In this document: positions 1 through 64,000 of the stretch, in pieces
Position numbering within the stretch: position 1 is the first letter of the stretch
Layout of the letters: each line of letters starts with the position of its first letter
Source: Ferruginibacter sp.
GTDB lineage: Bacteria > Bacteroidota > Bacteroidia > Chitinophagales > Chitinophagaceae
Reading direction: 5' to 3'
DNA: 64,000 bases
Assembly (NCBI GenBank): GCA_965247085.1
Contig: OZ251999.1
Location: 4,608,859-4,672,858 of the forward strand
The notes under the pieces: generated by a model
Databases searched by the model: none
The model's input: only the letters and a program-made list of their open reading frames with translations
What the model was told of the DNA's origin: nothing
Translations under genes and position numbers: made by a program

Positions 1-1
1 G

Positions 2-1438
2 GGTAACAAACCTAATTTTGCGCAGCAGCAAATTGATAAATACAAAAACTTATATCAAACCATTACTGCCAAAATAAAAGCCCGTATCATCTTTTTTAAT
101 TTTAATGAAATGGATGATGCTGTTTTTGGCAATTTTGCCAATAAAACAGACGTGTCGTTTGTATATCAGCTGCGGAAGATCAACCTGGAGCTGATGCACC
201 TGGCCCAGCAGCTTAAAAATTTATTTATACTGGACATCAATTTATTGCAAAGCCGTTATGGCAACCAGTTCATCACCGACAATAAAATTTACATTAATAC
301 CGACCTGTTATTAAGTATTGACTTTTTGCCCATTATTGCAAAAGGAACACTGGATATTATACAATCTATCAGCGGTAAATTTAAAAAATGCCTGATACTT
401 GACCTGGACAATACCACCTGGGGCGGCATAATTGGTGATGATGGAGTGGAAAATATTCAAATTGGTGATTTGGGTATAGGAAAAGCTTTTTCTGAACTGC
501 AGTTGTGGGCCAAGCAATTAAAACAAAGAGGCATCATTTTGGCTATTTGCAGTAAAAATGATGAAGCCATTGCCAAAGAGCCCTTTGAAAAACATCCGGA
601 TATGATATTGAAGCTGGATGATATCGCTGTTTTTGTAGCCAACTGGAATAACAAAGCAGATAATATTAAGTACATACAAAGCATATTGAATATCGGGTTC
701 GATTCCATGGTTTTTTTAGATGACAATCCTTTTGAAAGGAATATGGTTAGAACAAATATTGCCGACATCACCATACCTGAACTGCCCGAAGACCCGGCAG
801 AATATTTAAATTATATCAGAACGCTGAATCTTTTTGAAACAGCTTCTTTTACCAATGAGGATGAACAACGCACCAAACAATACCAGGAAGAAGCCAACAG
901 GGCGGTTTTGCAACAGCAGTTCACCAATGAGAATGATTTTCTGCAAAGCCTGAACATGATTTCTGTGGTAGAAGCTTTCAACAAGTTCAATACACCAAGG
1001 GTTGCGCAGTTGTCGCAAAGATCTAACCAGTTCAACTTAAGAACGGTACGCTATACCGAAGAAGAAATTGCAACACTTGCAGGCGATCCGAAATACATAT
1101 CCCTGGCTTTTTCATTGGCTGATAAATATGGCGATTACGGACTGATCAGTCTTATAATGATGAAAGAAACACAGCCAGATACGCTTTTTATAGATACCTG
1201 GATCATGAGTTGCCGTGTATTAAAGCGCAATATGGAAAACTTTGTACTGAATACCATGGTTAGCATGGCCAAAGAAAAAGGCTATGGCTTTATAACCGGG
1301 GAGTATTTGCCAACGGCCAAAAACAGTATGGTAAAAGATCATTACCAGGGGCTGGGATTTGCAGCAGACGGCCCCTTATGGAAATTAAATGTAGCAGATT
1401 ATACCAACCGGGAATGTTATATAAAGAAAAGCATTTAA
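2..1438 (+). CDS. FkbH-like HAD-IIIC family enzyme (carrier-protein loading type); 5' end runs off the window
   Basis: The frame is open from nt 2 to the ATG at 110 with no stop, so the gene is probably 5'-truncated by the window. HAD motif I is LILDLDNTTWGG, with later ICSKN and FLDDNP motifs. An ACP gene follows directly. Confidence 0.75.
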   Translation, partial: GNKPNFAQQQIDKYKNLYQTITAKIKARIIFFNFNEMDDAVFGNFANKTDVSFVYQLRKINLELMHLAQQLKNLFILDINLLQSRYGNQFITDNKIYINTDLLLSIDFLPIIAKGTLDIIQSISGKFKKCLILDLDNTTWGGIIGDDGVENIQIGDLGIGKAFSELQLWAKQLKQRGIILAICSKNDEAIAKEPFEKHPDMILKLDDIAVFVANWNNKADNIKYIQSILNIGFDSMVFLDDNPFERNMVRTNIADITIPELPEDPAEYLNYIRTLNLFETASFTNEDEQRTKQYQEEANRAVLQQQFTNENDFLQSLNMISVVEAFNKFNTPRVAQLSQRSNQFNLRTVRYTEEEIATLAGDPKYISLAFSLADKYGDYGLISLIMMKETQPDTLFIDTWIMSCRVLKRNMENFVLNTMVSMAKEKGYGFITGEYLPTAKNSMVKDHYQGLGFAADGPLWKLNVADYTNRECYIKKSI

Positions 1439-1471
1439 AAATTTACTGAAAACATAAAACCAACAACAAAA

Positions 1472-1714
1472 ATGGAAGCAAATGAAATCATCAGCAACCT
1501 GAATACAGTGTTTAATGATGTGCTGGATAACGAAGACATCGTTTTAACAGCGGCCACCACAGCAAATGATATTGAAGAATGGGATTCTATATCACATATA
1601 CAACTGATAGTGGCAATAGAAAAGCATTTTAAAATACGTTTCAACGCATCAGAAATACGTACCTGGAAGAATGTAGGAGAAATGTGTGAATCAATAAAGA
1701 GTAAAATGGCATAA
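1472..1714 (+). CDS. Acyl carrier protein (ACP1)
   Basis: 80 aa and acidic. It has the phosphopantetheine attachment motif EEWDSISHIQL and starts 34 nt after the FkbH-like gene. Confidence 0.85.
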   Translation: MEANEIISNLNTVFNDVLDNEDIVLTAATTANDIEEWDSISHIQLIVAIEKHFKIRFNASEIRTWKNVGEMCESIKSKMA

Positions 1715-1827
1715 GTTTTACATCAGTAATAGTATAATAAAGAGTATGCCTTTATCCACACAGGGTACAGGTTACCACAACCGGAAAGGCAGCAATATTC
1801 TTTTTTGAAAATTAACTTAACAATGAT

Positions 1828-3285
1828 ATGATCTTTAATTCTATTAATTATTTTTTGTTTTTACTGATTGTATTTATAGTATATTATTTACTCCCTAATA
1901 AATTTCGCTGGGTGCTTTTACTGGCAGCCAGTATAGCATTTTATTTAATTGGCGGAGGGGCAAAAACTATTGCGGTACCCATCATCATTATTGTGGCTAC
2001 TTTTTTCTGTGGTAAACTGATAGAAAAAACCACAGATGCCAGGGCAAAGCGTTTGTATTACCTGTCGGGGTTACTCATCAATATCACGTTGCTGATGTTT
2101 TTTAAATACATCAACTTTTTTATTGAAACGGCACTGAATGTATTTGATTACTTTAAAAACCTGAATGCTACTGCTTCAACAGCCATGCACCAGGATCCTG
2201 TAGTGCTGCAGATCATTGTGCCATTGGGTATTTCTTATATCACTTTCCAGGCCATTGGCTATTTGATAGAAGTAAACAGGGGCAGCCTGCCTGCCGAAAA
2301 AAACCTGGGCTTGTTTGCCACCTACCTCATGTTTTTTCCAAAATTATTATCGGGGCCTATTGAACCGGCGCAAAACTTTCTTCCCCAGCTGTATAACAAC
2401 CACGATTTTGATTATACCCAGGTGGTAAAAGGATTGAAGCGCATCCTGTGGGGTCTTTTTTTAAAGTTGGTGGTGGCCAACCGCCTGGAACTGTATACCG
2501 AAGCGGTGTTTAACAATTACAACCATCACTCCGGTACCACCTTGCTGGTGGGCGCATTGTTTTATACCATGCAAATGTTTGCCGATTTTGCCGGCTATAC
2601 CGATATGGCCATTGGATCGGCACAGGTGCTGGGTTTTAAATTAATTGAAAACTTCAACACCCCGTTTATTGCCAAATCTGTTACGGAATTTTGGCGCCGG
2701 TGGCATATTTCACTCTCCTCCTGGGTGAATGAATATATTTATAATCCCATAGCAGTTAATTTACGCAGCTGGAACAAATGGGCAGTGGTAGTGGCTTGTA
2801 TGACCACATTTCTGATTCTCGGTTTTTGGCATGGCCCCAACTGGAACTATATTGTATTTGGTTTTTTGCAGGGCGTTATACTCACGATAGAACTGTTTAC
2901 CCGTAAAAGCCGCAAAAAACTACGGGGTAAAATACCGGCATGGCTGAATTCATTTGTTGGTGTAACGTTTACTTTTTTATATTTCTGTTTTTCGCTCATC
3001 ATTTTCAGGAACATTAACCTGCACAATGCCCTGCTGATAATAAAGAAAATATTTACGAACCGCGGAGCCATTTATTTTGAAAATCCATCGATGATGATCT
3101 TTTCTCTTTTTGGTATTGCCATGGTCATTGCTTTTGAAGTAAAAAGGGCCTATTACAACGACCGCTTTACTTTCTTTAATAATGGGAAATGGCTGGTTAG
3201 AAATTTATCCTATGCCGTATTGGTAATACTGATATTGCTGATAGGCGTTTTTGATGGCGGACAATTCATTTATTTTAAATTTTAA
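1828..3285 (+). CDS. MBOAT family membrane O-acyltransferase (DltB/AlgI-like), copy 1
   Basis: Polytopic, 485 aa. It has the MBOAT signatures FWRRWHISLSSW and LGFWHGPNW (conserved His) and is a paralog of 6760..8199. Confidence 0.9.
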   Translation: MIFNSINYFLFLLIVFIVYYLLPNKFRWVLLLAASIAFYLIGGGAKTIAVPIIIIVATFFCGKLIEKTTDARAKRLYYLSGLLINITLLMFFKYINFFIETALNVFDYFKNLNATASTAMHQDPVVLQIIVPLGISYITFQAIGYLIEVNRGSLPAEKNLGLFATYLMFFPKLLSGPIEPAQNFLPQLYNNHDFDYTQVVKGLKRILWGLFLKLVVANRLELYTEAVFNNYNHHSGTTLLVGALFYTMQMFADFAGYTDMAIGSAQVLGFKLIENFNTPFIAKSVTEFWRRWHISLSSWVNEYIYNPIAVNLRSWNKWAVVVACMTTFLILGFWHGPNWNYIVFGFLQGVILTIELFTRKSRKKLRGKIPAWLNSFVGVTFTFLYFCFSLIIFRNINLHNALLIIKKIFTNRGAIYFENPSMMIFSLFGIAMVIAFEVKRAYYNDRFTFFNNGKWLVRNLSYAVLVILILLIGVFDGGQFIYFKF

Positions 3286-3297
3286 AATATACTTTTT

Positions 3298-4269
3298 TTG
3301 ACACAGGCAATCATTAATAAAATTAAACAAAAGCCTTACCAGCTTTTTGTGGTAAAGCTGCTGGTTTTTATATCGCTGGTATACCTGCTTGATTTTACAG
3401 CAGGTAAGCTGTTGAAATATTTTTATTTTAAGCAGCAAAGCGGGCTGCAGTACCGTACCACGTACTCAATGGAACAAACCCGTGCCGATATCCTGGCATT
3501 TGGCGCCTCCAGGGCCAATCATCATTACCATGCCAGGGTTTTTGAAAGTGATATCCCCAACTATACATTTTACAATGCGGGCAGAGATGGTAATTCTATC
3601 TTTTATCATTATGCCGTACTGAAATCTATTTTACGAAGGTACTCGCCCAAAATTGTGATCCTCGATTTTGAAATTGGATCACTGGCTAAAAACAGTGAGA
3701 GTTATGACAGGCTCTCTTCTTTATTGCCTTATTACAACGATCACCCCGAAATTCGCTCTATTGTAAACCTTAAAAGTGCGTACGAAAAATTTAAATTGTA
3801 TTCTCATATATACCCGTTTAATTCGGCATTGTTTACCATTGCCATTGGAAATGTAGAGATGAATAAATCCAGGGCCAATGATATAAACGGATACGTTCCC
3901 CTGCACGGTATATGGGAAGAGCCCATTGGATACGATACCAATACAGTAAGTAAAAATATACTGGACAGTAACAAGATATCCTGTTACGAGAATTTTATAA
4001 AAGACTGCACCACACGCGGCATTAAAGTATGCATATTTGTGTCACCCTATTTTATCAAATATAAGAATGCTGATTATTCCGTATTAAAGGGACAGGAAAT
4101 TGCAAAGAAATACCATGCAGACTTTTATGACCATACCACCGATACCACATTTACTTCTAACCGGTTATTATTTGCCGACCTGGTGCATTTAAACGACAAT
4201 GGTGCAAAATTGTACAGTAAAATGGTAGTACAAAGTATTTTACAGCATAGATCGCCAGCGATACATTAA
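3298..4269 (+). CDS. Membrane-anchored DltD/AlgJ-like SGNH-fold protein, copy 1 (apparent TTG start)
   Basis: N-terminal TM segment, FGASRANH (G-x-S nucleophile context) and C-terminal DLVHLN (D-x-x-H). It is colinear with paralog 8206..9132. No in-frame ATG lies near the 5' end; the ORF opens on TTG at 3298. Confidence 0.7.
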   Translation: MTQAIINKIKQKPYQLFVVKLLVFISLVYLLDFTAGKLLKYFYFKQQSGLQYRTTYSMEQTRADILAFGASRANHHYHARVFESDIPNYTFYNAGRDGNSIFYHYAVLKSILRRYSPKIVILDFEIGSLAKNSESYDRLSSLLPYYNDHPEIRSIVNLKSAYEKFKLYSHIYPFNSALFTIAIGNVEMNKSRANDINGYVPLHGIWEEPIGYDTNTVSKNILDSNKISCYENFIKDCTTRGIKVCIFVSPYFIKYKNADYSVLKGQEIAKKYHADFYDHTTDTTFTSNRLLFADLVHLNDNGAKLYSKMVVQSILQHRSPAIH

Positions 4270-4352
4270 TAATAATTTGTCAATAAAATAAAAGGCCATT
4301 GCTTCCGTTAATACCCTTTAGTAAGGTATAATGTATTTTTTTTAACCGTATT

Positions 4353-5843
4353 ATGCAGTTATTCGTACAAATTCAAAACATAATTATAAAAAATGCGGAA
4401 AGTAATGCTTTTGTAATTAACTCCGTTACTTACAGTTACCAGCATTTTGCTTCTGCCATTTCAAGTATCCGAAAGGCTGTAGCGGCGCATACCCCCGAAA
4501 GCGAAAAAGTACTGGGCCTGGTTGCAAATGATGATATTGAAACTTATGCAGCCATTATTGCCCTGTGGCTGGAAGGGAAAGCCTATGTACCAATAGATCC
4601 GAACACACCCAGGGACCGTAATGAAAACATTATGCAACAGGCAGGGGTAAACACTATACTGGATTCATCAGATGAACCATTGCTTGCTCAATACCAGTGT
4701 ATAGCCAGCAAAACACTGCCCGATGCCGTAATTGACCTGGTACCCAAACAGGTAAGCGACGAAGAACTGGTATACATTTTATTTACCTCCGGCACTACAG
4801 GGGTACCCAAGGGTGTTCCCATTACCCGTGCCAATCTTACTGGTTTTGTTACTGCTTTTGATGCATTGGGATTTGATATAGATGCCAATGACAGGTGTTT
4901 ACAAATGTTTGATCTTACCTTCGACCTTTCAGTAATGTCTTACCTGGTGCCCATTCTTAAGGGCGCCTGTATCTATACCATACCCAAAAATTCCATTAAA
5001 TACTTATATATTTATGAATTAATGGAAGAACAGCGTATAACGGTTGCCCTGATGGTTCCTTCCATACTTCAAAACCTGCGCCCCTATTTTAATGAAATAA
5101 CGCTGAGCGATATGAAATATAGTTTGTTTTGCGGCGAAGCACTTCCGGCAGATGTAACGGCCGAATGGAGTGCCTGTGTGCCCAATGCCACTATATTGAA
5201 TGTATACGGTCCAACAGAAGACACTATTTTTTGCACACACTATACATATAACAAAACCGGCAGCAATAAAACCTACAACGGTTTGCTTTGTATTGGAAAA
5301 GCCATGCAGGGTTCCATTACGGTGATAGTAGATGAAAATAACCGGATACTGCCCCATGGTAATACCGGGGAACTCTGTTTGGGAGGTATTCAGCTTACCC
5401 CGGGTTACTGGAACAATGCCGAAAAGAACCTGGAAACTTTTTTCACTGCATGCTACCAGGGTAAAGAAGAACGTTTTTATAAAACCGGCGATCTGTGCAG
5501 GGTAGATGAAGCAGGCGACCTGCTGTATATTGGCAGGCTGGATTTTCAAATAAAAGTGCAGGGATTCAGGGTAGAGCTTTCTGAAATAGAATTTCATGCA
5601 AAATCGTACCTGAGTAAGGTCAACGCAGTGGCAGTTGCCAATACCAGCAGCGCAGGAAATACAGAGATTGGGCTGGTGATAGAATCTGCCTCTTTTGATA
5701 CCACAGCACTGAACAGCTACATGAAATCGAAAATGCCGGTGTATATGCTGCCCAAAAAAATACAGTTTGCGGCATCATTCCCTCTTAATAAAAACGGAAA
5801 AACAGACAGGAATAAATTGAGTGAACTATTTAAGGAAATATAA
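4353..5843 (+). CDS. DltA-like adenylate-forming enzyme (carrier-protein ligase)
   Basis: AMP-binding core motif LFTSGTTGVPKGV, YKTGDL and C-terminal NKNGKTDRNKL. At 496 aa it has stand-alone adenylation-domain size and no condensation domain. Confidence 0.85.
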   Translation: MQLFVQIQNIIIKNAESNAFVINSVTYSYQHFASAISSIRKAVAAHTPESEKVLGLVANDDIETYAAIIALWLEGKAYVPIDPNTPRDRNENIMQQAGVNTILDSSDEPLLAQYQCIASKTLPDAVIDLVPKQVSDEELVYILFTSGTTGVPKGVPITRANLTGFVTAFDALGFDIDANDRCLQMFDLTFDLSVMSYLVPILKGACIYTIPKNSIKYLYIYELMEEQRITVALMVPSILQNLRPYFNEITLSDMKYSLFCGEALPADVTAEWSACVPNATILNVYGPTEDTIFCTHYTYNKTGSNKTYNGLLCIGKAMQGSITVIVDENNRILPHGNTGELCLGGIQLTPGYWNNAEKNLETFFTACYQGKEERFYKTGDLCRVDEAGDLLYIGRLDFQIKVQGFRVELSEIEFHAKSYLSKVNAVAVANTSSAGNTEIGLVIESASFDTTALNSYMKSKMPVYMLPKKIQFAASFPLNKNGKTDRNKLSELFKEI

Positions 5844-5845
5844 TT

Positions 5846-6511
5846 ATGGCCGAATACAACATTAGACAGGCAGCAGAAAAAGACATCCCATTTTTGGCAA
5901 AGGCAATTATTGCAGCAGAAAAAGGAAGATCAGATAAACTTAGCTATGCCACATTATTTAATGTTACAGAACAAAGGGTACAGGAGCTGATGATACAGAT
6001 GCTGGAAGAAGACATTGATGGCTGCGAATTTTCGGTCAGCAGTTATTGTGTAGTGGACTATGAAGGAACCCCTGTAGCATCCTCTGCCAGCTGGATAGAA
6101 AATTTTGAAGGTAATATGCCATCGCCTATTCTGAAATCTAACCTGATATTACATACGTTTGATAATGACAGTATCGAATTTTTTAAAACACGGTCTCATA
6201 TTGTAAAGGATATTGTAATTGAAAGAGAACCCTTAAGCCTGCAGCTGGAATACCTGTATATTGCTCCTGATCATATAGGAAAGGGGCTGGATGGTATGAT
6301 GATAGGCAGGTGTATTGAAAATGCACTGGGTGTATATCCTGCATTGAAAAAAGTACAGGGTCAGCTGTTTAAAAACAGCATATTTGCTATTATTGCACTC
6401 CGGAAAATTGGCTTTACACTGGCCAGGTGCTGCAAAGCAGCGGATAGTGATATATTGAATTATATACCCTTTGATGAAAAAATATTAATGGAAAAATTAT
6501 TAAATGCATAA
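5846..6511 (+). CDS. GNAT-like N-acetyltransferase (tentative)
   Basis: LEYLYIAPDHIGKGLDGMMIG resembles GNAT motif A (Q/R-x-x-G-x-G/A). It is wedged between the adenylating enzyme and ACP2, with a 2-nt gap upstream and an 8-nt overlap downstream. Confidence 0.5.
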   Translation: MAEYNIRQAAEKDIPFLAKAIIAAEKGRSDKLSYATLFNVTEQRVQELMIQMLEEDIDGCEFSVSSYCVVDYEGTPVASSASWIENFEGNMPSPILKSNLILHTFDNDSIEFFKTRSHIVKDIVIEREPLSLQLEYLYIAPDHIGKGLDGMMIGRCIENALGVYPALKKVQGQLFKNSIFAIIALRKIGFTLARCCKAADSDILNYIPFDEKILMEKLLNA

Positions 6512-6755
6512 TGTAATGGAGCGGGAAGCAATTGTACAGAAACTGGAACCTGTTTTTAAAAAAGTATTTGGAGATACTGCTTTGGTAATACAAGATGAAT
6601 TAACGGCAAGGGATGTGGAAAATTGGGATTCCCTGTCGCACATGCTGCTGATTACCGAAGTAGAAAATGAATTTGCAATCAAGTTTAAATTAAAAGAGTT
6701 AAATAAAATGGTAAATGTTGGAGCGATGATAGCTATTATTCAATCCAAATTATAG
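6504..6755 (+). CDS. Acyl/peptidyl carrier protein (ACP2, DltC-like position)
   Basis: 83 aa with attachment motif ENWDSLSHMLL, located directly upstream of the second MBOAT. Confidence 0.85.
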   Translation: MHNVMEREAIVQKLEPVFKKVFGDTALVIQDELTARDVENWDSLSHMLLITEVENEFAIKFKLKELNKMVNVGAMIAIIQSKL

Positions 6756-6759
6756 CAGC

Positions 6760-8199
6760 ATGGTATTTACATCGCTCAATTTTCTGTTGTTTTTTCCATT
6801 ACTGGCAATCCTCTACTGGCTTACACCGGTTAAATATAAACTGTACCTGCTGCTGGTGGGCAGCTACTTTTTTTATATCAATGTAAAACCGGTATACGCC
6901 CTGCTACTGGCGGGTGTTACCCTGTCTACTTATTTTTTTACCAATCTAATTGCCGGTGCCCCCAACGAGTCACGCAAAAAAACATTCATGTGGATCAACA
7001 TAGTACTGATCCTGCTGCCCTTATTTTTCTTTAAATATTTTGGCACCATCAATGAAGGTATTTTTAAACTCCTGCAATCGGCCCATATCAGCTGGCCCCT
7101 ACCCGTTATTACATTACTGCTTCCCATCGGTATCTCTTTTTATACTTTTATGGCCATTGGATATACAGTTGATGTATACAATGAAGAAATAGAAGCTGAA
7201 AAAGACATTATACCCGTAGCCCTTTTTATTTCGTTTTTTCCCCTCATATTATCAGGCCCCATTGAGCGGGCCAAAAATATGCTGCCCCAGTTTAAACAAC
7301 TGAAGCCAGCAGATTACCACATGATAAAAACGGGACTAAAAATGATGCTGTGGGGTTATTTTATGAAACTGGTGGTAGCCGACAGGCTGGGAATTTATAT
7401 TGATGTTATTTACCAGAATATTCCACTGCATAACGGTACGTCTTTGTTGCTTGCCAGTTTACTGGTACCCTTTCAGATATATGCCGATCTGGGCGGTTAT
7501 TCACTAATTGCTGTAGGTACGGCAAGCATACTTGGCTTTACGGTAATGCAAAATTTTAACAGGCCATTTTTTGCCAGGTCAATGGCCGACCTGTGGCGGC
7601 GATGGCATATTTCGCTCATTACCTGGTTAACCGATTATGTATACACGCCCCTTACATTTATGTTCAGGAAATATAAACTGGCAGGTATTATTCTGGCGTT
7701 GATGATCACATTTTTATTAAGTGGTATCTGGCATGGTGCCGCACTTACTTTTGTTGTGTGGGGATTAATGCAGGGGGTATACTTAAGCATTGAAGCCTTA
7801 ACCAGCCGCAGGCGGATGCAATTTGAAAAAAAATACAATACCGGTAAAAAAGGCGGGTACATTTTTTTACAGATACTGCTTGTATTTATTTTATTTACCG
7901 CATCTCAAATAGTGGGCAGGGCCGAAAGTGTACCTGCAGCCTGCGAAGTGTTCCGTAAAATTTTTACCGCAACAGGGCCGCTCTTCATTGGTGAAGCTCC
8001 CTCAATTTTAATTTACAGCTTTTTTGGCCTGTTGCTGCTACTTTGTAAAGATGGCCTGGATGAATTTGCACCCACAAAATGTTTATTATTCGAAAATAAA
8101 AATAAGTTTATCAGGGTGATGGCCTATTCCACCATCATCATTTTGATTTTACTGATCGGTGTTTTTGACGGAAGCCAGTTCCTGTATTTTAAATTTTAA
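6760..8199 (+). CDS. MBOAT family membrane O-acyltransferase (DltB/AlgI-like), copy 2
   Basis: LWRRWHISLITW and SGIWHGAAL motifs. Both copies end in LIGVFDG(G/S)QF(I/L)YFKF. Confidence 0.9.
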   Translation: MVFTSLNFLLFFPLLAILYWLTPVKYKLYLLLVGSYFFYINVKPVYALLLAGVTLSTYFFTNLIAGAPNESRKKTFMWINIVLILLPLFFFKYFGTINEGIFKLLQSAHISWPLPVITLLLPIGISFYTFMAIGYTVDVYNEEIEAEKDIIPVALFISFFPLILSGPIERAKNMLPQFKQLKPADYHMIKTGLKMMLWGYFMKLVVADRLGIYIDVIYQNIPLHNGTSLLLASLLVPFQIYADLGGYSLIAVGTASILGFTVMQNFNRPFFARSMADLWRRWHISLITWLTDYVYTPLTFMFRKYKLAGIILALMITFLLSGIWHGAALTFVVWGLMQGVYLSIEALTSRRRMQFEKKYNTGKKGGYIFLQILLVFILFTASQIVGRAESVPAACEVFRKIFTATGPLFIGEAPSILIYSFFGLLLLLCKDGLDEFAPTKCLLFENKNKFIRVMAYSTIIILILLIGVFDGSQFLYFKF

Positions 8200-8205
8200 A
8201 CGGAC

Positions 8206-9132
8206 ATGTTTAAAAAATTAATTTTCAATATTGCAATAGTAGCGGGTGTGGTTTTCATACTCGACCAGGTAATTGGCCGAACCCTGAGGCATTTTTATTT
8301 TAAAGAATCATCGGGCCTGCATTACCGCACTACCTATTCGATGGACAGTACCAGGGCCGAAGTACTGGTTTTTGGTGCCTCCAGGGCCAACCACAGTTAT
8401 GTACCCGAAATATTTGAAGATTCACTGAAAAAAACTTTTTATAATACTGGAAGGGATGGCAATGGTATTTTTTACCAAACGGCATTACTGGAAACCGTTA
8501 TAAAAAGATATATTCCTGCAATCATCATTCTGGAATTTTCCGGCTTCGAAAAAAACCAGGTGGGCTTTGATAAAGTAGCATCGCTGTTACCCTATTACCG
8601 AACCAAGCCGGATATCAGGAAGATAGTTGACGGAGAAGAACCAATGGAAAAGATAAAGCTGCTGTCGGAAATTTACCCTTTCAATTCGCAGGCGCTTACC
8701 ATTGCCGTGGGAAATTTAGACCTGAACAAAAAAAGAACCTACAGCGACAAAGGTTATGTGCCTTTATATGGCGAATGGCCCCACCAACTCAATTCTAATA
8801 AAGGAACCGCTGTTCATGAAACAGACTCCAATAAGGTGAATGCATTCAAAGAATTTATTGCCACCACAAAAAAGACAGGTATTCAGCTGTATGTGGTAAG
8901 CTCGCCGGTTTTTCAAAATCAAAGCAATACAGCAGGAATAGATATTTGCAGAAAAATTTGCCAGCAGGAGCAGGTACCACTCATCAATTTACAAAACGAC
9001 GCCTATTTTTTAAACCATAAAAATTTGTTTAAAGATATTCTGCACCTGAATCATAACGGGGCCATCGAATTCTCTAAAATAATTGCCGGCCGCATCCTTC
9101 ATTTTAATACGAATGGAAGCACTGGAAACTAG
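8206..9132 (+). CDS. Membrane-anchored DltD/AlgJ-like SGNH-fold protein, copy 2
   Basis: N-terminal TM segment, FGASRANHSY and DILHLNHNGA. It shares the YRTTYSM and EIYPFNS blocks with 3298..4269. Confidence 0.7.
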   Translation: MFKKLIFNIAIVAGVVFILDQVIGRTLRHFYFKESSGLHYRTTYSMDSTRAEVLVFGASRANHSYVPEIFEDSLKKTFYNTGRDGNGIFYQTALLETVIKRYIPAIIILEFSGFEKNQVGFDKVASLLPYYRTKPDIRKIVDGEEPMEKIKLLSEIYPFNSQALTIAVGNLDLNKKRTYSDKGYVPLYGEWPHQLNSNKGTAVHETDSNKVNAFKEFIATTKKTGIQLYVVSSPVFQNQSNTAGIDICRKICQQEQVPLINLQNDAYFLNHKNLFKDILHLNHNGAIEFSKIIAGRILHFNTNGSTGN

Positions 9133-9229
9133 TTTATTACATACCCAAAATAATATATCTAAATATTCGTTTTACCTTTATGCCGCCCCAATTCAACAGA
9201 TTGGGGGGCCAACTTATTAAATACAGTAG

Positions 9230-10213
9230 ATGAGCGAAAAGAAATTGTTTTCAAAAGATATTCTTCAAATAGAAGATATCGCTGCAGTGGCAGACCATAT
9301 AGTAACTAAATTAAAGCAGGATGTTTCTTTTCAGCTTAAAAGAAAAGGCGCTATCGTGGGTATCAGCGGTGGAATTGATTCATCGGTGAGCCTGGCACTG
9401 GCCGTAAAAGCACTGGGAGCAGCCAACGTTCTGGGTATCATGATGCCTGAAAAAGATTCCAGTGGCGACAGTAAAATGCTGGCCCTGCAACTGGCTCAAA
9501 AATTTGGGGTGCAAACCCTGGAAGAAAATATTACTGATGCATTGAATGGCTTTGGCTGCTACCAGCGAAGGGACGAAGCTGTAAAAAGGGTTTTCCCCGA
9601 ATACAACCCCGGCTTGTATAAAATGAAAATTGGCGTCAATGCCAAAAGCATTAACAGCAACCTGCCTCCTGCATTTTCAGTTACCATTATTGACGGCACC
9701 GGGGCAGAGCAAAGTAAATTATTGCCCGCCAGTGAATACCTGCAAATTGTTTCGGCATCCAATTTTAAACAACGCTGCCGTATGTCGGTACTGTATTACC
9801 ATGCCGACCGTTTGTATTATGCCGTAATTGGTACGCCCAATAAACACGAAGTGGAACAGGGCTTTTTTGTTAAACATGGCGATGGAGCTGCAGATGTTAT
9901 GCCTATTGCACATTTATATAAAACGCAGGTGTACCAGCTGGCAGCCTATTTAGGTATCCCGGATGAGATCATCCAGCGCCCTCCAACCACCGATACCTAT
10001 TCTGCCGAACAAACCCAGGAAGAATTTTTCTTTCAGCTGCCCTTTAAACAAATGGACCTGATATGGTATGGTTACGAAAACGGCATCGACCCGCTGGAAG
10101 TAGGCCGCGAGCTGGGCAAAACTGCCGATGAGATAAGCGCCATCTATAAAAATTTTGTTCGTAAACAGAAGGCTACCGAATATTTAAGAATGGCACCTGT
10201 TAAGGACTACTAA
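9230..10213 (+). CDS. NAD+ synthetase-like PP-loop ATP pyrophosphatase (NadE family)
   Basis: PP-loop GISGGIDSSVSLALA, at a length typical of NH3-dependent NadE-like enzymes. Its role in this locus is uncertain. Confidence 0.7.
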   Translation: MSEKKLFSKDILQIEDIAAVADHIVTKLKQDVSFQLKRKGAIVGISGGIDSSVSLALAVKALGAANVLGIMMPEKDSSGDSKMLALQLAQKFGVQTLEENITDALNGFGCYQRRDEAVKRVFPEYNPGLYKMKIGVNAKSINSNLPPAFSVTIIDGTGAEQSKLLPASEYLQIVSASNFKQRCRMSVLYYHADRLYYAVIGTPNKHEVEQGFFVKHGDGAADVMPIAHLYKTQVYQLAAYLGIPDEIIQRPPTTDTYSAEQTQEEFFFQLPFKQMDLIWYGYENGIDPLEVGRELGKTADEISAIYKNFVRKQKATEYLRMAPVKDY

Positions 10214-10301
10214 CATATACCCAAAATTTCACTTTGTTTTGCCATAAAAATAATATGGCAGTAATTAAAACCCATACGCTTTTAGCATTTAATGTAAACC
10301 C

Positions 10302-11867
10302 ATGACCGCGATTCCACAACGTTTATTAGGAGAAGGATTACTGATTGCCGCAAAAAAAAATCCATCTAAAACTGCAGTGGTCATTAAGGATAAAACATTT
10401 TCTTATCATCAGCTGCAGGAAGGGGCACTAAAACTGGCGGCACATTTAATTCAGTCAGGCATACAAAAAGGAGACCGGGTTGCTATTTACATGAGCAATT
10501 CCTGGGAAAGTGTACTGGCGGTATACGGAGCTGCATTGTCAGGTGCCGTATTCCTGTTTATCAATCCGCAAACCAAGGCCAATAAGCTGCAATATATTTT
10601 AAATGACTGCGGTGCAAAAATACTGATTGCAGAAACTGCCTTAAGTAATGATATTACTGCCGCCCTGGAAGATGCCCCCACCATACAGCAACTGCTCATT
10701 GCAGGCAATGCTGATACAATTGTACTGCAGCCGGGTGTTCAGTTGGTTAGTTTTGAGTCGGTAATTTTAGCCGCCACCTGCAAGGTGAACTTTCCGGTTA
10801 TTATCCCTACCGATCTGGCATCATTAATTTATACATCGGGCAGCACCGGCTTTCCCAAAGGTGTGATGATGACTCACCAGTCGATGGTATTCACCTCCTG
10901 GAGCCTCATAGAATATTTAAGACTTACCGATGAAGAGCGCATCATGTTATTGTTGCCCCTGGCATTTGATTACGGTTTGTACCAGTTATTAATGACCATT
11001 ACGGTGGGCGGCACTTTAATTGTAGAAAAAGGATTTGTGTTTCCGGCTTCTGTATATAAGCAGATAATAATACAGCAACCAACGGTATTACCTGCAGTGC
11101 CCACTATTTTTGCAATGATGATAGCATCCAATAAAGAAACAGGATTGCAGTTTGACTTTGTAAAAAAAATAACCAATACCGCCGCGGCATTACCCGCCGA
11201 ATTCATACCCGATCTGAAAAAGATATTTCCCAATGCACTTATTTTTAAGATGTATGGTTTAACAGAATGTAAAAGGGTGTGCTATCTTGAACCTGAGTTG
11301 GTAGATATCAAGCCCAGCTCGGTAGGCAGGGCCATCCCGGGTACAGAAGTATTTTTGTTATCACCAGATGGTAAGCCTGTTGCAACCAATGAGCCGGGAA
11401 TTTTACACATCCGCGGGCCGCATGTTATGGCCGGCTACTGGAATAAGGAACAATTGACCAACGAAATGCTGAAACCCGGAAAAATTCCCGGCGAAAGAAT
11501 ATTGTGTTCCAACGACTGGTTTAAAATGGATGAAGATGGCTGCCTTTATTTCCAGGGAAGAAATGATGATATTATAAAAACCAGGGGTGAAAAAGTAAGC
11601 CCGGTAGAAATAGAGAATATTATTTATAAAATACCGGGCGTAAAAGAAGTGGCTGTAATTGGTGTAACGGATGCCATTATGGGCCAGTCCATAGCCGCAT
11701 TTATTACCTGCCACAACAATGTGCAGCTGAACGAAAAAGACATTCAAAAAGAATGCATGGCCCACCTGGAATCTTTTATGATTCCGCAAAAAGTAACTTT
11801 TTTGCAGGAGATGCCAAAAAGTTCGAACGGGAAAATTGATAAAAAAGAACTTGTAAAAAATAATTGA
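10302..11867 (+). CDS. AMP-forming acyl-CoA/acyl-carrier ligase
   Basis: YTSGSTGFPKGVMMTH, WFKMDEDG and C-terminal SSNGKIDKKEL. Confidence 0.85.
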   Translation: MTAIPQRLLGEGLLIAAKKNPSKTAVVIKDKTFSYHQLQEGALKLAAHLIQSGIQKGDRVAIYMSNSWESVLAVYGAALSGAVFLFINPQTKANKLQYILNDCGAKILIAETALSNDITAALEDAPTIQQLLIAGNADTIVLQPGVQLVSFESVILAATCKVNFPVIIPTDLASLIYTSGSTGFPKGVMMTHQSMVFTSWSLIEYLRLTDEERIMLLLPLAFDYGLYQLLMTITVGGTLIVEKGFVFPASVYKQIIIQQPTVLPAVPTIFAMMIASNKETGLQFDFVKKITNTAAALPAEFIPDLKKIFPNALIFKMYGLTECKRVCYLEPELVDIKPSSVGRAIPGTEVFLLSPDGKPVATNEPGILHIRGPHVMAGYWNKEQLTNEMLKPGKIPGERILCSNDWFKMDEDGCLYFQGRNDDIIKTRGEKVSPVEIENIIYKIPGVKEVAVIGVTDAIMGQSIAAFITCHNNVQLNEKDIQKECMAHLESFMIPQKVTFLQEMPKSSNGKIDKKELVKNN

Positions 11868-12289
11868 TGCAGCTTGCAAAACCAGACATATGCGCCCGAT
11901 TCAAAACCTGGTTAATAGCCTGGGATGAATATGATCTGGAGACTGTAATGGACTGGATGCATGAAGAAGTGGTATTTGAAAACTGGGATGGATTGACTGT
12001 GAACGGAAAAGCAGCCTTGCAAAAAATATGGACACCCTGGTTCATTTTTAACGGCAACTTCAAATTCATTAGTGAGGCAGAGGTAGTAGATGAAGCAGCG
12101 CAACAAATAGCTTTCCAATGGCGCTATGAAGGGCCGTCATTTGAAAAGGAGTATAAGGGAAAACAGGAGATCCGCCGCGGTACTGATATCATCAGTTTAC
12201 TGGAGGGGAAAATTGTAAGAAAAACCTCTTATTCTAAAACCTGCATTCAAATAGAAGCGCAGCCATTGATACTGGGAGTTAAAAAATGA
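11864..12289 (+). CDS. SnoaL/NTF2-like small protein (tentative)
   Basis: 141 aa with ATGA overlaps on both sides, so translationally coupled. Its size and W/F-rich alpha+beta pattern are compatible with the NTF2-like fold. No catalytic motif was recognised. Confidence 0.45.
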   Translation: MMQLAKPDICARFKTWLIAWDEYDLETVMDWMHEEVVFENWDGLTVNGKAALQKIWTPWFIFNGNFKFISEAEVVDEAAQQIAFQWRYEGPSFEKEYKGKQEIRRGTDIISLLEGKIVRKTSYSKTCIQIEAQPLILGVKK

Positions 12290-13215
12290 TTTATAAGACG
12301 TTACATTGCATGGAACAAAAAAAAATATACGAAGATCTTTTAGCATTGCTTAAAAAGGATTTGAGTATCCTGCCCGATAAGCAGGAAGAAAATGCTGAAA
12401 ATACATTGGCCGCTTTATGGCATACAGCAGCGGGTAACCGCGTTTCGCCCATTGCAGCAGAAAAATTACCATCATTGCCCGGGTTACAATCCGAACAGGT
12501 AGATCTGCTGCGGGAATTTATTCAAACCCGGCTTTCGGGTGTGCCGCTGGCGCACTTAACAGAACGGCAGGATTTTATGGGGCTGGATTACATATTGAAC
12601 AAAGGCTTGTACATTCCCCGTAAAGAAACGGAGTTGCTGGCTCAAACCGCTATTGATACCATTGCCAAAGATTTTGCTGCCGAAAAAGAAGCCATAGTGA
12701 TCGATCTGTGTACCGGAATTGGTACTGTGGCACTGGCCATTGCACATTATTGTACTAATACCAGGGTATTTGGTTCTGATATTTATACACCTGCCATAGA
12801 AGCCGCGGCAGTAAATGCACAGCATTTTGCACTGCAAAACAGGGCTGCCTTTTTTAATGCAGATATGTTTACCCCTTTTGAATCACTGTCATTAAAAGAT
12901 ACAGTAAGCGTAATAGTAAGTGCACCACCCTACATCTCGTCGGCAAAAGTTAAGAACATGGCGGATGAGATCGCTTCTCATGAACCGGAAGAAGCATTTG
13001 ACGCCGGTCCCTTCGGACTGTCTATTTTCACCATTCTGATTGCAACAGCACCCCAATACCTGTTGGTAAACGGGTACCTGATTTTTGAATGCGGATTAGG
13101 ACAGGGCGATTTTCTTGCCAAACGTATTGAAGCCAACCCTCAATATGGAAAAGTAGAAAAATTTTGTGATGCCCATGGCAATGTGAGAGTACTAAAAGCA
13201 AAACGAATTAATTAA
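12286..13215 (+). CDS. HemK/PrmC-like class I SAM methyltransferase with non-canonical SAPPY motif
   Basis: SAM motif I IDLCTGIGTVALA. Motif IV reads IVSAPPYI where HemK-type enzymes have NPPY. Confidence 0.65.
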   Translation: MIYKTLHCMEQKKIYEDLLALLKKDLSILPDKQEENAENTLAALWHTAAGNRVSPIAAEKLPSLPGLQSEQVDLLREFIQTRLSGVPLAHLTERQDFMGLDYILNKGLYIPRKETELLAQTAIDTIAKDFAAEKEAIVIDLCTGIGTVALAIAHYCTNTRVFGSDIYTPAIEAAAVNAQHFALQNRAAFFNADMFTPFESLSLKDTVSVIVSAPPYISSAKVKNMADEIASHEPEEAFDAGPFGLSIFTILIATAPQYLLVNGYLIFECGLGQGDFLAKRIEANPQYGKVEKFCDAHGNVRVLKAKRIN

Positions 13216-13271
13216 ACAGTTGTGCCATTGCACAGCAACACCAACATGATAAAATAATAATTGCAAATAAC

Positions 13272-13523
13272 ATGGAAAATTCAACGGCCACAAAAGAACA
13301 AATACGTCAGTTTATCATTGAAACCACTTTTGCACCTGCACCGGATGTACAGGATGATACCCTGATTTTTGTGCAGGGGTTCTTTGATTCGATGGGATTT
13401 TTATTGCTCATCAGTTTCATTGAAGAAAAATTTGGCGTTAAAACTGATGATTCAGAATTACTGGAAGAGAATTTTGAATCAATTAATGCCATTGCCAGTT
13501 TTATTGAACGCAAACAAAAATAG
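13272..13523 (+). CDS. Carrier protein (ACP3)
   Basis: 83 aa with GFFDSMGFLLLISFIEEKF (D-S-x attachment context), placed between the methyltransferase and the AsnB-like gene. Confidence 0.75.
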   Translation: MENSTATKEQIRQFIIETTFAPAPDVQDDTLIFVQGFFDSMGFLLLISFIEEKFGVKTDDSELLEENFESINAIASFIERKQK

Positions 13524-13532
13524 TTTTACAGC

Positions 13533-15509
13533 ATGTGTGGTATAGCCGGAATTTATAAGTATCGCCCGGATGATCAGCAGTCCAATGAGCACAGCGTTAA
13601 AAAAATGCTGTCGGCCATTCGTCACCGCGGTCCCGATGAAACAGGTATTTACAGGAATGACCATTTTTGTATGGGCAGCGTGCGCCTGAGCATTGTAGAT
13701 ATTGCCAGCGGGCAGCAACCTGTTTGTGATGATACCGGCAATTACTGGATTGTATACAACGGAGAGATCTTTAATTTTCCTGAGTTAAAAAAACTAATTG
13801 AAGAAAAGGGCATACAATTAAAAACCAATTGCGATACCGAAGTACTGGTGCAATTATACGCACTTTTTGGAGCCGCCTGCCTTTCCTATTTAAATGGGCA
13901 GTTTGCGTTTTGTATCTGGGATAAAACAAAACAGGAAATGTTCCTTGCCCGCGACAGGGTAGGCATCAGGCCCCTGTTTTACTGGGCCCGGCAGGGTGCT
14001 TTTGCATTTTGCTCCGAAATAAAAGGCTTGTTTACACTGGATAAGATTGAGAAAAAGATCAGTGCCGAAAGCCTGGCGCAGGTATTTACTTTTTGGACAA
14101 CCCTTACACCCAATACCCCTTTCGAAAATATTTACGAACTGTCTCCGGGCCATTGTATGACAGTTAAAAGCACCGGTATTACCATTACAAAATACTGGAG
14201 TCTTCAGTTTCAGGATACAAGATATCCCAATACACAACATTTTGATACAGCCCTGGAAGGGTTGACTGCATTACTGCAGGATGCCACCAGTATCCGGCTG
14301 AGGGCGGATGTGCCTGTAGCTGCATATTTAAGCGGCGGTCTCGACTCCAGTGTAACTACCAGTATCATTAACAGCATCAACCCCGGCAACCTGCAAACTT
14401 TTTCCATTGGGTTTAAGGATAAAGAATTTGACGAAACCAAATACCAGCAGGAAGCGGCAGCATATTTTAATACACAGCATACGGCATTTGAATGTACCGC
14501 GGCAGAAATAGCCGAACAGTTTGCCACCACTATCTGGCATACCGAGTTCCCAATTTTACGAACCTCGCCAACACCGATGTACCTGCTTTCTAAAAAAGTA
14601 AGGGAGCATAATATTAAAGTGGTGGTTACCGGCGAAGGAGCAGATGAGGTACTGGCCGGTTATAATATTTTTAAGGAAGCCAAGATCAGGCGTTTTTGGG
14701 CCAATCAGCCTGACTCTGCCGTAAGGCCAAAACTGTTGTCTAAACTGTATCCCTACATCCCCATGATACAGGGCTCTAATAACCTCGCGTTAAAAATGTT
14801 TTTTGGTTTTAAGCTAAATGAAACCAGTGATCCGCTGTATTCTCATTTGTTGCGCTGGCACAATACCTCCCGTATCAAAACATATTTTTCCGATGATATA
14901 ACACGGGCATTAGATCAGTACCAGCCTGTAGAACAGGTATACGGTCAACTACCCGAAAATTTTAAAAACTGGAGTGGGCTTGCGCAGTCGCAATACCTGG
15001 AATCTTCCATCTTTATGTCGGGTTATCTGCTTTCTTCGCAGGGCGACCGCATGGCCATGGCCAACTCTGTGGAAGGACGCTATCCTTTTTTAGATTACCG
15101 GGTAATAGAATTTTGTGCCGGACTGCCCGACAGTTTTAAGCTTAATTGCCTGGATGAAAAATTCATACTCAAAAAACTGAGTCGCGGACGGATACCGGAA
15201 TCAATTACTAAAAGACCCAAGCAGGCTTACCGGGCTCCCATTGCCAGCAGTTTTTTTCATGCAGGTGCGCCAGCCTATATTGAGGAAATATTATCAGAAG
15301 AAAAATTACAAGCCTTTGGTTTATTCAACCCGCAAAAAGTAAAAACGCTGATAGCGAAAATGAAGAACCAGCAAAACATTTCAGAAATGGATCAAATGGC
15401 CATTGCAGCAATATTATCTACCCAGTTACTGCAGCAAATGTTTATTACCAACCCGGTGGCTACCAATGTAGAAGAACTGGCCAATTTAAAAGTAGTTATA
15501 GAAAATTAA
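13533..15509 (+). CDS. Asparagine synthetase B-family glutamine amidotransferase
   Basis: N-terminal nucleophile MCGIAGIY, PP-loop YLSGGLDSSV, 658 aa. Confidence 0.9.
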   Translation: MCGIAGIYKYRPDDQQSNEHSVKKMLSAIRHRGPDETGIYRNDHFCMGSVRLSIVDIASGQQPVCDDTGNYWIVYNGEIFNFPELKKLIEEKGIQLKTNCDTEVLVQLYALFGAACLSYLNGQFAFCIWDKTKQEMFLARDRVGIRPLFYWARQGAFAFCSEIKGLFTLDKIEKKISAESLAQVFTFWTTLTPNTPFENIYELSPGHCMTVKSTGITITKYWSLQFQDTRYPNTQHFDTALEGLTALLQDATSIRLRADVPVAAYLSGGLDSSVTTSIINSINPGNLQTFSIGFKDKEFDETKYQQEAAAYFNTQHTAFECTAAEIAEQFATTIWHTEFPILRTSPTPMYLLSKKVREHNIKVVVTGEGADEVLAGYNIFKEAKIRRFWANQPDSAVRPKLLSKLYPYIPMIQGSNNLALKMFFGFKLNETSDPLYSHLLRWHNTSRIKTYFSDDITRALDQYQPVEQVYGQLPENFKNWSGLAQSQYLESSIFMSGYLLSSQGDRMAMANSVEGRYPFLDYRVIEFCAGLPDSFKLNCLDEKFILKKLSRGRIPESITKRPKQAYRAPIASSFFHAGAPAYIEEILSEEKLQAFGLFNPQKVKTLIAKMKNQQNISEMDQMAIAAILSTQLLQQMFITNPVATNVEELANLKVVIEN

Positions 15510-15582
15510 ATGCAGTTGCTAATAGTATGTGGCGAAACATAAATAATTAAACCGGTACCGGTTTCAAAAATAATGTGCTAAT

Positions 15583-15618
15583 AAAAAAGGAGTTGATATT
15601 CATCAACTCCTTTTTTTA
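15583..15618. terminator. Bidirectional rho-independent terminator between convergent operons
   Basis: Perfect 11-bp stem AAGGAGTTGAT/ATCAACTCCTT with loop ATTC, an A-run upstream and a T-run downstream. Confidence 0.7.
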
Positions 15619-15674
15619 TGTCTGTTCCTAATTTTTTCTGTATTACATATTCCGGTTCGGGGGTAACACCGGGC

Positions 15675-18600
15675 CTAGTTTACTTTAATTGCTTTTAAAG
15701 TAAGTTTTTCCTGGTTGCTGAAGAATGCAGTTACCAGATATGTGCCCTTAGGCAAATTACTCATGTCTATTTTTTCTTTTGTGGTGTAGGTGCCGGTAGC
15801 AATTTTTTTATTGTAAATAACCTTCCCCATCATATCCGTTACCGAAACCAATACGGTGGTGTTGGCCGTGGTGGAAAGAATATCCAGGTTAGCAATGTCG
15901 GCGATAGGGTTAGGATATACTTTAATACTATTACCAGAAGGGGCAGTTACTACTGTTACCGTTACCATAGTGGTGTCCTTTCCGGTGGCACCTTTATCGT
16001 CAGTAACTGTTAATTCAAAAGTGTAAGATCCTGCAATCAGATTATCTAAAAAGGTTACAGCTGTATTGGGTGAAGTGAGCTTATCGGCAGGGCCGGAAAT
16101 TTGCCTCCATTTATATGAAACAACTATTCCATCAACATCAGTGCCGCTTCCGTTTAGGGTAACACTATTGGCAGGCGAAATAACAAATTGATCAGGTCCT
16201 GCATTGGCAACCGGAGGTATATTTTCAGGGTTCACTGTTACCTGAATCACTGCTGTTGCTGAAGCACCATTATTGTCAGTAACTCTTAATTCAAATTGAT
16301 AAATACCTTCTGTTAATCCCGTAACTGTAGTACTGGCAATAGTAGCATTGCTGATGATACCTGTTGCAGGGCCCGAAATTTTTGTCCATCTGTAAGAGGC
16401 AATAAATCCATCTACATCATTACCACTGCCGTTTAAATTAGCAACATTGGTGGGCAGTGTAATTGACTGGCTTAAACCCGCATTGGCTACAGGGGGTATA
16501 TTGGGGGCAAATACAATCACCTGCATTACATCAATGGCGATGGCGCCACTGTTATCAGTAACTTTTAATTCAAATTGGTAGATACCTGCAACCAGTCCGG
16601 TAACAGCCGTGCTTGCAGAAGCGGCATTGGTGATGGTACCTGCAGCTGGCCCCGAAATTTTAGTCCACAGATAAGCATTGATGGTGCCATCAGGATCGGT
16701 ACCCGATCCTGCAAGATTTACAGAACTGGTGGGTAAGGTGATCGATTGATCTGCACCTGCATTGGCAGTGGGTAACACATTGGGAGCAGGATTTACAATT
16801 ACCTGCATTACATCGGTAGCGGTAGCGCCACTGTTATCGGTAACTCTTAATTGAAATTGGTAGATACCTGCAATCATCCCGGTAACGGCCGTACTTGCAG
16901 AAGCTGCATTGGTAATGGTGCCAGCAGCTGGCCCCGAAATTTTAGTCCACAAATAAGCATTGATGGTGCCATCAGGGTCGGTACCCGATCCGGTAAGGTT
17001 TACAGAACTGGTGGGTAAGGTGATCGATTGATCTGCACCTGCATTGGCAACAGGTGCAATATTTGCAGCAGGATTTACAATTACCTGCATTACATCAATG
17101 GCAGTAACGCCACTGTTATCGGTAACTCTTAATTGAAATTGGTAGATACCTGCAATCATCCCGGTAACAGCCGTACTTGCAGAAGCGGCATTGGTAATGG
17201 TGCCTGCAGCGGGGCCCGAAATTTTAGTCCACAGATAAGCATTGATGGTGCCATCAGGGTCAGTACCCGATCCGGTAAGATTTACAGAACTGGTGGGTAA
17301 GGTAATAGACTGGTCGGCACCTGCATTTGCAACAGGTGCAATATTTGCAGCAGGATTTACAATTACCTGCATTACATCAATGGCAGTAGCGCCACTGTTA
17401 TCGGTAACTCTTAATTCAAACAGGTAGATACCGGCTGCCAGCCCGGTAACCGATGTACTTGCAGAAGCAGCATTGGTAATGGTGCCAGCGGTGGGCCCGG
17501 AAATTTTAGTCCACAGGTAGGCGTTGATAGTACCATCAGGATCAGTACCCGATCCGGTAAGATTTACTGAGTTGGTGGGTAAGGTAATAACTTGATCAAT
17601 ACCTGCATTTGCAGTGGGGGCAATATTAACAGCTCCGGGGTTAACAATTACCTGCATTGTATCTTTTCCTGCTGCGCCATTATTATCGGTAACTCTTAAT
17701 TCAAACAGGTAGGTGCCAACTGCTAAACCAGTAACTGCAGTATTGGCTAAAGCAGCATTGGTAATAATGCCTGCAGCGGGCCCGGAAATCTTGGTCCACA
17801 GGTAGGCGTTGATAGTGCCATCAGGATCAGTACCCGATCCGGTAAGATTTACTGAGTTGGTGGGTAATGTAATAGACTGATCAATACCTGCATTGGCTGT
17901 AGGCGCAATATTACTGTTAGCGCCACTGTACTCTGCATATCCCATATCTGGTGCATTACCAGTGAAGGTTAATCCTACATCAATACCTGCATCAATTAAA
18001 GGCGAACCAGCAGACAAGGTATAGTTTGCTGCATATGCAGGGGTAAGTTTTAAGTTATTTAAAAAAGTATAACGTGTTGGAGCGGGAGCAGGGCTTTCAA
18101 ACAAAGGATTGTTGCTGTTACCATTACCATAAATATTGTTGTTGCTGATATTCAGCGAATCAATTGCCACACTGCCGCCCTGCTGTACAATGGGGGCGCT
18201 CATGGCATTGGCAATGATATTGTTCTTAATGCGAATATTCTTTAAAGTACCCGATGTGGTATTGGGAAGTTTGATGCCCCAAAACGTAGGATGTGCAGGA
18301 TCTTCCAGCAGGGTATTATTGTAAATATCGATGTTGTTCCAGCTGATATTTGAAGCACCATAATTACCCATGTTGATAAGGAAGCCGGTGGCTTCGGCCA
18401 TGCCCACATTCGTGATCAGGTTTTTTCTGATGACTACATTGGTTACATTATTGCCATTCCGGGGTGTAAACAGGATGCCCAGGTTTACTTTATCAATGGT
18501 ATTGTTTTCAATGATCACTCCATCGGTTTCAAATTCCAGGGTAATACCGGTTTGAATATTATTATTCAATGAGGGCATAATAATATTGTTATCATGAATC

Positions 18601-19490
18601 CAGGCGGCAAAAGCATAACTGCCCTTGGTATTGTGGTTGATGTCTATTGAACCGCCGTTTAAGTTGTTATTATAAATTTCCAGTCCGCTTTCATTAAACA
18701 ATTCAATGGCAAAATCCCAGTTATTGGCACCCAGGGGATAACTGTTCAATATTTTATTCAGTGTATTGTTATAGATTTTGCAACCATTTAAATAACCATC
18801 ATTCTGGTATTTGATGGGCCAGCCATTATGCCCTGCGGGGCGGCTGTTTTGTGTAATGGTATTGTTATAGATCAGCATGCCTGTTTGCCCGCCAATGCAC
18901 AATGCACCGGCACCGTATCCCAGTATCTGGTCGTAATCGGCACAGTTGTCAATGATGTTATTGTAAAAAGTATTGCCGGTGGCAAAGATGGCTGGTGGGC
19001 CCAGTTGGTTATCATTGCGGCCACCAAAAATAACACCCCTGTTTTTAAAATTCACCATGGTAATATCATGCACACTTACATTGCTTCTGCCTGCAATATA
19101 AATACCCCAAAAGGTAGTGAGGTTCTGTCCGTCGAATTTTACATTGGAGATATGCTGGTTGCCATTGGTGCCTTCGGCAGATTTGAGCGACAGCATTTCT
19201 GTCCAGTCGGCAGACAGGGTACTTCTGAGTACAGAACTAACACCATCGCCTTCAATACTAACGCCTACTTTAAGACTGCACTGAAGTGTTTCTGTATAGG
19301 TACCTGCATTTACATGAATGATATCACCGGCAGCTGAAACAGTGCTGGTTGCTTTGTACAAAGTTTTCCAGGGATTGGTGATTGCACCTGTACCTGTAGC
19401 GTCGTTGCCTGTTGGACTGATATAATACGTGGTGGAGTTTGCTGTGGAAGTAAACAGGAACAGCCCCAAAATGAATAAAAATGATTTCAT
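15675..19490 (-). CDS. Secreted right-handed beta-helix protein with 7 PKD-like repeats and T9SS C-terminal sorting domain
   Basis: Signal peptide MKSFLFILGLFLFTSTANS. The N-terminal YYISPTGNDATGTG...IHVNAGTY and many N-x-I/NN repeats are typical of pectate-lyase-fold proteins. It has seven ~93-aa units containing GSGTDPDGTINAYLWTKISGP. The C-terminal KVYPNPIADIANLDI...LTLKAIKVN is a T9SS CTD-like tail. Confidence 0.85.
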   Translation of the reverse strand: MKSFLFILGLFLFTSTANSTTYYISPTGNDATGTGAITNPWKTLYKATSTVSAAGDIIHVNAGTYTETLQCSLKVGVSIEGDGVSSVLRSTLSADWTEMLSLKSAEGTNGNQHISNVKFDGQNLTTFWGIYIAGRSNVSVHDITMVNFKNRGVIFGGRNDNQLGPPAIFATGNTFYNNIIDNCADYDQILGYGAGALCIGGQTGMLIYNNTITQNSRPAGHNGWPIKYQNDGYLNGCKIYNNTLNKILNSYPLGANNWDFAIELFNESGLEIYNNNLNGGSIDINHNTKGSYAFAAWIHDNNIIMPSLNNNIQTGITLEFETDGVIIENNTIDKVNLGILFTPRNGNNVTNVVIRKNLITNVGMAEATGFLINMGNYGASNISWNNIDIYNNTLLEDPAHPTFWGIKLPNTTSGTLKNIRIKNNIIANAMSAPIVQQGGSVAIDSLNISNNNIYGNGNSNNPLFESPAPAPTRYTFLNNLKLTPAYAANYTLSAGSPLIDAGIDVGLTFTGNAPDMGYAEYSGANSNIAPTANAGIDQSITLPTNSVNLTGSGTDPDGTINAYLWTKISGPAAGIITNAALANTAVTGLAVGTYLFELRVTDNNGAAGKDTMQVIVNPGAVNIAPTANAGIDQVITLPTNSVNLTGSGTDPDGTINAYLWTKISGPTAGTITNAASASTSVTGLAAGIYLFELRVTDNSGATAIDVMQVIVNPAANIAPVANAGADQSITLPTSSVNLTGSGTDPDGTINAYLWTKISGPAAGTITNAASASTAVTGMIAGIYQFQLRVTDNSGVTAIDVMQVIVNPAANIAPVANAGADQSITLPTSSVNLTGSGTDPDGTINAYLWTKISGPAAGTITNAASASTAVTGMIAGIYQFQLRVTDNSGATATDVMQVIVNPAPNVLPTANAGADQSITLPTSSVNLAGSGTDPDGTINAYLWTKISGPAAGTITNAASASTAVTGLVAGIYQFELKVTDNSGAIAIDVMQVIVFAPNIPPVANAGLSQSITLPTNVANLNGSGNDVDGFIASYRWTKISGPATGIISNATIASTTVTGLTEGIYQFELRVTDNNGASATAVIQVTVNPENIPPVANAGPDQFVISPANSVTLNGSGTDVDGIVVSYKWRQISGPADKLTSPNTAVTFLDNLIAGSYTFELTVTDDKGATGKDTTMVTVTVVTAPSGNSIKVYPNPIADIANLDILSTTANTTVLVSVTDMMGKVIYNKKIATGTYTTKEKIDMSNLPKGTYLVTAFFSNQEKLTLKAIKVN
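15951..17912 (-). repeat. Seven in-frame tandem repeats (273-285 bp units) encoding PKD/Ig-like domains
   Basis: Unit boundaries were read from recurring NI(A/P)P(T/V)ANAG codons at 17912, 17627, 17345, 17063, 16781, 16502 and 16223. The anchor attgatggtgccatcagg recurs with a 282-bp period. Units 3 and 4 differ at 2 aa and a few nt. Confidence 0.9.
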
Positions 19491-19894
19491 AAGGATGTTA
19501 AGATTTATTGGATTTTATTGGAACACAAGCACTCTTGTGTAACGGCATACATAATTTTATATTGTTTAACAAAAGTATGTTTGGATATGTGTACTGTTTT
19601 GTATGCAATGGAGGATAAAATTTATTATACAAATACAGTGCTTTTTTTATTTATATTACTCGTTGTTTATAAAATGTGAATATAATTTTAAAGGTTAGCA
19701 AAAAATATAATGAATAATGATTTTAAACAGGCTTCTTAATATAACAAAAACATCCATGTATACAGCCCTTACAATTACCGGCAAACGGCCTGCTGGTCGA
19801 ACAAGGACAAGGATCTAAATTTTTCTTTTAGATGTTCAAGGATGTATTTCGCGTTATGTAATCAAAAACTTGGCCAAATTTGCCAGATTGGATT

Positions 19895-20515
19895 TTATTT
19901 TTTTCTGGGCTGCCTTCTTTTTTTCCATTTTTTTAATCCAATGATGCTAAGTAGCAGTAAAAGAATACAGTACATACTAAGCACCAGGTAGTGCTCTGTA
20001 AAATAAATTGGAATGGCAGCTGCGGTGGCTGCAATGTACCAATACCAGGCTTCAACTTTTTTGGTGGCCAGTAACCAGGTAGCCGTAAAAGCGCTTGCCA
20101 AAACAAAGGCATCGGCCCAGGGTATACGGCCTGCTGCAAAATAAGATCTGAGGTACTGAAGCGTTATACCAAGCAGCAGGTAGCAGGTGCCAAAAAAGGC
20201 AAGCTGCAACAGTTGGCTTTGTTGCGATGAGGCGGTAACACGTATGATGCGGTGCTTTTTCCGGTCCCTTTTTTTCCATTGCAGCCAGCCATAGATACAA
20301 ACGGTAAGATAACAGAGGTCAATCATGATTTCTCCGGGCAATTCTTTATCCAGGCCCAGAAATATATGGATGGCAATGCAGATCCATGCAATAGGATAAA
20401 CATAAATATTTTCTTTATAGCTCAGAAAAAAACAGGCGATCACTGCAAGCAGCAATATGGGCTCAATCAGGTCGTACCCTTTCAATTCGTAATACAGGGG
20501 CCTGATGATATTCAT
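19895..20515 (-). other. PnuC-like (nicotinamide riboside transporter family) 7-TM segment with its own in-frame ATG
   Basis: MNIIRPLYYE... starts at 20515. There are seven hydrophobic segments, with CIYGWLQWKKR, PWADAF..SAFTATWLLATKKVEAWYWYI and a basic KKWKKRRQPRKK tail. This pattern resembles the PnuC family. Confidence 0.65.
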
Positions 20516-21958
20516 CTTGATATTGGTGAGCGAAAAAACCGTACCGCCGAAAGAGGTATTATGCCTGGCAATAAAATGCTGAGGTCCGCCATTGGTAAAA
20601 GAAGGATTGTTATTATTGCCATTTGCTGTAAGTACATTACTGTCACTGATCAGGGTGTCTATTACAGCTCCCGGGTTGGCAAACAGGTACCCGGCGCTGA
20701 AATTGGCAAACGTATTTTTTTGCACCAGTATATTATTGATCTTTAATGCTCCCAGCAGGCCAATTCCCCAATAGGGCCTGGCTGTGGTACTGGCAATGAA
20801 TTGATTTTGCAGTACCAGCAGGTTTTCTATTGAATATTTGTTATCCCCGTCTCTGCCCACCCGTAATGCAAAGCCCTGGTGGCTGCCATCAGACAGGCCA
20901 ATGTTTTCGCAGCGGTTATTTTTTATGGTTACGTTGCGGATCAGGTCGTAAGTTCTGGGAGTGAAGTTTACGATCACGCCCAGGTTTTTCAGCGTATTAT
21001 TTTCTATGCGTACATCGTTGGTCTCAAATTCCAGTACGATACCGTTTTCCAGGTTTTCCTGCCTGCTGGCGGGGCCAATAATATTATCATGTATGTAAAC
21101 ACTGTAGGCATAAGAATCCTTATTCTGATGATTCAGGTCAATAGAACCAATGATGGTGTTGTTGTAAATTTCCAGTCCAAACTCGTTAAACAGCTCAATG
21201 GCAAAGTCCCAGCTCATGCCATCAAAGGCTTCTTTGGTAATGGTATTGTTATAGATCTTGCAACCTCTTAAAAAACCACCATTGTAATACTTTACCGGCC
21301 ATCCATTGGTGCCTTTGGCCCTGCCTGTTTGAGAAATGGTGTTATTATATATCAGCATGCCTTCCTGCCCGCCAATATTCAGGCAGCCACGTCCATAGGT
21401 TTCGTATTTTGCACAGTTGGTAATGGTATTATTGTAACAGCTGTTGCCGGTGGCGTATATGCCCGGTGCCCCGTCTTCATTATCACTTCTGCCTGCCCAA
21501 ACAATACCCCTGTCTTCAAAATCAGTGATCACACAATCATGAATGCTGAAATTGTTGCGGCCCCTTATTTCAATGGCCCATGAAGTGCTTCGGTTATTGC
21601 CGTCTAATTTGATATTACTGATATGCTGATCACCGTTTGTGCCTTCGGGGGATATGGCAACAATAATGGCCGCAAACTCCTGCGTTAATGCCGCACGGAT
21701 AACCGATGCCGGGCCCTCTCCTTCAATACTGACACCCGCGGCAAGCACGGTTCTGCCCACTTCGGTATAGTTACCCGCCATAACATGAATAATATCTCCT
21801 TTTGCAGTTGCTACGGAACTGGCTTTAAGAAGAGACCGCCAGGGATTACTGCTGCTGCCGCTGCCGCTTTCATCACTTCCGGCGGGGCTGATAAAATAAG
21901 TAGTGGCAAAACTGGTATGAAATGATAAAAAAAGTATAAGGGTAAAAAATAGCTTCAT
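19895..21958 (-). CDS. Beta-helix protein (paralog of 15675..19490 N-terminal domain) fused in frame to a PnuC-like 7-TM module
   Basis: The likely start is MKLFFTLILFLSFHTSFATTYFISPAGSDESG at 21958; the ORF track start at 22039 adds 27 unlikely residues. The helix domain is colinear with the 1271-aa paralog up to NNNPSF. It then reads directly into a 206-aa C-terminal membrane domain. Confidence 0.7.
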   Translation of the reverse strand: MKLFFTLILFLSFHTSFATTYFISPAGSDESGSGSSSNPWRSLLKASSVATAKGDIIHVMAGNYTEVGRTVLAAGVSIEGEGPASVIRAALTQEFAAIIVAISPEGTNGDQHISNIKLDGNNRSTSWAIEIRGRNNFSIHDCVITDFEDRGIVWAGRSDNEDGAPGIYATGNSCYNNTITNCAKYETYGRGCLNIGGQEGMLIYNNTISQTGRAKGTNGWPVKYYNGGFLRGCKIYNNTITKEAFDGMSWDFAIELFNEFGLEIYNNTIIGSIDLNHQNKDSYAYSVYIHDNIIGPASRQENLENGIVLEFETNDVRIENNTLKNLGVIVNFTPRTYDLIRNVTIKNNRCENIGLSDGSHQGFALRVGRDGDNKYSIENLLVLQNQFIASTTARPYWGIGLLGALKINNILVQKNTFANFSAGYLFANPGAVIDTLISDSNVLTANGNNNNPSFTNGGPQHFIARHNTSFGGTVFSLTNIKMNIIRPLYYELKGYDLIEPILLLAVIACFFLSYKENIYVYPIAWICIAIHIFLGLDKELPGEIMIDLCYLTVCIYGWLQWKKRDRKKHRIIRVTASSQQSQLLQLAFFGTCYLLLGITLQYLRSYFAAGRIPWADAFVLASAFTATWLLATKKVEAWYWYIAATAAAIPIYFTEHYLVLSMYCILLLLLSIIGLKKWKKRRQPRKK

Positions 21959-22091
21959 GATAAATTTTTCAGCGCCTGTTTTAGGGTAATAACAAAATAC
22001 CCAACGAAGATACTGAATCCTGAAAAAGACAGGCAGCAATTTGAAGCGAATAATTACAAGTGCTGCAGTAGTTGAAGGTGCATTACAAGTT

Positions 22092-22595
22092 CTACCGGCC
22101 TATCATTTCAAGGTTACTCTTTTCAATAAGTGTAACCAATTGCAACCCCATGCTTTCTATTCTTACAGAAGCTCTTTTTCCAACGATGCGTATTAATATG
22201 CCCTGGTAATCCATTAATATGCCCTCTTTTACTTTTACCCGCGCATTTACTTCCAGGGTGCCTTCTACTACCTGCACCGTTTTAAACTCTTTTAAAAACT
22301 TACGGATGGTATCAATTTCACTTTCTTTAATTACAGCCGGCTTACCTAACCAGGTTACATATTTCAATATACCCGGAACCTTTAAAAGCTCCCATTTTTT
22401 ACTGGCTGCAATTTTTACAAATACGTACGATTTAAACAGGGGTTCCAGCACTGTTTTCTTCCTGTCGCTCCATTGCTTTACCACCTTGTTTAAAGGGCAG
22501 TAGTATTCAACTCCCTGGGCTTCCAGTAAGCTGGCTACCTTTTTTTCCCAGCGTGGTTTGGTGTACACGGCATGCCAATGAGGATCTTGTTTCAT
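22092..22595 (-). CDS. UpxY-family (NusG-like) transcription antiterminator
   Basis: The N-terminal NGN-like region is HWHAVYTKPRWEKKVASLLEAQGVEYYCPL and the C-terminal KOW-like region is VKVKEGILMDYQGILIRIVGKRASV. The likely start is MKQDPHW at 22595, not the 22631 ATG. Confidence 0.8.
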   Translation of the reverse strand: MKQDPHWHAVYTKPRWEKKVASLLEAQGVEYYCPLNKVVKQWSDRKKTVLEPLFKSYVFVKIAASKKWELLKVPGILKYVTWLGKPAVIKESEIDTIRKFLKEFKTVQVVEGTLEVNARVKVKEGILMDYQGILIRIVGKRASVRIESMGLQLVTLIEKSNLEMIGR

Positions 22596-22986
22596 TTGTG
22601 TTGATGCTTTGGGGGTTTTTAATTTCAGCATACTGAAATTAAAAAATTATTGCATGCAAAGATAACAGAAATTATACATGATGATTTTATAATATTGTGA
22701 TATCGGGGCTTTGCAAAAGCAGGATAAAACAAAATCTATTTGCTGGTACTAATGCAGGCAAAAAGAAAAGGCTATCATTACGATAGCCCTTTGTGCTGAA
22801 ACCAGAAAACCACCCAAAATTTGTATAAAAAATAAATTCAGTAATTGTAAAAAAAGAGCACGGATTAATTTGTTGTTCAAATATCATTTCCAGGCATACT
22901 TAGTAACGTATACACTACTGGATCTGCAATACAAAGTGAAGGAATGCAGCTGTAATTTAGCAGCGTAGATGTTGGGTATTTTAAAA

Positions 22987-23010
22987 TCAGGTATTTCTAC
23001 CTGACTTTTT
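22987..23010 (-). terminator. Weak hairpin terminator directly after response-regulator stop
   Basis: TCAGGTA-tttc-TACCTGA, a 7-bp stem flanked by A/T runs, abuts the stop codon at 23009..23011. Confidence 0.35.
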
Positions 23011-23677
23011 ACAGGCCAATATGAAAGAGCCCGTTCTTAATGGCAAAAATTACCAGGCCTGCCGTGTTGCGGCAGCCGGCTTTGGCCAGCAGGTTATTCC
23101 GGTGGCCTTCTACGGTGCGGGGGCTGATAAACAACTGTTCGCCAATTTCGGTATTGGTAAATTCCCTGCACAGCAATACCAGTATTTCTTTTTCCCTGCC
23201 GGTAAGTTCTATGGCAATATTGCTCAGGTTTTTAATATCGCCCTGTTTGAACTGCGATGCTTTTCGCATGGCCTGCAGGCTGGCCTGGTTAAAATAAAAA
23301 CCCGTTTTATAAGTGGCACTGATGGCAGTGGTCAGTTCTTCAATTTCGCAGTTTTTAGACAGGTAACCGCAGGCGCCTGCTTCAATCATTTTTGCAATAA
23401 AGCGCTCCTGGTCGTATACCGACAGTATCAGTACTTTTATTGAAGGATATTGTTTTTGTAAAATCCCGTTCAGCTCCACTCCATTCATTTCGGGCATGTG
23501 CATGTCTATAAGCGCAATATCCGGCAGGGCAGTGCCGGTTTGCAGCTGTTCAATAAACTGCTTCCCGTTTTCAGCTTCCTGCAGCAGGGTAAAGCCCGGT
23601 ACCGAACGGATCAGCGAGGCCAGTCCGCTGCGGAACAAGTGTTGATCATCTGCCAGTGAAATCAAAATATCGCTCAT
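23009..23677 (-). CDS. NarL/FixJ-family response regulator (REC + LuxR-type HTH), cassette A
   Basis: The REC domain has DDQ...IALIDMHMPEMNG. The C-terminal HTH is LTGREKEILVLLCREFTNTEIGEQLFISPRTVEGHRNNLLAK. Confidence 0.9.
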   Translation of the reverse strand: MSDILISLADDQHLFRSGLASLIRSVPGFTLLQEAENGKQFIEQLQTGTALPDIALIDMHMPEMNGVELNGILQKQYPSIKVLILSVYDQERFIAKMIEAGACGYLSKNCEIEELTTAISATYKTGFYFNQASLQAMRKASQFKQGDIKNLSNIAIELTGREKEILVLLCREFTNTEIGEQLFISPRTVEGHRNNLLAKAGCRNTAGLVIFAIKNGLFHIGL

Positions 23678-23684
23678 GTAACTA

Positions 23685-24458
23685 TTACTTTTTAGCCGCT
23701 TCCGGCAATATGATCTTAATATAAAATCCCTTGCCCGCTGCGGCAGTTATTTCAAATACACCCTGTATCATTCTTAAACGGGCTTCAATATTCTGCATCC
23801 CCATCCCCGATCTTTTAATTGCATCAGCAGGCATACCAATACCATCATCCTGGTAGCTCATTGTGGTGCAGCCGGCTTCCTTAAAAAATTGCAGGGTAAC
23901 GTTTTTGGCCTGTGCGTGCTTAACGGTATTATTCAGCAGTTCCTGTATGATCCTGAACAAAGCCAGGCTGGTCTTTTTATCCAGTGCATCCAGTGCAGGG
24001 CCCAGGTGGTTTTTAAAATGTAATTGCAGTGTACCCGGGACGGTAAAGGTATCAAATAATTCCTGCAGGGTAAATTCTAACCCAAACAGGTCCAGCCCCG
24101 GCGGCGATAAACTGTGAGAAATAGTGCGTACCGTGTTAATGATATTATCAATAAGGGGTTTGTGTGCAGCATTGGCAGCTTCGCTTTGTGCCATTATCAT
24201 TTTAAGGTTAGAGAGGGAAGCGCCTACATCATCGTGCAGGTCGCGGCCAATTCTTTCCCGTTCCTCTTCCTGCAACTGCAGGGTGGCATGCAGCAGCTGT
24301 TCGCCATAATCCAGTTCGGCTTTTTGCAGGGCTTCTTTTTGTTTGGCAATATTACGCTGGTATCTTAAAAAGAAGAAAATGAAAGCTGCGGCCAGTATAA
24401 AGGTGCCCACCATGGCAAACAATACCAGTAAAAAAATATTATCGGTTACTTTTTGCAT
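23685..24458 (-). CDS. HisKA_3-type histidine kinase with single N-terminal TM and no extracytoplasmic domain, cassette A
   Basis: H-box ERERIGRDLHDDVG and HATPase motifs LNNTVKHA and QDDGIGM. The likely start is MQKVTDNIFLL at 24458; the ORF track start at 24521 overlaps the upstream gene more deeply. Confidence 0.85.
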   Translation of the reverse strand: MQKVTDNIFLLVLFAMVGTFILAAAFIFFFLRYQRNIAKQKEALQKAELDYGEQLLHATLQLQEEERERIGRDLHDDVGASLSNLKMIMAQSEAANAAHKPLIDNIINTVRTISHSLSPPGLDLFGLEFTLQELFDTFTVPGTLQLHFKNHLGPALDALDKKTSLALFRIIQELLNNTVKHAQAKNVTLQFFKEAGCTTMSYQDDGIGMPADAIKRSGMGMQNIEARLRMIQGVFEITAAAGKGFYIKIILPEAAKK

Positions 24459-25087
24459 AACAGAAAGGCTAAAGCGAAAAACAAATACATGCACAAAACC
24501 AGCGCAGCATAAATTACCCATACAATATAATACTCGCGGCTGGAGGCATTGATGATAAAATTAGAAAATACAAATAACATGAACGAACCCGAAAAATAAA
24601 TAAAGATGCCGGAGTTAAAATAAAACTCCGGCAGCAGAAATGTTTTTTTGCCATCGGCAACGGTTGCCAGCCTGGCAAAATAATTGAGTGCAAACAGCAT
24701 ACAAATGATGGCTTCTACCGAACGGGTATAACTGCTGTAGGTGTACACACTCTGAAAGAACAGCGCATTGATGACGCATAGAATAATAAAAGCGGGTACC
24801 AGTATACGGTACAGCAGGCGATTACCGGGCGTATGTAATACTTGTTTGTAAAACCAGCAAAAGAACAGCAGTTCTACAGGTGTATAAATATGTATCAGGG
24901 GTAAATTATTTACATGCATTACCCTGCCGATAATATAGGCCAACAGGCTTACAATGCCTGAAACCAGCAGGTAGTACCAGATGATGGCAGCGCTGCGTGG
25001 TAATACCTTCAGTTTTACTAAGCCAATAATAACAGGCAATAAAACACTGTACGGTACAAATACCGACATAAAGAATTTACTATCCAT
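24446..25087 (-). CDS. 7-TM membrane protein, candidate sensor partner, cassette A
   Basis: 213 aa with seven hydrophobic segments by eye. It overlaps the kinase start by about 13 nt. Its architecture, length and position match 27139..27780. Confidence 0.7.
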   Translation of the reverse strand: MDSKFFMSVFVPYSVLLPVIIGLVKLKVLPRSAAIIWYYLLVSGIVSLLAYIIGRVMHVNNLPLIHIYTPVELLFFCWFYKQVLHTPGNRLLYRILVPAFIILCVINALFFQSVYTYSSYTRSVEAIICMLFALNYFARLATVADGKKTFLLPEFYFNSGIFIYFSGSFMLFVFSNFIINASSREYYIVWVIYAALVLCMYLFFALAFLLCKK

Positions 25088-25093
25088 TTGCTG

Positions 25094-25462
25094 CTAAGGC
25101 TGAAATAAAGGGCTGTTGATATCGCAGGTTTGCGGACAGGGGCTTGTAAAATCAAAGATGGTACTGTCTGCAGGATCACCGGCAGTTGCTCCGGGCATGC
25201 TGATAATATCGTTGCCCTTGATATCTACCGGTACCAGGATGATCTTTAAAGTAGAAATGGTGTCTTTTGTACCCATGGCCAGGTAGGCCCTCACTGAGGG
25301 ACATTGCGAAAATTTAGACAGGTTTACAATATCCTCCATAGGGATATTGAAGGCGCGGATGTAATTGGGATCTTTGTCAATTTTGGTAATGTAATCACGC
25401 CAGTTGGTGGTAATGGCTTCGCCTTCGGCTAAACTGATGCTGTCGGGGAGTTGGTTACTCAT
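25094..25462 (-). CDS. Small conserved hypothetical protein ending in a CPxxC motif, cassette A
   Basis: The likely start is MSNQLPDS at 25462. There is no signal peptide. The C-terminal TSPCPQTCD and the VRAYLAMG...KIILVPVD pattern recur twice in 27784..28752. Confidence 0.6.
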   Translation of the reverse strand: MSNQLPDSISLAEGEAITTNWRDYITKIDKDPNYIRAFNIPMEDIVNLSKFSQCPSVRAYLAMGTKDTISTLKIILVPVDIKGNDIISMPGATAGDPADSTIFDFTSPCPQTCDINSPLFQP

Positions 25463-25687
25463 AAAAAAGGGGGTTGTGTAAGTGAAAAATAAATTATTCC
25501 AAATATAAGCAAAAGGAGTTTCAACCAAAAAGAAATAGTTTTCGTGTATTATATACCGTTATTTGTATTGTAATAATGAATTGCCGGGTGCGGCTACAGG
25601 ATGCGGTAATAGTTGTATATGTAGGTTTAATACTACAAAATCAACTGCCGGAAAGTTAACGGGAAGGGGGGTGGCGCCATGGCATTG

Positions 25688-25718
25688 CCTGCATATTCAC
25701 ATATAAGGCATATGCAGG
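25688..25718 (-). terminator. Hairpin immediately after cassette-B response-regulator stop
   Basis: CCTGCATAT and ATATGCAGG form a 9-bp inverted repeat with a 13-nt loop. There is no clear U-run, so it may be a terminator or an RNA processing or regulatory element. Confidence 0.3.
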
Positions 25719-25720
25719 GT

Positions 25721-26368
25721 TTAAACAGTTACGATGCTGTTTTTAATGGCATACATTACCAGGCCCACCCTTGTTTTTACATTCAGTTTTTCAAACAGTG
25801 CATCGCGGTAACCGTCGATGGTGCGGGGGCTTACAAACATTTTATCGGCAATTTCTTTATAGGTCATTTCGGTGCAGGCATATTTTAAAAAATCGGTTTC
25901 CCTTTCATTTAGTTGTACCAGGCTTTTAAGGCTGCTGCCGCTATCTTCTAATTTATTAATGGCATGCATCAGTTTACCACTTACCAGGTCGCTGTAATAA
26001 AATCCTTTACTCATTACATCTTCAATGGCGGCTTTCAGTTCGGCCGGTTCACTGTCTTTTAAAATATATCCTTTGGCGCCGCATTTAAGCATGCGGATGA
26101 TGGAGGTTTCGTTATCGTACATACTCAGCGCCAGCACTTTTACATCGGGATGGTTTTCCTTTAGCCACTGGGTGGTTTCGTAGCCATCCATTTCGGGCAT
26201 ATTGATGTCCATCAATACCATTTCGGGCAAATTATCCGGGTTGAGCCGGCTGATGAATTCTTTACCATTACTGGCTTCAAAAAAAACGGTGTGCCCCAGT
26301 TTGTTTACCAGTTCGGCAAGGCCATTGCGCAGTAATGCATGATCGTCTGTTAATGCTATTGTTGCCAT
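25721..26368 (-). CDS. NarL/FixJ-family response regulator, cassette B
   Basis: REC domain (DDHALLRNG...VLMDINMPEMDG) plus a LuxR HTH (ERETDFLKYACTEMTYKEIADKMFVSPRTIDGYRDALFEK). Confidence 0.9.
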   Translation of the reverse strand: MATIALTDDHALLRNGLAELVNKLGHTVFFEASNGKEFISRLNPDNLPEMVLMDINMPEMDGYETTQWLKENHPDVKVLALSMYDNETSIIRMLKCGAKGYILKDSEPAELKAAIEDVMSKGFYYSDLVSGKLMHAINKLEDSGSSLKSLVQLNERETDFLKYACTEMTYKEIADKMFVSPRTIDGYRDALFEKLNVKTRVGLVMYAIKNSIVTV

Positions 26369-26390
26369 AGTAAAATGAATCAGTTATTTG

Positions 26391-27146
26391 TTAATTGGTG
26401 GGCACCTCAATGGTTACAAGGGTGCCTTTACCTTCGGTTGACTGTAAATTAAATGTTCCGCCTATTAATTGTGCCCGGTTGAGCATACTTTTTAAACCAA
26501 TGCCTATTTTTTGAGTGGCATCAAAGCCACTGCCGTTATCCACAATCTGCAGAATAAATAGTTGTGGCAGGTATTGCAGTTGCACAGTAAGCTTTTGGGC
26601 TCTTGAATATTTAATACAATTATTGAGTGCTTCCTGCACAATGCGGAAGAGGATCATTTCTTTTTTGGGATCTAGTTTAAAAAGCGTGCCGGTAATTTGT
26701 AATTCTGTTTCAAATGCCCTGGTGCTTTCAATTATTTTTAGTTCGTTGGCAATACTTTCCTGTAAACCCAGTTCGGCAATAATATCGCCGTGCAGGCTGT
26801 GGCTGAGGTTGCGCAGATCGTTAATGGCCTTGCTTACCAAATTTTTAGTATCCTGTATTTTGGGTTCAGTGCTGTTGGGCAACGTATTCAGGTTAAGTTT
26901 GGCAAGGCTTAGTACCTGGCCAATATTATCGTGTATCTCTTCGCTGATGGTTTTTAAAGTTTGCTCCTGAATTTCGAGTTGGGTTTGAAGGAGCTCCTGC
27001 TGGAACTGGGTTTGCATTGACTGTTTTTCAAGCTTATTTTTTTGTTGTTTTCGGGAATATAATGTGGCAAGTAATAGAATAAAAACGCCCAAAAGTAAAA
27101 AGGCAATAACAAAACTGAAAAAGTAGTATTTAATATTCTCAGGCAT
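26391..27146 (-). CDS. HisKA_3-type histidine kinase with single TM, cassette B
   Basis: N-terminal TM YYFFSFVIAFLLLGVFILLLATL, H-box ISEEIHDNIGQ, and HATPase motifs LNNCIKYS and VDNGSGF. Confidence 0.85.
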   Translation of the reverse strand: MPENIKYYFFSFVIAFLLLGVFILLLATLYSRKQQKNKLEKQSMQTQFQQELLQTQLEIQEQTLKTISEEIHDNIGQVLSLAKLNLNTLPNSTEPKIQDTKNLVSKAINDLRNLSHSLHGDIIAELGLQESIANELKIIESTRAFETELQITGTLFKLDPKKEMILFRIVQEALNNCIKYSRAQKLTVQLQYLPQLFILQIVDNGSGFDATQKIGIGLKSMLNRAQLIGGTFNLQSTEGKGTLVTIEVPTN

Positions 27147-27780
27147 TATTCCACTTGTATTTTTTATAGATAACTATTGATAAAATATAGGATAAATAAA
27201 GTAGTAAGAGCAGGCTGTGATTAATTGCTCCAAATAATAAATCTGCTTTATCCCATTTGTTAGCATTGATAATAGGATAGAGAACAAAATAAGTAAAATC
27301 CCCAAGATTGAATAAAAACAAACCAGATGAAAGGAGGAAAAAGTAATTTTTCAATAATGATTCTTCGGTACTTTTTTGAAACTGCTCATATATATAAATA
27401 CAGAAGCAAATTATTACACAACTTTGTCCTGAAAGTAAAGCATAACTATGAAGTATTTTAAAAGGCTGATATATAAAACAAAGTAGGCTGGTAAGCAATA
27501 ATATAATTGATGAAATTTTAGAGAACAATTTCAGGGGTTTATTACCATGAAGCCAGAAAAGGAAAAAATAAAAAGAATACTCGGCAGGGATTGTAAAATT
27601 ATATAATGTAGAGTTTGCATACGGCACTTTATGAAAATAATTGCCAATTAATTCAATGATTAAAATAAATAGAAGAAAAAAAGGCAGCCAGCGATAGCTG
27701 CCTTTTTTTATGTATTTCCAGTAAATTATACTTGTTGAGAATGCAAGAAATTCTACAACATGGTTTTGTGTAATAGTCAT
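27139..27780 (-). CDS. 7-TM membrane protein, candidate sensor partner, cassette B
   Basis: 213 aa with seven hydrophobic segments and an 8-nt overlap with the kinase start. Confidence 0.7.
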   Translation of the reverse strand: MTITQNHVVEFLAFSTSIIYWKYIKKGSYRWLPFFLLFILIIELIGNYFHKVPYANSTLYNFTIPAEYSFYFFLFWLHGNKPLKLFSKISSIILLLTSLLCFIYQPFKILHSYALLSGQSCVIICFCIYIYEQFQKSTEESLLKNYFFLLSSGLFLFNLGDFTYFVLYPIINANKWDKADLLFGAINHSLLLLLYLSYILSIVIYKKYKWNNA

Positions 27781-27783
27781 TTG

Positions 27784-28752
27784 TTAATTGCAGGAGTTGG
27801 GGCAAAGCTCCCCATGATTAAATCCATTATCATCAAACATTATTTTGAATTTACCATTTTTCATAAAACTATTTGGAATAATTTTCCAATTGTCTGTATG
27901 ACCACCTGGAATAAAAGTAGTGGGTACAATAATAAAAGTACTCTGGTTAAGGTAGGCTTGGGTGTGGTTCGTATTAGTTGAAGAGTCTTTATAGGCCCCG
28001 GCATAAATACTTATTCCATTAAGTCTGTTTGCAGGAGTTTTCAAAAATTCAGATAAGATTAATATAGCGCAACGGTTGAACCAAACTGCTTTTGAAAGGG
28101 AATCGCGGTTTGCCATACCCCCTGATGCAGGTTTTTGTCTGTATTCCTTTTCAAATGATGTACCCATAGGCCCCAGGATTCTAAAGTCTACACTATTACG
28201 TGGGTTTGCTGCATCAGAATGTATAAAATTTTTGAAAGAAGGGTTTGCTCCGGCAGGAATCATTATCTCCTGACTCCATTTATCTTCGTGCCCCTTATTG
28301 GAACTGGAACTCACCCTGGGTGAAGTTGGACATAATATTATTGTTGCAGTTTTTTTAGCATCTCCCTGTGTTCCAAAATGTACCCTAATCCCGTCATAAT
28401 CCGGATATCTTACAAGTACATCAGCCATAGATACTACTACTACCGAGTCTACCCAAAAACTGTCAACTAAAGCTAAATTAGGTTTGGCTGAGCCAAATCC
28501 ACGATAAACAGTATCAAAATGCTTCATTAAACTTTCAGCGACCGATCGCTTAATTACAATTGAGCCAAGGCTTTCATTACAGTTTTCCCAAATGGAATCT
28601 GCATTAATATTGTTATCAATTGGATCCATTGCTTCCGTAGACATGGTAATGGGTTCACTAGTTTTTTTGCCGCTATCATTAGCATTACATGCAATAAGCA
28701 AGAAAGAAACAATGGAAAAACAAAAGGGGTAAAAAACATATTTGATTTGCAT
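27784..28752 (-). CDS. Lipoprotein with two copies of the CPxxC-terminated domain, cassette B
   Basis: Lipobox-like FLLIAC. Internal repeats GIRVHFG...TIILCPT and ISIYAGAY...TFIIVPT parallel VRAYLAMG...KIILVPV of 25094..25462. The C-terminus is GELCPNSCN. Confidence 0.65.
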   Translation of the reverse strand: MQIKYVFYPFCFSIVSFLLIACNANDSGKKTSEPITMSTEAMDPIDNNINADSIWENCNESLGSIVIKRSVAESLMKHFDTVYRGFGSAKPNLALVDSFWVDSVVVVSMADVLVRYPDYDGIRVHFGTQGDAKKTATIILCPTSPRVSSSSNKGHEDKWSQEIMIPAGANPSFKNFIHSDAANPRNSVDFRILGPMGTSFEKEYRQKPASGGMANRDSLSKAVWFNRCAILILSEFLKTPANRLNGISIYAGAYKDSSTNTNHTQAYLNQSTFIIVPTTFIPGGHTDNWKIIPNSFMKNGKFKIMFDDNGFNHGELCPNSCN

Positions 28753-28940
28753 AAAATAATTTTTGGTTCGATAATTTTATTAGACCACTAAAGTCAGCAA
28801 TACTTCCCATATACGCAATAGTCTTTACACTTTTTTGTTACCGTGTTTTCACCTTTTAGTTTAAGGTTATTGTACTGATAGTTTAGAATTTGCATTTATA
28901 ATATTTGCGGTATCATCTTTTATAATCAAAACCATAATAA

Positions 28941-30311
28941 ATGAAAAAGATACTGCTTTCTATTGTCTTTTTAACTGTGTTACATGCTTTAAAAGCCCAA
29001 ACCAAAGACAAATCCGATACTGCAAACAAATTAATTATTAATATTGATTACCACACGGGGAAGATAACACATACGTTACAGCCTAAAAACACTTCTAAAA
29101 GAATTCGCCCCAAGGTGGGTTCGTACATTACTATTAATGTTGCAAACCTGCCACCTGGATTTACTGCAAGCGGCGAAGTAGAATTTGAAAATGGTAATAT
29201 TGAAGGCGCCGGCGTTTTTAATAGTTTTTTTAAACCAGAGCAAACGGGTACAACCGCCCCTGATAAATCTGAGGATAAAAATATCGATACCGCCGCAGAG
29301 AAGAAGGCTATTCAGGAAGAAATTATAGTAGCTGCTGCAGTGGTGGATGCCGAAAGCCAGGCGGCTATTGATAATTTATTCAAGGAAAGTAATTCAAAAA
29401 CAAGAATTAATATTAATAATCTTGTAAAGAGCCTGGAAATTGGAGATGTAAATAATTTATTGAAAGACAAGGGTATTATTAACGATCCTCTTTTTTTAAA
29501 GCCTGAAAATAAAGACAAGCTTGCAAAAGCAAAAATAGATTATTACAATCAACAAAGGCTTATTAAAATTGCGTATGATAACCTTAACAGGAAACTTGCT
29601 TTAAAGGATAGTATTATTTTAATTGCACTAAATAAAAAAGATTCATTAGTTACTGCCAAAGCAGAATCTATTGTGCCAAAGAAGGATAACCTTCCTATTT
29701 TTGATATTCAGGTACCCAACAGTGATATAGCCAGTATAAAAGTAGTAATCAAAAAAGACAAAGAGAAAATTGTTAATCAAATACCACTGAGTTTTTATAA
29801 TAAAGCAGGCTATAAGATTGATTTTAGTACTGGTTTTTTTTATACAGGTCTGCAGGATGCAGAGTATAAAGCGGTAAATAAGCTAAGTAGCACTGGCCCT
29901 TTTACAGGTATAGATTCTGTATATCAAATAAAACAAAAACAAAATGGCAAGGGTAAAATTGCTATTGGGTTACTGGCACATTATTATACAAGATGGTTTA
30001 AATACTTTAACCTGGCTGCATCTGGTGGATTTAGCTATCAGGCCGATAACAGGATAATTAATTTTATGCTGGGCACATCAGCCTTGTTTGGAAGCCAGCA
30101 GCGTTTTATATTATCTTTTGGTACTGCATTTGGAAAGGTAAAAGAATTAGACACCAATTTTTTCACAACGGATAAGGATTATCATAAATCAATTGTAAAC
30201 GATAAAACTGAACTGCCCATAACGGAACGGCTTAAAACTTCACTTTTTTTTGGAGTGTCGTATAACTTGGGAACAATAAATAACTCAAAATCGGTAAAGA
30301 GGAGTTTCTAA
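28941..30311 (+). CDS. Secreted hypothetical protein, possible outer-membrane beta-barrel C-terminal half
   Basis: Signal peptide MKKILLSIVFLTVLHALKAQ, a Lys/Asp-rich middle region, and a C-terminal ~170 aa with alternating aromatic/Gly strands (GYKIDFSTGFFYTG, FGVSYNLG). Confidence 0.55.
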   Translation: MKKILLSIVFLTVLHALKAQTKDKSDTANKLIINIDYHTGKITHTLQPKNTSKRIRPKVGSYITINVANLPPGFTASGEVEFENGNIEGAGVFNSFFKPEQTGTTAPDKSEDKNIDTAAEKKAIQEEIIVAAAVVDAESQAAIDNLFKESNSKTRININNLVKSLEIGDVNNLLKDKGIINDPLFLKPENKDKLAKAKIDYYNQQRLIKIAYDNLNRKLALKDSIILIALNKKDSLVTAKAESIVPKKDNLPIFDIQVPNSDIASIKVVIKKDKEKIVNQIPLSFYNKAGYKIDFSTGFFYTGLQDAEYKAVNKLSSTGPFTGIDSVYQIKQKQNGKGKIAIGLLAHYYTRWFKYFNLAASGGFSYQADNRIINFMLGTSALFGSQQRFILSFGTAFGKVKELDTNFFTTDKDYHKSIVNDKTELPITERLKTSLFFGVSYNLGTINNSKSVKRSF

Positions 30312-30336
30312 TTATATAAAACGATCATTAGTCATG

Positions 30337-30365
30337 TGCCGGCACTTTTAAAAAGTGCCGGCACT
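30337..30365 (+). terminator. Hairpin formed by two copies of the self-complementary decamer GTGCCGGCAC
   Basis: GTGCCGGCAC-ttttaaaaa-GTGCCGGCAC lies 26 nt after the stop of 28941..30311 and just beyond the truncated MmeI-like fragment on the other strand. Confidence 0.55.
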
Positions 30366-30398
30366 GTAATGAAAGAAGGGAGAATTTTAAATATTTAT

Positions 30399-30617
30399 TT
30401 ATATCACACCTTTCCACAACAGGTCAATATAGCCATCGGCATTGTTCAGCTTTTTTACTTTATGTTCAAAAGTGCCAATCTTGCGGCGGCTGATGTCGAA
30501 CACGTTAAAAAAAGCATCTAAAAAAGGTTTGGCATCGGCTTCTTCCCGAACGGTATTTTGCCACTCTTTACTAAATGTGGTAGCTCTTGCTTTTATTTCG
30601 TTCCAGCTTAAGGGCAT
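30399..30617 (-). pseudogene. N-terminal remnant of an MmeI-family (type IIL) restriction-modification / DNA methyltransferase gene
   Basis: The 72-aa ORF MPLSWNEIKARATTFSKEWQ...DAKPFLDAFFNVFDISRRKIGTFEHKVKK...GYIDLLWKGVI matches the characteristic N-terminus of the ~900-aa MmeI-like enzymes as I recall it. The reading frame then stops and no methyltransferase domain follows. Confidence 0.65.
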
Positions 30618-30953
30618 GGGTAATGTATAAATTAAGATGACAAATTAATTAAATATCGGCACTTGGCAAGCCGTATATTCAGCACTGCCTATATAAAATA
30701 TGTTCTATCCCTTCTTTTACCCAAATTTTCTTTATATTGTATTTCAAAATTCCAACCTTAGAAATTACTGCACGGTCATTCTTCTTTCCTGTTCAAGCAT
30801 ACGAAATTTTCTGCCTGTTACCAGCCCTTACAACTTAGGTGTTTTAACGGTTGATTGATACCAAAGCTTATTACAGCTTTGTACGTTATTAGTATTTAAA
30901 TATTTTAAGTAGCCTGCCGAACACAGGTTTTACAAAACAAACCACTTATTATT

Positions 30954-31901
30954 ATGTCACGTCAGTCAATTATTGCAGCTGCTGCTGCCGAAAACGGTAC
31001 TAAAGAATCGCCTGCCAATTCCAACAAAACAAAATACGGCCAATGGTATGGGCTGGATGGGGTAAAGTGGTGCGCCATCTTTGTTAGTTATGTATACTAC
31101 AAAGCAGGTCATCCGCTGGAGGCTATAGACAAACCAAAGGGTTACCAGTCTTGCCAGTCGGGTTTTAATTTTTGGAAAAGGAATCAACGCATCGTAACCA
31201 ACCCGCAGCCCGGCGACATTGTGTTATACGACTGGACGGGAGATGGGGTATGCGATCATACCGGCATTTTTGTTGCCTGGGCAGATGCTTCCAAAACCAG
31301 CTTCCAGGCCTGGGAAGGTAATACCGCACAGGGTAACGACAGTGATGGCGGGCAGGTAATGTTACGTACCCGTAACCGCAGTACTGTAAAAGCCTTTGTT
31401 ACACCCCTGGCTTTAAACAACAGCACTGCAGTAACCACCGCTGCTGCCGACATTATAAAAAAAGGACAGAGCGGGGCAACGGTAACTGTATTGCAGCGCT
31501 TATTGCACAGCCTGAATTATACAGTAAGGGTAGATGGAGAATTTGGAGAGGAAACCGCCACTGCAGTTAAAGCATTTCAACAACAACATCAGCTGCAGCA
31601 AACTGGTACGGTTACGCCCGAACTGATGGGTGCTATTGAAGAAGCAGCAGCCATGCCCAATGTGCCCGAGAAAAGATTTACCAGTGGCTCTTTTATACGA
31701 AAAGGCGACAGTGGTAGTGTGGTGGTGGCCATTCAGCAGTCACTGAACGCAAAAGGTGCCAGACCTAAAATTGATGAAGATGGTGTATTTGGTCCCGGTA
31801 CCACTGTGGCTGTAAAGGCCTTTCAGAAAAAGAAGCGGCTGGTGGCAGATGGTATTGTAGGGCCCGCCACATTACAGGCCCTGGGTATTAGCAACCTGTA
31901 A
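30954..31901 (+). CDS. CHAP-domain peptidoglycan hydrolase with two PG_binding_1-like repeats, no signal peptide
   Basis: CHAP Cys context GVKWCAIFVSYVY and His context CDHTGIFV. Two repeats follow: GATVTVLQRLLHSLNY..VDGEFGEETATAVKAFQ and GSVVVAIQQSLNAKG..EDGVFGPGTTVAVKAFQ. Confidence 0.85.
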   Translation: MSRQSIIAAAAAENGTKESPANSNKTKYGQWYGLDGVKWCAIFVSYVYYKAGHPLEAIDKPKGYQSCQSGFNFWKRNQRIVTNPQPGDIVLYDWTGDGVCDHTGIFVAWADASKTSFQAWEGNTAQGNDSDGGQVMLRTRNRSTVKAFVTPLALNNSTAVTTAAADIIKKGQSGATVTVLQRLLHSLNYTVRVDGEFGEETATAVKAFQQQHQLQQTGTVTPELMGAIEEAAAMPNVPEKRFTSGSFIRKGDSGSVVVAIQQSLNAKGARPKIDEDGVFGPGTTVAVKAFQKKKRLVADGIVGPATLQALGISNL

Positions 31902-32105
31902 TGACGAATTTTCCGTTAAACCTGTGTATTAATATATGTAATGCGGTAAAACAATGAGCCAGTTGCAACCATTGGTTCCCTTATGTTGCTGGCAGCCGGC
32001 AATTATTATGTTACCGTATTTACTTCAGCTGGCAAACAAACCAAATCATTCACCAGGCAATTGCCTGGAATAAAGGGGTAGTTTTTCTTCGTGCTTGAAC
32101 AATTC

Positions 32106-32132
32106 GCCGGGCCTTACCAACCCGGCATTTTT
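32106..32132 (+). terminator. Rho-independent terminator after the CHAP gene
   Basis: GCCGGG-ccttaccaa-CCCGGC followed by ATTTTT. Confidence 0.55.
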
Positions 32133-32380
32133 ATGCAATTTCCGCTAAGGGCAGGCTTTTTAGCCCATCAGTAAAATTTTAGGTCAAAAATTTTACTGAA
32201 AATCAATTGTTTATAAAGGGGCAGGTGAAAATACTTTCGTTTTTCTTTGGAAAATCACCCTGTTGCGGCTTACCTTCGCCGTCCCAAAAAAAGCGTATGC
32301 TTTATGGGAGCCGGGGGATGGCCCGGTTTATTTCTAAACTGTTTCGCGGAACTGTTTCCGATGAAGCTAAAAACAAAAAA

Positions 32381-32824
32381 ATGAGCAAATTACATTTCAC
32401 CACAAAGCATGCGAACGAGGCTACCGTTACACACAACTGGTACGTTGTGGATGGTACTAATCAAACCGTGGGCCGCATGTGTTCAAAAATTGCAGCTGTA
32501 CTCAGGGGCAAAAACAAAGCGTATTATACCCCTCACGTAGATTGCGGCGATTTCATCATCGTGATCAACTGCGAAAAAGTTAAATTAACCGGTAACAAAA
32601 TGGACGAAAAAATTTACGACCATTTTACAGGATATCCTGGTGGCCGTAAAGAAGAAGTAGCGAAAGACCTGCAAAAACGCAGACCTGAAGTACTGATTGA
32701 AAGAGCCGTTAAAGGTATGTTGCCTAAAAACCGTTTGGGCCGCCAGTTGTACAAAAAATTATTTGTATACGCAGGTGCCGCACATCCGCATGGTGCACAA
32801 CAACCAAAAGAATTAAAATTTTAA
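32381..32824 (+). CDS. rplM: 50S ribosomal protein L13
   Basis: MSKLHFTTKHANEATVTHNWYVVDG...GYPGG..., a typical L13. The start is set at the ATG at 32381; the ORF track start at 32207 adds 58 non-L13 residues. Confidence 0.95.
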   Translation: MSKLHFTTKHANEATVTHNWYVVDGTNQTVGRMCSKIAAVLRGKNKAYYTPHVDCGDFIIVINCEKVKLTGNKMDEKIYDHFTGYPGGRKEEVAKDLQKRRPEVLIERAVKGMLPKNRLGRQLYKKLFVYAGAAHPHGAQQPKELKF

Positions 32825-32843
32825 ATTCCAAATTAAAACATAA

Positions 32844-33233
32844 ATGGAAAAGCAAAAAAATACTGTTGGCCGTAGAAAAGAAGCTGTAACCCGGGTTTTC
32901 CTTAGCAAAGGAGAAGGGAAGATCACTATCAACGGCAAAGATTACAAAGCGTACTTCCCGTTAGTGTACCTGCAAAACCAGGTAGAAGCACCTTTTAAAA
33001 CCATTGAAGCAACTGATAAATTCGATGTGGTAATTAATGCTACCGGTGGTGGCGTTAAAGGCCAGGCCGAAGCTGCAAAGCTGGGAATTTCCCGTGCTTT
33101 GCTGGAAGTTAGCATCGACTACCGTCCGGCTTTAAAAGCTGCCGGTTTGTTAAAACGCGATCCACGTTCTGTTGAGCGTAAAAAACCAGGTCGCAAAAAA
33201 GCAAGAAGAAGCTACCAGTTCAGCAAACGTTAA
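32844..33233 (+). CDS. rpsI: 30S ribosomal protein S9
   Basis: GRRKEAVTRVFL...GGG.KGQAEA...ISRAL...KRDPRSVERKKPGRKKARRSYQFSKR, the canonical S9 C-terminus. Confidence 0.95.
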   Translation: MEKQKNTVGRRKEAVTRVFLSKGEGKITINGKDYKAYFPLVYLQNQVEAPFKTIEATDKFDVVINATGGGVKGQAEAAKLGISRALLEVSIDYRPALKAAGLLKRDPRSVERKKPGRKKARRSYQFSKR

Positions 33234-33244
33234 TACAAGATATT

Positions 33245-33294
33245 GGATACTGGATACGAGATACTGGATCATCCAGCATCCAGTATCCAGCATC
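33245..33294. repeat. Imperfect ~22-bp-arm inverted repeat built from short GGATAC/TGGAT tandem units
   Basis: GGATACTGGATACGAGATACTGGATC / ATCCAGCATCCAGTATCCAGCATC is centred on TGGATCATCCA and lies between rpsI and rpsB. Confidence 0.5.
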
Positions 33295-33339
33295 TGGTTT
33301 CAGCATCAATATTCATTATAACAACATCAATAAGATACA

Positions 33340-34248
33340 ATGGAAAATAATACTTCCTTACAACAGCAGTTACTTGAAGCAGGTGTACACTTTGGCCATT
33401 TAAAAAAGAAGTGGAATCCTAAAATGTTGCCTTACATCTTTGCAGAAAAGAAAGGTATTCACATTATTGACCTGAACAAAACTGTTGAAGGGTTACAGGA
33501 ATCTGCAGCTGCTTTAAAAGCAATTGCACGCAGCGGCAAAAAGATCATGTTTGTTGCTACTAAAAAGCAGGCTAAAGAAATTGTTAGCGAATGCGCTAAA
33601 AGAGTAAACATGCCATACGTAACAGAACGTTGGTTAGGTGGTATGTTAACCAACTTCAACACTGTTCGTAAAAGCGTTAAAAAAATGCAGAGCATTGAAA
33701 AAATGCTGAACGACGGCAGTGCAGAAAGCCTGACTAAAAAAGAACGTTTAACCTTAACCCGCGATAAAGAAAAACTGGAAAAAGTACTGGGCGGTATTGC
33801 ACAGATCAGCCGCGTACCGGCAGCTTTATTTTTAGTGGATATCGGGCACGAACATATCGCTATGGCAGAAGCCAAAAAATTAGGCATCAGCACTTTTGGT
33901 ATGGTAGATACCAACTGCGATCCTAATAAAGTTGACTTTGCGATTCCTTCTAATGATGACGCAACTAAATCAATCTCTATTGTTGTTAACTACTTAATTG
34001 CAGCTATCAACGAAGGATTGCAGGAGCGCCAGGCCGATAAGGACAGCGATGATGATCATGGCGACAGCGATGAAACACCAGAAGCAAAAGCCGCAAGGTT
34101 TGAACAAAAAGCCGATGGTGGTGATGACAGAAACAAACGTGGTGGTGGAAGAGGTCCTGGTGGTCCGGGTGGTCAACCAAAACGCAGAGTAGCTGGTCCT
34201 GGTCAGGGTGGCAGAAGGCCGGCAGGTGGTCCTGGTGGAGCAAGATAA
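33340..34248 (+). CDS. rpsB: 30S ribosomal protein S2 with acidic plus Gly/Arg/Pro-rich C-terminal extension
   Basis: LLEAGVHFGH, ERWLGGMLTN and LFLVDIGHEHIAMAEAKKLGI are typical of S2. An extra ~70-aa tail starts near aa 231. Confidence 0.95.
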   Translation: MENNTSLQQQLLEAGVHFGHLKKKWNPKMLPYIFAEKKGIHIIDLNKTVEGLQESAAALKAIARSGKKIMFVATKKQAKEIVSECAKRVNMPYVTERWLGGMLTNFNTVRKSVKKMQSIEKMLNDGSAESLTKKERLTLTRDKEKLEKVLGGIAQISRVPAALFLVDIGHEHIAMAEAKKLGISTFGMVDTNCDPNKVDFAIPSNDDATKSISIVVNYLIAAINEGLQERQADKDSDDDHGDSDETPEAKAARFEQKADGGDDRNKRGGGRGPGGPGGQPKRRVAGPGQGGRRPAGGPGGAR

Positions 34249-34397
34249 TTGCAGCCCCGCCTATCCTCCCCGGTAGGGAGGGAAAAGGAGAAGATGAACG
34301 CGAAGATGATGTTTGGATGTAATGAGTGTATTCTAAATAAAAATACGCTGACTGATCTAAAACATTATTCATTATTAATTTTTAATTATTCATTACA

Positions 34398-35222
34398 ATG
34401 AGTGTTACTATAACAGCAGCAGACATTAATAAATTACGTCAAACTACCGGAGCCGGTATGTTAGACTGCCGTAAAGCTTTAACTGAAAGCAACGGCGATT
34501 TTGAAGCAGCTATTGACTGGTTGCGTAAACAGGGACAGAAAGTTGCGGCTAAGCGCAGCGACCGCGAGGCAAAAGAAGGTGTGGTAATTGCACAAACCAC
34601 TGCCGATAACAAAAGCGGTATTGTATTATGCATCAGCGCCGAAACTGATTTCGTTAGCAATAACGCAGATTTTGTTGCTTTTGTAAAATCTATTGCAGAT
34701 GCCGCCATCAGCAGCAATGTAAATACAGCAGAAGAGTTACTGCAGGTATCTATCGGCAGCGAAAAAGTGGCTGATATGATCAACGATAAATTAGCCGCTA
34801 TTGGCGAAAAGATCGGTATCACCCGTTTTGAAAGAGTAAATGCTGAATATGTAGCTTCTTATATACATGGTGCAAACCGTATGGGTGTACTGGTTGGTTT
34901 AAGCAAAGCAGCAGCAGAAGCTGGTAAAGATGTTGCCATGCAAATTGCTGCCATGAATCCTTTGGCAGTAGACGAATCATCTATTGCGCCTGAAACCATT
35001 GCAAGAGAAAGAGAGATCGCTATTGAGCAAATTAAAGCAGAAGGTAAACCAGCTGAAATGGCCGAAAAGATTGCAGTAGGTAAAGTAAACAAATTTTTAA
35101 AAGACAATACTTTAATTCATCAGCCTTTTGTAAAAGACAATGGTAAATCTGTTGCCGATTATTTAAAGAGCATCGATGCTGATTTGAAAGTAACAGAATT
35201 TAAAAGAGTTGCTTTAGGATAA
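34398..35222 (+). CDS. tsf: Elongation factor Ts
   Basis: The N-terminal UBA-like region is ITAADINKLRQTTGAGMLDCRKALTESNGDFEAAIDWLRKQG, with VAMQIAAMNP later in the protein. Confidence 0.95.
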   Translation: MSVTITAADINKLRQTTGAGMLDCRKALTESNGDFEAAIDWLRKQGQKVAAKRSDREAKEGVVIAQTTADNKSGIVLCISAETDFVSNNADFVAFVKSIADAAISSNVNTAEELLQVSIGSEKVADMINDKLAAIGEKIGITRFERVNAEYVASYIHGANRMGVLVGLSKAAAEAGKDVAMQIAAMNPLAVDESSIAPETIAREREIAIEQIKAEGKPAEMAEKIAVGKVNKFLKDNTLIHQPFVKDNGKSVADYLKSIDADLKVTEFKRVALG

Positions 35223-35244
35223 TACCGTAATTAAACTTCTATAA

Positions 35245-35279
35245 AAAAGGGTTGTTTCATTTGTTGAAACAACCCTTTT
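35245..35279. terminator. Bidirectional rho-independent terminator
   Basis: GGGTTGTTTCA-tttgt-TGAAACAACCC, an 11-bp stem with an A-run before and a T-run after, lies between convergent tsf and 35337..36020. Confidence 0.75.
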
Positions 35280-35336
35280 GATTTACCGGACAATAATTTA
35301 AATAAAATACCCAGCAGCCATGGTTATTGCGAAAAT

Positions 35337-36020
35337 TTATTTTGTTGCTGTTGTAATTTTTTTATTATAGTCTTCCAAAGCGGCATACAGCATTATAAGA
35401 AATGTTCCTTTTGTAATAACATTACTGCTGTATTTTTCTGTATTAAAATTTTCAATACCGAAAACAGTTTTTAAAAGCATTGCCATAGTTTTTCCATTGG
35501 CAGGCTTATCCACTTCCAGCAGCCCCTCTTTATTGGTTATGTCAATTCCATACCGCTCAATTAAAGACTGGGCATGCATATAATAACAATCGGTTTCTTT
35601 TAAATCAACTATCTGCAATGCGGAAGTAAAAAAATGCCTGTATATATCAAACTGCTGCGGCATAAGTTTGCTGTACAACTCCTCCCGTTTATCGTCTTTT
35701 AGTGGTACTGCTGCTTCATTCATTACCTCAGTCATTCTGTCTAAGGCAGTATTAAGCATAGGAATCACCATTGCTGTTGTCAATGTTAAAGATCCGCCGA
35801 GGTTTTTATTATCACAGGGAGCCAGATCAATGCCATACTTTTCTATAAGACCCGCTAATGCCGTATAATAAGTATCGGTTTTTTTTACATCTGCTACCTG
35901 GTTTATGTTTGTTGCAAACAATACTGCACAGGGCTGGCAAATTGGAGTATTGTTTTTTGGCACCTGAGCAAAGCCGGAACAGGCAACGGCAAGCAAAAAC
36001 CCAGTAACAATCTTTTTCAT
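35337..36020 (-). CDS. Secreted hypothetical protein with an internal two-fold repeat
   Basis: Signal peptide MKKIVTGFLLAVACSGFAQ. The block YYTALAGLIEKYGIDL is repeated as YYMHAQSLIERYGIDI. Confidence 0.55.
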   Translation of the reverse strand: MKKIVTGFLLAVACSGFAQVPKNNTPICQPCAVLFATNINQVADVKKTDTYYTALAGLIEKYGIDLAPCDNKNLGGSLTLTTAMVIPMLNTALDRMTEVMNEAAVPLKDDKREELYSKLMPQQFDIYRHFFTSALQIVDLKETDCYYMHAQSLIERYGIDITNKEGLLEVDKPANGKTMAMLLKTVFGIENFNTEKYSSNVITKGTFLIMLYAALEDYNKKITTATK

Positions 36021-36076
36021 ATTATTTTATGATGTTTAAAATTACTTAACAAAGTATAAAGATGTTTTGAATTTAA

Positions 36077-36631
36077 TCATCTTGCATACACACCATTTGG
36101 GCTCACCACACTTGCAGGCCCTCCGGTAATGCCTACTGGCGGTATAATAATATTGATGGCTTCCCCATTAATTTTCAACGATACTTTTCTTGCATGAATT
36201 TCTACCCCCTGCTGATAAAAGGGAGGCATAGCCGAAGGCTCACGGTTAATTAAGTAGGGATCAGTAAAATCGCTCATCTCTACTTCAAAAGTATACCCGG
36301 CCACCACGCATTTGCTTACCGCTTTATTGGCACTGATCTGAATATCGAAACTGGCATTTAAAACCGGTGCCTGTTCAAACGGAGTACCTGCAAAAATATT
36401 TGGCCCAAAATAGTTACCTACCGTTTCATCGGTACTTACAAAACCCATCACAGCAGGCATGGCTGCAGGATCGGGTTGCCATAATATCATACCGCTGGCA
36501 GCATTGCCCACCGGAGTATTTACCATACGGCCCAGGTGTACAATTACATTGGGCATTTGCAAATTGGGATCGGTTACTGCCACCAGGTCAATACCACCTT
36601 CCCAGCTCATCCATTTAGAAACGTTGGTCAT
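36077..36631 (-). CDS. Hypothetical protein (184 aa, no recognisable motif)
   Basis: A long ORF with coding-like composition, co-oriented with 35337..36020. I recognised no family. Confidence 0.45.
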   Translation of the reverse strand: MTNVSKWMSWEGGIDLVAVTDPNLQMPNVIVHLGRMVNTPVGNAASGMILWQPDPAAMPAVMGFVSTDETVGNYFGPNIFAGTPFEQAPVLNASFDIQISANKAVSKCVVAGYTFEVEMSDFTDPYLINREPSAMPPFYQQGVEIHARKVSLKINGEAINIIIPPVGITGGPASVVSPNGVYAR

Positions 36632-36692
36632 AAAATAAAGTTTAGAGTTTTTTTATATCAGCTAAAAATATATTTTATCTAACTAAAGACTT

Positions 36693-36710
36693 ATACCCTC
36701 TGCAGGGTAT
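36693..36710. promoter_or_regulatory. 18-nt palindrome ATACCCTCTGCAGGGTAT (7-2-7 heptamer pair TACCCTC/TACCCTG)
   Basis: A perfect ATACCCT/AGGGTAT inverted repeat lies in the divergent intergenic region upstream of the Y_Y_Y kinase gene. Confidence 0.4.
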
Positions 36711-36785
36711 TTATTAATAATACACCCCTGCGATATTTTGAAAACCCTATTAATGCCACTGCAAAAATTATAAACATTATCTTTA

Positions 36786-39773
36786 ATGACCTCAATCATA
36801 AAAACTATAAATAAAAATATCAGCGGCTGTATGAAAATTGTATTAAATGCTATTTTTTTGTTTATTGGCCTGCTGGCTTTTACTGCAGGCTTTTGCCAGG
36901 CCGGCGATTCTGTATCTGTAATTACTACCAAACAGGGCCTGAGTATAAATTCTGTTAATGATATTATGTTTGACAGGGAAGGATTTTTATGGGCAGCCAC
37001 ATCGGATGGATTGCAACGATATGATGGGTACAGCTTTAAAACATTTAAAAAAAAATTATCGGATCCGGCCAGCCTTGGTGAAAACACCTGCCGGCATTTG
37101 TTTGAAGATGCCAATAGAAACATATGGGTAGGGCATAATGCAGTTGTTTCAGTAAAAAGAAAAAGCGATGGCCGGTTTACCACTATAAAAATAAATAACT
37201 TTTATACTGCCTTAAAACCTTTTGCAGAAGACAGTGCCTGTGTATGGATCGCAGGGGAAGATCATTTTTTTATTGTAAATAAAAACACATTCAAAGTTGA
37301 ACATGATTTTACATTCTCTAATAATGTTTTTCCCGATTCACTTACAGCCTTTATAGCCCGGTCGCCGGTTAAAAACTGCGGCATTTTTAATTACTTTTTA
37401 AAAGCAAATGCAATTGCTTTTAAAAAGTATCATCTTACAGATGACGTCACAAACGGGGCAGAGAAAAATATATATACACTGTTTAATTTTTTTTCTGGCA
37501 GTGCAAATCCTACAGTTAGCCAGGATGGAAAAATATATACAGTTACTGCTTCTGCAAGACTTTCATTATTTGAATATGTTTTACTCATTAACAATAAAGG
37601 ATTTTGTATCTATAATACCAAAACAGCCCGTCTGCAAAAACACCCGCTGTCTGATTTAATTGAAAAAAATATTGATTACAGACTGGTAACCGGTATGGTG
37701 CTGGATGCCGGAAAAAATATTTGGTTTTCGCAATCGGGTAAGGGAGGAATTGTTTGCATAAAAAATGTGAAACATCCGTTCAGAACATTTATTAAAAGTA
37801 ATAAAGATGTACTGATATACGGGCTGCAAAATGACCGGGATAATAATATATATGTTTCAGCCTACAGAAAATTTATCAACGCATATAATGAAAAGGGGCA
37901 ATTTTTTAAAACCTTCAACTCACCTGTTTTAGAAACGACCCCGGGCAGTAATGTACCCAATACGATACGGGCCTTAAAAATGATTAACAGTAAAGAATTT
38001 CTGCTACTAAGTACAAGTGGCCAGGCCTTACTGTTAAATAGTAAAACATCATCGGTTAAAGATATTACCGGCAATATTCCTGTATCTAAAAAGGTAGTGA
38101 ATGATTTTTTTGATCTTCAGATATTTCAGCTGGATAGTAATACTTTTATCTTTAACCATTTTAATCAGCTGGTCAAACTAACTGTAAAAAATACCACATT
38201 CAATTTAGAAACAGTTTGCAAAATAGCAGCAGAACAAAACATTACATCTTTTTATCCCCTGAACAATAATCGCTGGTTATTGGGTACCACCAATGGCTTA
38301 TTTACAAGTACACCCGAAAATTGTATTCTTTTAAAATCAACATCGGGGATACATGTAAAATATATTGCTAAAGACCAACCCGGCAGATTTTGGGTGGCAA
38401 CAGAGGCGGGCATTTTTATTATAAAAGATGGTACACTTATTAAAACATTAACTGAGCAAAATGAACTTTCCAGCAGCTTTATTTATGGAATTTTATTTGA
38501 TAAAAAAAACCGGGCCTGGTGCAGCAGTAATAAAGGATTGATGCGGATAGACAGCTCATTTAATGTTAAAGCATTTACCCAATCAAACGGCTTACTGAAT
38601 GACGAGTTTAACACGAATGGTTTTTTAGCGCACCCCAACGGCAATTTTTATTTTGCCGGTTTAGAAGGGATTGACTACTTTAACCCTGATGAATTTGAAG
38701 AAGATAGCAGCATTTCTGCAATTCACCTGGCAGATGTAAAAGTAAATTATGCCAACTATGCCTTTACCAAAAATGCTGATGGATCCATTTCACTTTCTAC
38801 AACTTTTGACAAGAATAATCTTTCCTTTTCCTTTTCGGTAATGGATTTTTATAATCCTTCAGTTAATCAGTTCAGCTATTATTTAAAAGGGTACCAATCC
38901 GAATGGTCGCTGCCCACAAATAATAATGAGGTGAATTACATTTTACCTCCCGGGGAATACACCTTATTGGTAAAAGGTGCCAATCATAACGGCGTTTGGA
39001 TTTCCACTCCCCTGGTAATTAAAATTTCTATCGTACCGGCATGGTATCAAACGGCTGGGTTTAAGTGGGGGCTGGGTTTTGCCGGCATATTACTAATTGG
39101 AACTGCTTTGTATTATGTAAGCAAAATAAAATACCGGAGAAAATTAGCCGTACTTAAAATGCAGCAACAGGTACAGGAAGAAAAAGAACGGATAAGCCGC
39201 GATTTGCACGATAACCTGGGCTCTCAAATGGCGCTACTTTCTAATAATGTAGAAAACCTGGAAATTAATTTTAAAAAACATCAGCATATAGATGATAGCC
39301 TAGAAAAAGTAAAAGGTACATCAAAGCAATTGCTGCAAACCTTACGCGAGGCTATCTGGATTCTGAACAAAGAACAGGTAACTGCACAGGATTTTTTTGA
39401 CAAACTGATTGATTATGCACAGCGTTACCTGCAATCCTGTCCGGGTGTACAGTTGCGGGTAACAGAGGATTTTTCATTTCAAAAAATACTTAATTCCAAT
39501 GAGGCCTTACAGCTATTTCGTATTTGCCAGGAGGCAATAGCAAATGCCTGTAAGTATGCTGAAAGCACCGTATTGCAGCTGGAAGGAAAAACGGAGCAAA
39601 ATAATTTTGAAATTATTATTCAGGACTTTGGGAAAGGCTTTGATATGGATAACATACATGGCGAAGGGCATTATGGATTAAAGAATATACAGCAAAGGGC
39701 AAAGTCTGTTAACGCAAGGTTACTGGTACATACAGCAGCAGGAAAGGGTACCAGGGTGGCAATAAAAATATAG
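36786..39773 (+). CDS. Sensor histidine kinase with periplasmic two-component-regulator propeller / Y_Y_Y region and HisKA_3 core
   Basis: Repeated ...D..G.LW..T..GL..YDG motifs (DREGFLWAATSDGLQRYDGYSF). A late TM is FKWGLGFAGILLIGTALYYV. The H-box is ERISRDLHDNLGSQ and the HATPase motifs are IANACKYA and QDFGKGF. The true start may be MKIVLNAIF at 36831. Confidence 0.85.
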   Translation: MTSIIKTINKNISGCMKIVLNAIFLFIGLLAFTAGFCQAGDSVSVITTKQGLSINSVNDIMFDREGFLWAATSDGLQRYDGYSFKTFKKKLSDPASLGENTCRHLFEDANRNIWVGHNAVVSVKRKSDGRFTTIKINNFYTALKPFAEDSACVWIAGEDHFFIVNKNTFKVEHDFTFSNNVFPDSLTAFIARSPVKNCGIFNYFLKANAIAFKKYHLTDDVTNGAEKNIYTLFNFFSGSANPTVSQDGKIYTVTASARLSLFEYVLLINNKGFCIYNTKTARLQKHPLSDLIEKNIDYRLVTGMVLDAGKNIWFSQSGKGGIVCIKNVKHPFRTFIKSNKDVLIYGLQNDRDNNIYVSAYRKFINAYNEKGQFFKTFNSPVLETTPGSNVPNTIRALKMINSKEFLLLSTSGQALLLNSKTSSVKDITGNIPVSKKVVNDFFDLQIFQLDSNTFIFNHFNQLVKLTVKNTTFNLETVCKIAAEQNITSFYPLNNNRWLLGTTNGLFTSTPENCILLKSTSGIHVKYIAKDQPGRFWVATEAGIFIIKDGTLIKTLTEQNELSSSFIYGILFDKKNRAWCSSNKGLMRIDSSFNVKAFTQSNGLLNDEFNTNGFLAHPNGNFYFAGLEGIDYFNPDEFEEDSSISAIHLADVKVNYANYAFTKNADGSISLSTTFDKNNLSFSFSVMDFYNPSVNQFSYYLKGYQSEWSLPTNNNEVNYILPPGEYTLLVKGANHNGVWISTPLVIKISIVPAWYQTAGFKWGLGFAGILLIGTALYYVSKIKYRRKLAVLKMQQQVQEEKERISRDLHDNLGSQMALLSNNVENLEINFKKHQHIDDSLEKVKGTSKQLLQTLREAIWILNKEQVTAQDFFDKLIDYAQRYLQSCPGVQLRVTEDFSFQKILNSNEALQLFRICQEAIANACKYAESTVLQLEGKTEQNNFEIIIQDFGKGFDMDNIHGEGHYGLKNIQQRAKSVNARLLVHTAAGKGTRVAIKI

Positions 39774-39789
39774 TGGTTTAAACAGGGAA

Positions 39790-39807
39790 ATACCATACAG
39801 AGGGTAT
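39790..39807. promoter_or_regulatory. 18-nt palindrome-like site ATACCATACAGAGGGTAT
   Basis: Same length and ATACC...GGTAT ends as 36693..36710, located 35 nt upstream of the response-regulator ATG. Confidence 0.4.
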
Positions 39808-39841
39808 AGATAAGTATAAATTATTTTTTAACTTTTGTACC

Positions 39842-40507
39842 ATGCATATTGCAATTGTAGATGATAAACCATATTTGCGGCAGTCGCTTAAAGAAAAACT
39901 GGCATCCATTGAAAATGATGTTACTGTTATTATGGAAGCAGGAGACGGTGCTGATTTTCTAAAAAAAATGAAAGCCACCCAGCAAAAGCCGGATGTGGTA
40001 CTGATGGATATTGAAATGAATGAACTGAATGGTATTGAAACTGTACAACGTGCCGCACCACTTTTTCCAGCCGTAAAGTTTATTATGCTTACTGTGTTTG
40101 ATGATGATGAAAGAATTTTTAACGCTATTAAAGCAGGCGCACACGGCTATTTATTAAAAGAAGCCACTGCGCAAAATATTATTGATGCCATTTACCAGGT
40201 ATACCAGGATGAGGGGGCACCTATGAGCCCGGGGATTGCCCGTAAAGCATGGAAATGGTTAACGTCATTTACAACTCCGCCAGCTACAGATAAAGCGGTT
40301 CCAAAAAATGATTTTGAACCCCTCAGCGAAAGAGAGAAGGAAATATTAAAATGCAATATGGAAGGCAAAGAGTATACTCAAATTGCCGACGAGCTTTTTT
40401 TAAGCAAACACACTGTGCGCCAGCACATGAAAAATATTTACCGCAAACTGCATGTAAACAGCAAGGTGGAAGCACTGCAAATCAGCCTGAAAAATAAGTG
40501 GATCTGA
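39842..40507 (+). CDS. NarL/FixJ-family response regulator
   Basis: REC domain (VLMDIEMNELNG) plus a LuxR HTH (LSEREKEILKCNMEGKEYTQIADELFLSKHTVRQHMKNIYRKL). Confidence 0.9.
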   Translation: MHIAIVDDKPYLRQSLKEKLASIENDVTVIMEAGDGADFLKKMKATQQKPDVVLMDIEMNELNGIETVQRAAPLFPAVKFIMLTVFDDDERIFNAIKAGAHGYLLKEATAQNIIDAIYQVYQDEGAPMSPGIARKAWKWLTSFTTPPATDKAVPKNDFEPLSEREKEILKCNMEGKEYTQIADELFLSKHTVRQHMKNIYRKLHVNSKVEALQISLKNKWI

Positions 40508-40557
40508 AATTTTTGATGGAGTATACACAGGCCCTGTTGAAGGCCTTTTTTAATAAT

Positions 40558-40575
40558 ATGCCTCACAGGGGGTAT
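40558..40575. promoter_or_regulatory. Degenerate copy of the 18-nt site, ATGCCTCACAGGGGGTAT
   Basis: Same length and right half-site, located 50 nt upstream of 40625. Confidence 0.3.
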
Positions 40576-40624
40576 TGCCACTCAGGTTGAGTAACAAGAT
40601 ATTTACTGAATAAAATCAGTACAT

Positions 40625-40984
40625 ATGACTAATCATACTGTTATTGCAGTTAATCCGCTACATCAAACACCTGAATCTGCAGCCGATTATTCTTCCCTGC
40701 TGCTTTTGCCTTTTGCTGCAATTGCAGCGCATCATTTTACAAAAAAACAACTTCGAAAGGCAAAAAATAAAATAATGTGGCAGTTAATGAAACTGAAGCT
40801 GAAAGCAATGTTTTCTTTTAAAGGAAAAAAAGAGATGTCGCTGCAATTTAAAGTTTTTTTGATTGCCATTTTGATTGGTGCAGCCTTTGGAATACTATTG
40901 AGTTTTACTGCGGGATTATTTGCTTTTGTACTTGCCCTGTTAACCGCTGTAGTTATTCTTTTTATAAAAGCCGACCGGGTTTAA
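40625..40984 (+). CDS. Small membrane protein, paralog 1
   Basis: 119 aa. It shares SSLLLL..AA(I/V)AAH..(T/S)KKQLRKAKNK(I/M).WQL.K...K..FSF and two C-terminal TM segments with 41209..41562. Confidence 0.55.
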   Translation: MTNHTVIAVNPLHQTPESAADYSSLLLLPFAAIAAHHFTKKQLRKAKNKIMWQLMKLKLKAMFSFKGKKEMSLQFKVFLIAILIGAAFGILLSFTAGLFAFVLALLTAVVILFIKADRV

Positions 40985-41144
40985 ATTGATTTCCATTGAT
41001 ATTTAAATTGTTTGCAGAAGTATAGTGTCTTTCATTTAATTTATTGAACAGCTGGTTTGAAATACAATATCCTTTCAATCGCTTGTTTGTGATGTGAAAT
41101 ACTTCATGCAGTTTCGGCTTGCCGTGCTTTTATTAACAACAAAA

Positions 41145-41162
41145 ATACCTTACAGAGGGTAT
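41145..41162. promoter_or_regulatory. 18-nt palindrome-like site ATACCTTACAGAGGGTAT
   Basis: Located 47 nt upstream of 41209. Its right half is identical to the site at 39790. Confidence 0.4.
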
Positions 41163-41208
41163 GGTATGGCATAACAATAAAATGGATTTTTATACCTAAA
41201 CATATACA

Positions 41209-41562
41209 ATGGCAACGCATACCAGTTTTGTAATTACCCCGGTTGATTCAGCAGCATCTAAACAAACGCCTGCTGCATATTCATCATTATTACTTTTGTC
41301 ATTAGCCGCAGTAGCAGCGCATGGGTACAGTAAAAAACAACTGCGTAAGGCGAAAAATAAAATGGCGTGGCAGCTCTTTAAAATGCAGTTTAAAAATCTA
41401 TTTTCTTTCAGCAATAAAAAATCAAATCGGGCAAAAGCAATACTGATTGTATTGGGCCTTGCTTTTTTAGCTGCTGTTGGCATTTTTCTTAGCTGGTCCA
41501 TAGCCATCACCTTACTGGTAATCTCCGGGCTGATTGCCATAATATATTCTGCTAAAGATTAA
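41209..41562 (+). CDS. Small membrane protein, paralog 2
   Basis: 117 aa and colinear with 40625..40984. The antisense 114-aa ORF (41196..41540) has no paralog support. Confidence 0.55.
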   Translation: MATHTSFVITPVDSAASKQTPAAYSSLLLLSLAAVAAHGYSKKQLRKAKNKMAWQLFKMQFKNLFSFSNKKSNRAKAILIVLGLAFLAAVGIFLSWSIAITLLVISGLIAIIYSAKD

Positions 41563-41568
41563 TGGCCA

Positions 41569-43626
41569 TTGAGATATTTAAAAACTGATATGAAAAGAAT
41601 AATATTCATTACAGCGTACCTTTTCATTTGCTTTACATCAGGGGCACAAGATGTTACAAAAGATAAGATTGTTGCCAGTGTATATGCTATTTTAATGGAT
41701 GCCCCCAACAATTTTACAAATTTCAGGGGGATAAATTTAAATACTGATACTGATGGAAACATTACCTGCAAAATAAAAAAACCAGTTTTTGCAAATGGTA
41801 ATTTGTTTTCTCAAACAATTAAGTATTGGAAAAAAACCAATAATAGCTGGCTTACACTTGAATCAGACGATGAAGCAGGGGAAAATAATTTCAGGACAGT
41901 AGAATTAGCTTTGGATTTGTTAGCTGATAAAAATATTTTCATAAAAAGAGAAAGTACATTAGGGGCAACAACTGTTATAAAGTATGTTGACAGCAGCTAT
42001 AATGAAATAGCTTCTTTGTGGTATAAGTCATCTTTGCGCTATATGATTTATTTTAAGTCGGGTACCAGCATTCAGTATCAATTGCAAAAGTATTTGGCCT
42101 CCAAAAAAAATAGTACACAAAGCAGAGAGCCAGTTGCAAAAAAAAATTATACAGAAGCCAGAGAGCCCTCGGTAAAGGCAAATGAAAATATGACTGCAAT
42201 TGTTTTGCTAAACGATTATTTTCTTTTTTATCAAAACCTAACCAACACAAGCGATTTGGGCTTTGATTGGATTTTTGACACAAGGGATCCGGCAGCTTTA
42301 GAAATTAAACTAACTTATATAAATATACTCTCTTCTATCAGGAATCAGTTACCCTATAGTATAACAGACGATTTATATGATGCAACAACTATTATCAGTA
42401 TTGATGGAATTCCAACAGCAAAAATGACCAGGCAGCAAGCCGTTGATTTGCTGAAGGGAACACCCGGTACCAACTGCACAATAGGTTTAAAATTTAAAAC
42501 GGCTGCAAAAGATGAATTGCACACCATTGTGCTAAAAAGAGAATCTGGTTCCGGTATATTGGCAGAACAGGAACATTATGCAAAAGGAATTGAAAATTTT
42601 AAAAAGGGGCAATTTGAAAAAGCAATAAGTGATTTTAAATTAATTCAATATTACCCCGAAGCACAAATAATGCTTTGGAAAATATACAGTGGCAGAATTC
42701 TGGATGAAATATCATTTGCAAATAATGGTATTCTACTTAAAGGCCAATTAAAAAGATATTTTAATCAGGATAGTTTAAGTAAATACAGTTTTCCAACAAG
42801 CTCTAATCCCCAGCTATTGGAACTCAAAGCGCTGTATTGTAATGAGTACAAATTTAATACAGCAGGTATTACCAGTGCTAAAAACAGCTTAAACAAACTG
42901 GCTGCCGATAAAGGTGATGTTTTTAGTCAGGAATATATGGTGCGCTTACATACTTCGCATTATGACACTGATGCAAGTTTTATATCCAAAAATATATTGC
43001 CCGATAAAGAACAAGCCTGGTACTGGTATAAAAGAGCTGTTGCCGGCGGATCAAAAACTGGGCCGCAGATGTTGAGCAATATAAATAAGATGAAAACTGA
43101 AAAGGACGTGTATGGGGTAAATTTTAATGGCTATGTGTTTGATTTTAAAGATGCCAAAGCAGTAAGCACCGTGGCACATATGCAAAATGGCCTTACAAAA
43201 ATACTGCCACCCGGTATTTGCCCTTTTGGTGTAAAGGGTTTTGAAAGTGGAATACTGTTACATACATCAAGGGGAATAGGCTTTAAATGGACTACTCATG
43301 TTATGCAGGACTATGCATTTGCAAACAAACATTACGAATATGCTTTGCAGTCGTTTATGGATAATTTCCCCAGGTATGATTTTAAAGATATCCAATGGAT
43401 GAATGTTCAGGTAAATGATCGTTATCTGAAAGCTAAAGTTGCCCATTTTACTGCTACAGAAACTGATGGTAAAAATTATATCATGAGTATGTCAATTGTG
43501 CTGGAAAAAGTATCAACGGGTTATCAAATTGTACTGGAGTATAAGGATATAGATAAAATTACAAAGGCAGTCATTGTTCCGAAGGTTGAAATAGATGAGG
43601 ATGACTGGGATGATGATAATGATTGA
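41569..43626 (+). CDS. Secreted multidomain protein with PDZ-like and Sel1/TPR-like segments, long form
   Basis: The signal peptide follows the likely start MKRIIFITAYLF at 41590. The PDZ-like block is IISIDGIPTAKMTRQQAVDLLKGTPGTNCTIGL. The Sel1-like block is DKEQAWYWYKRAVAGGS. The tail is acidic (EIDEDDWDDDND). It is a paralog of 47486..49051. Confidence 0.65.
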   Translation: MRYLKTDMKRIIFITAYLFICFTSGAQDVTKDKIVASVYAILMDAPNNFTNFRGINLNTDTDGNITCKIKKPVFANGNLFSQTIKYWKKTNNSWLTLESDDEAGENNFRTVELALDLLADKNIFIKRESTLGATTVIKYVDSSYNEIASLWYKSSLRYMIYFKSGTSIQYQLQKYLASKKNSTQSREPVAKKNYTEAREPSVKANENMTAIVLLNDYFLFYQNLTNTSDLGFDWIFDTRDPAALEIKLTYINILSSIRNQLPYSITDDLYDATTIISIDGIPTAKMTRQQAVDLLKGTPGTNCTIGLKFKTAAKDELHTIVLKRESGSGILAEQEHYAKGIENFKKGQFEKAISDFKLIQYYPEAQIMLWKIYSGRILDEISFANNGILLKGQLKRYFNQDSLSKYSFPTSSNPQLLELKALYCNEYKFNTAGITSAKNSLNKLAADKGDVFSQEYMVRLHTSHYDTDASFISKNILPDKEQAWYWYKRAVAGGSKTGPQMLSNINKMKTEKDVYGVNFNGYVFDFKDAKAVSTVAHMQNGLTKILPPGICPFGVKGFESGILLHTSRGIGFKWTTHVMQDYAFANKHYEYALQSFMDNFPRYDFKDIQWMNVQVNDRYLKAKVAHFTATETDGKNYIMSMSIVLEKVSTGYQIVLEYKDIDKITKAVIVPKVEIDEDDWDDDND

Positions 43627-43748
43627 GCTGGAAAAAATAAGATGATAAAACATTTCCAATAAATAGCTTAAAAAAGCATAACACAACAGTTTATTTTCAT
43701 GATGATTTTTTTGAATTTCTAAATCATTCTAAAAAAAATTACTTAAAT

Positions 43749-44387
43749 ATGAAACGTACTTCTTTTATTCTGGCACTTCTGTTAACTGCAAATTTCGCTT
43801 TTGCTCAAAAAAGTAATACAGCTGTTAAAATCATCGCAGGAGTTACCCTGCCCAAATTTAGTGTCAGCAGCAACAATACTGATAATAGAAAAATATACAT
43901 GGGCTATACAGCGGGTATATCATTAAACACGTATAAAAAAAGCAATGACGGAGTTGGGCTCATTTTAGGTGTAAATTATCTGCAAGCCGGTGCAATAAAC
44001 CCAAAACCAGCACTTGTTGGTGCTACTGAATCTAAAGAAAGACTTAACTATATCTCAGGAGATGCGATGCTGGGCTTTAAAATTGAATCGGCAATAAAGA
44101 TTGAAATATTTGGTGGCGGCTACATGGCTAAATTATTAAATGGGGATTATAATACCAGTATGGCAACAGGATCCAACCAGAAAGGCAGCTTTAAAATTGG
44201 CACTAAATCCACCGATGATTTTATAGCACTTGATCTGGGTTTTAAATTCGGAATGTGTTTTAATATAAAGAAAGTAAGTGTGGGTATTGTACTGCAACAG
44301 GGGTTAATGGATATCGACACGAAGTCCGATACAAAAATGCATAACCAGATATATGCATTCACACTTGGATACAGCTTCGGTAAATAA
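43749..44387 (+). CDS. Small outer-membrane beta-barrel protein, paralog 1
   Basis: Signal peptide ending AFAQ. It has the shared block LNYLQAGAINPKPALVGATESKERLNYI, alternating hydrophobic strands and a C-terminal aromatic-rich YSFGK. Confidence 0.65.
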   Translation: MKRTSFILALLLTANFAFAQKSNTAVKIIAGVTLPKFSVSSNNTDNRKIYMGYTAGISLNTYKKSNDGVGLILGVNYLQAGAINPKPALVGATESKERLNYISGDAMLGFKIESAIKIEIFGGGYMAKLLNGDYNTSMATGSNQKGSFKIGTKSTDDFIALDLGFKFGMCFNIKKVSVGIVLQQGLMDIDTKSDTKMHNQIYAFTLGYSFGK

Positions 44388-44401
44388 ATAAAAAAAGTTA
44401 A

Positions 44402-45037
44402 ATGAAAAAAATAATCCTAATCCCTGTTACACTGCTTATTACTGTATTTGTAATGGCACAAGACAGAACTTTCGACATTTCTCTTAATGCTGGAATTTCA
44501 ATGCCAACATACAGTTACAAGTACAATGGAGTTTCTTCCAGCAGAAGTATTTACCAGGGCTATACAGGAGGTGTATTTGTTGCATGGAACAGGGATGTAT
44601 CTTTTATAAGTATTGCACTTGGACTTAATTATTTACAAGCTGGTGCCATTAATAAAACCCCGGCAATTGCGAATGCAGTGGAATCCAAAAACAGGATCAA
44701 TCACTTTCAGGTAGAGGCCTATATTTTTAAATTTCAACCGGTAAAAGTATTAGAAATAAGAGGGGGTTTCTATTTTAATACAGCAATGAGCGGGATGGCA
44801 ACAATAAAACGGACCGACGGTACTGTTACTAAAACAGATTTTAAATTTGGCATAACAGAAGAGAATGATTTTCATAAAGGAGATATGGGACTTGCCATAA
44901 AATCATTTATTAATATTTCAAAATTAAAATTGAGTGCTGCATACCAAATGGGAATTGACAATATTTCGCCAAAAGTGCCCGAAGAAATAAAAAGTAAAAT
45001 ATTTACAGTTGGTATTGGATACAGATTAGGGAAATAA
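44402..45037 (+). CDS. Small outer-membrane beta-barrel protein, paralog 2
   Basis: Signal peptide ending VMAQ, shared block LNYLQAGAINKTPAIANAVESKNRINHF, and C-terminal IGYRLGK. Confidence 0.65.
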   Translation: MKKIILIPVTLLITVFVMAQDRTFDISLNAGISMPTYSYKYNGVSSSRSIYQGYTGGVFVAWNRDVSFISIALGLNYLQAGAINKTPAIANAVESKNRINHFQVEAYIFKFQPVKVLEIRGGFYFNTAMSGMATIKRTDGTVTKTDFKFGITEENDFHKGDMGLAIKSFINISKLKLSAAYQMGIDNISPKVPEEIKSKIFTVGIGYRLGK

Positions 45038-45053
45038 GATTAAAAACGTTTAC

Positions 45054-46163
45054 ATGAAAAAAACAATTGCCTTTTTAACAGTAGCTATAATTATTTCACA
45101 GCTAATATTTTCACAAACTATTGTTGTGGTGAATAAAGATTATAATCATCGTGATAAGTACGAAGCTGTATTACTTAATGCTGATGGAAAAGTATTAAGA
45201 ACAATGAATAAAATTAATAACGAGGATGTATCCAGTTTTTCAGAAGGTGTTTGGATATGTCGCGTTTCCAAAGATGAAAAGGATAATTTCTTTTTTTACT
45301 CTAATTTTTTAAATGAAAAAGGGGAAAAATTACTTGCCAACGATATTAAGGGGTTTGCATGGGGGTTTTCGGATGGCTGGTGTTTAATTACACATAAAGC
45401 TGATGATGGTTCGGAAACCTTTTATTATGCAGATAAAACAGGAAAGGAAGTTTTTAAACCAATCCCGAATGAATTGGGCAGTTTTTATAAGGGTGTAACC
45501 TGGAAAAAAGGACAACCCGGAACCGATGAAGAATATTTATATGGACTGATCAATAAAAAGGGTGACTGGATTTTAAAACCCACTTATTTTGAAATTAAGG
45601 ATTTTGAAAATGGAATGGCGCAGGTGATGACAGCCATGTCGTCAGCAGACCGTAGTTCATCTCAACAATATGCGTATATAGATACAAAAGGCAATGTTGT
45701 AAACCCTGTTCATTTTTCAAAAAAGCATGATAGATATGGCAGCTTTAGCGAAGGTGTCTGTATGGCAGGTACAAAAGTGGAAGTCAATTCGTTTAAAGAA
45801 AAAATTGAATTCACAGCTATTGACAGTACTGGAAAAGAGCTGTTTGCCAAAAAGTTTTATTCGTCTGAAATAGGAGAGCGCATACAACTGAAAAATATGG
45901 TTTTCAAGAATGGGTTATGCCCTACCTCAGATGGATATATTAATGCAAAAGGCGAAGTGGTCATTCAGTTTCCCGGGCAAATTATAGCAGATGCAACTTC
46001 ATTTGATAATGGATTGGCAAGTTTTAAAATGATACCCAAAAATGGCGATGGATTTAGTTTTAAATACACTGTGATCAACACAAAAGGAAAAATCATCTGG
46101 CAATCTGTGGAAAATAAATTATCAGATAAGTTTGAAATTAATAATCAGTATTTCGCAAACTAA
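45054..46163 (+). CDS. WG-repeat (KWG-like) secreted protein
   Basis: Signal peptide. Repeated G(L/Y)I(N/D).KG..V(I/L).P.(Y/F) units include YGLINKKGDWILKPTYFEIKDFENGMAQV, AYIDTKGNVVNPV and GYINAKGEVVIQF. Confidence 0.65.
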   Translation: MKKTIAFLTVAIIISQLIFSQTIVVVNKDYNHRDKYEAVLLNADGKVLRTMNKINNEDVSSFSEGVWICRVSKDEKDNFFFYSNFLNEKGEKLLANDIKGFAWGFSDGWCLITHKADDGSETFYYADKTGKEVFKPIPNELGSFYKGVTWKKGQPGTDEEYLYGLINKKGDWILKPTYFEIKDFENGMAQVMTAMSSADRSSSQQYAYIDTKGNVVNPVHFSKKHDRYGSFSEGVCMAGTKVEVNSFKEKIEFTAIDSTGKELFAKKFYSSEIGERIQLKNMVFKNGLCPTSDGYINAKGEVVIQFPGQIIADATSFDNGLASFKMIPKNGDGFSFKYTVINTKGKIIWQSVENKLSDKFEINNQYFAN

Positions 46164-46208
46164 AAGAATATTAAAATCAAAAAACCACTATTCATTTAAA
46201 ACTTTAAC

Positions 46209-46892
46209 GTGAAGAAAATCGCACTTATCTGCCCGTTTCTGCTAATAGCTATGTTTGCCAAAGCACAATCATCCACTTATGTGCCTTATGGTAAAACAAG
46301 GTTATATTCTCATGGCCTGTACGGTGGAATAACGCTGCCAAAGTACAAATATGGCCCGGTTATACATGATGTATACCAGGGTTTTAAACTGGGATATCAA
46401 TATAATTTATTCAGTGATGAAAAAGAGAGCAGAGGTCATGGGTATATTATTTCTTTAGCGTATATGCAAAAGGGAGCTAATAATAAACAGCCGGCAATCG
46501 GCAATGCAGTGGAAAGTAAAAACAGGTTAAATGCGTTGCAATTTGAACTGGCGCAAGCATTGGGGTTGAATAAAAATCATAAAACTGTCTTAATTAGTTT
46601 GTATGGGGGCATTTATGGTTCGTATTTTATTAACGGACAAAGTGATGTTTCTTATGTAAACGGAACTTCCATTTCCACAGCCTTTAAAATAGGTACTAAA
46701 ACCACCGATGATTTTAAACCATTTGATTTTGGGTTAAGATTTGGTTTACAAGTTGATATTAAAAAGATGTTTATAAGAACGGCTTATGAATTTGGACTTG
46801 TTGATTTAAACCCCGCCGGATCTGCCAATAGAATCAAATCAAGAGGAATTGAACTTTTAGCCGGAATTAATTTAAGTAAGGCCAAACATTAA
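46209..46892 (+). CDS. Small outer-membrane beta-barrel protein, paralog 3 (GTG start)
   Basis: Signal peptide ending AKAQ, shared block LAYMQKGANNKQPAIGNAVESKNRLNAL, and the FKIGTKTTDDFKPFDFGL block in common with paralog 1. Confidence 0.65.
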   Translation: MKKIALICPFLLIAMFAKAQSSTYVPYGKTRLYSHGLYGGITLPKYKYGPVIHDVYQGFKLGYQYNLFSDEKESRGHGYIISLAYMQKGANNKQPAIGNAVESKNRLNALQFELAQALGLNKNHKTVLISLYGGIYGSYFINGQSDVSYVNGTSISTAFKIGTKTTDDFKPFDFGLRFGLQVDIKKMFIRTAYEFGLVDLNPAGSANRIKSRGIELLAGINLSKAKH

Positions 46893-46973
46893 AGCCGGTA
46901 TCAAATGACAAATATTTAATCCTCCAATGCAGGCGGATAAAGTATCACGAAAAATAAAAACTAAAAAATAAGT

Positions 46974-47489
46974 ATGAAAAAAATAGCGGCAATAATAACG
47001 ATAATCGCATGCAGCATTTCAGTAAAAGCTCAGACTGCTGCTCAGGCTGCAAGTAGTTTTAAACTGCTGCTGACAGAAGCAGTGTCTGATTTTAAAAACG
47101 TAAAAGACACCATACTTGAGGAGGATCCCGGGAGAAAAACTGCTTATTATAGTTGTACTAAAACATTGGGCTCTTCATTTGAAGCAATTTGTATCAACTC
47201 CGGAGATAACACAACTTATTTTATTTCAAAATTTGAATTTGTAAAAACAGCTGAATTAATTAAGGCCAATGAGATACTGCCGGCGATTTTGGGTGAGGTA
47301 AATGCCATGGTAAAATCCGGAAAGTACAAAGGAAGAGATTATAAAAAAGAAGGGAATATTGACATAACGGAGTTAAAGGATTTAAATGGCAATTATATTG
47401 TTGAAATAGAATCCAGAAATGAAGCTGTCAGCAGCGACAAAAATTACATGGCTATTATCATTTATGGTAAGAGCTGGGGAACCAAATGA
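46974..47489 (+). CDS. Secreted hypothetical protein resembling the N-terminal module of 41569..43626
   Basis: Signal peptide ending VKAQ. It has a 4-nt ATGA overlap with the next gene. FKLLLTEAVSDFKNVKD parallels VYAILMDAPNNFTNFRG in the long-form protein. Confidence 0.5.
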   Translation: MKKIAAIITIIACSISVKAQTAAQAASSFKLLLTEAVSDFKNVKDTILEEDPGRKTAYYSCTKTLGSSFEAICINSGDNTTYFISKFEFVKTAELIKANEILPAILGEVNAMVKSGKYKGRDYKKEGNIDITELKDLNGNYIVEIESRNEAVSSDKNYMAIIIYGKSWGTK

Positions 47490-49051
47490 TTAATAATTTA
47501 ATTAAACCGGATATGAAAAAATTTGCATTTTTTATTACAGCAGGTATTTTAAGTCAATACCTCTTTGCTGTTCCAGAATTTAAAGCAGCTCCACCAATAA
47601 AGCCTGACAGTAAGATATCGTTTAATAAAAACTTTCTTTATTATACCAGTCTTATTAATACCAGCGATTTGGGGTTTGACTGGATTTTTGACACTAAAAA
47701 TCCTGATTCGCTGGAAATTGAAATTCTTTACCGGTATGACAAAGGGCCACTTTCGAAAAGGCTTATTGAATTGAAGAAAAATTACGGGGTATCAAATATT
47801 ATTGCAATTGATGGAGTATCTACTGCAAAAATGAGCAGAGAACAGGCCATCAATTTATTGAAAGGAAATGCAGGCAGCACCTGTACGCTGGTATTTAATC
47901 ATTTTGCCAAACCAGTTTACGGAGCTGTAATTGGAGCAAACAGTATATACAACTATGAAACAATACAGGTAACGAGAGAAGCACAACCAAATTTAGAAAA
48001 AAAGCTGTTGCATGACAAAGGAATGGAGGAGCTAAAGGATGGAAATATTGAACAGGCTATTTATTTCTTTAAGCCAAATGCAACAGTTGGCTGGGGTTAT
48101 TATGACGAATCATTACTAATGATGCTGAAACTATTCAGCGGCGATATCTTAAATGACCTTGATTTTTCCGGTAAGGATGGTGCGATAATAAAGAAAAAAT
48201 TTCAATCCTACAGTAATATAGATTCTCTGAAAAAATACAATATGTATACTTTGTTTGGCAGGGGATATCCCAGGATTACTGCTTTACTATCAAAGTATAC
48301 AAAAGAGCTATCTTCTCCGGTGGCGTATAAAAATTTACAGCTTCCCGAACCTGATTATATGATGTTGGCAGGTGCTGCCTATGCCGGAGATGTTGAAGCT
48401 CAGGAAAAAATGGTAGACTTTCATACCCTTACTAATAATGATATAATATACCTGTTGCCGGATAAAGAACAGGCGACTTATTGGTTTAAAAGAGCGGTGT
48501 TGGGCGGATCGGGAAAGGAAGTGGATATGAAAGAAAAAATCAGTAAGAGTAATTTTAGCTATGACAGTACCAATAGTAAATTTATTGAGCTCTTTTCTTT
48601 TAAAGAGTTACAATCAATGATGGCAGTAGCTCACATGTATCCGGATTTAAATAAAATTTTCACCAAAAATATGTGCCCTTTCGCAATCAGGGGCTTTGAA
48701 GCTGCTAAAGGTACCGGACAGGATTCACTTGCGATGGGTTACGAATGGCAAACGCATGTTATTAAAAATAAAAATGCCGCTACCCAGGTATACAATAGTA
48801 TTTACTTAAAATTCATGAAAGAGTTTTCCGCAAACACTTTTCCGGATATAAAATGGTATGTTATTCCGGATAATTATTTTAAGAGTTTCTCCTATCCTGC
48901 TTTGTATTCCCCGGATCTGCAGCTGGCAAATGTTATGGCTGATTTCACTGTAAAGGAAAAAGACGGACAATTATATAAAATGAGAATGCTGCTTATTATT
49001 TGGGATCGAAAAAGCGGGTATCAAATAGCAGTAAGATACATGAAAGGTTAA
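47486..49051 (+). CDS. PDZ-like / Sel1-like protein, short form
   Basis: NTSDLGFDWIFDTKNPDSLEIEI, IIAIDGVSTAKMSREQAINLLKGNAGSTCTLVF, DKEQATYWFKRAVLGGS and VAHMYPDLNKIF..MCPFAIRGFE are all colinear with 41569..43626. The start may be MKKFAFFITAG at 47513. Confidence 0.65.
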   Translation: MINNLIKPDMKKFAFFITAGILSQYLFAVPEFKAAPPIKPDSKISFNKNFLYYTSLINTSDLGFDWIFDTKNPDSLEIEILYRYDKGPLSKRLIELKKNYGVSNIIAIDGVSTAKMSREQAINLLKGNAGSTCTLVFNHFAKPVYGAVIGANSIYNYETIQVTREAQPNLEKKLLHDKGMEELKDGNIEQAIYFFKPNATVGWGYYDESLLMMLKLFSGDILNDLDFSGKDGAIIKKKFQSYSNIDSLKKYNMYTLFGRGYPRITALLSKYTKELSSPVAYKNLQLPEPDYMMLAGAAYAGDVEAQEKMVDFHTLTNNDIIYLLPDKEQATYWFKRAVLGGSGKEVDMKEKISKSNFSYDSTNSKFIELFSFKELQSMMAVAHMYPDLNKIFTKNMCPFAIRGFEAAKGTGQDSLAMGYEWQTHVIKNKNAATQVYNSIYLKFMKEFSANTFPDIKWYVIPDNYFKSFSYPALYSPDLQLANVMADFTVKEKDGQLYKMRMLLIIWDRKSGYQIAVRYMKG

Positions 49052-49098
49052 TGCGCTCATATTTTACTGCACATTAAAAGCAGCCACTAAAATAAAAA

Positions 49099-49449
49099 AT
49101 GATGACAACACTGTATGTAAGAACAATTTTATTGATGGGTATGATTTTGTGGTTAAGTTTTGGGTATACACAGGAGACTAAAGGGGTAAAAATTATACCA
49201 GTAGATTCTCTGAAGAAATACCATATCGGTATTGCAAAAAAAGACAGCAATAAAATACAATTGGCAAAAACCGGTTTTGTGCCATGGAGTAAAATGAGTG
49301 TGGCAGAAAAGGGAGAATATATTGTTAAAACAATCATCAACGACTACAGAGTAAAGTACCCCATTTTATTTTGGCTGCTGGTGGTAATAGTATCGGCATG
49401 GATCTTTAAACAGGTGCTAAAAATAATTGATAAAATAAAAAGTAATTAA
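49099..49449 (+). CDS. Small bitopic membrane protein (hypothetical)
   Basis: 116 aa with hydrophobic N- and C-terminal segments, tightly packed before the TPR gene. Confidence 0.4.
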   Translation: MMTTLYVRTILLMGMILWLSFGYTQETKGVKIIPVDSLKKYHIGIAKKDSNKIQLAKTGFVPWSKMSVAEKGEYIVKTIINDYRVKYPILFWLLVVIVSAWIFKQVLKIIDKIKSN

Positions 49450-49450
49450 A

Positions 49451-50332
49451 ATGACAAAACAATTGGTAGCGATGAAGTTTGTTTTATTGGCTGTTTTCAG
49501 CATATTATTATCGGGTGTTTCGGAGGCACAGGTAACAAAAAAGCCAGTGCCGGCAGTACGCAAAACAGTGACTGTTGAGCAGCTGAAAACACAAATCAAT
49601 AATGCGTATTCAAAGGGAGATTTTGCTAAAACTATTATATTATGTAATCAATTACTGCCCCGAACACCTAACGATACAGACAATACCGTAACTAAGATAT
49701 TGTGTAAAACAAAACTGAAAAAGCATAAAGAGGCCATCGGCGACATAAAAAAATTCTATAAAGAAAATTCGGCCGAATTTCTGGCATTATTTCCCGCAGA
49801 TATATACGCTGCCGAATTTAATGAACGCATGTCTTTTGATGAAAGAGAACAATATTATGCAGCATCTATACAACTAAGCCCGGGAAATGCACGAGTATAT
49901 TTTAAGCAAGCCTACGATTATGCTGATGATGACAATTGTATAAAGGCAATTGAACTAGCTCAAAAAGGATATTCATTAATAACGGATGAAACTGTTTCTT
50001 ATACCAGGTCTTATATTTATATGCAAAAAATATGTGGCAACAGAGATACTGCATGGGCTGTGTTAAATGCCTATGCGAATAAATATCCCGACGATTTAAA
50101 TGCCAAGGCAATGAAAGCAACTTTTTTAACGGAGGATAAAAAATTTACAGAGGCTTTGACTTTCATAAATGAAGTTATTGCAGCAAAGCCAGAGAATAAA
50201 GATTTTTATATGGCAAGAGCCGGCATTTATTTTAAAATGGATGATAAGGTTGCAGCTTGTAAAGAAGCGAAATTTATTAAGGATAAATTCAATGATGACA
50301 GAGGGCTGGCAGAGTTTAATTGTACAGAATAG
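49451..50332 (+). CDS. TPR-repeat secreted protein
   Basis: Signal peptide ending SEAQ, followed by several ~34-aa A/Y/L-patterned helical repeats (e.g. ARVYFKQAYDYADDDNCIKAIELAQKG). Confidence 0.6.
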   Translation: MTKQLVAMKFVLLAVFSILLSGVSEAQVTKKPVPAVRKTVTVEQLKTQINNAYSKGDFAKTIILCNQLLPRTPNDTDNTVTKILCKTKLKKHKEAIGDIKKFYKENSAEFLALFPADIYAAEFNERMSFDEREQYYAASIQLSPGNARVYFKQAYDYADDDNCIKAIELAQKGYSLITDETVSYTRSYIYMQKICGNRDTAWAVLNAYANKYPDDLNAKAMKATFLTEDKKFTEALTFINEVIAAKPENKDFYMARAGIYFKMDDKVAACKEAKFIKDKFNDDRGLAEFNCTE

Positions 50333-50405
50333 TATTTTAAATCAGTAATTCAGTATGGAATAGATAGGTATAGCTATTTGCGTACATACTCTAACTATTT
50401 TTTGC

Positions 50406-51461
50406 GTGCTGCAGGTAAAACCACAATTTATGCGCCATGTATCTCTATTTGTTATTGGCTTATTGTTACAGTTATTAGCAGTAAGTAATGCAGCTATGCC
50501 CGGAATTTGGCAAACAGGTTTTGGAGGCCGTTTTTTACCATTAATTGCTGCAGACAGTAATAATTACGGAAAAATTCAAATGCAGTCTGAACAGGTGTTG
50601 ATAGATCTGTATAATGGCTTTAGTGTGGTAAAGGGTACGTATTATATGTATAATGCGCAGGATACTGCTGTGGAAATGTTCACCGGCTATCCGCAGCATG
50701 GCGATTACAATCAGGATATAGTCAGGAATATCATCATTGGTGATGCTCCTTTTAATTTGAAAGTGCTGGTTAATGGTGCAGCAGTTGCCTGTGCTGCTTA
50801 TAATGATAGTGCAATGTCTGCCAATAGTTTGAGTACCACAACAGTTCCGGTAATACATGGCAGCAGAAATTATCAAACCTGGTTTTTATGGAAAATGAAG
50901 TTTGCCCCCAAAAAAATTACCACCATCACAGTATATTTTTTAACCAATAACAGTAAAGCTAAATTGAGTCATGGGTACAGCAAATCAACCGGCCATGCAT
51001 TTGGTTATGTATTGGAAAGTGGTAAAGCATGGGGTGGAAATATAGATACGGGGAATATTTTTATACGACTGATGGATGGTATTACATTGAAAAATATTGC
51101 AGGCATACTGCCCGATTCAACCATAAAGGCGGCAAACGGAAAACTGGTATATAGTTTCATCAACAAAGATCCTTCACCGGCAGATAATTTATTAATATGG
51201 TATAATAAGGAAATGGATAGTATTGCCTTTCATCTAAATGTGCTGCCCCAAACCAACATTTATTTTGAAACCATTAATAGTTTTCCTGTAAATGATTTTG
51301 CAAACAGTAGTACATGGAAAACCATTAGCCTGACTGATTTTGAGCCAAAAGATAGCGGGATGGGTACATTTTTTATTGCTGTATTAGTTGGAGGGGTATT
51401 ACTGGCAGGCCTTGTAATCTGGCTTTTGGTAAAAGTTGTAATGCGGGGCTTTAAAAAATAA
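50406..51461 (+). CDS. Hypothetical exported protein with C-terminal TM anchor
   Basis: The N-terminal hydrophobic segment is VSLFVIGLLLQLLAVSNA and the C-terminal TM is FFIAVLVGGVLLAGLVIWLLV. The start is uncertain (GTG at 50406 or ATG at 50430). Confidence 0.5.
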   Translation: MLQVKPQFMRHVSLFVIGLLLQLLAVSNAAMPGIWQTGFGGRFLPLIAADSNNYGKIQMQSEQVLIDLYNGFSVVKGTYYMYNAQDTAVEMFTGYPQHGDYNQDIVRNIIIGDAPFNLKVLVNGAAVACAAYNDSAMSANSLSTTTVPVIHGSRNYQTWFLWKMKFAPKKITTITVYFLTNNSKAKLSHGYSKSTGHAFGYVLESGKAWGGNIDTGNIFIRLMDGITLKNIAGILPDSTIKAANGKLVYSFINKDPSPADNLLIWYNKEMDSIAFHLNVLPQTNIYFETINSFPVNDFANSSTWKTISLTDFEPKDSGMGTFFIAVLVGGVLLAGLVIWLLVKVVMRGFKK

Positions 51462-51538
51462 TATAGTAACTGATATAACAATATCCCTCCGGCATTATAC
51501 AAATAACCAGCTACAAATAGATCGTATTACGCTGAATT

Positions 51539-53209
51539 TTACAGCGGCACTCTTACAATAGCAGTAGTACCTTCATCTTCTGTAGAATCATATTGGAGGT
51601 TGCCATCCAGCAGCTGCACCCTGCTTTTTAAATTACTGATGCCGATACCGTTCTTCTTTTCTTCTGTCATGCCTTTACCATTGTCTTCCACCACCAGTAA
51701 AATATGATTGTTCATTCTGCGCAGCTGTACCAGCACTTCGGTGGCCTGGCTGTGTTTAATAATATTATGCACCAGCTCCTGGAAAATGCGGTATAAAGTA
51801 ATTTCAATTTTGTTGGCCATTCTTTCATCGGGCAGAGTTGAATGTACTTCGTACTGAATACCGGAAGGTGCTAAAATTTTCTGACAAATGTCTTCAATGG
51901 CTAATTTTAAACCATATTCCTTCAATGTTTGCGGCATCAGTTCATGCGATATATTCCTGATGTCGAGGCTGATCCGGGTTAACTCGGCAATTAACCCTGC
52001 ATCGGCATTTTGCTGATGCATAGCCAGCTTTATACCAACAATTTCCTGCGCAATACCATCGTGCAGTTCACGGCCAATCCTTGCTTTTTCTTTTTCTTCT
52101 CCTTCAATAAAAGCATCAATGGCTATTTGCTTTTGCTGTGCTTTTTCCTGAGCAATACGTTTATTGTTCCTGTTGTAGAGCCATAGTACTATAAGGGCCG
52201 ATAACAATACCAGTGCGCCAATAAAATAATACAGGCGGTTTTTCTTCTGTTGCTCCAGTGCAATTTGATATTGCAACAGCTGGTTTTTAAATTTTGATTC
52301 AGATTCGGAATAAGCTTTTGTATTTACCTGCACATAATCATCGGCCAGTAAATTGTAAGCAGAGTCGATGTATTTATAGGCGTCTTTAAAATTACCCATA
52401 TTATACAACACTTTTGCATATACGTGCATGGTATGTGTTTGGTCTTTGCTAAGCACATTGCTTCCGGCAGCTATTTGTGCAGCTTCCCGTGCATAAGTAA
52501 GCGCCAGTTCGTGCCGGCCGGTTTCACTCAGCATTTCGGCATAAAAGGTAAGGGCACCCAGGTACGTACCGGGATTGATATTTTTTGAATAGGCAATTAC
52601 TTTTTGATAATAATAATCTGCACTGTCGTATTTTTTTTGAAAATGCAGGCTGGTGGCCATTAAGCGCATGGTGCGTAATCCCTGGTCGCTCCCCAGCGAG
52701 TCCTGCGCCTTCAGCTGGCTGTAAGCAATTCCGAAAAAGGAATCAGCAATAATGAAATTCCTTATCTCTTTCCGGTGTATGTACACATCATCCAGGTAAA
52801 TGGCCCCCAGGTTACTGGCAAGTTTAATAGTTCTTTCATGTTCGTTTTCCTGCATAGCCAGTTGTAGGGCTTCGCGGTAGTTGGCTTCGGCCTTGGCCTT
52901 ATCATCTAAATAATATTGGGCATTGCCCTTGGTATGCAGCGCCCGGATCAATAATTTTTTATTGCCTCCTTTTGTAAGCAGTGCAATGCTTTTGTTGCAA
53001 TAGAAAATACTGGAGTCAAATTCGCCCAGCAGTAGTTTTTTTTGCGCAATAATACAGCACAGCTCAGGGTTTGAAGGGTCTTTCAACAGGGCGCTGTGCA
53101 TTTTTTGTAGGGCAACTGCCGGGTCTGCAATGGTATCGAGTTGCTGGTACTGCTGGCCGGCAGCAGTCATGCGGGTTAATACCAGTATGATCAACAGGCG
53201 GCTTATCAT
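51539..53209 (-). CDS. TPR-domain HisKA_3 sensor histidine kinase
   Basis: N-terminal TPR-like repeats, TM LYYFIGALVLLSALIVLWLY, H-box ARIGRELHDGIAQE, and HATPase motifs HNIIKHS and EDNGKGM. Confidence 0.85.
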   Translation of the reverse strand: MISRLLIILVLTRMTAAGQQYQQLDTIADPAVALQKMHSALLKDPSNPELCCIIAQKKLLLGEFDSSIFYCNKSIALLTKGGNKKLLIRALHTKGNAQYYLDDKAKAEANYREALQLAMQENEHERTIKLASNLGAIYLDDVYIHRKEIRNFIIADSFFGIAYSQLKAQDSLGSDQGLRTMRLMATSLHFQKKYDSADYYYQKVIAYSKNINPGTYLGALTFYAEMLSETGRHELALTYAREAAQIAAGSNVLSKDQTHTMHVYAKVLYNMGNFKDAYKYIDSAYNLLADDYVQVNTKAYSESESKFKNQLLQYQIALEQQKKNRLYYFIGALVLLSALIVLWLYNRNNKRIAQEKAQQKQIAIDAFIEGEEKEKARIGRELHDGIAQEIVGIKLAMHQQNADAGLIAELTRISLDIRNISHELMPQTLKEYGLKLAIEDICQKILAPSGIQYEVHSTLPDERMANKIEITLYRIFQELVHNIIKHSQATEVLVQLRRMNNHILLVVEDNGKGMTEEKKNGIGISNLKSRVQLLDGNLQYDSTEDEGTTAIVRVPL

Positions 53210-53850
53210 ACAAAATAATTTTTAATGGCCACCGCCACCAGTTTGGAAAGGGTGCTTACGCCAAATTTTTGCATGATCTTCTTTTTATGCGTGTCTACCG
53301 TGGCAAAACTTAAATACAGCTGCTGTGCAATTTCCTCGGTGGTGAATCCGTCGCAGTATTTACCCAGTACTTCTTCTTCTCTTTTTGTAAGGGCCTCTTT
53401 TAAATAAAATTCACTGTTAATGCTCACCTTAACGGTGGACGTATTGATATAATTCACAGCATCCGAAATGTACTTATTTTTATTTTCAATGGCGGCAATG
53501 GCTTTGTTTATTTCCAGTGCATCGCAGCTTTTGTGCAGGTAAGCATTGGCGCCCTGCTCCATACTGGTGTCCACATATTTTTTATCAGCTGTCATCGACA
53601 GCATTACCACCGGCATCCTGTACCCGCTGCTTCTTAATTTTTTTAAGGTAGAAATGCCGTCACCCTCCGGCATGTACACATCTAAAAACACCCATGCCGG
53701 TGTTTTTGCATTACAGGCTTTCAGCACTTCTTCTCCATTGGTAAAAATGCGGATGTTGCCATACCCCAGCTGCTGCAGCAGGCTGCTGATGCCCTGTGCC
53801 ACCATAATGTGGTCGTCGGCTATGTATATCAAATCGCTTTTTATCTCCAT
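53206..53850 (-). CDS. NarL/FixJ-family response regulator
   Basis: REC domain (ADDHIMVAQG...FLDVYMPEGDG) plus a LuxR HTH (LTKREEEVLGKYCDGFTTEEIAQQLYLSFATVDTHKKKIMQKF). It has a 4-nt overlap with the kinase. Confidence 0.9.
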   Translation of the reverse strand: MEIKSDLIYIADDHIMVAQGISSLLQQLGYGNIRIFTNGEEVLKACNAKTPAWVFLDVYMPEGDGISTLKKLRSSGYRMPVVMLSMTADKKYVDTSMEQGANAYLHKSCDALEINKAIAAIENKNKYISDAVNYINTSTVKVSINSEFYLKEALTKREEEVLGKYCDGFTTEEIAQQLYLSFATVDTHKKKIMQKFGVSTLSKLVAVAIKNYFV

Positions 53851-53909
53851 GGCGGCAACTGTAAATTAACTATTTAAAACAAAGATGTATAAAAACCGGG
53901 TAATTAAAA

Positions 53910-53927
53910 ATACACTGATTAGTGTAT
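53910..53927. promoter_or_regulatory. Perfect 18-nt palindrome ATACACTGATTAGTGTAT (7-2-7 geometry, different heptamer)
   Basis: ATACAC/GTGTAT arms lie in the divergent region between the regulator (53850) and the ELWxxDGT gene (53982). Confidence 0.35.
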
Positions 53928-53981
53928 AGGAAAGCAGGGCGATAAAGGCAAGATTTGTTGCCAGTTTTAAATATGGGTATT

Positions 53982-56873
53982 ATGAAAAAAATATTGTTGT
54001 TGCCGCTGCTTTTATTGTTTAGCTCAATCTGCCATGCCCAAAGCCCTGCCGTTGTAAAGGCACTGGCTTCCACTGTGATGGTACCAAATGATAAAGACCA
54101 GGAAGGCTGGAAGAACAATGAATGGAATGGGTTGTTTTTTTACCAGGGAACCGGCAGCCCCACCAAATTATGTGTTACAGACGGCACCAGTGCCGGCACC
54201 CAGTTCCTGCTGGATATTGGCAACGGAACGGTAGTATCCACCATACCGGCACAGGATTTTATGTACATCATCACTAACAGGCTGGCTTCATTTACTCCTT
54301 TTGCCTACGAAGCGCAGATATGGAAAAGCAACGGAACTGCACCGGGCACATCATTAGTGTACACCATGCCGCAGGCGGGCATTTCGAATGCAAACCTGTG
54401 GACCAGCGACAGGGATGCAAAAAAGAATCTTTCTGTCATGGGCAACACCATGTTTTTTTCCGGGTACGATGCTGCCAATGGCAATGAGCTATGGATGACC
54501 GATGGCACAGTTGCCGGTACGCATATAGTAAAAGATATTAAACCGGGTACCGGTAACAGCAGCCCCATGGCTTTTTGTAAAATTGGAACAACTGTTTTTT
54601 TTACCTGTATGGAAACAGGGTTGGAACGAAAACTGTGGAAGACGGACGGTACCGAAGCCGGCACTGTGCAAATACCCGTGGCAGAACCCTTTTTTATTTT
54701 AGACAATGCCGTGGGTATGGTGAATGATAAAATGATTTTTTATGCGCACAATACCGTGGATGGATATGAGCCTTATGTAAGCGACGGCACGGCAGCAGGT
54801 ACATTTATGCTGGCAAATATTAATCCCTCCGGAAACTCATGGCTTTCGGTATCGCAAAACGCCCATCTGAAGTTTAACAGCAAGTATGTTTTTTTTATAG
54901 CCAATAACGGAACCGCCAATGCGCTGTGGCGTACAGATGGTACCAGTGCAGGAACCCTTCAGCTTACTACAAATGTACAGGCGGTGTTCAGTGGTGTAAG
55001 CGGTGGCAGTTATACAGATGTTGATGAAACAGGGTTGTGGATGATAGAATACAACAGCATTGGGGCTGGTAACAACGAAAAATTATACCGCAGCGACGGA
55101 TCGGTTGCCGGTACTTACCAGGTGGCATCCGGTTTAAGTTATGCGCAGTACCTGAAAATTTACAAGGGTGCATTGTGGATGGCTTCCCGAAATACAGGCA
55201 CTGCCGCAAATACAGAACCATGGCGCAGCGGCGGTAATGCGGTCACCACTAATAAAACTTTTGAAATAGCGCCAGGTACATCCGGATCTCCATTGTTTAC
55301 GCCCATCAGCGCTAACCCCTTTGGATTTTTTGTAAAGAGCGGCAAACTGTATTTTTTTGCATCATCCAATGCGGCGCCCGACAGAAATTTATACCAGTAT
55401 TCAGGCGATTTTACATTCAATGGTTCTGTGGCCGGCGGTAACTGGAAAGACAGTGCCAACTGGAACGGACTGCTGCCGCCGGGCATTACCGACAGTGTAT
55501 ATGTAAACGCCGGCACACCCAATGCACCGAATATTACGGGTGGCAATGCATATGCAGGCACGCTGTTGTCAGGCAGTAATGCCACGGTACATATTCCGGC
55601 AGGCACCGACAGTTTGATAGTAAACACAAGTATTGCTGCCGCAGGCAATAACAGTTTTACCGGTAACGGAGTGGTGGCCTTAAGAAATATAGCTGCGGAT
55701 ACTGTTGAAATATACAATGGTTTCAGCGCAGCTAATCTTGCTGTACAAACGCATGCATCGGTGGCTGCGGGCACCGTTAGTATCGGCAATAACCTTAACC
55801 TGGTAAACAACAGCCAGCTGATCGTTAACAGCAGTACGGTTGTTTTAACGGGCACAACATCTGCCATTACACAAAGCGGCAACAGTTACATTACTGCAAA
55901 CGGTACGGGTAAACTCACTATTGAAAATATTGGTGCCGCCGGCAGAACAGGCGTTGTTCATTTTCCTGTAGGCACTTCTGCTGATTACAATCCAATTTTG
56001 TTTACAAATAATGGCACTGCAGATGATTTTAGTGTGCGGGTTCAGCCACAAATATTTGCTTCTTACACAGGCGAAACCGGTACAGGTGTATACAGCAGCA
56101 ACGCAGTTAACAGCACCTGGTTTATATCAGAAGCAAGTGCAGGAGGCAGCAATGCCGATATTACCCTGCAATGGAATGCTTCGCAGGAATTGCCCGGCTT
56201 TAACAGAGGCAACAGCCAGTTTGCACATTACAACGGCAGCTGGCAGCTGGGCAGTGCGGCTGCAGCGGCAGGCACCGGTCCCTATACTTTCAGCGGTACT
56301 GGTATTACCAGTTTTTCACCTTTTGGTATTTTAAATAACAACGCTGTGCTGCCGCTCCGCTTCGTTTCTTTTACTGCACAAAAATGCGGCAATAACAGTG
56401 TTTGTCTTAACTGGCAAACCGCCAGTGAACTGAACGTATCTCATTTTATTATTGAACGAAGTACAGACGGAAACATATTTGCCGCTGTTGCAGATAAACA
56501 GGCTGATAACCTTGCATCCAGCAGTTATACTATTGCAGATGACATCAGTACGCTGCTTAATAAAACAACGCTTTATTACCGGCTGAAACAGGTGGATGTG
56601 AATGGCAGTTTTACTTACAGCCATACGGAGCGAATAAATATTTCACAACAACTGTACATCAGTATTTATCCCAACCCTGCCGCCGGTAAGATATACATCG
56701 CCGGTTACGGCAATGCCAAATGGGTAGAGATATTTGATGCGAATGGTAAAAAAATTACAGCAATGCCCGCATCGCCGGATATTGATATCAGCCGGCTTGC
56801 AACCGGAGTGTATGTATTGAAACTAGTATTAAAATCCGGCACCATTCAGCAATTGAAACTTATTAAGCAATAG
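53982..56873 (+). CDS. ELWxxDGT-repeat protein with T9SS C-terminal sorting domain
   Basis: Signal peptide MKKILLLPLLLLFSSICHAQ. Repeats include NELWMTDGTVAGT, RKLWKTDGTEAGT, YEPYVSDGTAAGT and NALWRTDGTSAGT. The C-terminus is ISIYPNPAAGKIYI...GVYVLKLVL...LKLIKQ. Confidence 0.85.
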   Translation: MKKILLLPLLLLFSSICHAQSPAVVKALASTVMVPNDKDQEGWKNNEWNGLFFYQGTGSPTKLCVTDGTSAGTQFLLDIGNGTVVSTIPAQDFMYIITNRLASFTPFAYEAQIWKSNGTAPGTSLVYTMPQAGISNANLWTSDRDAKKNLSVMGNTMFFSGYDAANGNELWMTDGTVAGTHIVKDIKPGTGNSSPMAFCKIGTTVFFTCMETGLERKLWKTDGTEAGTVQIPVAEPFFILDNAVGMVNDKMIFYAHNTVDGYEPYVSDGTAAGTFMLANINPSGNSWLSVSQNAHLKFNSKYVFFIANNGTANALWRTDGTSAGTLQLTTNVQAVFSGVSGGSYTDVDETGLWMIEYNSIGAGNNEKLYRSDGSVAGTYQVASGLSYAQYLKIYKGALWMASRNTGTAANTEPWRSGGNAVTTNKTFEIAPGTSGSPLFTPISANPFGFFVKSGKLYFFASSNAAPDRNLYQYSGDFTFNGSVAGGNWKDSANWNGLLPPGITDSVYVNAGTPNAPNITGGNAYAGTLLSGSNATVHIPAGTDSLIVNTSIAAAGNNSFTGNGVVALRNIAADTVEIYNGFSAANLAVQTHASVAAGTVSIGNNLNLVNNSQLIVNSSTVVLTGTTSAITQSGNSYITANGTGKLTIENIGAAGRTGVVHFPVGTSADYNPILFTNNGTADDFSVRVQPQIFASYTGETGTGVYSSNAVNSTWFISEASAGGSNADITLQWNASQELPGFNRGNSQFAHYNGSWQLGSAAAAAGTGPYTFSGTGITSFSPFGILNNNAVLPLRFVSFTAQKCGNNSVCLNWQTASELNVSHFIIERSTDGNIFAAVADKQADNLASSSYTIADDISTLLNKTTLYYRLKQVDVNGSFTYSHTERINISQQLYISIYPNPAAGKIYIAGYGNAKWVEIFDANGKKITAMPASPDIDISRLATGVYVLKLVLKSGTIQQLKLIKQ

Positions 56874-56893
56874 GGGTTTTCTTCATTCACTAT

Positions 56894-56920
56894 ACCGCCG
56901 GTTTTATGCCGGCGGTTTTC
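56894..56920 (+). terminator. Rho-independent terminator
   Basis: ACCGCCGG-ttttatg-CCGGCGGT followed by TTTC. It sits inside the ORF-track start of the next gene, which argues for the ATG at 56936. Confidence 0.7.
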
Positions 56921-56935
56921 AACAAAAAATATAAA

Positions 56936-58672
56936 ATGAAAAAGAGTGTATTACTGTTTGCGGCCATCTTTTTTTCTGTCGCAGCGCTGCAGGCGCAGCT
57001 AAACCCGTTTAAAAAGAAAAAGGAAAATGCAGCAGTACAGGATACGGCTGCAGCTGCAAAAACCGAAGAACCCGAAAAAGAAGAAAAGAAAAAAGGCGGG
57101 GGCCTGTTTCAAAAAGTAGTGGCCAAAGTAGCCAAAGTGGCCGCCAATGCCAGCGGCGCATTGCTGGGCACCACAAAAACCACCGATAATTTCGACGTGA
57201 TTGAACCGGCCATTTTTGTAAGCTCCAATATTTATCCTAAATCGGTGGGCACCATGCAAACCGACTTTTATAATGGCTGGAAAGAGGGCGGCGATTTAGT
57301 GGGTGTAATGCTGCTGCCCAAAGACAAAGCATTTTTTTATAAACTGGATGGCACGGTAAAAGTAAATGGAGAGAAAGGCGATTACCAGGCTGCAGGTGCT
57401 TACACCAAAATACTGGATGGCAGCAACAGCAATAAAGTGCTGGAGATGGAAACCAAGGGCGGCAAAACCGCCAAGTTTACCTTGGTACCCAAACAGAATA
57501 AAATAAAACTGGTTTCCATTAACGGGCAGTCAAAAAATGCAGTAATTGATATGGCAAAAGACTTCACCATTGAGCTGGATGGCTTTACACCCAATGCATT
57601 TATTAAGATAGAAGTGGTGATGCAGAAAATGGGCTTCCGCGGCCAGTTTGAAGTGGGCAGTTACCTGGCAGCAAAAAGTATTACCATACCCGGCTATATT
57701 TTTAAGCATATGAATGTGGGGCCCGACCAGGCCGATTTTAAATATACCAATCCTTATATTTTAGTTTCGGAAACAGAAGTGCGGGAAACAAAAGACGAGA
57801 ATGGGCATTATAAAGAACCGGTAAAATATTTTGCCGGCACCAGCAGTTATATGGCGGTTAATGTTGTTAACCCGGTTGCGAATGGCGGTGGTTTAACGTT
57901 ACAGGATGGTGCCTGCCGGCTGGAAAAAGGCAATGCATATTTTTCGCCACCGGTGGAAATGGCCACCAAAATTGCCACCACCACCATGGTGGTTAAAGGC
58001 ACCACCTATTATTATGATGTGAGTGAAAGCAAGGTGGTTGACAGAACCATTACCACCACCAAAGAGCTGAAATTTCCGCAGATACCCGATGCCAAGCTGG
58101 AAGCAGTAGCAGCAGAGTTGTACCAGCAAATGACCACCATTTTAAAAGAAGAATTAAATGCTACTGTAATTACACCGGAACAGGTTACGGGCAATACTGC
58201 GTATCAGAAACTGGGGATTTATATGAATGAGGATGAAAATACCGACGAGCATTTCCGTAAATCGTACAAGGGATTAAATGAACCACCGGCTATGGCGCCA
58301 CTGGCGTTTGCTATAAACGGGCAGGCCTTTTTGTTTGAACCGTTAAATGCAAATGCCCTGCTTAAAACGGTGCTGGACCTTAAAATTTCATGGGAGGGTA
58401 AAAAGCCCAGAATAACACCGTATTTAAATATAGAACTGAAAGGAATGCCGAACGGTGGTATAAATGGCGCTTCTCAGTTATCGTATTATTTTAAAGGCAG
58501 CGTCAGCGGCGAAAGTATTGAACTGACTAAAGGGGTGGTTACCGAAGAAATGATTAACCGTATATTGCAGGTAAACAGTTTAACGGATGCTTTCAGAAAA
58601 GGGTTACAAAAACTGAAAGCAAAAGAAAAGGATTACAGTGAGTATAAAGCGATCTGGAATTTGCAAAAATAA
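56936..58672 (+). CDS. Secreted hypothetical protein
   Basis: Signal peptide MKKSVLLFAAIFFSVAALQAQ followed by a Lys/Glu/Ala-rich low-complexity linker. I recognised no family motif. Confidence 0.55.
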   Translation: MKKSVLLFAAIFFSVAALQAQLNPFKKKKENAAVQDTAAAAKTEEPEKEEKKKGGGLFQKVVAKVAKVAANASGALLGTTKTTDNFDVIEPAIFVSSNIYPKSVGTMQTDFYNGWKEGGDLVGVMLLPKDKAFFYKLDGTVKVNGEKGDYQAAGAYTKILDGSNSNKVLEMETKGGKTAKFTLVPKQNKIKLVSINGQSKNAVIDMAKDFTIELDGFTPNAFIKIEVVMQKMGFRGQFEVGSYLAAKSITIPGYIFKHMNVGPDQADFKYTNPYILVSETEVRETKDENGHYKEPVKYFAGTSSYMAVNVVNPVANGGGLTLQDGACRLEKGNAYFSPPVEMATKIATTTMVVKGTTYYYDVSESKVVDRTITTTKELKFPQIPDAKLEAVAAELYQQMTTILKEELNATVITPEQVTGNTAYQKLGIYMNEDENTDEHFRKSYKGLNEPPAMAPLAFAINGQAFLFEPLNANALLKTVLDLKISWEGKKPRITPYLNIELKGMPNGGINGASQLSYYFKGSVSGESIELTKGVVTEEMINRILQVNSLTDAFRKGLQKLKAKEKDYSEYKAIWNLQK

Positions 58673-58678
58673 AAGCTG

Positions 58679-60088
58679 ATGAAAATAACCCTCACATTCA
58701 TTTTTATATGTGCAGTACTGCAGGCAGATGCGCAGTTTGATATCTATGGCCGCAGCCGGTACACAAGAGAATGGCAGGAAACAGTACGGCATTATGAAAG
58801 TATGCGTAAGTCGCCGGCCAACAGCAGTACCGGATTTGCAAATAATGCTTCGGGCACCTATGAAGTACCTGCATTATTTAAAAAGAAAACACCCGAACAA
58901 AAACAGCAGGAGGCGGAAGCCAGGAAAAAGGCAGAGGAAAAGCGGATTGCTGACCGCAAAATTGCCTGGAATAATAATGAGCAGTACCTGGGTGAATTGA
59001 TCATCGCAAGAAAAATATACAAAGACGGCCGCTATTATAATCAACTGATGCAGGCTGCCAAAGAATCAGGACTGCCCGATATATGGAATAAGCGGGTGTT
59101 CGGTTACAGCGCAGCCGAATTTAATGCGCTCCGCAGCAACAGTAATTCCACACTGCATAAATATTTTCCCGATGAAGACCACCCGCTGAGCTTTACATTT
59201 AACGACCTCAGTGAAAAACAAATTACCACCGGCCAGTACCGGGTTTATTACAGCTTAACCGGTTTAATAAAAGCGTTTATTGACGATGGTAAAAATAATT
59301 TTGCCACAGTTGCCGATAAAACGGATATTCCTGTCACCTCTTTTTGCAGTTGTGATGAATCGTACCGGGTAAAATATTACTGGCTCAATTTTACTTCGTT
59401 TGAGCTCGGTTCATATTCTTTTTCAACCTATCCTTTCATTGCTTTTTCATCCTGGGGTAAAACAGAAGATGAGTATCAAAACATTATTACGTATGAAATA
59501 AATAGTTTTTTGGCAACAGGGTTGTATACTTTTTACAAAGAAGAAGACCGTTTTGGTACCAGTCATGTACTTAAATTAAAACCGGAGTATGTTTCCGAAA
59601 AGGACATTGTTTATGAGTTTCATATGCGTATAGATACCCGTACCATGGTGCCTAAACTGCAGTTTTCGCTGTATAAAAATGATGCAGCGCCCGAAGCAGA
59701 AAAAAAGCAAAGCGCTGTGGTGGAAAATTTGCAGCTAAAACCTGCTGTCCCGGCAACAAAGGAATCAGGCAAAAGTAACCCTGTTTACAACAGTTTACAG
59801 CTGAATGAGGCTAAAACAACCGAAACTTCCGCAGTAATCATTGATGCCGGCAGGGTATATGCCAATATTGTAAACACCAACTGTTTAGACTGGTCATGGG
59901 CAACACCTGCACAAAAAAAGATGTGCGGTAAAACCGGATGGGGCAATTACAAACCCCAAAAAGGCGATAAAGGAGTAATTGTTTTTACAGCGGTGCATTG
60001 CTCCAGTAAAATCAATATCTGTATACTTAAAGTGGGCGACTATTATGTTCCTGTAGCAGAAGAAGGCATACTGAAACAATTAAAGTAA
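58679..60088 (+). CDS. Secreted hypothetical protein
   Basis: Signal peptide MKITLTFIFICAVLQADAQ, located 6 nt after the previous gene. I recognised no family motif. Confidence 0.55.
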   Translation: MKITLTFIFICAVLQADAQFDIYGRSRYTREWQETVRHYESMRKSPANSSTGFANNASGTYEVPALFKKKTPEQKQQEAEARKKAEEKRIADRKIAWNNNEQYLGELIIARKIYKDGRYYNQLMQAAKESGLPDIWNKRVFGYSAAEFNALRSNSNSTLHKYFPDEDHPLSFTFNDLSEKQITTGQYRVYYSLTGLIKAFIDDGKNNFATVADKTDIPVTSFCSCDESYRVKYYWLNFTSFELGSYSFSTYPFIAFSSWGKTEDEYQNIITYEINSFLATGLYTFYKEEDRFGTSHVLKLKPEYVSEKDIVYEFHMRIDTRTMVPKLQFSLYKNDAAPEAEKKQSAVVENLQLKPAVPATKESGKSNPVYNSLQLNEAKTTETSAVIIDAGRVYANIVNTNCLDWSWATPAQKKMCGKTGWGNYKPQKGDKGVIVFTAVHCSSKINICILKVGDYYVPVAEEGILKQLK

Positions 60089-60089
60089 T

Positions 60090-63008
60090 TTATTTCAACG
60101 CCTCCCACAAAATCTCCACCGGATGCTTTGCCTTAGCACCCGTGCCATCTTTTATCTGGTGGCGGCAGCTGGTACCCGGCGCTGCAATGATAGTATCATT
60201 TGATGCAGTACGCACTGCAGGAAATAACACCAGTTCGCCTATCTGCATACTTAAATCGTAATGCTCTTTTTCGTATCCAAAACTTCCCGCCATACCACAA
60301 CAACCGCTGGGGATGGTTTCTACAGTATAGTTTTGAGGGATGGTCAGCATACTTACTGTGGCTCCGGTACCGCTTAATGATTTTTGCTGGCAATGGCCGT
60401 GCAGTTTTATTTTTTGAGCGGCTGTGGTAAAAAGAGATTGGTTGATATTACCTGCAGCAAATTCCCGGGCAATAAATTCTTCAATGGTAAAAACATGTGT
60501 AGAAAGTTCTTTTGCCTTTACTAAATTTTCATCTGTTGCCAGATCAATATATTCATCACGGAAAGTGAGGATGGCAGAAGGTTCAACACCTACCATAGGT
60601 GTAGCTGCAGTTATAACCGGATGCAATAATTCAATATTTTTATTGATGATGGTTTTTGCTTTACGTACCAACCCTTTACTCAGCCAAGTACGGCTGCTTT
60701 CCAGATGATCGGGAATAATTATTTCGTAACCCAATTTTTCCAACAACAAAATTGCTTTTAATCCAATTTCAGTATCGTTGTAATTAGTAAACTCATCACA
60801 GAAGAGGTTAACCGTTTTTGAATTTTTACTTTTTACTTTTGACTTTTCATGTTTCTTAAACCAACTCATCAAAGTCTCCTTGTACATAGTAGGCATACTT
60901 CTCTGCGTAGCAAAACCGGATAATTTTTTTATGGTATTGCTGATGAAAGGATTGGTTACTGCAAAATTATACATGCCTGGAACCAGTGCACCCAGTTTTG
61001 CCGATGCTGTAAAATTGGCGATGAGCTTGCTGCGGAATGGTACTCCGTTAGCATCATAGAAGTGCTGTAAAAATTCAGCTTTCAGCTTGGCTACATCCAC
61101 ATTACTGGGGCATTCGCTTTTACAACCTTTGCAACTTAAACACAGATCCATCACTTCATAAATCTCTTTATGATCAAAGCGGTTCAGCTTATCGCTGTTG
61201 GTTAAAAACTCCCGTAAAATATTGGCCCTTGCCCTGGTGGTATCTTTTTCATTTTTTGTTGCCATAAATGAAGGGCACATGGTACCACCACTTAGAGCGG
61301 TTTTTCTGCAATCTCCACTGCCATTGCACTGCTCGGCATGCTGCAGTACATTCTGATTATTAAAACGGAAATGCGCTTTAAATTCAGGAGTTTGCTGTCC
61401 GGGTACATACCGCAGCATGGTATTCATGCCGGGCGTATCTACAATCTTATTAGGGTTAAAAATATTTTCAGGATCCCATATTTTTTTGATCTCTTTCAGT
61501 AAGGCATAATTTTTTTCGCCCACCATTTGTTTAATGAACTCGCCGCGTAATCTGCCATCGCCATGTTCACCACTTAAACTGCCGTTGTATTTTTTTACCA
61601 GGGTGGCAATCTCTTCTGCAATAGTGCGGAACAGCTGATTGCCTTCCACGGTTTTTAAATTGATGATGGGCCGTAAGTGTATTTCTCCACTGCCTGCATG
61701 TGCGTAGTGCACACTGTACAGGCCATGTTTTTTCAGTATCTCATTAAAGTCGCGGATATAAGCCGGTAAATCTTCCACATCCACTGCTGTATCTTCAATA
61801 ACAGGCACGGCTTTTTCATCGCCGGGCAAATTGCTTAATAAGCCAAGGCCAGCTTTACGCAGTGTCCATATTTTTTTACTGTCGGCACCAAACAATAGCG
61901 GGAAGTGATAGCCCAAACCTGCGGCACGCATGTCGTTCTCCACTTGTTTGGCAATGGCAGTAATATCTTCCCGGTTTTCCCTGCAAAATTCAATCACCAA
62001 AATAGCACCGGGGTCGCCCTGTACAAAAAAGCGGTTCTTGCTTTGTTCAATATTGTCTTTGGTGCATTCTAAAATATAATGATCAATCAGCTCGCTGGCA
62101 CTGGGTTTATATTTAAGTGCAATGAGGTTTGCACGCAAAGATTCATCAATGGAATTAAAATGCACACACAACAAACCCACTTCTTTGGGGGGCAGTGGTA
62201 CCACATTCAGTTTGATCTCGGTAATAAAGGCCAGTGTTCCTTCGGAGCCGGCAATCAGCTGGCAAAAATTAAAATCATCTCCGCCCGCAGTAAATGGTGC
62301 GGTATCAATTAACAGGTCAACTGCATAACCGGTATTTCTTCTTTCCACCGATTTTTTAGGAAACTCTTTCCTTATTTCCTGCTGTGTATCGTAATTGCTT
62401 AACAGGCTTCTTACGTTTTTATATATACCGGCTTCTAAAGTATTGCCTTCGCATTTTTGGTGAAATTCCTCCAGGCTTACTGTTTTAAATTCGGTTTCGC
62501 TGCCGTCACTTAAAATGGCTTTTACTTCCAGTGTATGTTCGCGGGTACTGCGGTACACCACCGAATTACTGCCGCAGCTGTTATTGCCCACCATGCCACC
62601 AATCATGGCACGGTTGGCAGTAGAAGTTTCGGGACCAAAAAATAAACCATGTGGTTGTAAGAACATATTCAGCTCGTCGCGTATTACCCCGGGCTGTACA
62701 CGCACCCAATGTTCAGCTGCATCTAGTTCCAGTATCTGCGTAAAATATTTAGATACATCCACTACAATGCCATTGCCCACCACCTGCCCTGCAAGTGAAG
62801 TGCCTGCTGTTCGGGGAATCAGGGATGTTTTATACTGCTGTGCAAAAGCCACCAGTTTTTTAATATCTGCTGTACTTTTGGGTATAGCTACTGCAAGTGG
62901 CATTTCGCGGTAAGCACTGGCATCGGTGGCATACAGGGTACGCATGGTGGTATCAAAATAAAGATCGCCCTGTAATTGTATGCCCAGTTGTTGTAGTGCC
63001 GCTTCCAT
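60090..63008 (-). CDS. FAD-linked oxidase fused to Fe-S/CCG-domain module (YdiJ/GlcD-GlcF-like 2-hydroxyacid dehydrogenase)
   Basis: The N-terminal FAD-binding PCMH region has PRTAGTSLAGQ. The ferredoxin-type cluster is CLSCKGCKSECP, with CNGSGDCRK also present. The C-terminal CCG-type motif is SGCCGMAGSFG. Confidence 0.8.
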   Translation of the reverse strand: MEAALQQLGIQLQGDLYFDTTMRTLYATDASAYREMPLAVAIPKSTADIKKLVAFAQQYKTSLIPRTAGTSLAGQVVGNGIVVDVSKYFTQILELDAAEHWVRVQPGVIRDELNMFLQPHGLFFGPETSTANRAMIGGMVGNNSCGSNSVVYRSTREHTLEVKAILSDGSETEFKTVSLEEFHQKCEGNTLEAGIYKNVRSLLSNYDTQQEIRKEFPKKSVERRNTGYAVDLLIDTAPFTAGGDDFNFCQLIAGSEGTLAFITEIKLNVVPLPPKEVGLLCVHFNSIDESLRANLIALKYKPSASELIDHYILECTKDNIEQSKNRFFVQGDPGAILVIEFCRENREDITAIAKQVENDMRAAGLGYHFPLLFGADSKKIWTLRKAGLGLLSNLPGDEKAVPVIEDTAVDVEDLPAYIRDFNEILKKHGLYSVHYAHAGSGEIHLRPIINLKTVEGNQLFRTIAEEIATLVKKYNGSLSGEHGDGRLRGEFIKQMVGEKNYALLKEIKKIWDPENIFNPNKIVDTPGMNTMLRYVPGQQTPEFKAHFRFNNQNVLQHAEQCNGSGDCRKTALSGGTMCPSFMATKNEKDTTRARANILREFLTNSDKLNRFDHKEIYEVMDLCLSCKGCKSECPSNVDVAKLKAEFLQHFYDANGVPFRSKLIANFTASAKLGALVPGMYNFAVTNPFISNTIKKLSGFATQRSMPTMYKETLMSWFKKHEKSKVKSKNSKTVNLFCDEFTNYNDTEIGLKAILLLEKLGYEIIIPDHLESSRTWLSKGLVRKAKTIINKNIELLHPVITAATPMVGVEPSAILTFRDEYIDLATDENLVKAKELSTHVFTIEEFIAREFAAGNINQSLFTTAAQKIKLHGHCQQKSLSGTGATVSMLTIPQNYTVETIPSGCCGMAGSFGYEKEHYDLSMQIGELVLFPAVRTASNDTIIAAPGTSCRHQIKDGTGAKAKHPVEILWEALK

Positions 63009-63123
63009 ACCTTTTAAAATGAGGTAGCAAATATACTTTAAGAAAAATTAAATTCTGTCTTGTTCTGAGGGCAGGGTTGTCAGCCTTTTAAAAAGTAACA
63101 TGAACTTTAAATACATTTGTAGC

Positions 63124-63930
63124 ATGAATGAAAATCACCAGCAATATTTTGACGCCAATAAAGAGGGATGGAATAAAAGAACCGATATTCATAAAACCTC
63201 TGCATTTTATAATCTGGAAGCATTTAAAAACGGAGCGTCTTCTTTAAATAAAATTGAAAGGGATGAAGTGGGTGATGTAAAAGGAAAATCGCTCTTACAC
63301 CTGCAATGCCATTTTGGAATGGATACCATGAGCTGGGCCAGGGAGGGTGCCATGGTAACCGGGGTAGACTTCAGCGACGAGGCCATTACACTGGCTAAAG
63401 AAATTAATGATGAGCTGCAGCTGGATGCCCGTTTTGTTTGCTGTAATGTATACGATACAGCGCAGCATGTACCGGAACAGTTTGATATTGTGTTCACATC
63501 TTACGGTACTATTGGCTGGCTACCCCAGCTGCAACCCTGGGCAAAAGTGGTGGCAAAAAAACTAAAACCCGGCGGCTTCTTTTATATCGCCGATTTTCAT
63601 CCCACCCTGTGGATGCTGGACGACGACATGGAAAAACTTACGTACAGCTACTTTAATGATGCCGTGATCATTACCGAACAAAAAGGCTCTTATACCAACC
63701 GTGATGCACCTATTGAATATAAAGAGTATGGCTGGAACCATCCCTTTAGCGAACTGTTTACTGCATTGCTTGGCGAAGGCCTGCAAATTGAGTTTTTACA
63801 TGAGTTTTCGTATGCGCCGTATAATTGTTTTGCCAACCTGCAGCAGTGGCCTGATGGAATGTGGCGGTTAAAGGGAATGGACGACCGCTTCCCCATGATG
63901 TATTCGGTAAAAGCGGTGAAACCCCTGTAA
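63124..63930 (+). CDS. Class I SAM-dependent methyltransferase
   Basis: LLHLQCHFGMDTMSWAREGAMVTGVDFS (motif I/II context) and FDIVFTSYG. The start is at 63124 (MNENHQQ) or 63100. Confidence 0.7.
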   Translation: MNENHQQYFDANKEGWNKRTDIHKTSAFYNLEAFKNGASSLNKIERDEVGDVKGKSLLHLQCHFGMDTMSWAREGAMVTGVDFSDEAITLAKEINDELQLDARFVCCNVYDTAQHVPEQFDIVFTSYGTIGWLPQLQPWAKVVAKKLKPGGFFYIADFHPTLWMLDDDMEKLTYSYFNDAVIITEQKGSYTNRDAPIEYKEYGWNHPFSELFTALLGEGLQIEFLHEFSYAPYNCFANLQQWPDGMWRLKGMDDRFPMMYSVKAVKPL

Positions 63931-63931
63931 A

Positions 63932-63949
63932 ATACCGTACACAGGGTAT
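63932..63949. promoter_or_regulatory. Further copy of the 18-nt site, ATACCGTACACAGGGTAT
   Basis: Same length and ATACC...GGGTAT ends, immediately after the methyltransferase stop at the right edge of the window. Confidence 0.3.
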
Positions 63950-64000
63950 CAGGTGCCACCTATTTTTTTTACATATTTACATTTATAAAACACATCTTAC

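Follow-up and report, generated by a model that had tools for sequence, protein, structure and literature searches.

Results

The window analysed in this study is a stretch of 64,000 nucleotides (64 kb) of Ferruginibacter sp. DNA. In it a sensor histidine kinase gene is followed by the gene of a NarL/FixJ-family response regulator, two genes for small membrane proteins (smp1 and smp2) and an island of genes for exported proteins, and the gene of a conserved protein, p184, lies on the other side of the kinase gene (Table 1).

Table 1. Genes, sites and promoter-like elements of the locus (positions are those of the window)
Feature	Position	Strand	Description
p184	36077..36631	-	Conserved 184-aa protein, function uncharacterised; conserved target of site 1
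Site 1	36693..36710	.	Near-perfect palindrome ATACCCTCTGCAGGGTAT; minus-strand reading ATACCCTGCAGAGGGTAT; between p184 and kinase
Sensor histidine kinase	36831..39773 (alternative start 36786)	+	Reg_prop, Y_Y_Y, HisKA_3, HATPase_c (Pfam)
Site 2	39788..39809, core 39790-39807	+	ATACCATACAGAGGGTAT; 34 nt before regulator start; conserved flanks
Predicted -7 box, regulator promoter	39830..39837	+	AACTTTTG; conserved ACTTTTG block in alignment A1
Response regulator	39842..40507	+	NarL/FixJ family, REC + GerE HTH (Pfam and NCBIfam); proposed site reader
Terminator-like hairpin + T run	40529..40546	+	After regulator gene, directly before site 3
Site 3	40556..40577, core 40558-40575	+	ATGCCTCACAGGGGGTAT, then TG; 49 nt before smp1
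smp1	40625..40984	+	Small membrane protein, 119 aa
Site 4	41143..41164, core 41145-41162	+	ATACCTTACAGAGGGTAT; 46 nt before smp2
smp2	41209..41562	+	Small membrane protein, 117 aa, paralogous to smp1
Exported-protein island	41590..51461	+	Ten co-directional genes; PDZ-like, OM beta-barrels, WG-repeat, TPR (Pfam); gaps <=122 nt
Candidate site 5	63932..63949	+	ATACCGTACACAGGGTAT; 51 nt before 476-aa TPR gene starting at 64001

The start of the kinase gene at 36831 is likelier than the alternative, as judged from its alignment (from residue 2) with the start of an ortholog of 83% identity from a Ferruginibacter MAG and from the signal-peptide-like segment that it opens. A kinase with HisKA_3 and HATPase_c domains lies directly upstream of the regulator, and the same order was found in all ortholog loci. 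Most of the orthologous regulators are paired with a TPR-sensor kinase that has only the kinase core in common with the Y_Y_Y kinase. The regulon had been assigned in the earlier note to a Y_Y_Y kinase and its regulator, which is too narrow, since the Y_Y_Y sensor is lineage-specific and TPR sensors are found in most of the orthologous kinases.

The N-terminal receiver of the regulator was recognized by Pfam Response_reg (E 2.6e-22). Its D56, in 'vvlmDiem', was aligned by HMMER to the aspartate of NarL 'lillDlnm', which we take to be the phospho-acceptor D59. The C-terminal GerE/LuxR four-helix HTH (Pfam GerE, E 2.3e-18) aligned with the DNA-binding domains of LiaR, VraR, GerE and NarL, and the regulator aligned with the structures of NarL and VraR, of which VraR was the best (E 1.4e-32). 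The recognition helix LSKHTVRQHMKNIYRKL (TVRQHMKN) is unique among the approximately 45 GerE-type proteins of the genome and does not vary among the three aligned orthologs.

Loci L033/L078, L080, L082 and L093 have a homolog of smp1 after the regulator, likewise preceded by a site, and gene types homologous to those of the island follow the regulator in other loci. Both matrix scans detected no further strong site within the ten-gene island, which is possibly co-transcribed from the predicted site 4 promoter. Searches of Pfam and NCBIfam with p184 gave no match, yet p184 has 896 homologs, the best 120 of which share 80-91% identity. The AF2 model of p184 is beta-rich (pLDDT 80), and comparison of this model with the PDB revealed no significant fold match. 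The p184 gene is divergent from the kinase gene in seven metagenomic loci; in two more it lies upstream with other DNA intervening.

The earlier note had described four 18-mers of the form ATACC-N8-GGTAT at 36693, 39790, 40558 and 41145, and re-examination bore out both these coordinates and the distances to the start codons of the regulator, smp1 and smp2. With at most one mismatch, this palindrome occurred 12 times in the window, compared with 1.87 +/- 1.40 times in shuffled sequences. The genome (5.18 Mb) was scanned for intergenic enrichment with a matrix built from the sites, as had been proposed. The scan gave six matches of at least 24 bits, all of which were intergenic, where the non-coding share of the genome is 9.6% (P ~8e-7), and all of which sit 34-61 nt before start codons; the next match, at 19.5 bits, was inside a gene. 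With an independent matrix of 57 sites, all from other genomes, the four sites took ranks 1-4 in the genome, among which site 3 was the best (32.4 bits), and sites 2 and 4 scored 31.6 and 26.9 bits. Site 2 forms a conserved island in alignment A1, and an equivalent of site 3 is present after the regulator gene in most ortholog loci. The four palindromes are thus conserved promoter elements, far beyond chance.

When the matrix was built from the four sites as written, for which simulated genomes also yield 0-3 matches of at least 20 bits, two untrained sites ranked directly behind the four. The fifth copy of the motif in the window is the one at 63932, whose gene begins just beyond the window end, and another weaker candidate, site 6, precedes a 503-aa gene (p503) elsewhere in the genome. 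With the independent matrix, site 5 reached only 17.3 bits, and sites 5 and 6 were no better than the top in-gene noise. It is less certain that the sites at window position 63932 and genome position 1064040 belong to the same set as the putative operators of the regulator. A homolog of the 476-aa TPR protein is encoded 5 kb downstream of the regulator in locus L089, and a p503 homolog in a genome without the regulator carries a similar site.

The consensus of the sites is AAATRCCnYACAGRGGGTATTG. The inverted repeat of the 18-nt palindrome was retained in this consensus, but the real motif is longer (approximately 22 nt) and less symmetric. The flanks, which lie outside the search matrix, are conserved among 63 sites: A occupies position -1 in 55 of them and position 0 in 59, and positions +19 and +20 are T in 52 and G in 46, respectively. 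The motif contains two inverted 7-bp elements with a 2-bp spacer (TACCnYA-CA-GRGGGTA), and a 7-2-7 operator is by definition two inverted 7-bp elements 2 bp apart. In all sites the span from TAC to GTA is 16 bp, equal to that of NarL, so the NarL-style geometry proposed earlier holds. The heptamers given for it, TACCnnn and TACCCT(C/G), describe three of the four sites, but not 40558, which reads TGCCTCA and TACCCCC. The heptamer consensus of NarL is TACYYMT. The proximal half here, TACCCYC, agrees with TACYY and differs at the last two positions, and its distal counterpart reads TRCCnYA. The halves are not equal, and the 2-bp spacer and inner heptamer positions (CA, ACAG) are conserved. As imperfect inverted repeats, the sites have a size that would suit a dimer of a NarL/FixJ regulator.

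A terminator scan flagged site 1 as a hairpin with T-rich sequence after it, and site 5 lies 2 nt past a stop codon, as might be expected if the palindromes were RNA hairpins or terminators, or a repeat element without regulatory function. This explanation is highly improbable, because site 1 separates the starts of two divergent genes, sites 2-4 allow stems of just 5 bp, the loop sequence is conserved rather than co-varying, and all strong sites are intergenic and before a gene start. Moreover, the distance to the -7 box is fixed, and by this geometry the sites would precede the predicted transcript starts. The terminator-like hairpin between the regulator gene and site 3 is a separate element, conserved in the Ferruginibacter MAG.

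The sites keep a fixed spacing to promoter-like elements. The best match to TAnnTTTG begins at +22 or +23 in 36 of the 63 sites, TTTT at +25 to +28 was found in 44-60 of the 63, and the 3' end of the site shares bases with a TTG. The sigma-A box spans -12 to -5 in Flavobacterium (PMC9723704). With the Bacteroidota sigma-A -7 box located 22-23 nt past the site, the site centre is predicted near -43 (-42.5 to -43.5). For the predicted regulator promoter, the transcript would be leaderless, beginning with the A of the start codon at 39842 or with a base adjacent to it. At the NarL-activated E. coli promoters yeaR and ogt1052, the site centres are at -43.5 and -44.5. The similar predicted centre suggests that the regulator activates rather than represses from these sites, and that a class-II-like activator position is preserved at promoters of the Bacteroidota -33/-7 type.

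NarL-family regulators can act in both ways, and in RegulonDB NarL is entered as an activator for 11 of the 26 regions that it regulates directly. The regulator might accordingly bind but repress its own gene (negative autoregulation) and those of the small membrane proteins. This appears quite improbable, since the sites are upstream of the predicted core promoter and merely abut it, with the -7 box fixed 22-23 nt away, which is where a class-II-like activator sits at yeaR and ogt. Furthermore, a good -33 TTG is missing from most site-bearing promoters in G000, as would be expected if these promoters were activator-dependent.

The sites co-occur with the regulator. In all 20 metagenomic loci having upstream sequence, the regulator start is preceded at 33-34 nt by a site, and the same holds for G000, L033, G183 and G358 (in total about 24 of 24). 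Around the regulator orthologs (23 metagenomic loci, 66-91% identity), 54 site matches were found in 171 kb, compared with two in 368 kb around approximately 56 paralogs, so that the ortholog loci are 58-fold denser. Homologs of at most 54% identity have the recognition helix TVRKHVSH instead and no such sites. The proposal that the regulator uses the sites before its own gene, smp1 and smp2 as operators was strengthened by the site in about 24 of 24 loci, the 58-fold density and the unique helix. The predicted autoregulation and control of smp1 and smp2 are well supported in sequence comparison because of this co-occurrence, the recognition helix and the 7-2-7 span.

Site 1 had been proposed as an operator of the kinase gene, from which it lies 75 nt (ATG at 36786) or 120 nt (36831), as noted earlier. 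The comparison of loci did not favor this assignment. The distance to the p184 start, 61 nt here, is conserved at 57-62 nt in eight metagenomic loci, whereas the kinase start lies anywhere between 72 and 123 nt away and the orientation of the core differs from locus to locus. On the minus strand the site matches the consensus with 27.5 bits, compared with 14.3 on the plus strand, and a -7-like box TATATTTT lies 21 nt from it on the p184 side. By this conserved geometry, site 1 is assigned to the p184 promoter. It shares the half-sites of the regulator and is probably read by it in this genome; the kinase gene may also be controlled from site 1, but conserved geometry does not back this.

The palindrome also occurs beyond the range of the regulator. 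ATACC-N8-GGTAT was found upstream of p184 orthologs in at least eight genomes without a regulator ortholog, which shows that the outer half-sites are not exclusive to the regulator and implies that a second reader with the same half-site preference must exist. In regulator-less genomes the palindrome is 2- to 5-fold or more above the reversed control, with enrichment in five relatives. Of 33 exact copies with N8 in G000, 14 are intergenic, compared with 0-3 intergenic copies for spacers of 5-7 or 9-11 nt. Several of the intergenic copies in G000 are without the ACAG core, and one of these precedes a paralogous TPR kinase gene.

Discussion

In this study, sites before the regulator, smp1 and smp2 were identified as putative operators of the regulator at 39842..40507, a reading to which we assign a probability of approximately 0.72. 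The phosphorylated regulator would bind as a dimer to the imperfect inverted repeat of 18-20 bp within the 22-nt consensus, whose promoter-proximal half would be the stronger one. The repeat would abut the -33 TTG of sigma-A promoters, and from this position the regulator would activate its own gene, smp1 and smp2, and probably also the exported-protein island behind smp2. Binding, activation and transcript starts are here inferred from comparative evidence. In kind, the predicted system is an ordinary autoregulated response-regulator circuit, here unusually well supported.

A single different, family-wide transcription factor might instead read every ATACC-N8-GGTAT site, the regulator being merely one of its targets. 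The palindromes before p184 orthologs where the regulator is absent, the spacing-specific promoter enrichment and the enriched regulator-less relatives are in line with such a factor. However, the sites in the regulator area share a Y-ACAG-R core and flanks that are largely absent from the sites of regulator-less genomes. In addition, the difference in density between ortholog and paralog loci concerns core-bearing matches, one fixed site distance precedes the regulator gene in every ortholog locus, and the conserved neighbourhood encodes no other DNA-binding protein according to Pfam and locus comparison. A family-wide factor alone is therefore unlikely.

The regulator may nevertheless share its half-site code with a second protein, and we tentatively consider, at somewhat less than an even chance, that an older family-wide factor and the lineage-specific response regulator meet at the p184 promoter. 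If so, the older factor would read the generic ATACC-N8-GGTAT, with the p184 family as its near-universal target, and the response regulator would additionally require the Y-ACAG-R core. The newer sub-regulon would consist of the regulator itself, the small membrane proteins and the exported-protein island.

To our knowledge, almost no transcription-factor sites have been mapped in the Chitinophagaceae. For an uncharacterised two-component system from this family, the present analysis predicts an operator, a promoter architecture and a minimal regulon. Moreover, p184, which is very widespread and highly conserved and belongs to no Pfam family, is now tied to a defined regulatory signal, which gives a handle on the conditions under which the p184 family is expressed.

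Among known systems, E. coli NarL/NarP likewise uses a dimeric NarL/FixJ-family regulator and two inverted heptamers 2 bp apart, whose half-sites begin with TACC(C). At yeaR and ogt1052 the site likewise abuts the upstream promoter element with its centre near -43, as predicted here. Unlike the NarL operators, the sites described here have unequal halves, a conserved spacer (CA, ACAG) and a Bacteroidota -33/-7 promoter, with a Y_Y_Y or TPR kinase as the sensor in place of NarX/NarQ. The regulator was rejected as a NarL ortholog (122.1 bits against a cut-off of 250 for the NCBIfam equivalog NF007935), and the base contacts K188/V189/K192 in helix alpha9 of NarL correspond to R193/Q194/K197 here. 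The kinase, with its Reg_prop/Y_Y_Y sensor, was likewise rejected as NarQ (62.6 bits against a cut-off of 553) or NarX (44 against 578). By these comparisons, the resemblance to NarL, within the NarL/FixJ family, lies in geometry and not in orthology.

The LiaFSR/VraSR systems of envelope stress in Firmicutes likewise combine a HisKA_3 kinase with a NarL-type regulator, are positively autoregulated, as predicted here, and have small membrane and envelope proteins as main targets. Their kinases are intramembrane-sensing and work with a LiaF/VraT-like accessory protein, whereas the kinase here has an extracytoplasmic sensor of approximately 750 aa; the operator also differs, and no LiaF-like gene was annotated at the locus by Pfam and NCBIfam. 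A link to envelope stress would be an analogy drawn only from the kinds of target genes. With the hybrid two-component systems of Bacteroides, the system has in common the periplasmic beta-propeller/Y_Y_Y sensor domain. In contrast to those hybrids, the sensor here is joined to a HisKA_3 kinase with no receiver or AraC output, the NarL-type regulator is separate, and the sensor is replaceable, with TPR in its place in most orthologous loci.

Site specificity across the genome

The four 18-nt palindromes (ATACC-N8-GGTAT) that the earlier note had described around a sensor kinase gene and a NarL-type regulator gene were found exactly where it had placed them, with identical sequences, and its distances to the start codons were likewise borne out (see table). 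Within the window, 12 copies with at most one mismatch were counted against 1.87 +/- 1.40 in shuffles, and the four sites are not explained by chance. A reading of the palindromes as hairpins or terminators was rejected, since the strong sites are intergenic and each stands before a gene start.

The window derives from a single 5.18-Mb contig (41.4% G+C). Of the named relatives, a Ferruginibacter MAG and Chitinophagaceae MAGs are the nearest. The whole-genome matrix scan that the note had proposed was run against a rough gene map (4,473 genes, 90.4% coding). The site-derived matrix gave six matches of at least 24 bits, all six intergenic and 34-61 nt before a start codon; the next best match reached 19.5 bits, and nearly all of the weaker ones lay within genes. 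Two of the six, sites 5 and 6, are additional to the original four. With a matrix built from the note's four sites as written, they ranked directly behind the training sites; simulated genomes yielded 0-3 matches of at least 20 bits with the same matrix, so that sites 5 and 6 are weaker evidence taken alone.

The strongest test of site specificity is the ranking obtained with an independent 22-nt matrix, trained solely on 57 sites of other genomes. Sites 1-4 took the four highest places in the genome (site 3, 32.4 bits; site 2, 31.6; site 4, 26.9; site 1, 23.8); site 6 scored 20.4 bits and site 5 17.3 bits, among the best in-gene noise. Weak intergenic matches to this matrix were also observed at genome positions 4134740 (+) and 519464 (-), with 17.2 and 16.9 bits, 46-53 nt before genes for an exported 478-aa thioredoxin-like protein and a 194-aa lipoprotein-like protein, which may be weak regulon members. 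A recurrent 18-mer of other family genomes, ATACCCTGC(A/T)GCGGGTAT, was discarded as a candidate; its copies have no neighbouring gene in common and several lie within long open frames.

Sites and associated features (window positions unless marked otherwise)
Feature	Position	Relation to genes
Site 1	36693	61 nt before p184; on the other side, 75 nt before the ATG at 36786 and 120 nt before the kinase start at 36831
Site 2	39790	34 nt before the regulator
Site 3	40558	49 nt before smp1
Site 4	41145	46 nt before smp2
Site 5	63932	51 nt before a 476-aa TPR gene starting just beyond the window
Site 6	1064040 (genome)	36 nt before a 503-aa gene (p503)
p184	36077-36631 (-)	184-aa gene divergent from the kinase
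Kinase	36831..39773	sensor histidine kinase
Regulator	39842..40507	response regulator
Hairpin	40529-40546	between the regulator stop and site 3
Co-directional island	41590-51461	gaps of at most 122 nt

The regulator and its neighbouring genes

The kinase carries Reg_prop, Y_Y_Y, HisKA_3 and HATPase_c domains, and the regulator, with Response_reg and GerE domains, is by this architecture a member of the NarL/FixJ family and can be aligned to the VraR and NarL structures. Family-model searches assigned no family to p184, p503 or the small membrane proteins smp1 and smp2 encoded after the regulator. For the kinase, the start at 36831 is likelier than that at 36786, because a signal-peptide-like segment begins there and the alignment with an 83%-identical ortholog sets in at residue 2. 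The recognition helix of the regulator, LSKHTVRQHMKNIYRKLHV, is identical in all three aligned orthologs and occurs once among about 45 GerE-type proteins of the genome. Directly ahead of site 3, past the regulator stop, lies a terminator-like hairpin, AGGCCCTGTTGAAGGCCT, followed by a T run, which is kept in the Ferruginibacter MAG.

Across genomes, the genes behind the regulator encode small membrane proteins, exported TPR proteins, WG-repeat proteins and small outer-membrane barrels, often each behind its own site, and the same gene types are found in the co-directional island of the present genome. An envelope-related role of the system is a conjecture drawn from the types of target gene.

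Co-occurrence of the sites with regulator orthologs

In the Ferruginibacter MAG (kinase 83% and regulator 91% identical), equivalent sites stand 34 nt before the regulator, before an smp homolog and before a 110-aa gene. In G183 and G358, which belong to another genus (regulator 79% identical), a site stands 33 nt before the regulator, with more before downstream genes, and in G183 one site precedes a p184 homolog. A three-way alignment of the kinase-regulator spacer left as conserved islands the site and an ACTTTTG block just ahead of the ATG.

From a metagenome scan came 23 loci that encode regulator orthologs of 66-91% identity, and about 56 that encode paralogs (at most 47%). Matches of at least 17 bits numbered 54 in 171 kb of ortholog loci versus 2 in 368 kb of paralog loci, a 58-fold excess in density; its Poisson P of ~1e-74 at the paralog rate is overstated, since some of the loci are related and hence non-independent. 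Wherever a metagenomic locus includes sequence upstream of the regulator (20 loci), a site stands 33-34 nt ahead of the regulator start; in most loci another follows 12-73 nt past the regulator stop, and those reaching the region upstream of the kinase have a third one there. Among 400 family genomes, a regulator ortholog was found in G183 and G358 only. Around regulator homologs of at most 54% identity (29 loci, 150 family genomes) the motif was absent save for one weak match, and homologs of 42-54% identity differ in the recognition helix (TVRKHVSH or TVKKHC) and have no such sites. Taken together, the sites before the regulator, smp1 and smp2 are predicted operators of the regulator, a reading to which we give a probability of about 0.72.

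Motif and promoter geometry

The 63 non-redundant sites gave the consensus AAATRCCnYACAGRGGGTATTG. The flanks (A at -1 in 55/63, A at 0 in 59/63, T at +19 in 52/63 and G at +20 in 46/63) lay outside the search matrix, and their conservation is therefore independent evidence. The half-sites are unequal, the promoter-proximal GRGGGTAT being stronger than the distal ATRCCnY, and a conserved CA occupies the 2-bp "spacer" of the 7-2-7 reading.

Downstream, at a fixed distance, there is a T block (T at +25 to +28 in 44, 49, 60 and 58 of the 63 sites), and in 36/63 the best TAnnTTTG match starts at +22 or +23. The TTG formed by the last site base and the next two lies 19 nt upstream of this -7 box, which is the canonical -33/-7 spacing. 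TAnnTTTG is the Bacteroidota sigma-A -7 box, located at -12 to -5 in Flavobacterium (PMC9723704). The sites would thus span predicted positions -52/-51 to -35/-34, with the centre at about -42.5 to -43.5; single NarL 7-2-7 sites are centred at -43.5 at yeaR and -44.5 at ogt1052 (PMC10853779; PMC7419079). For the regulator gene, it would follow from the same geometry that transcription starts on the A of the ATG, and such a leaderless start would explain the invariant 33-34-nt gap before the regulator. Leaderless transcripts make up about 5.5% of mRNAs in F. psychrophilum (PMC9723704).

Site 1 and the p184 family

The earlier note had listed site 1 as the site upstream of the kinase. The gap on the kinase side varies from 72 to 123 nt, whereas the conserved gap is on the side of p184. 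Seven metagenomic loci have a p184 homolog (79-93% identity) divergent from the kinase with a site in between, and in L086 and L089 the homolog (86% and 77%) lies further upstream with other DNA intervening. In eight of these metagenomic loci, 57-62 nt separate the site from the p184 start, and a TAnnTTT(A/C/G)-like box was present at +21 to +23 on the p184 side in every case examined; site 1 was therefore assigned to the p184 promoter. Several kinases are apparently served by a conserved promoter block of their own further downstream, and the 150 nt before the kinase in the Ferruginibacter MAG, where the contig ends, contain no site. An effect of site 1 on the kinase is possible, since a -7-like GATATTTTG lies at about the right distance on the kinase side in the present genome; conservation does not support it. 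The asymmetric core faces p184 in some loci and the kinase in others, and a strict orientation towards p184 was withdrawn, as the same 18-mer occurs both ways in L087 and L098.

The p184 family is highly conserved and more widespread than the regulator, with p184 in 21/400 family genomes (17 at 61% identity or more) versus 2/400. A total of 896 homologs were detected, the best 120 of them at 80-91% identity. The family has no Pfam model, and an AF2 model (pLDDT 80.1, beta-rich) gave no significant PDB match, the best fold being acetoacetate-decarboxylase-like (E 1.2e-3, TM 0.33, below significance). Three homologs on long contigs have no two-component system adjacent, and in all three ATACC-N8-GGTAT precedes the start codon by 45-56 nt and a -7 box follows at +22/+23; GCA_016722465.1, one of the three genomes, lacks any regulator homolog above 45% identity. 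An exact palindrome stands 55-73 nt before p184 in G065, G151, G375, G299, G357, G363 (same genus as the window organism), G084 and G076, and one with a single mismatch precedes p184 in G083, G362 and G055; even homologs of 38-41% identity stand behind a palindrome.

Nearly all p184 copies examined (including L161-L163 and L167-L187) had the palindrome 45-73 nt before the start, whether the present two-component system was encoded or not. In L162, p184 lies inside a phenylacetate (paa) oxygenase cluster with a TetR gene adjacent. Homologs of some genera (L072 = G183:C320; L179-L183) have an N-terminal extension of about 50 residues, which in G183 opens with a signal-peptide-like segment and which p184 of the present genome lacks.

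A wider palindrome class

Exact palindromes outnumbered the reversed control in five regulator-less genomes (20/0, 9/5, 15/5, 17/4 and 18/4). The present genome has 33 exact copies, of which 14 are intergenic (P ~8e-7) and 12 stand in promoter positions; with spacers of 5-7 or 9-11 nt the intergenic count was 0-3, N8 alone being enriched in intergenic DNA. Exact promoter-positioned copies without the inner ACAG core occur at genome positions 94692, 295023, 501200, 3428578, 4106254, 4279266 and 5101586. A paralogous TPR-HisKA_3 kinase gene (295103..296905), which has no regulator gene beside it, is preceded by one core-less copy at a distance of 62 nt. A regulator-less congener has four palindromes in 9.4 kb (L188, G363:C2:906000-924000), two of them promoter-positioned before exported-protein genes. 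A search for a regulator gene next to palindrome clusters of regulator-less genomes found none in this four-site cluster.

The palindromes before p184, their enrichment in regulator-less genomes and the core-less copies point to outer half-sites shared with at least one other reader, which is the main reason why our confidence in the regulator as reader goes no higher. The note's operator interpretation is partly supported, and its observation of the sites is confirmed. Read from sequence, what is specific to the regulator's loci is the core with the flanks, as opposed to the outer half-sites. Because the latter are shared, two regulators might use one half-site code, an older family-wide reader and the present regulator, which would need the core; we regard this tentatively, at somewhat short of even odds.

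Comparison with known systems

A literature search returned no paper on the present two-component system. The Y_Y_Y sensor is confined to the present genome and the Ferruginibacter MAG (L033; L078 is apparently the same organism), and at least 15 other ortholog loci encode a 572-aa kinase that combines a signal peptide and a TPR sensor with the same kinase core at about 50-62% identity. A sensor swap is seen here, with regulator, kinase core and operator in common and Reg_prop/Y_Y_Y in the window versus an exported TPR sensor in most relatives (L034:154-1872, about 15 metagenomic loci). Unlike NarL, the regulator falls under every NCBIfam equivalog cut-off (NarL model 122 bits versus 250 needed), has R193/Q194/K197 in place of K188/V189/K192 as base-contact residues, and is partnered by a different sensor. 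Its likeness to NarL lies in the 7-2-7-like site, from which class-II-type activation is predicted.
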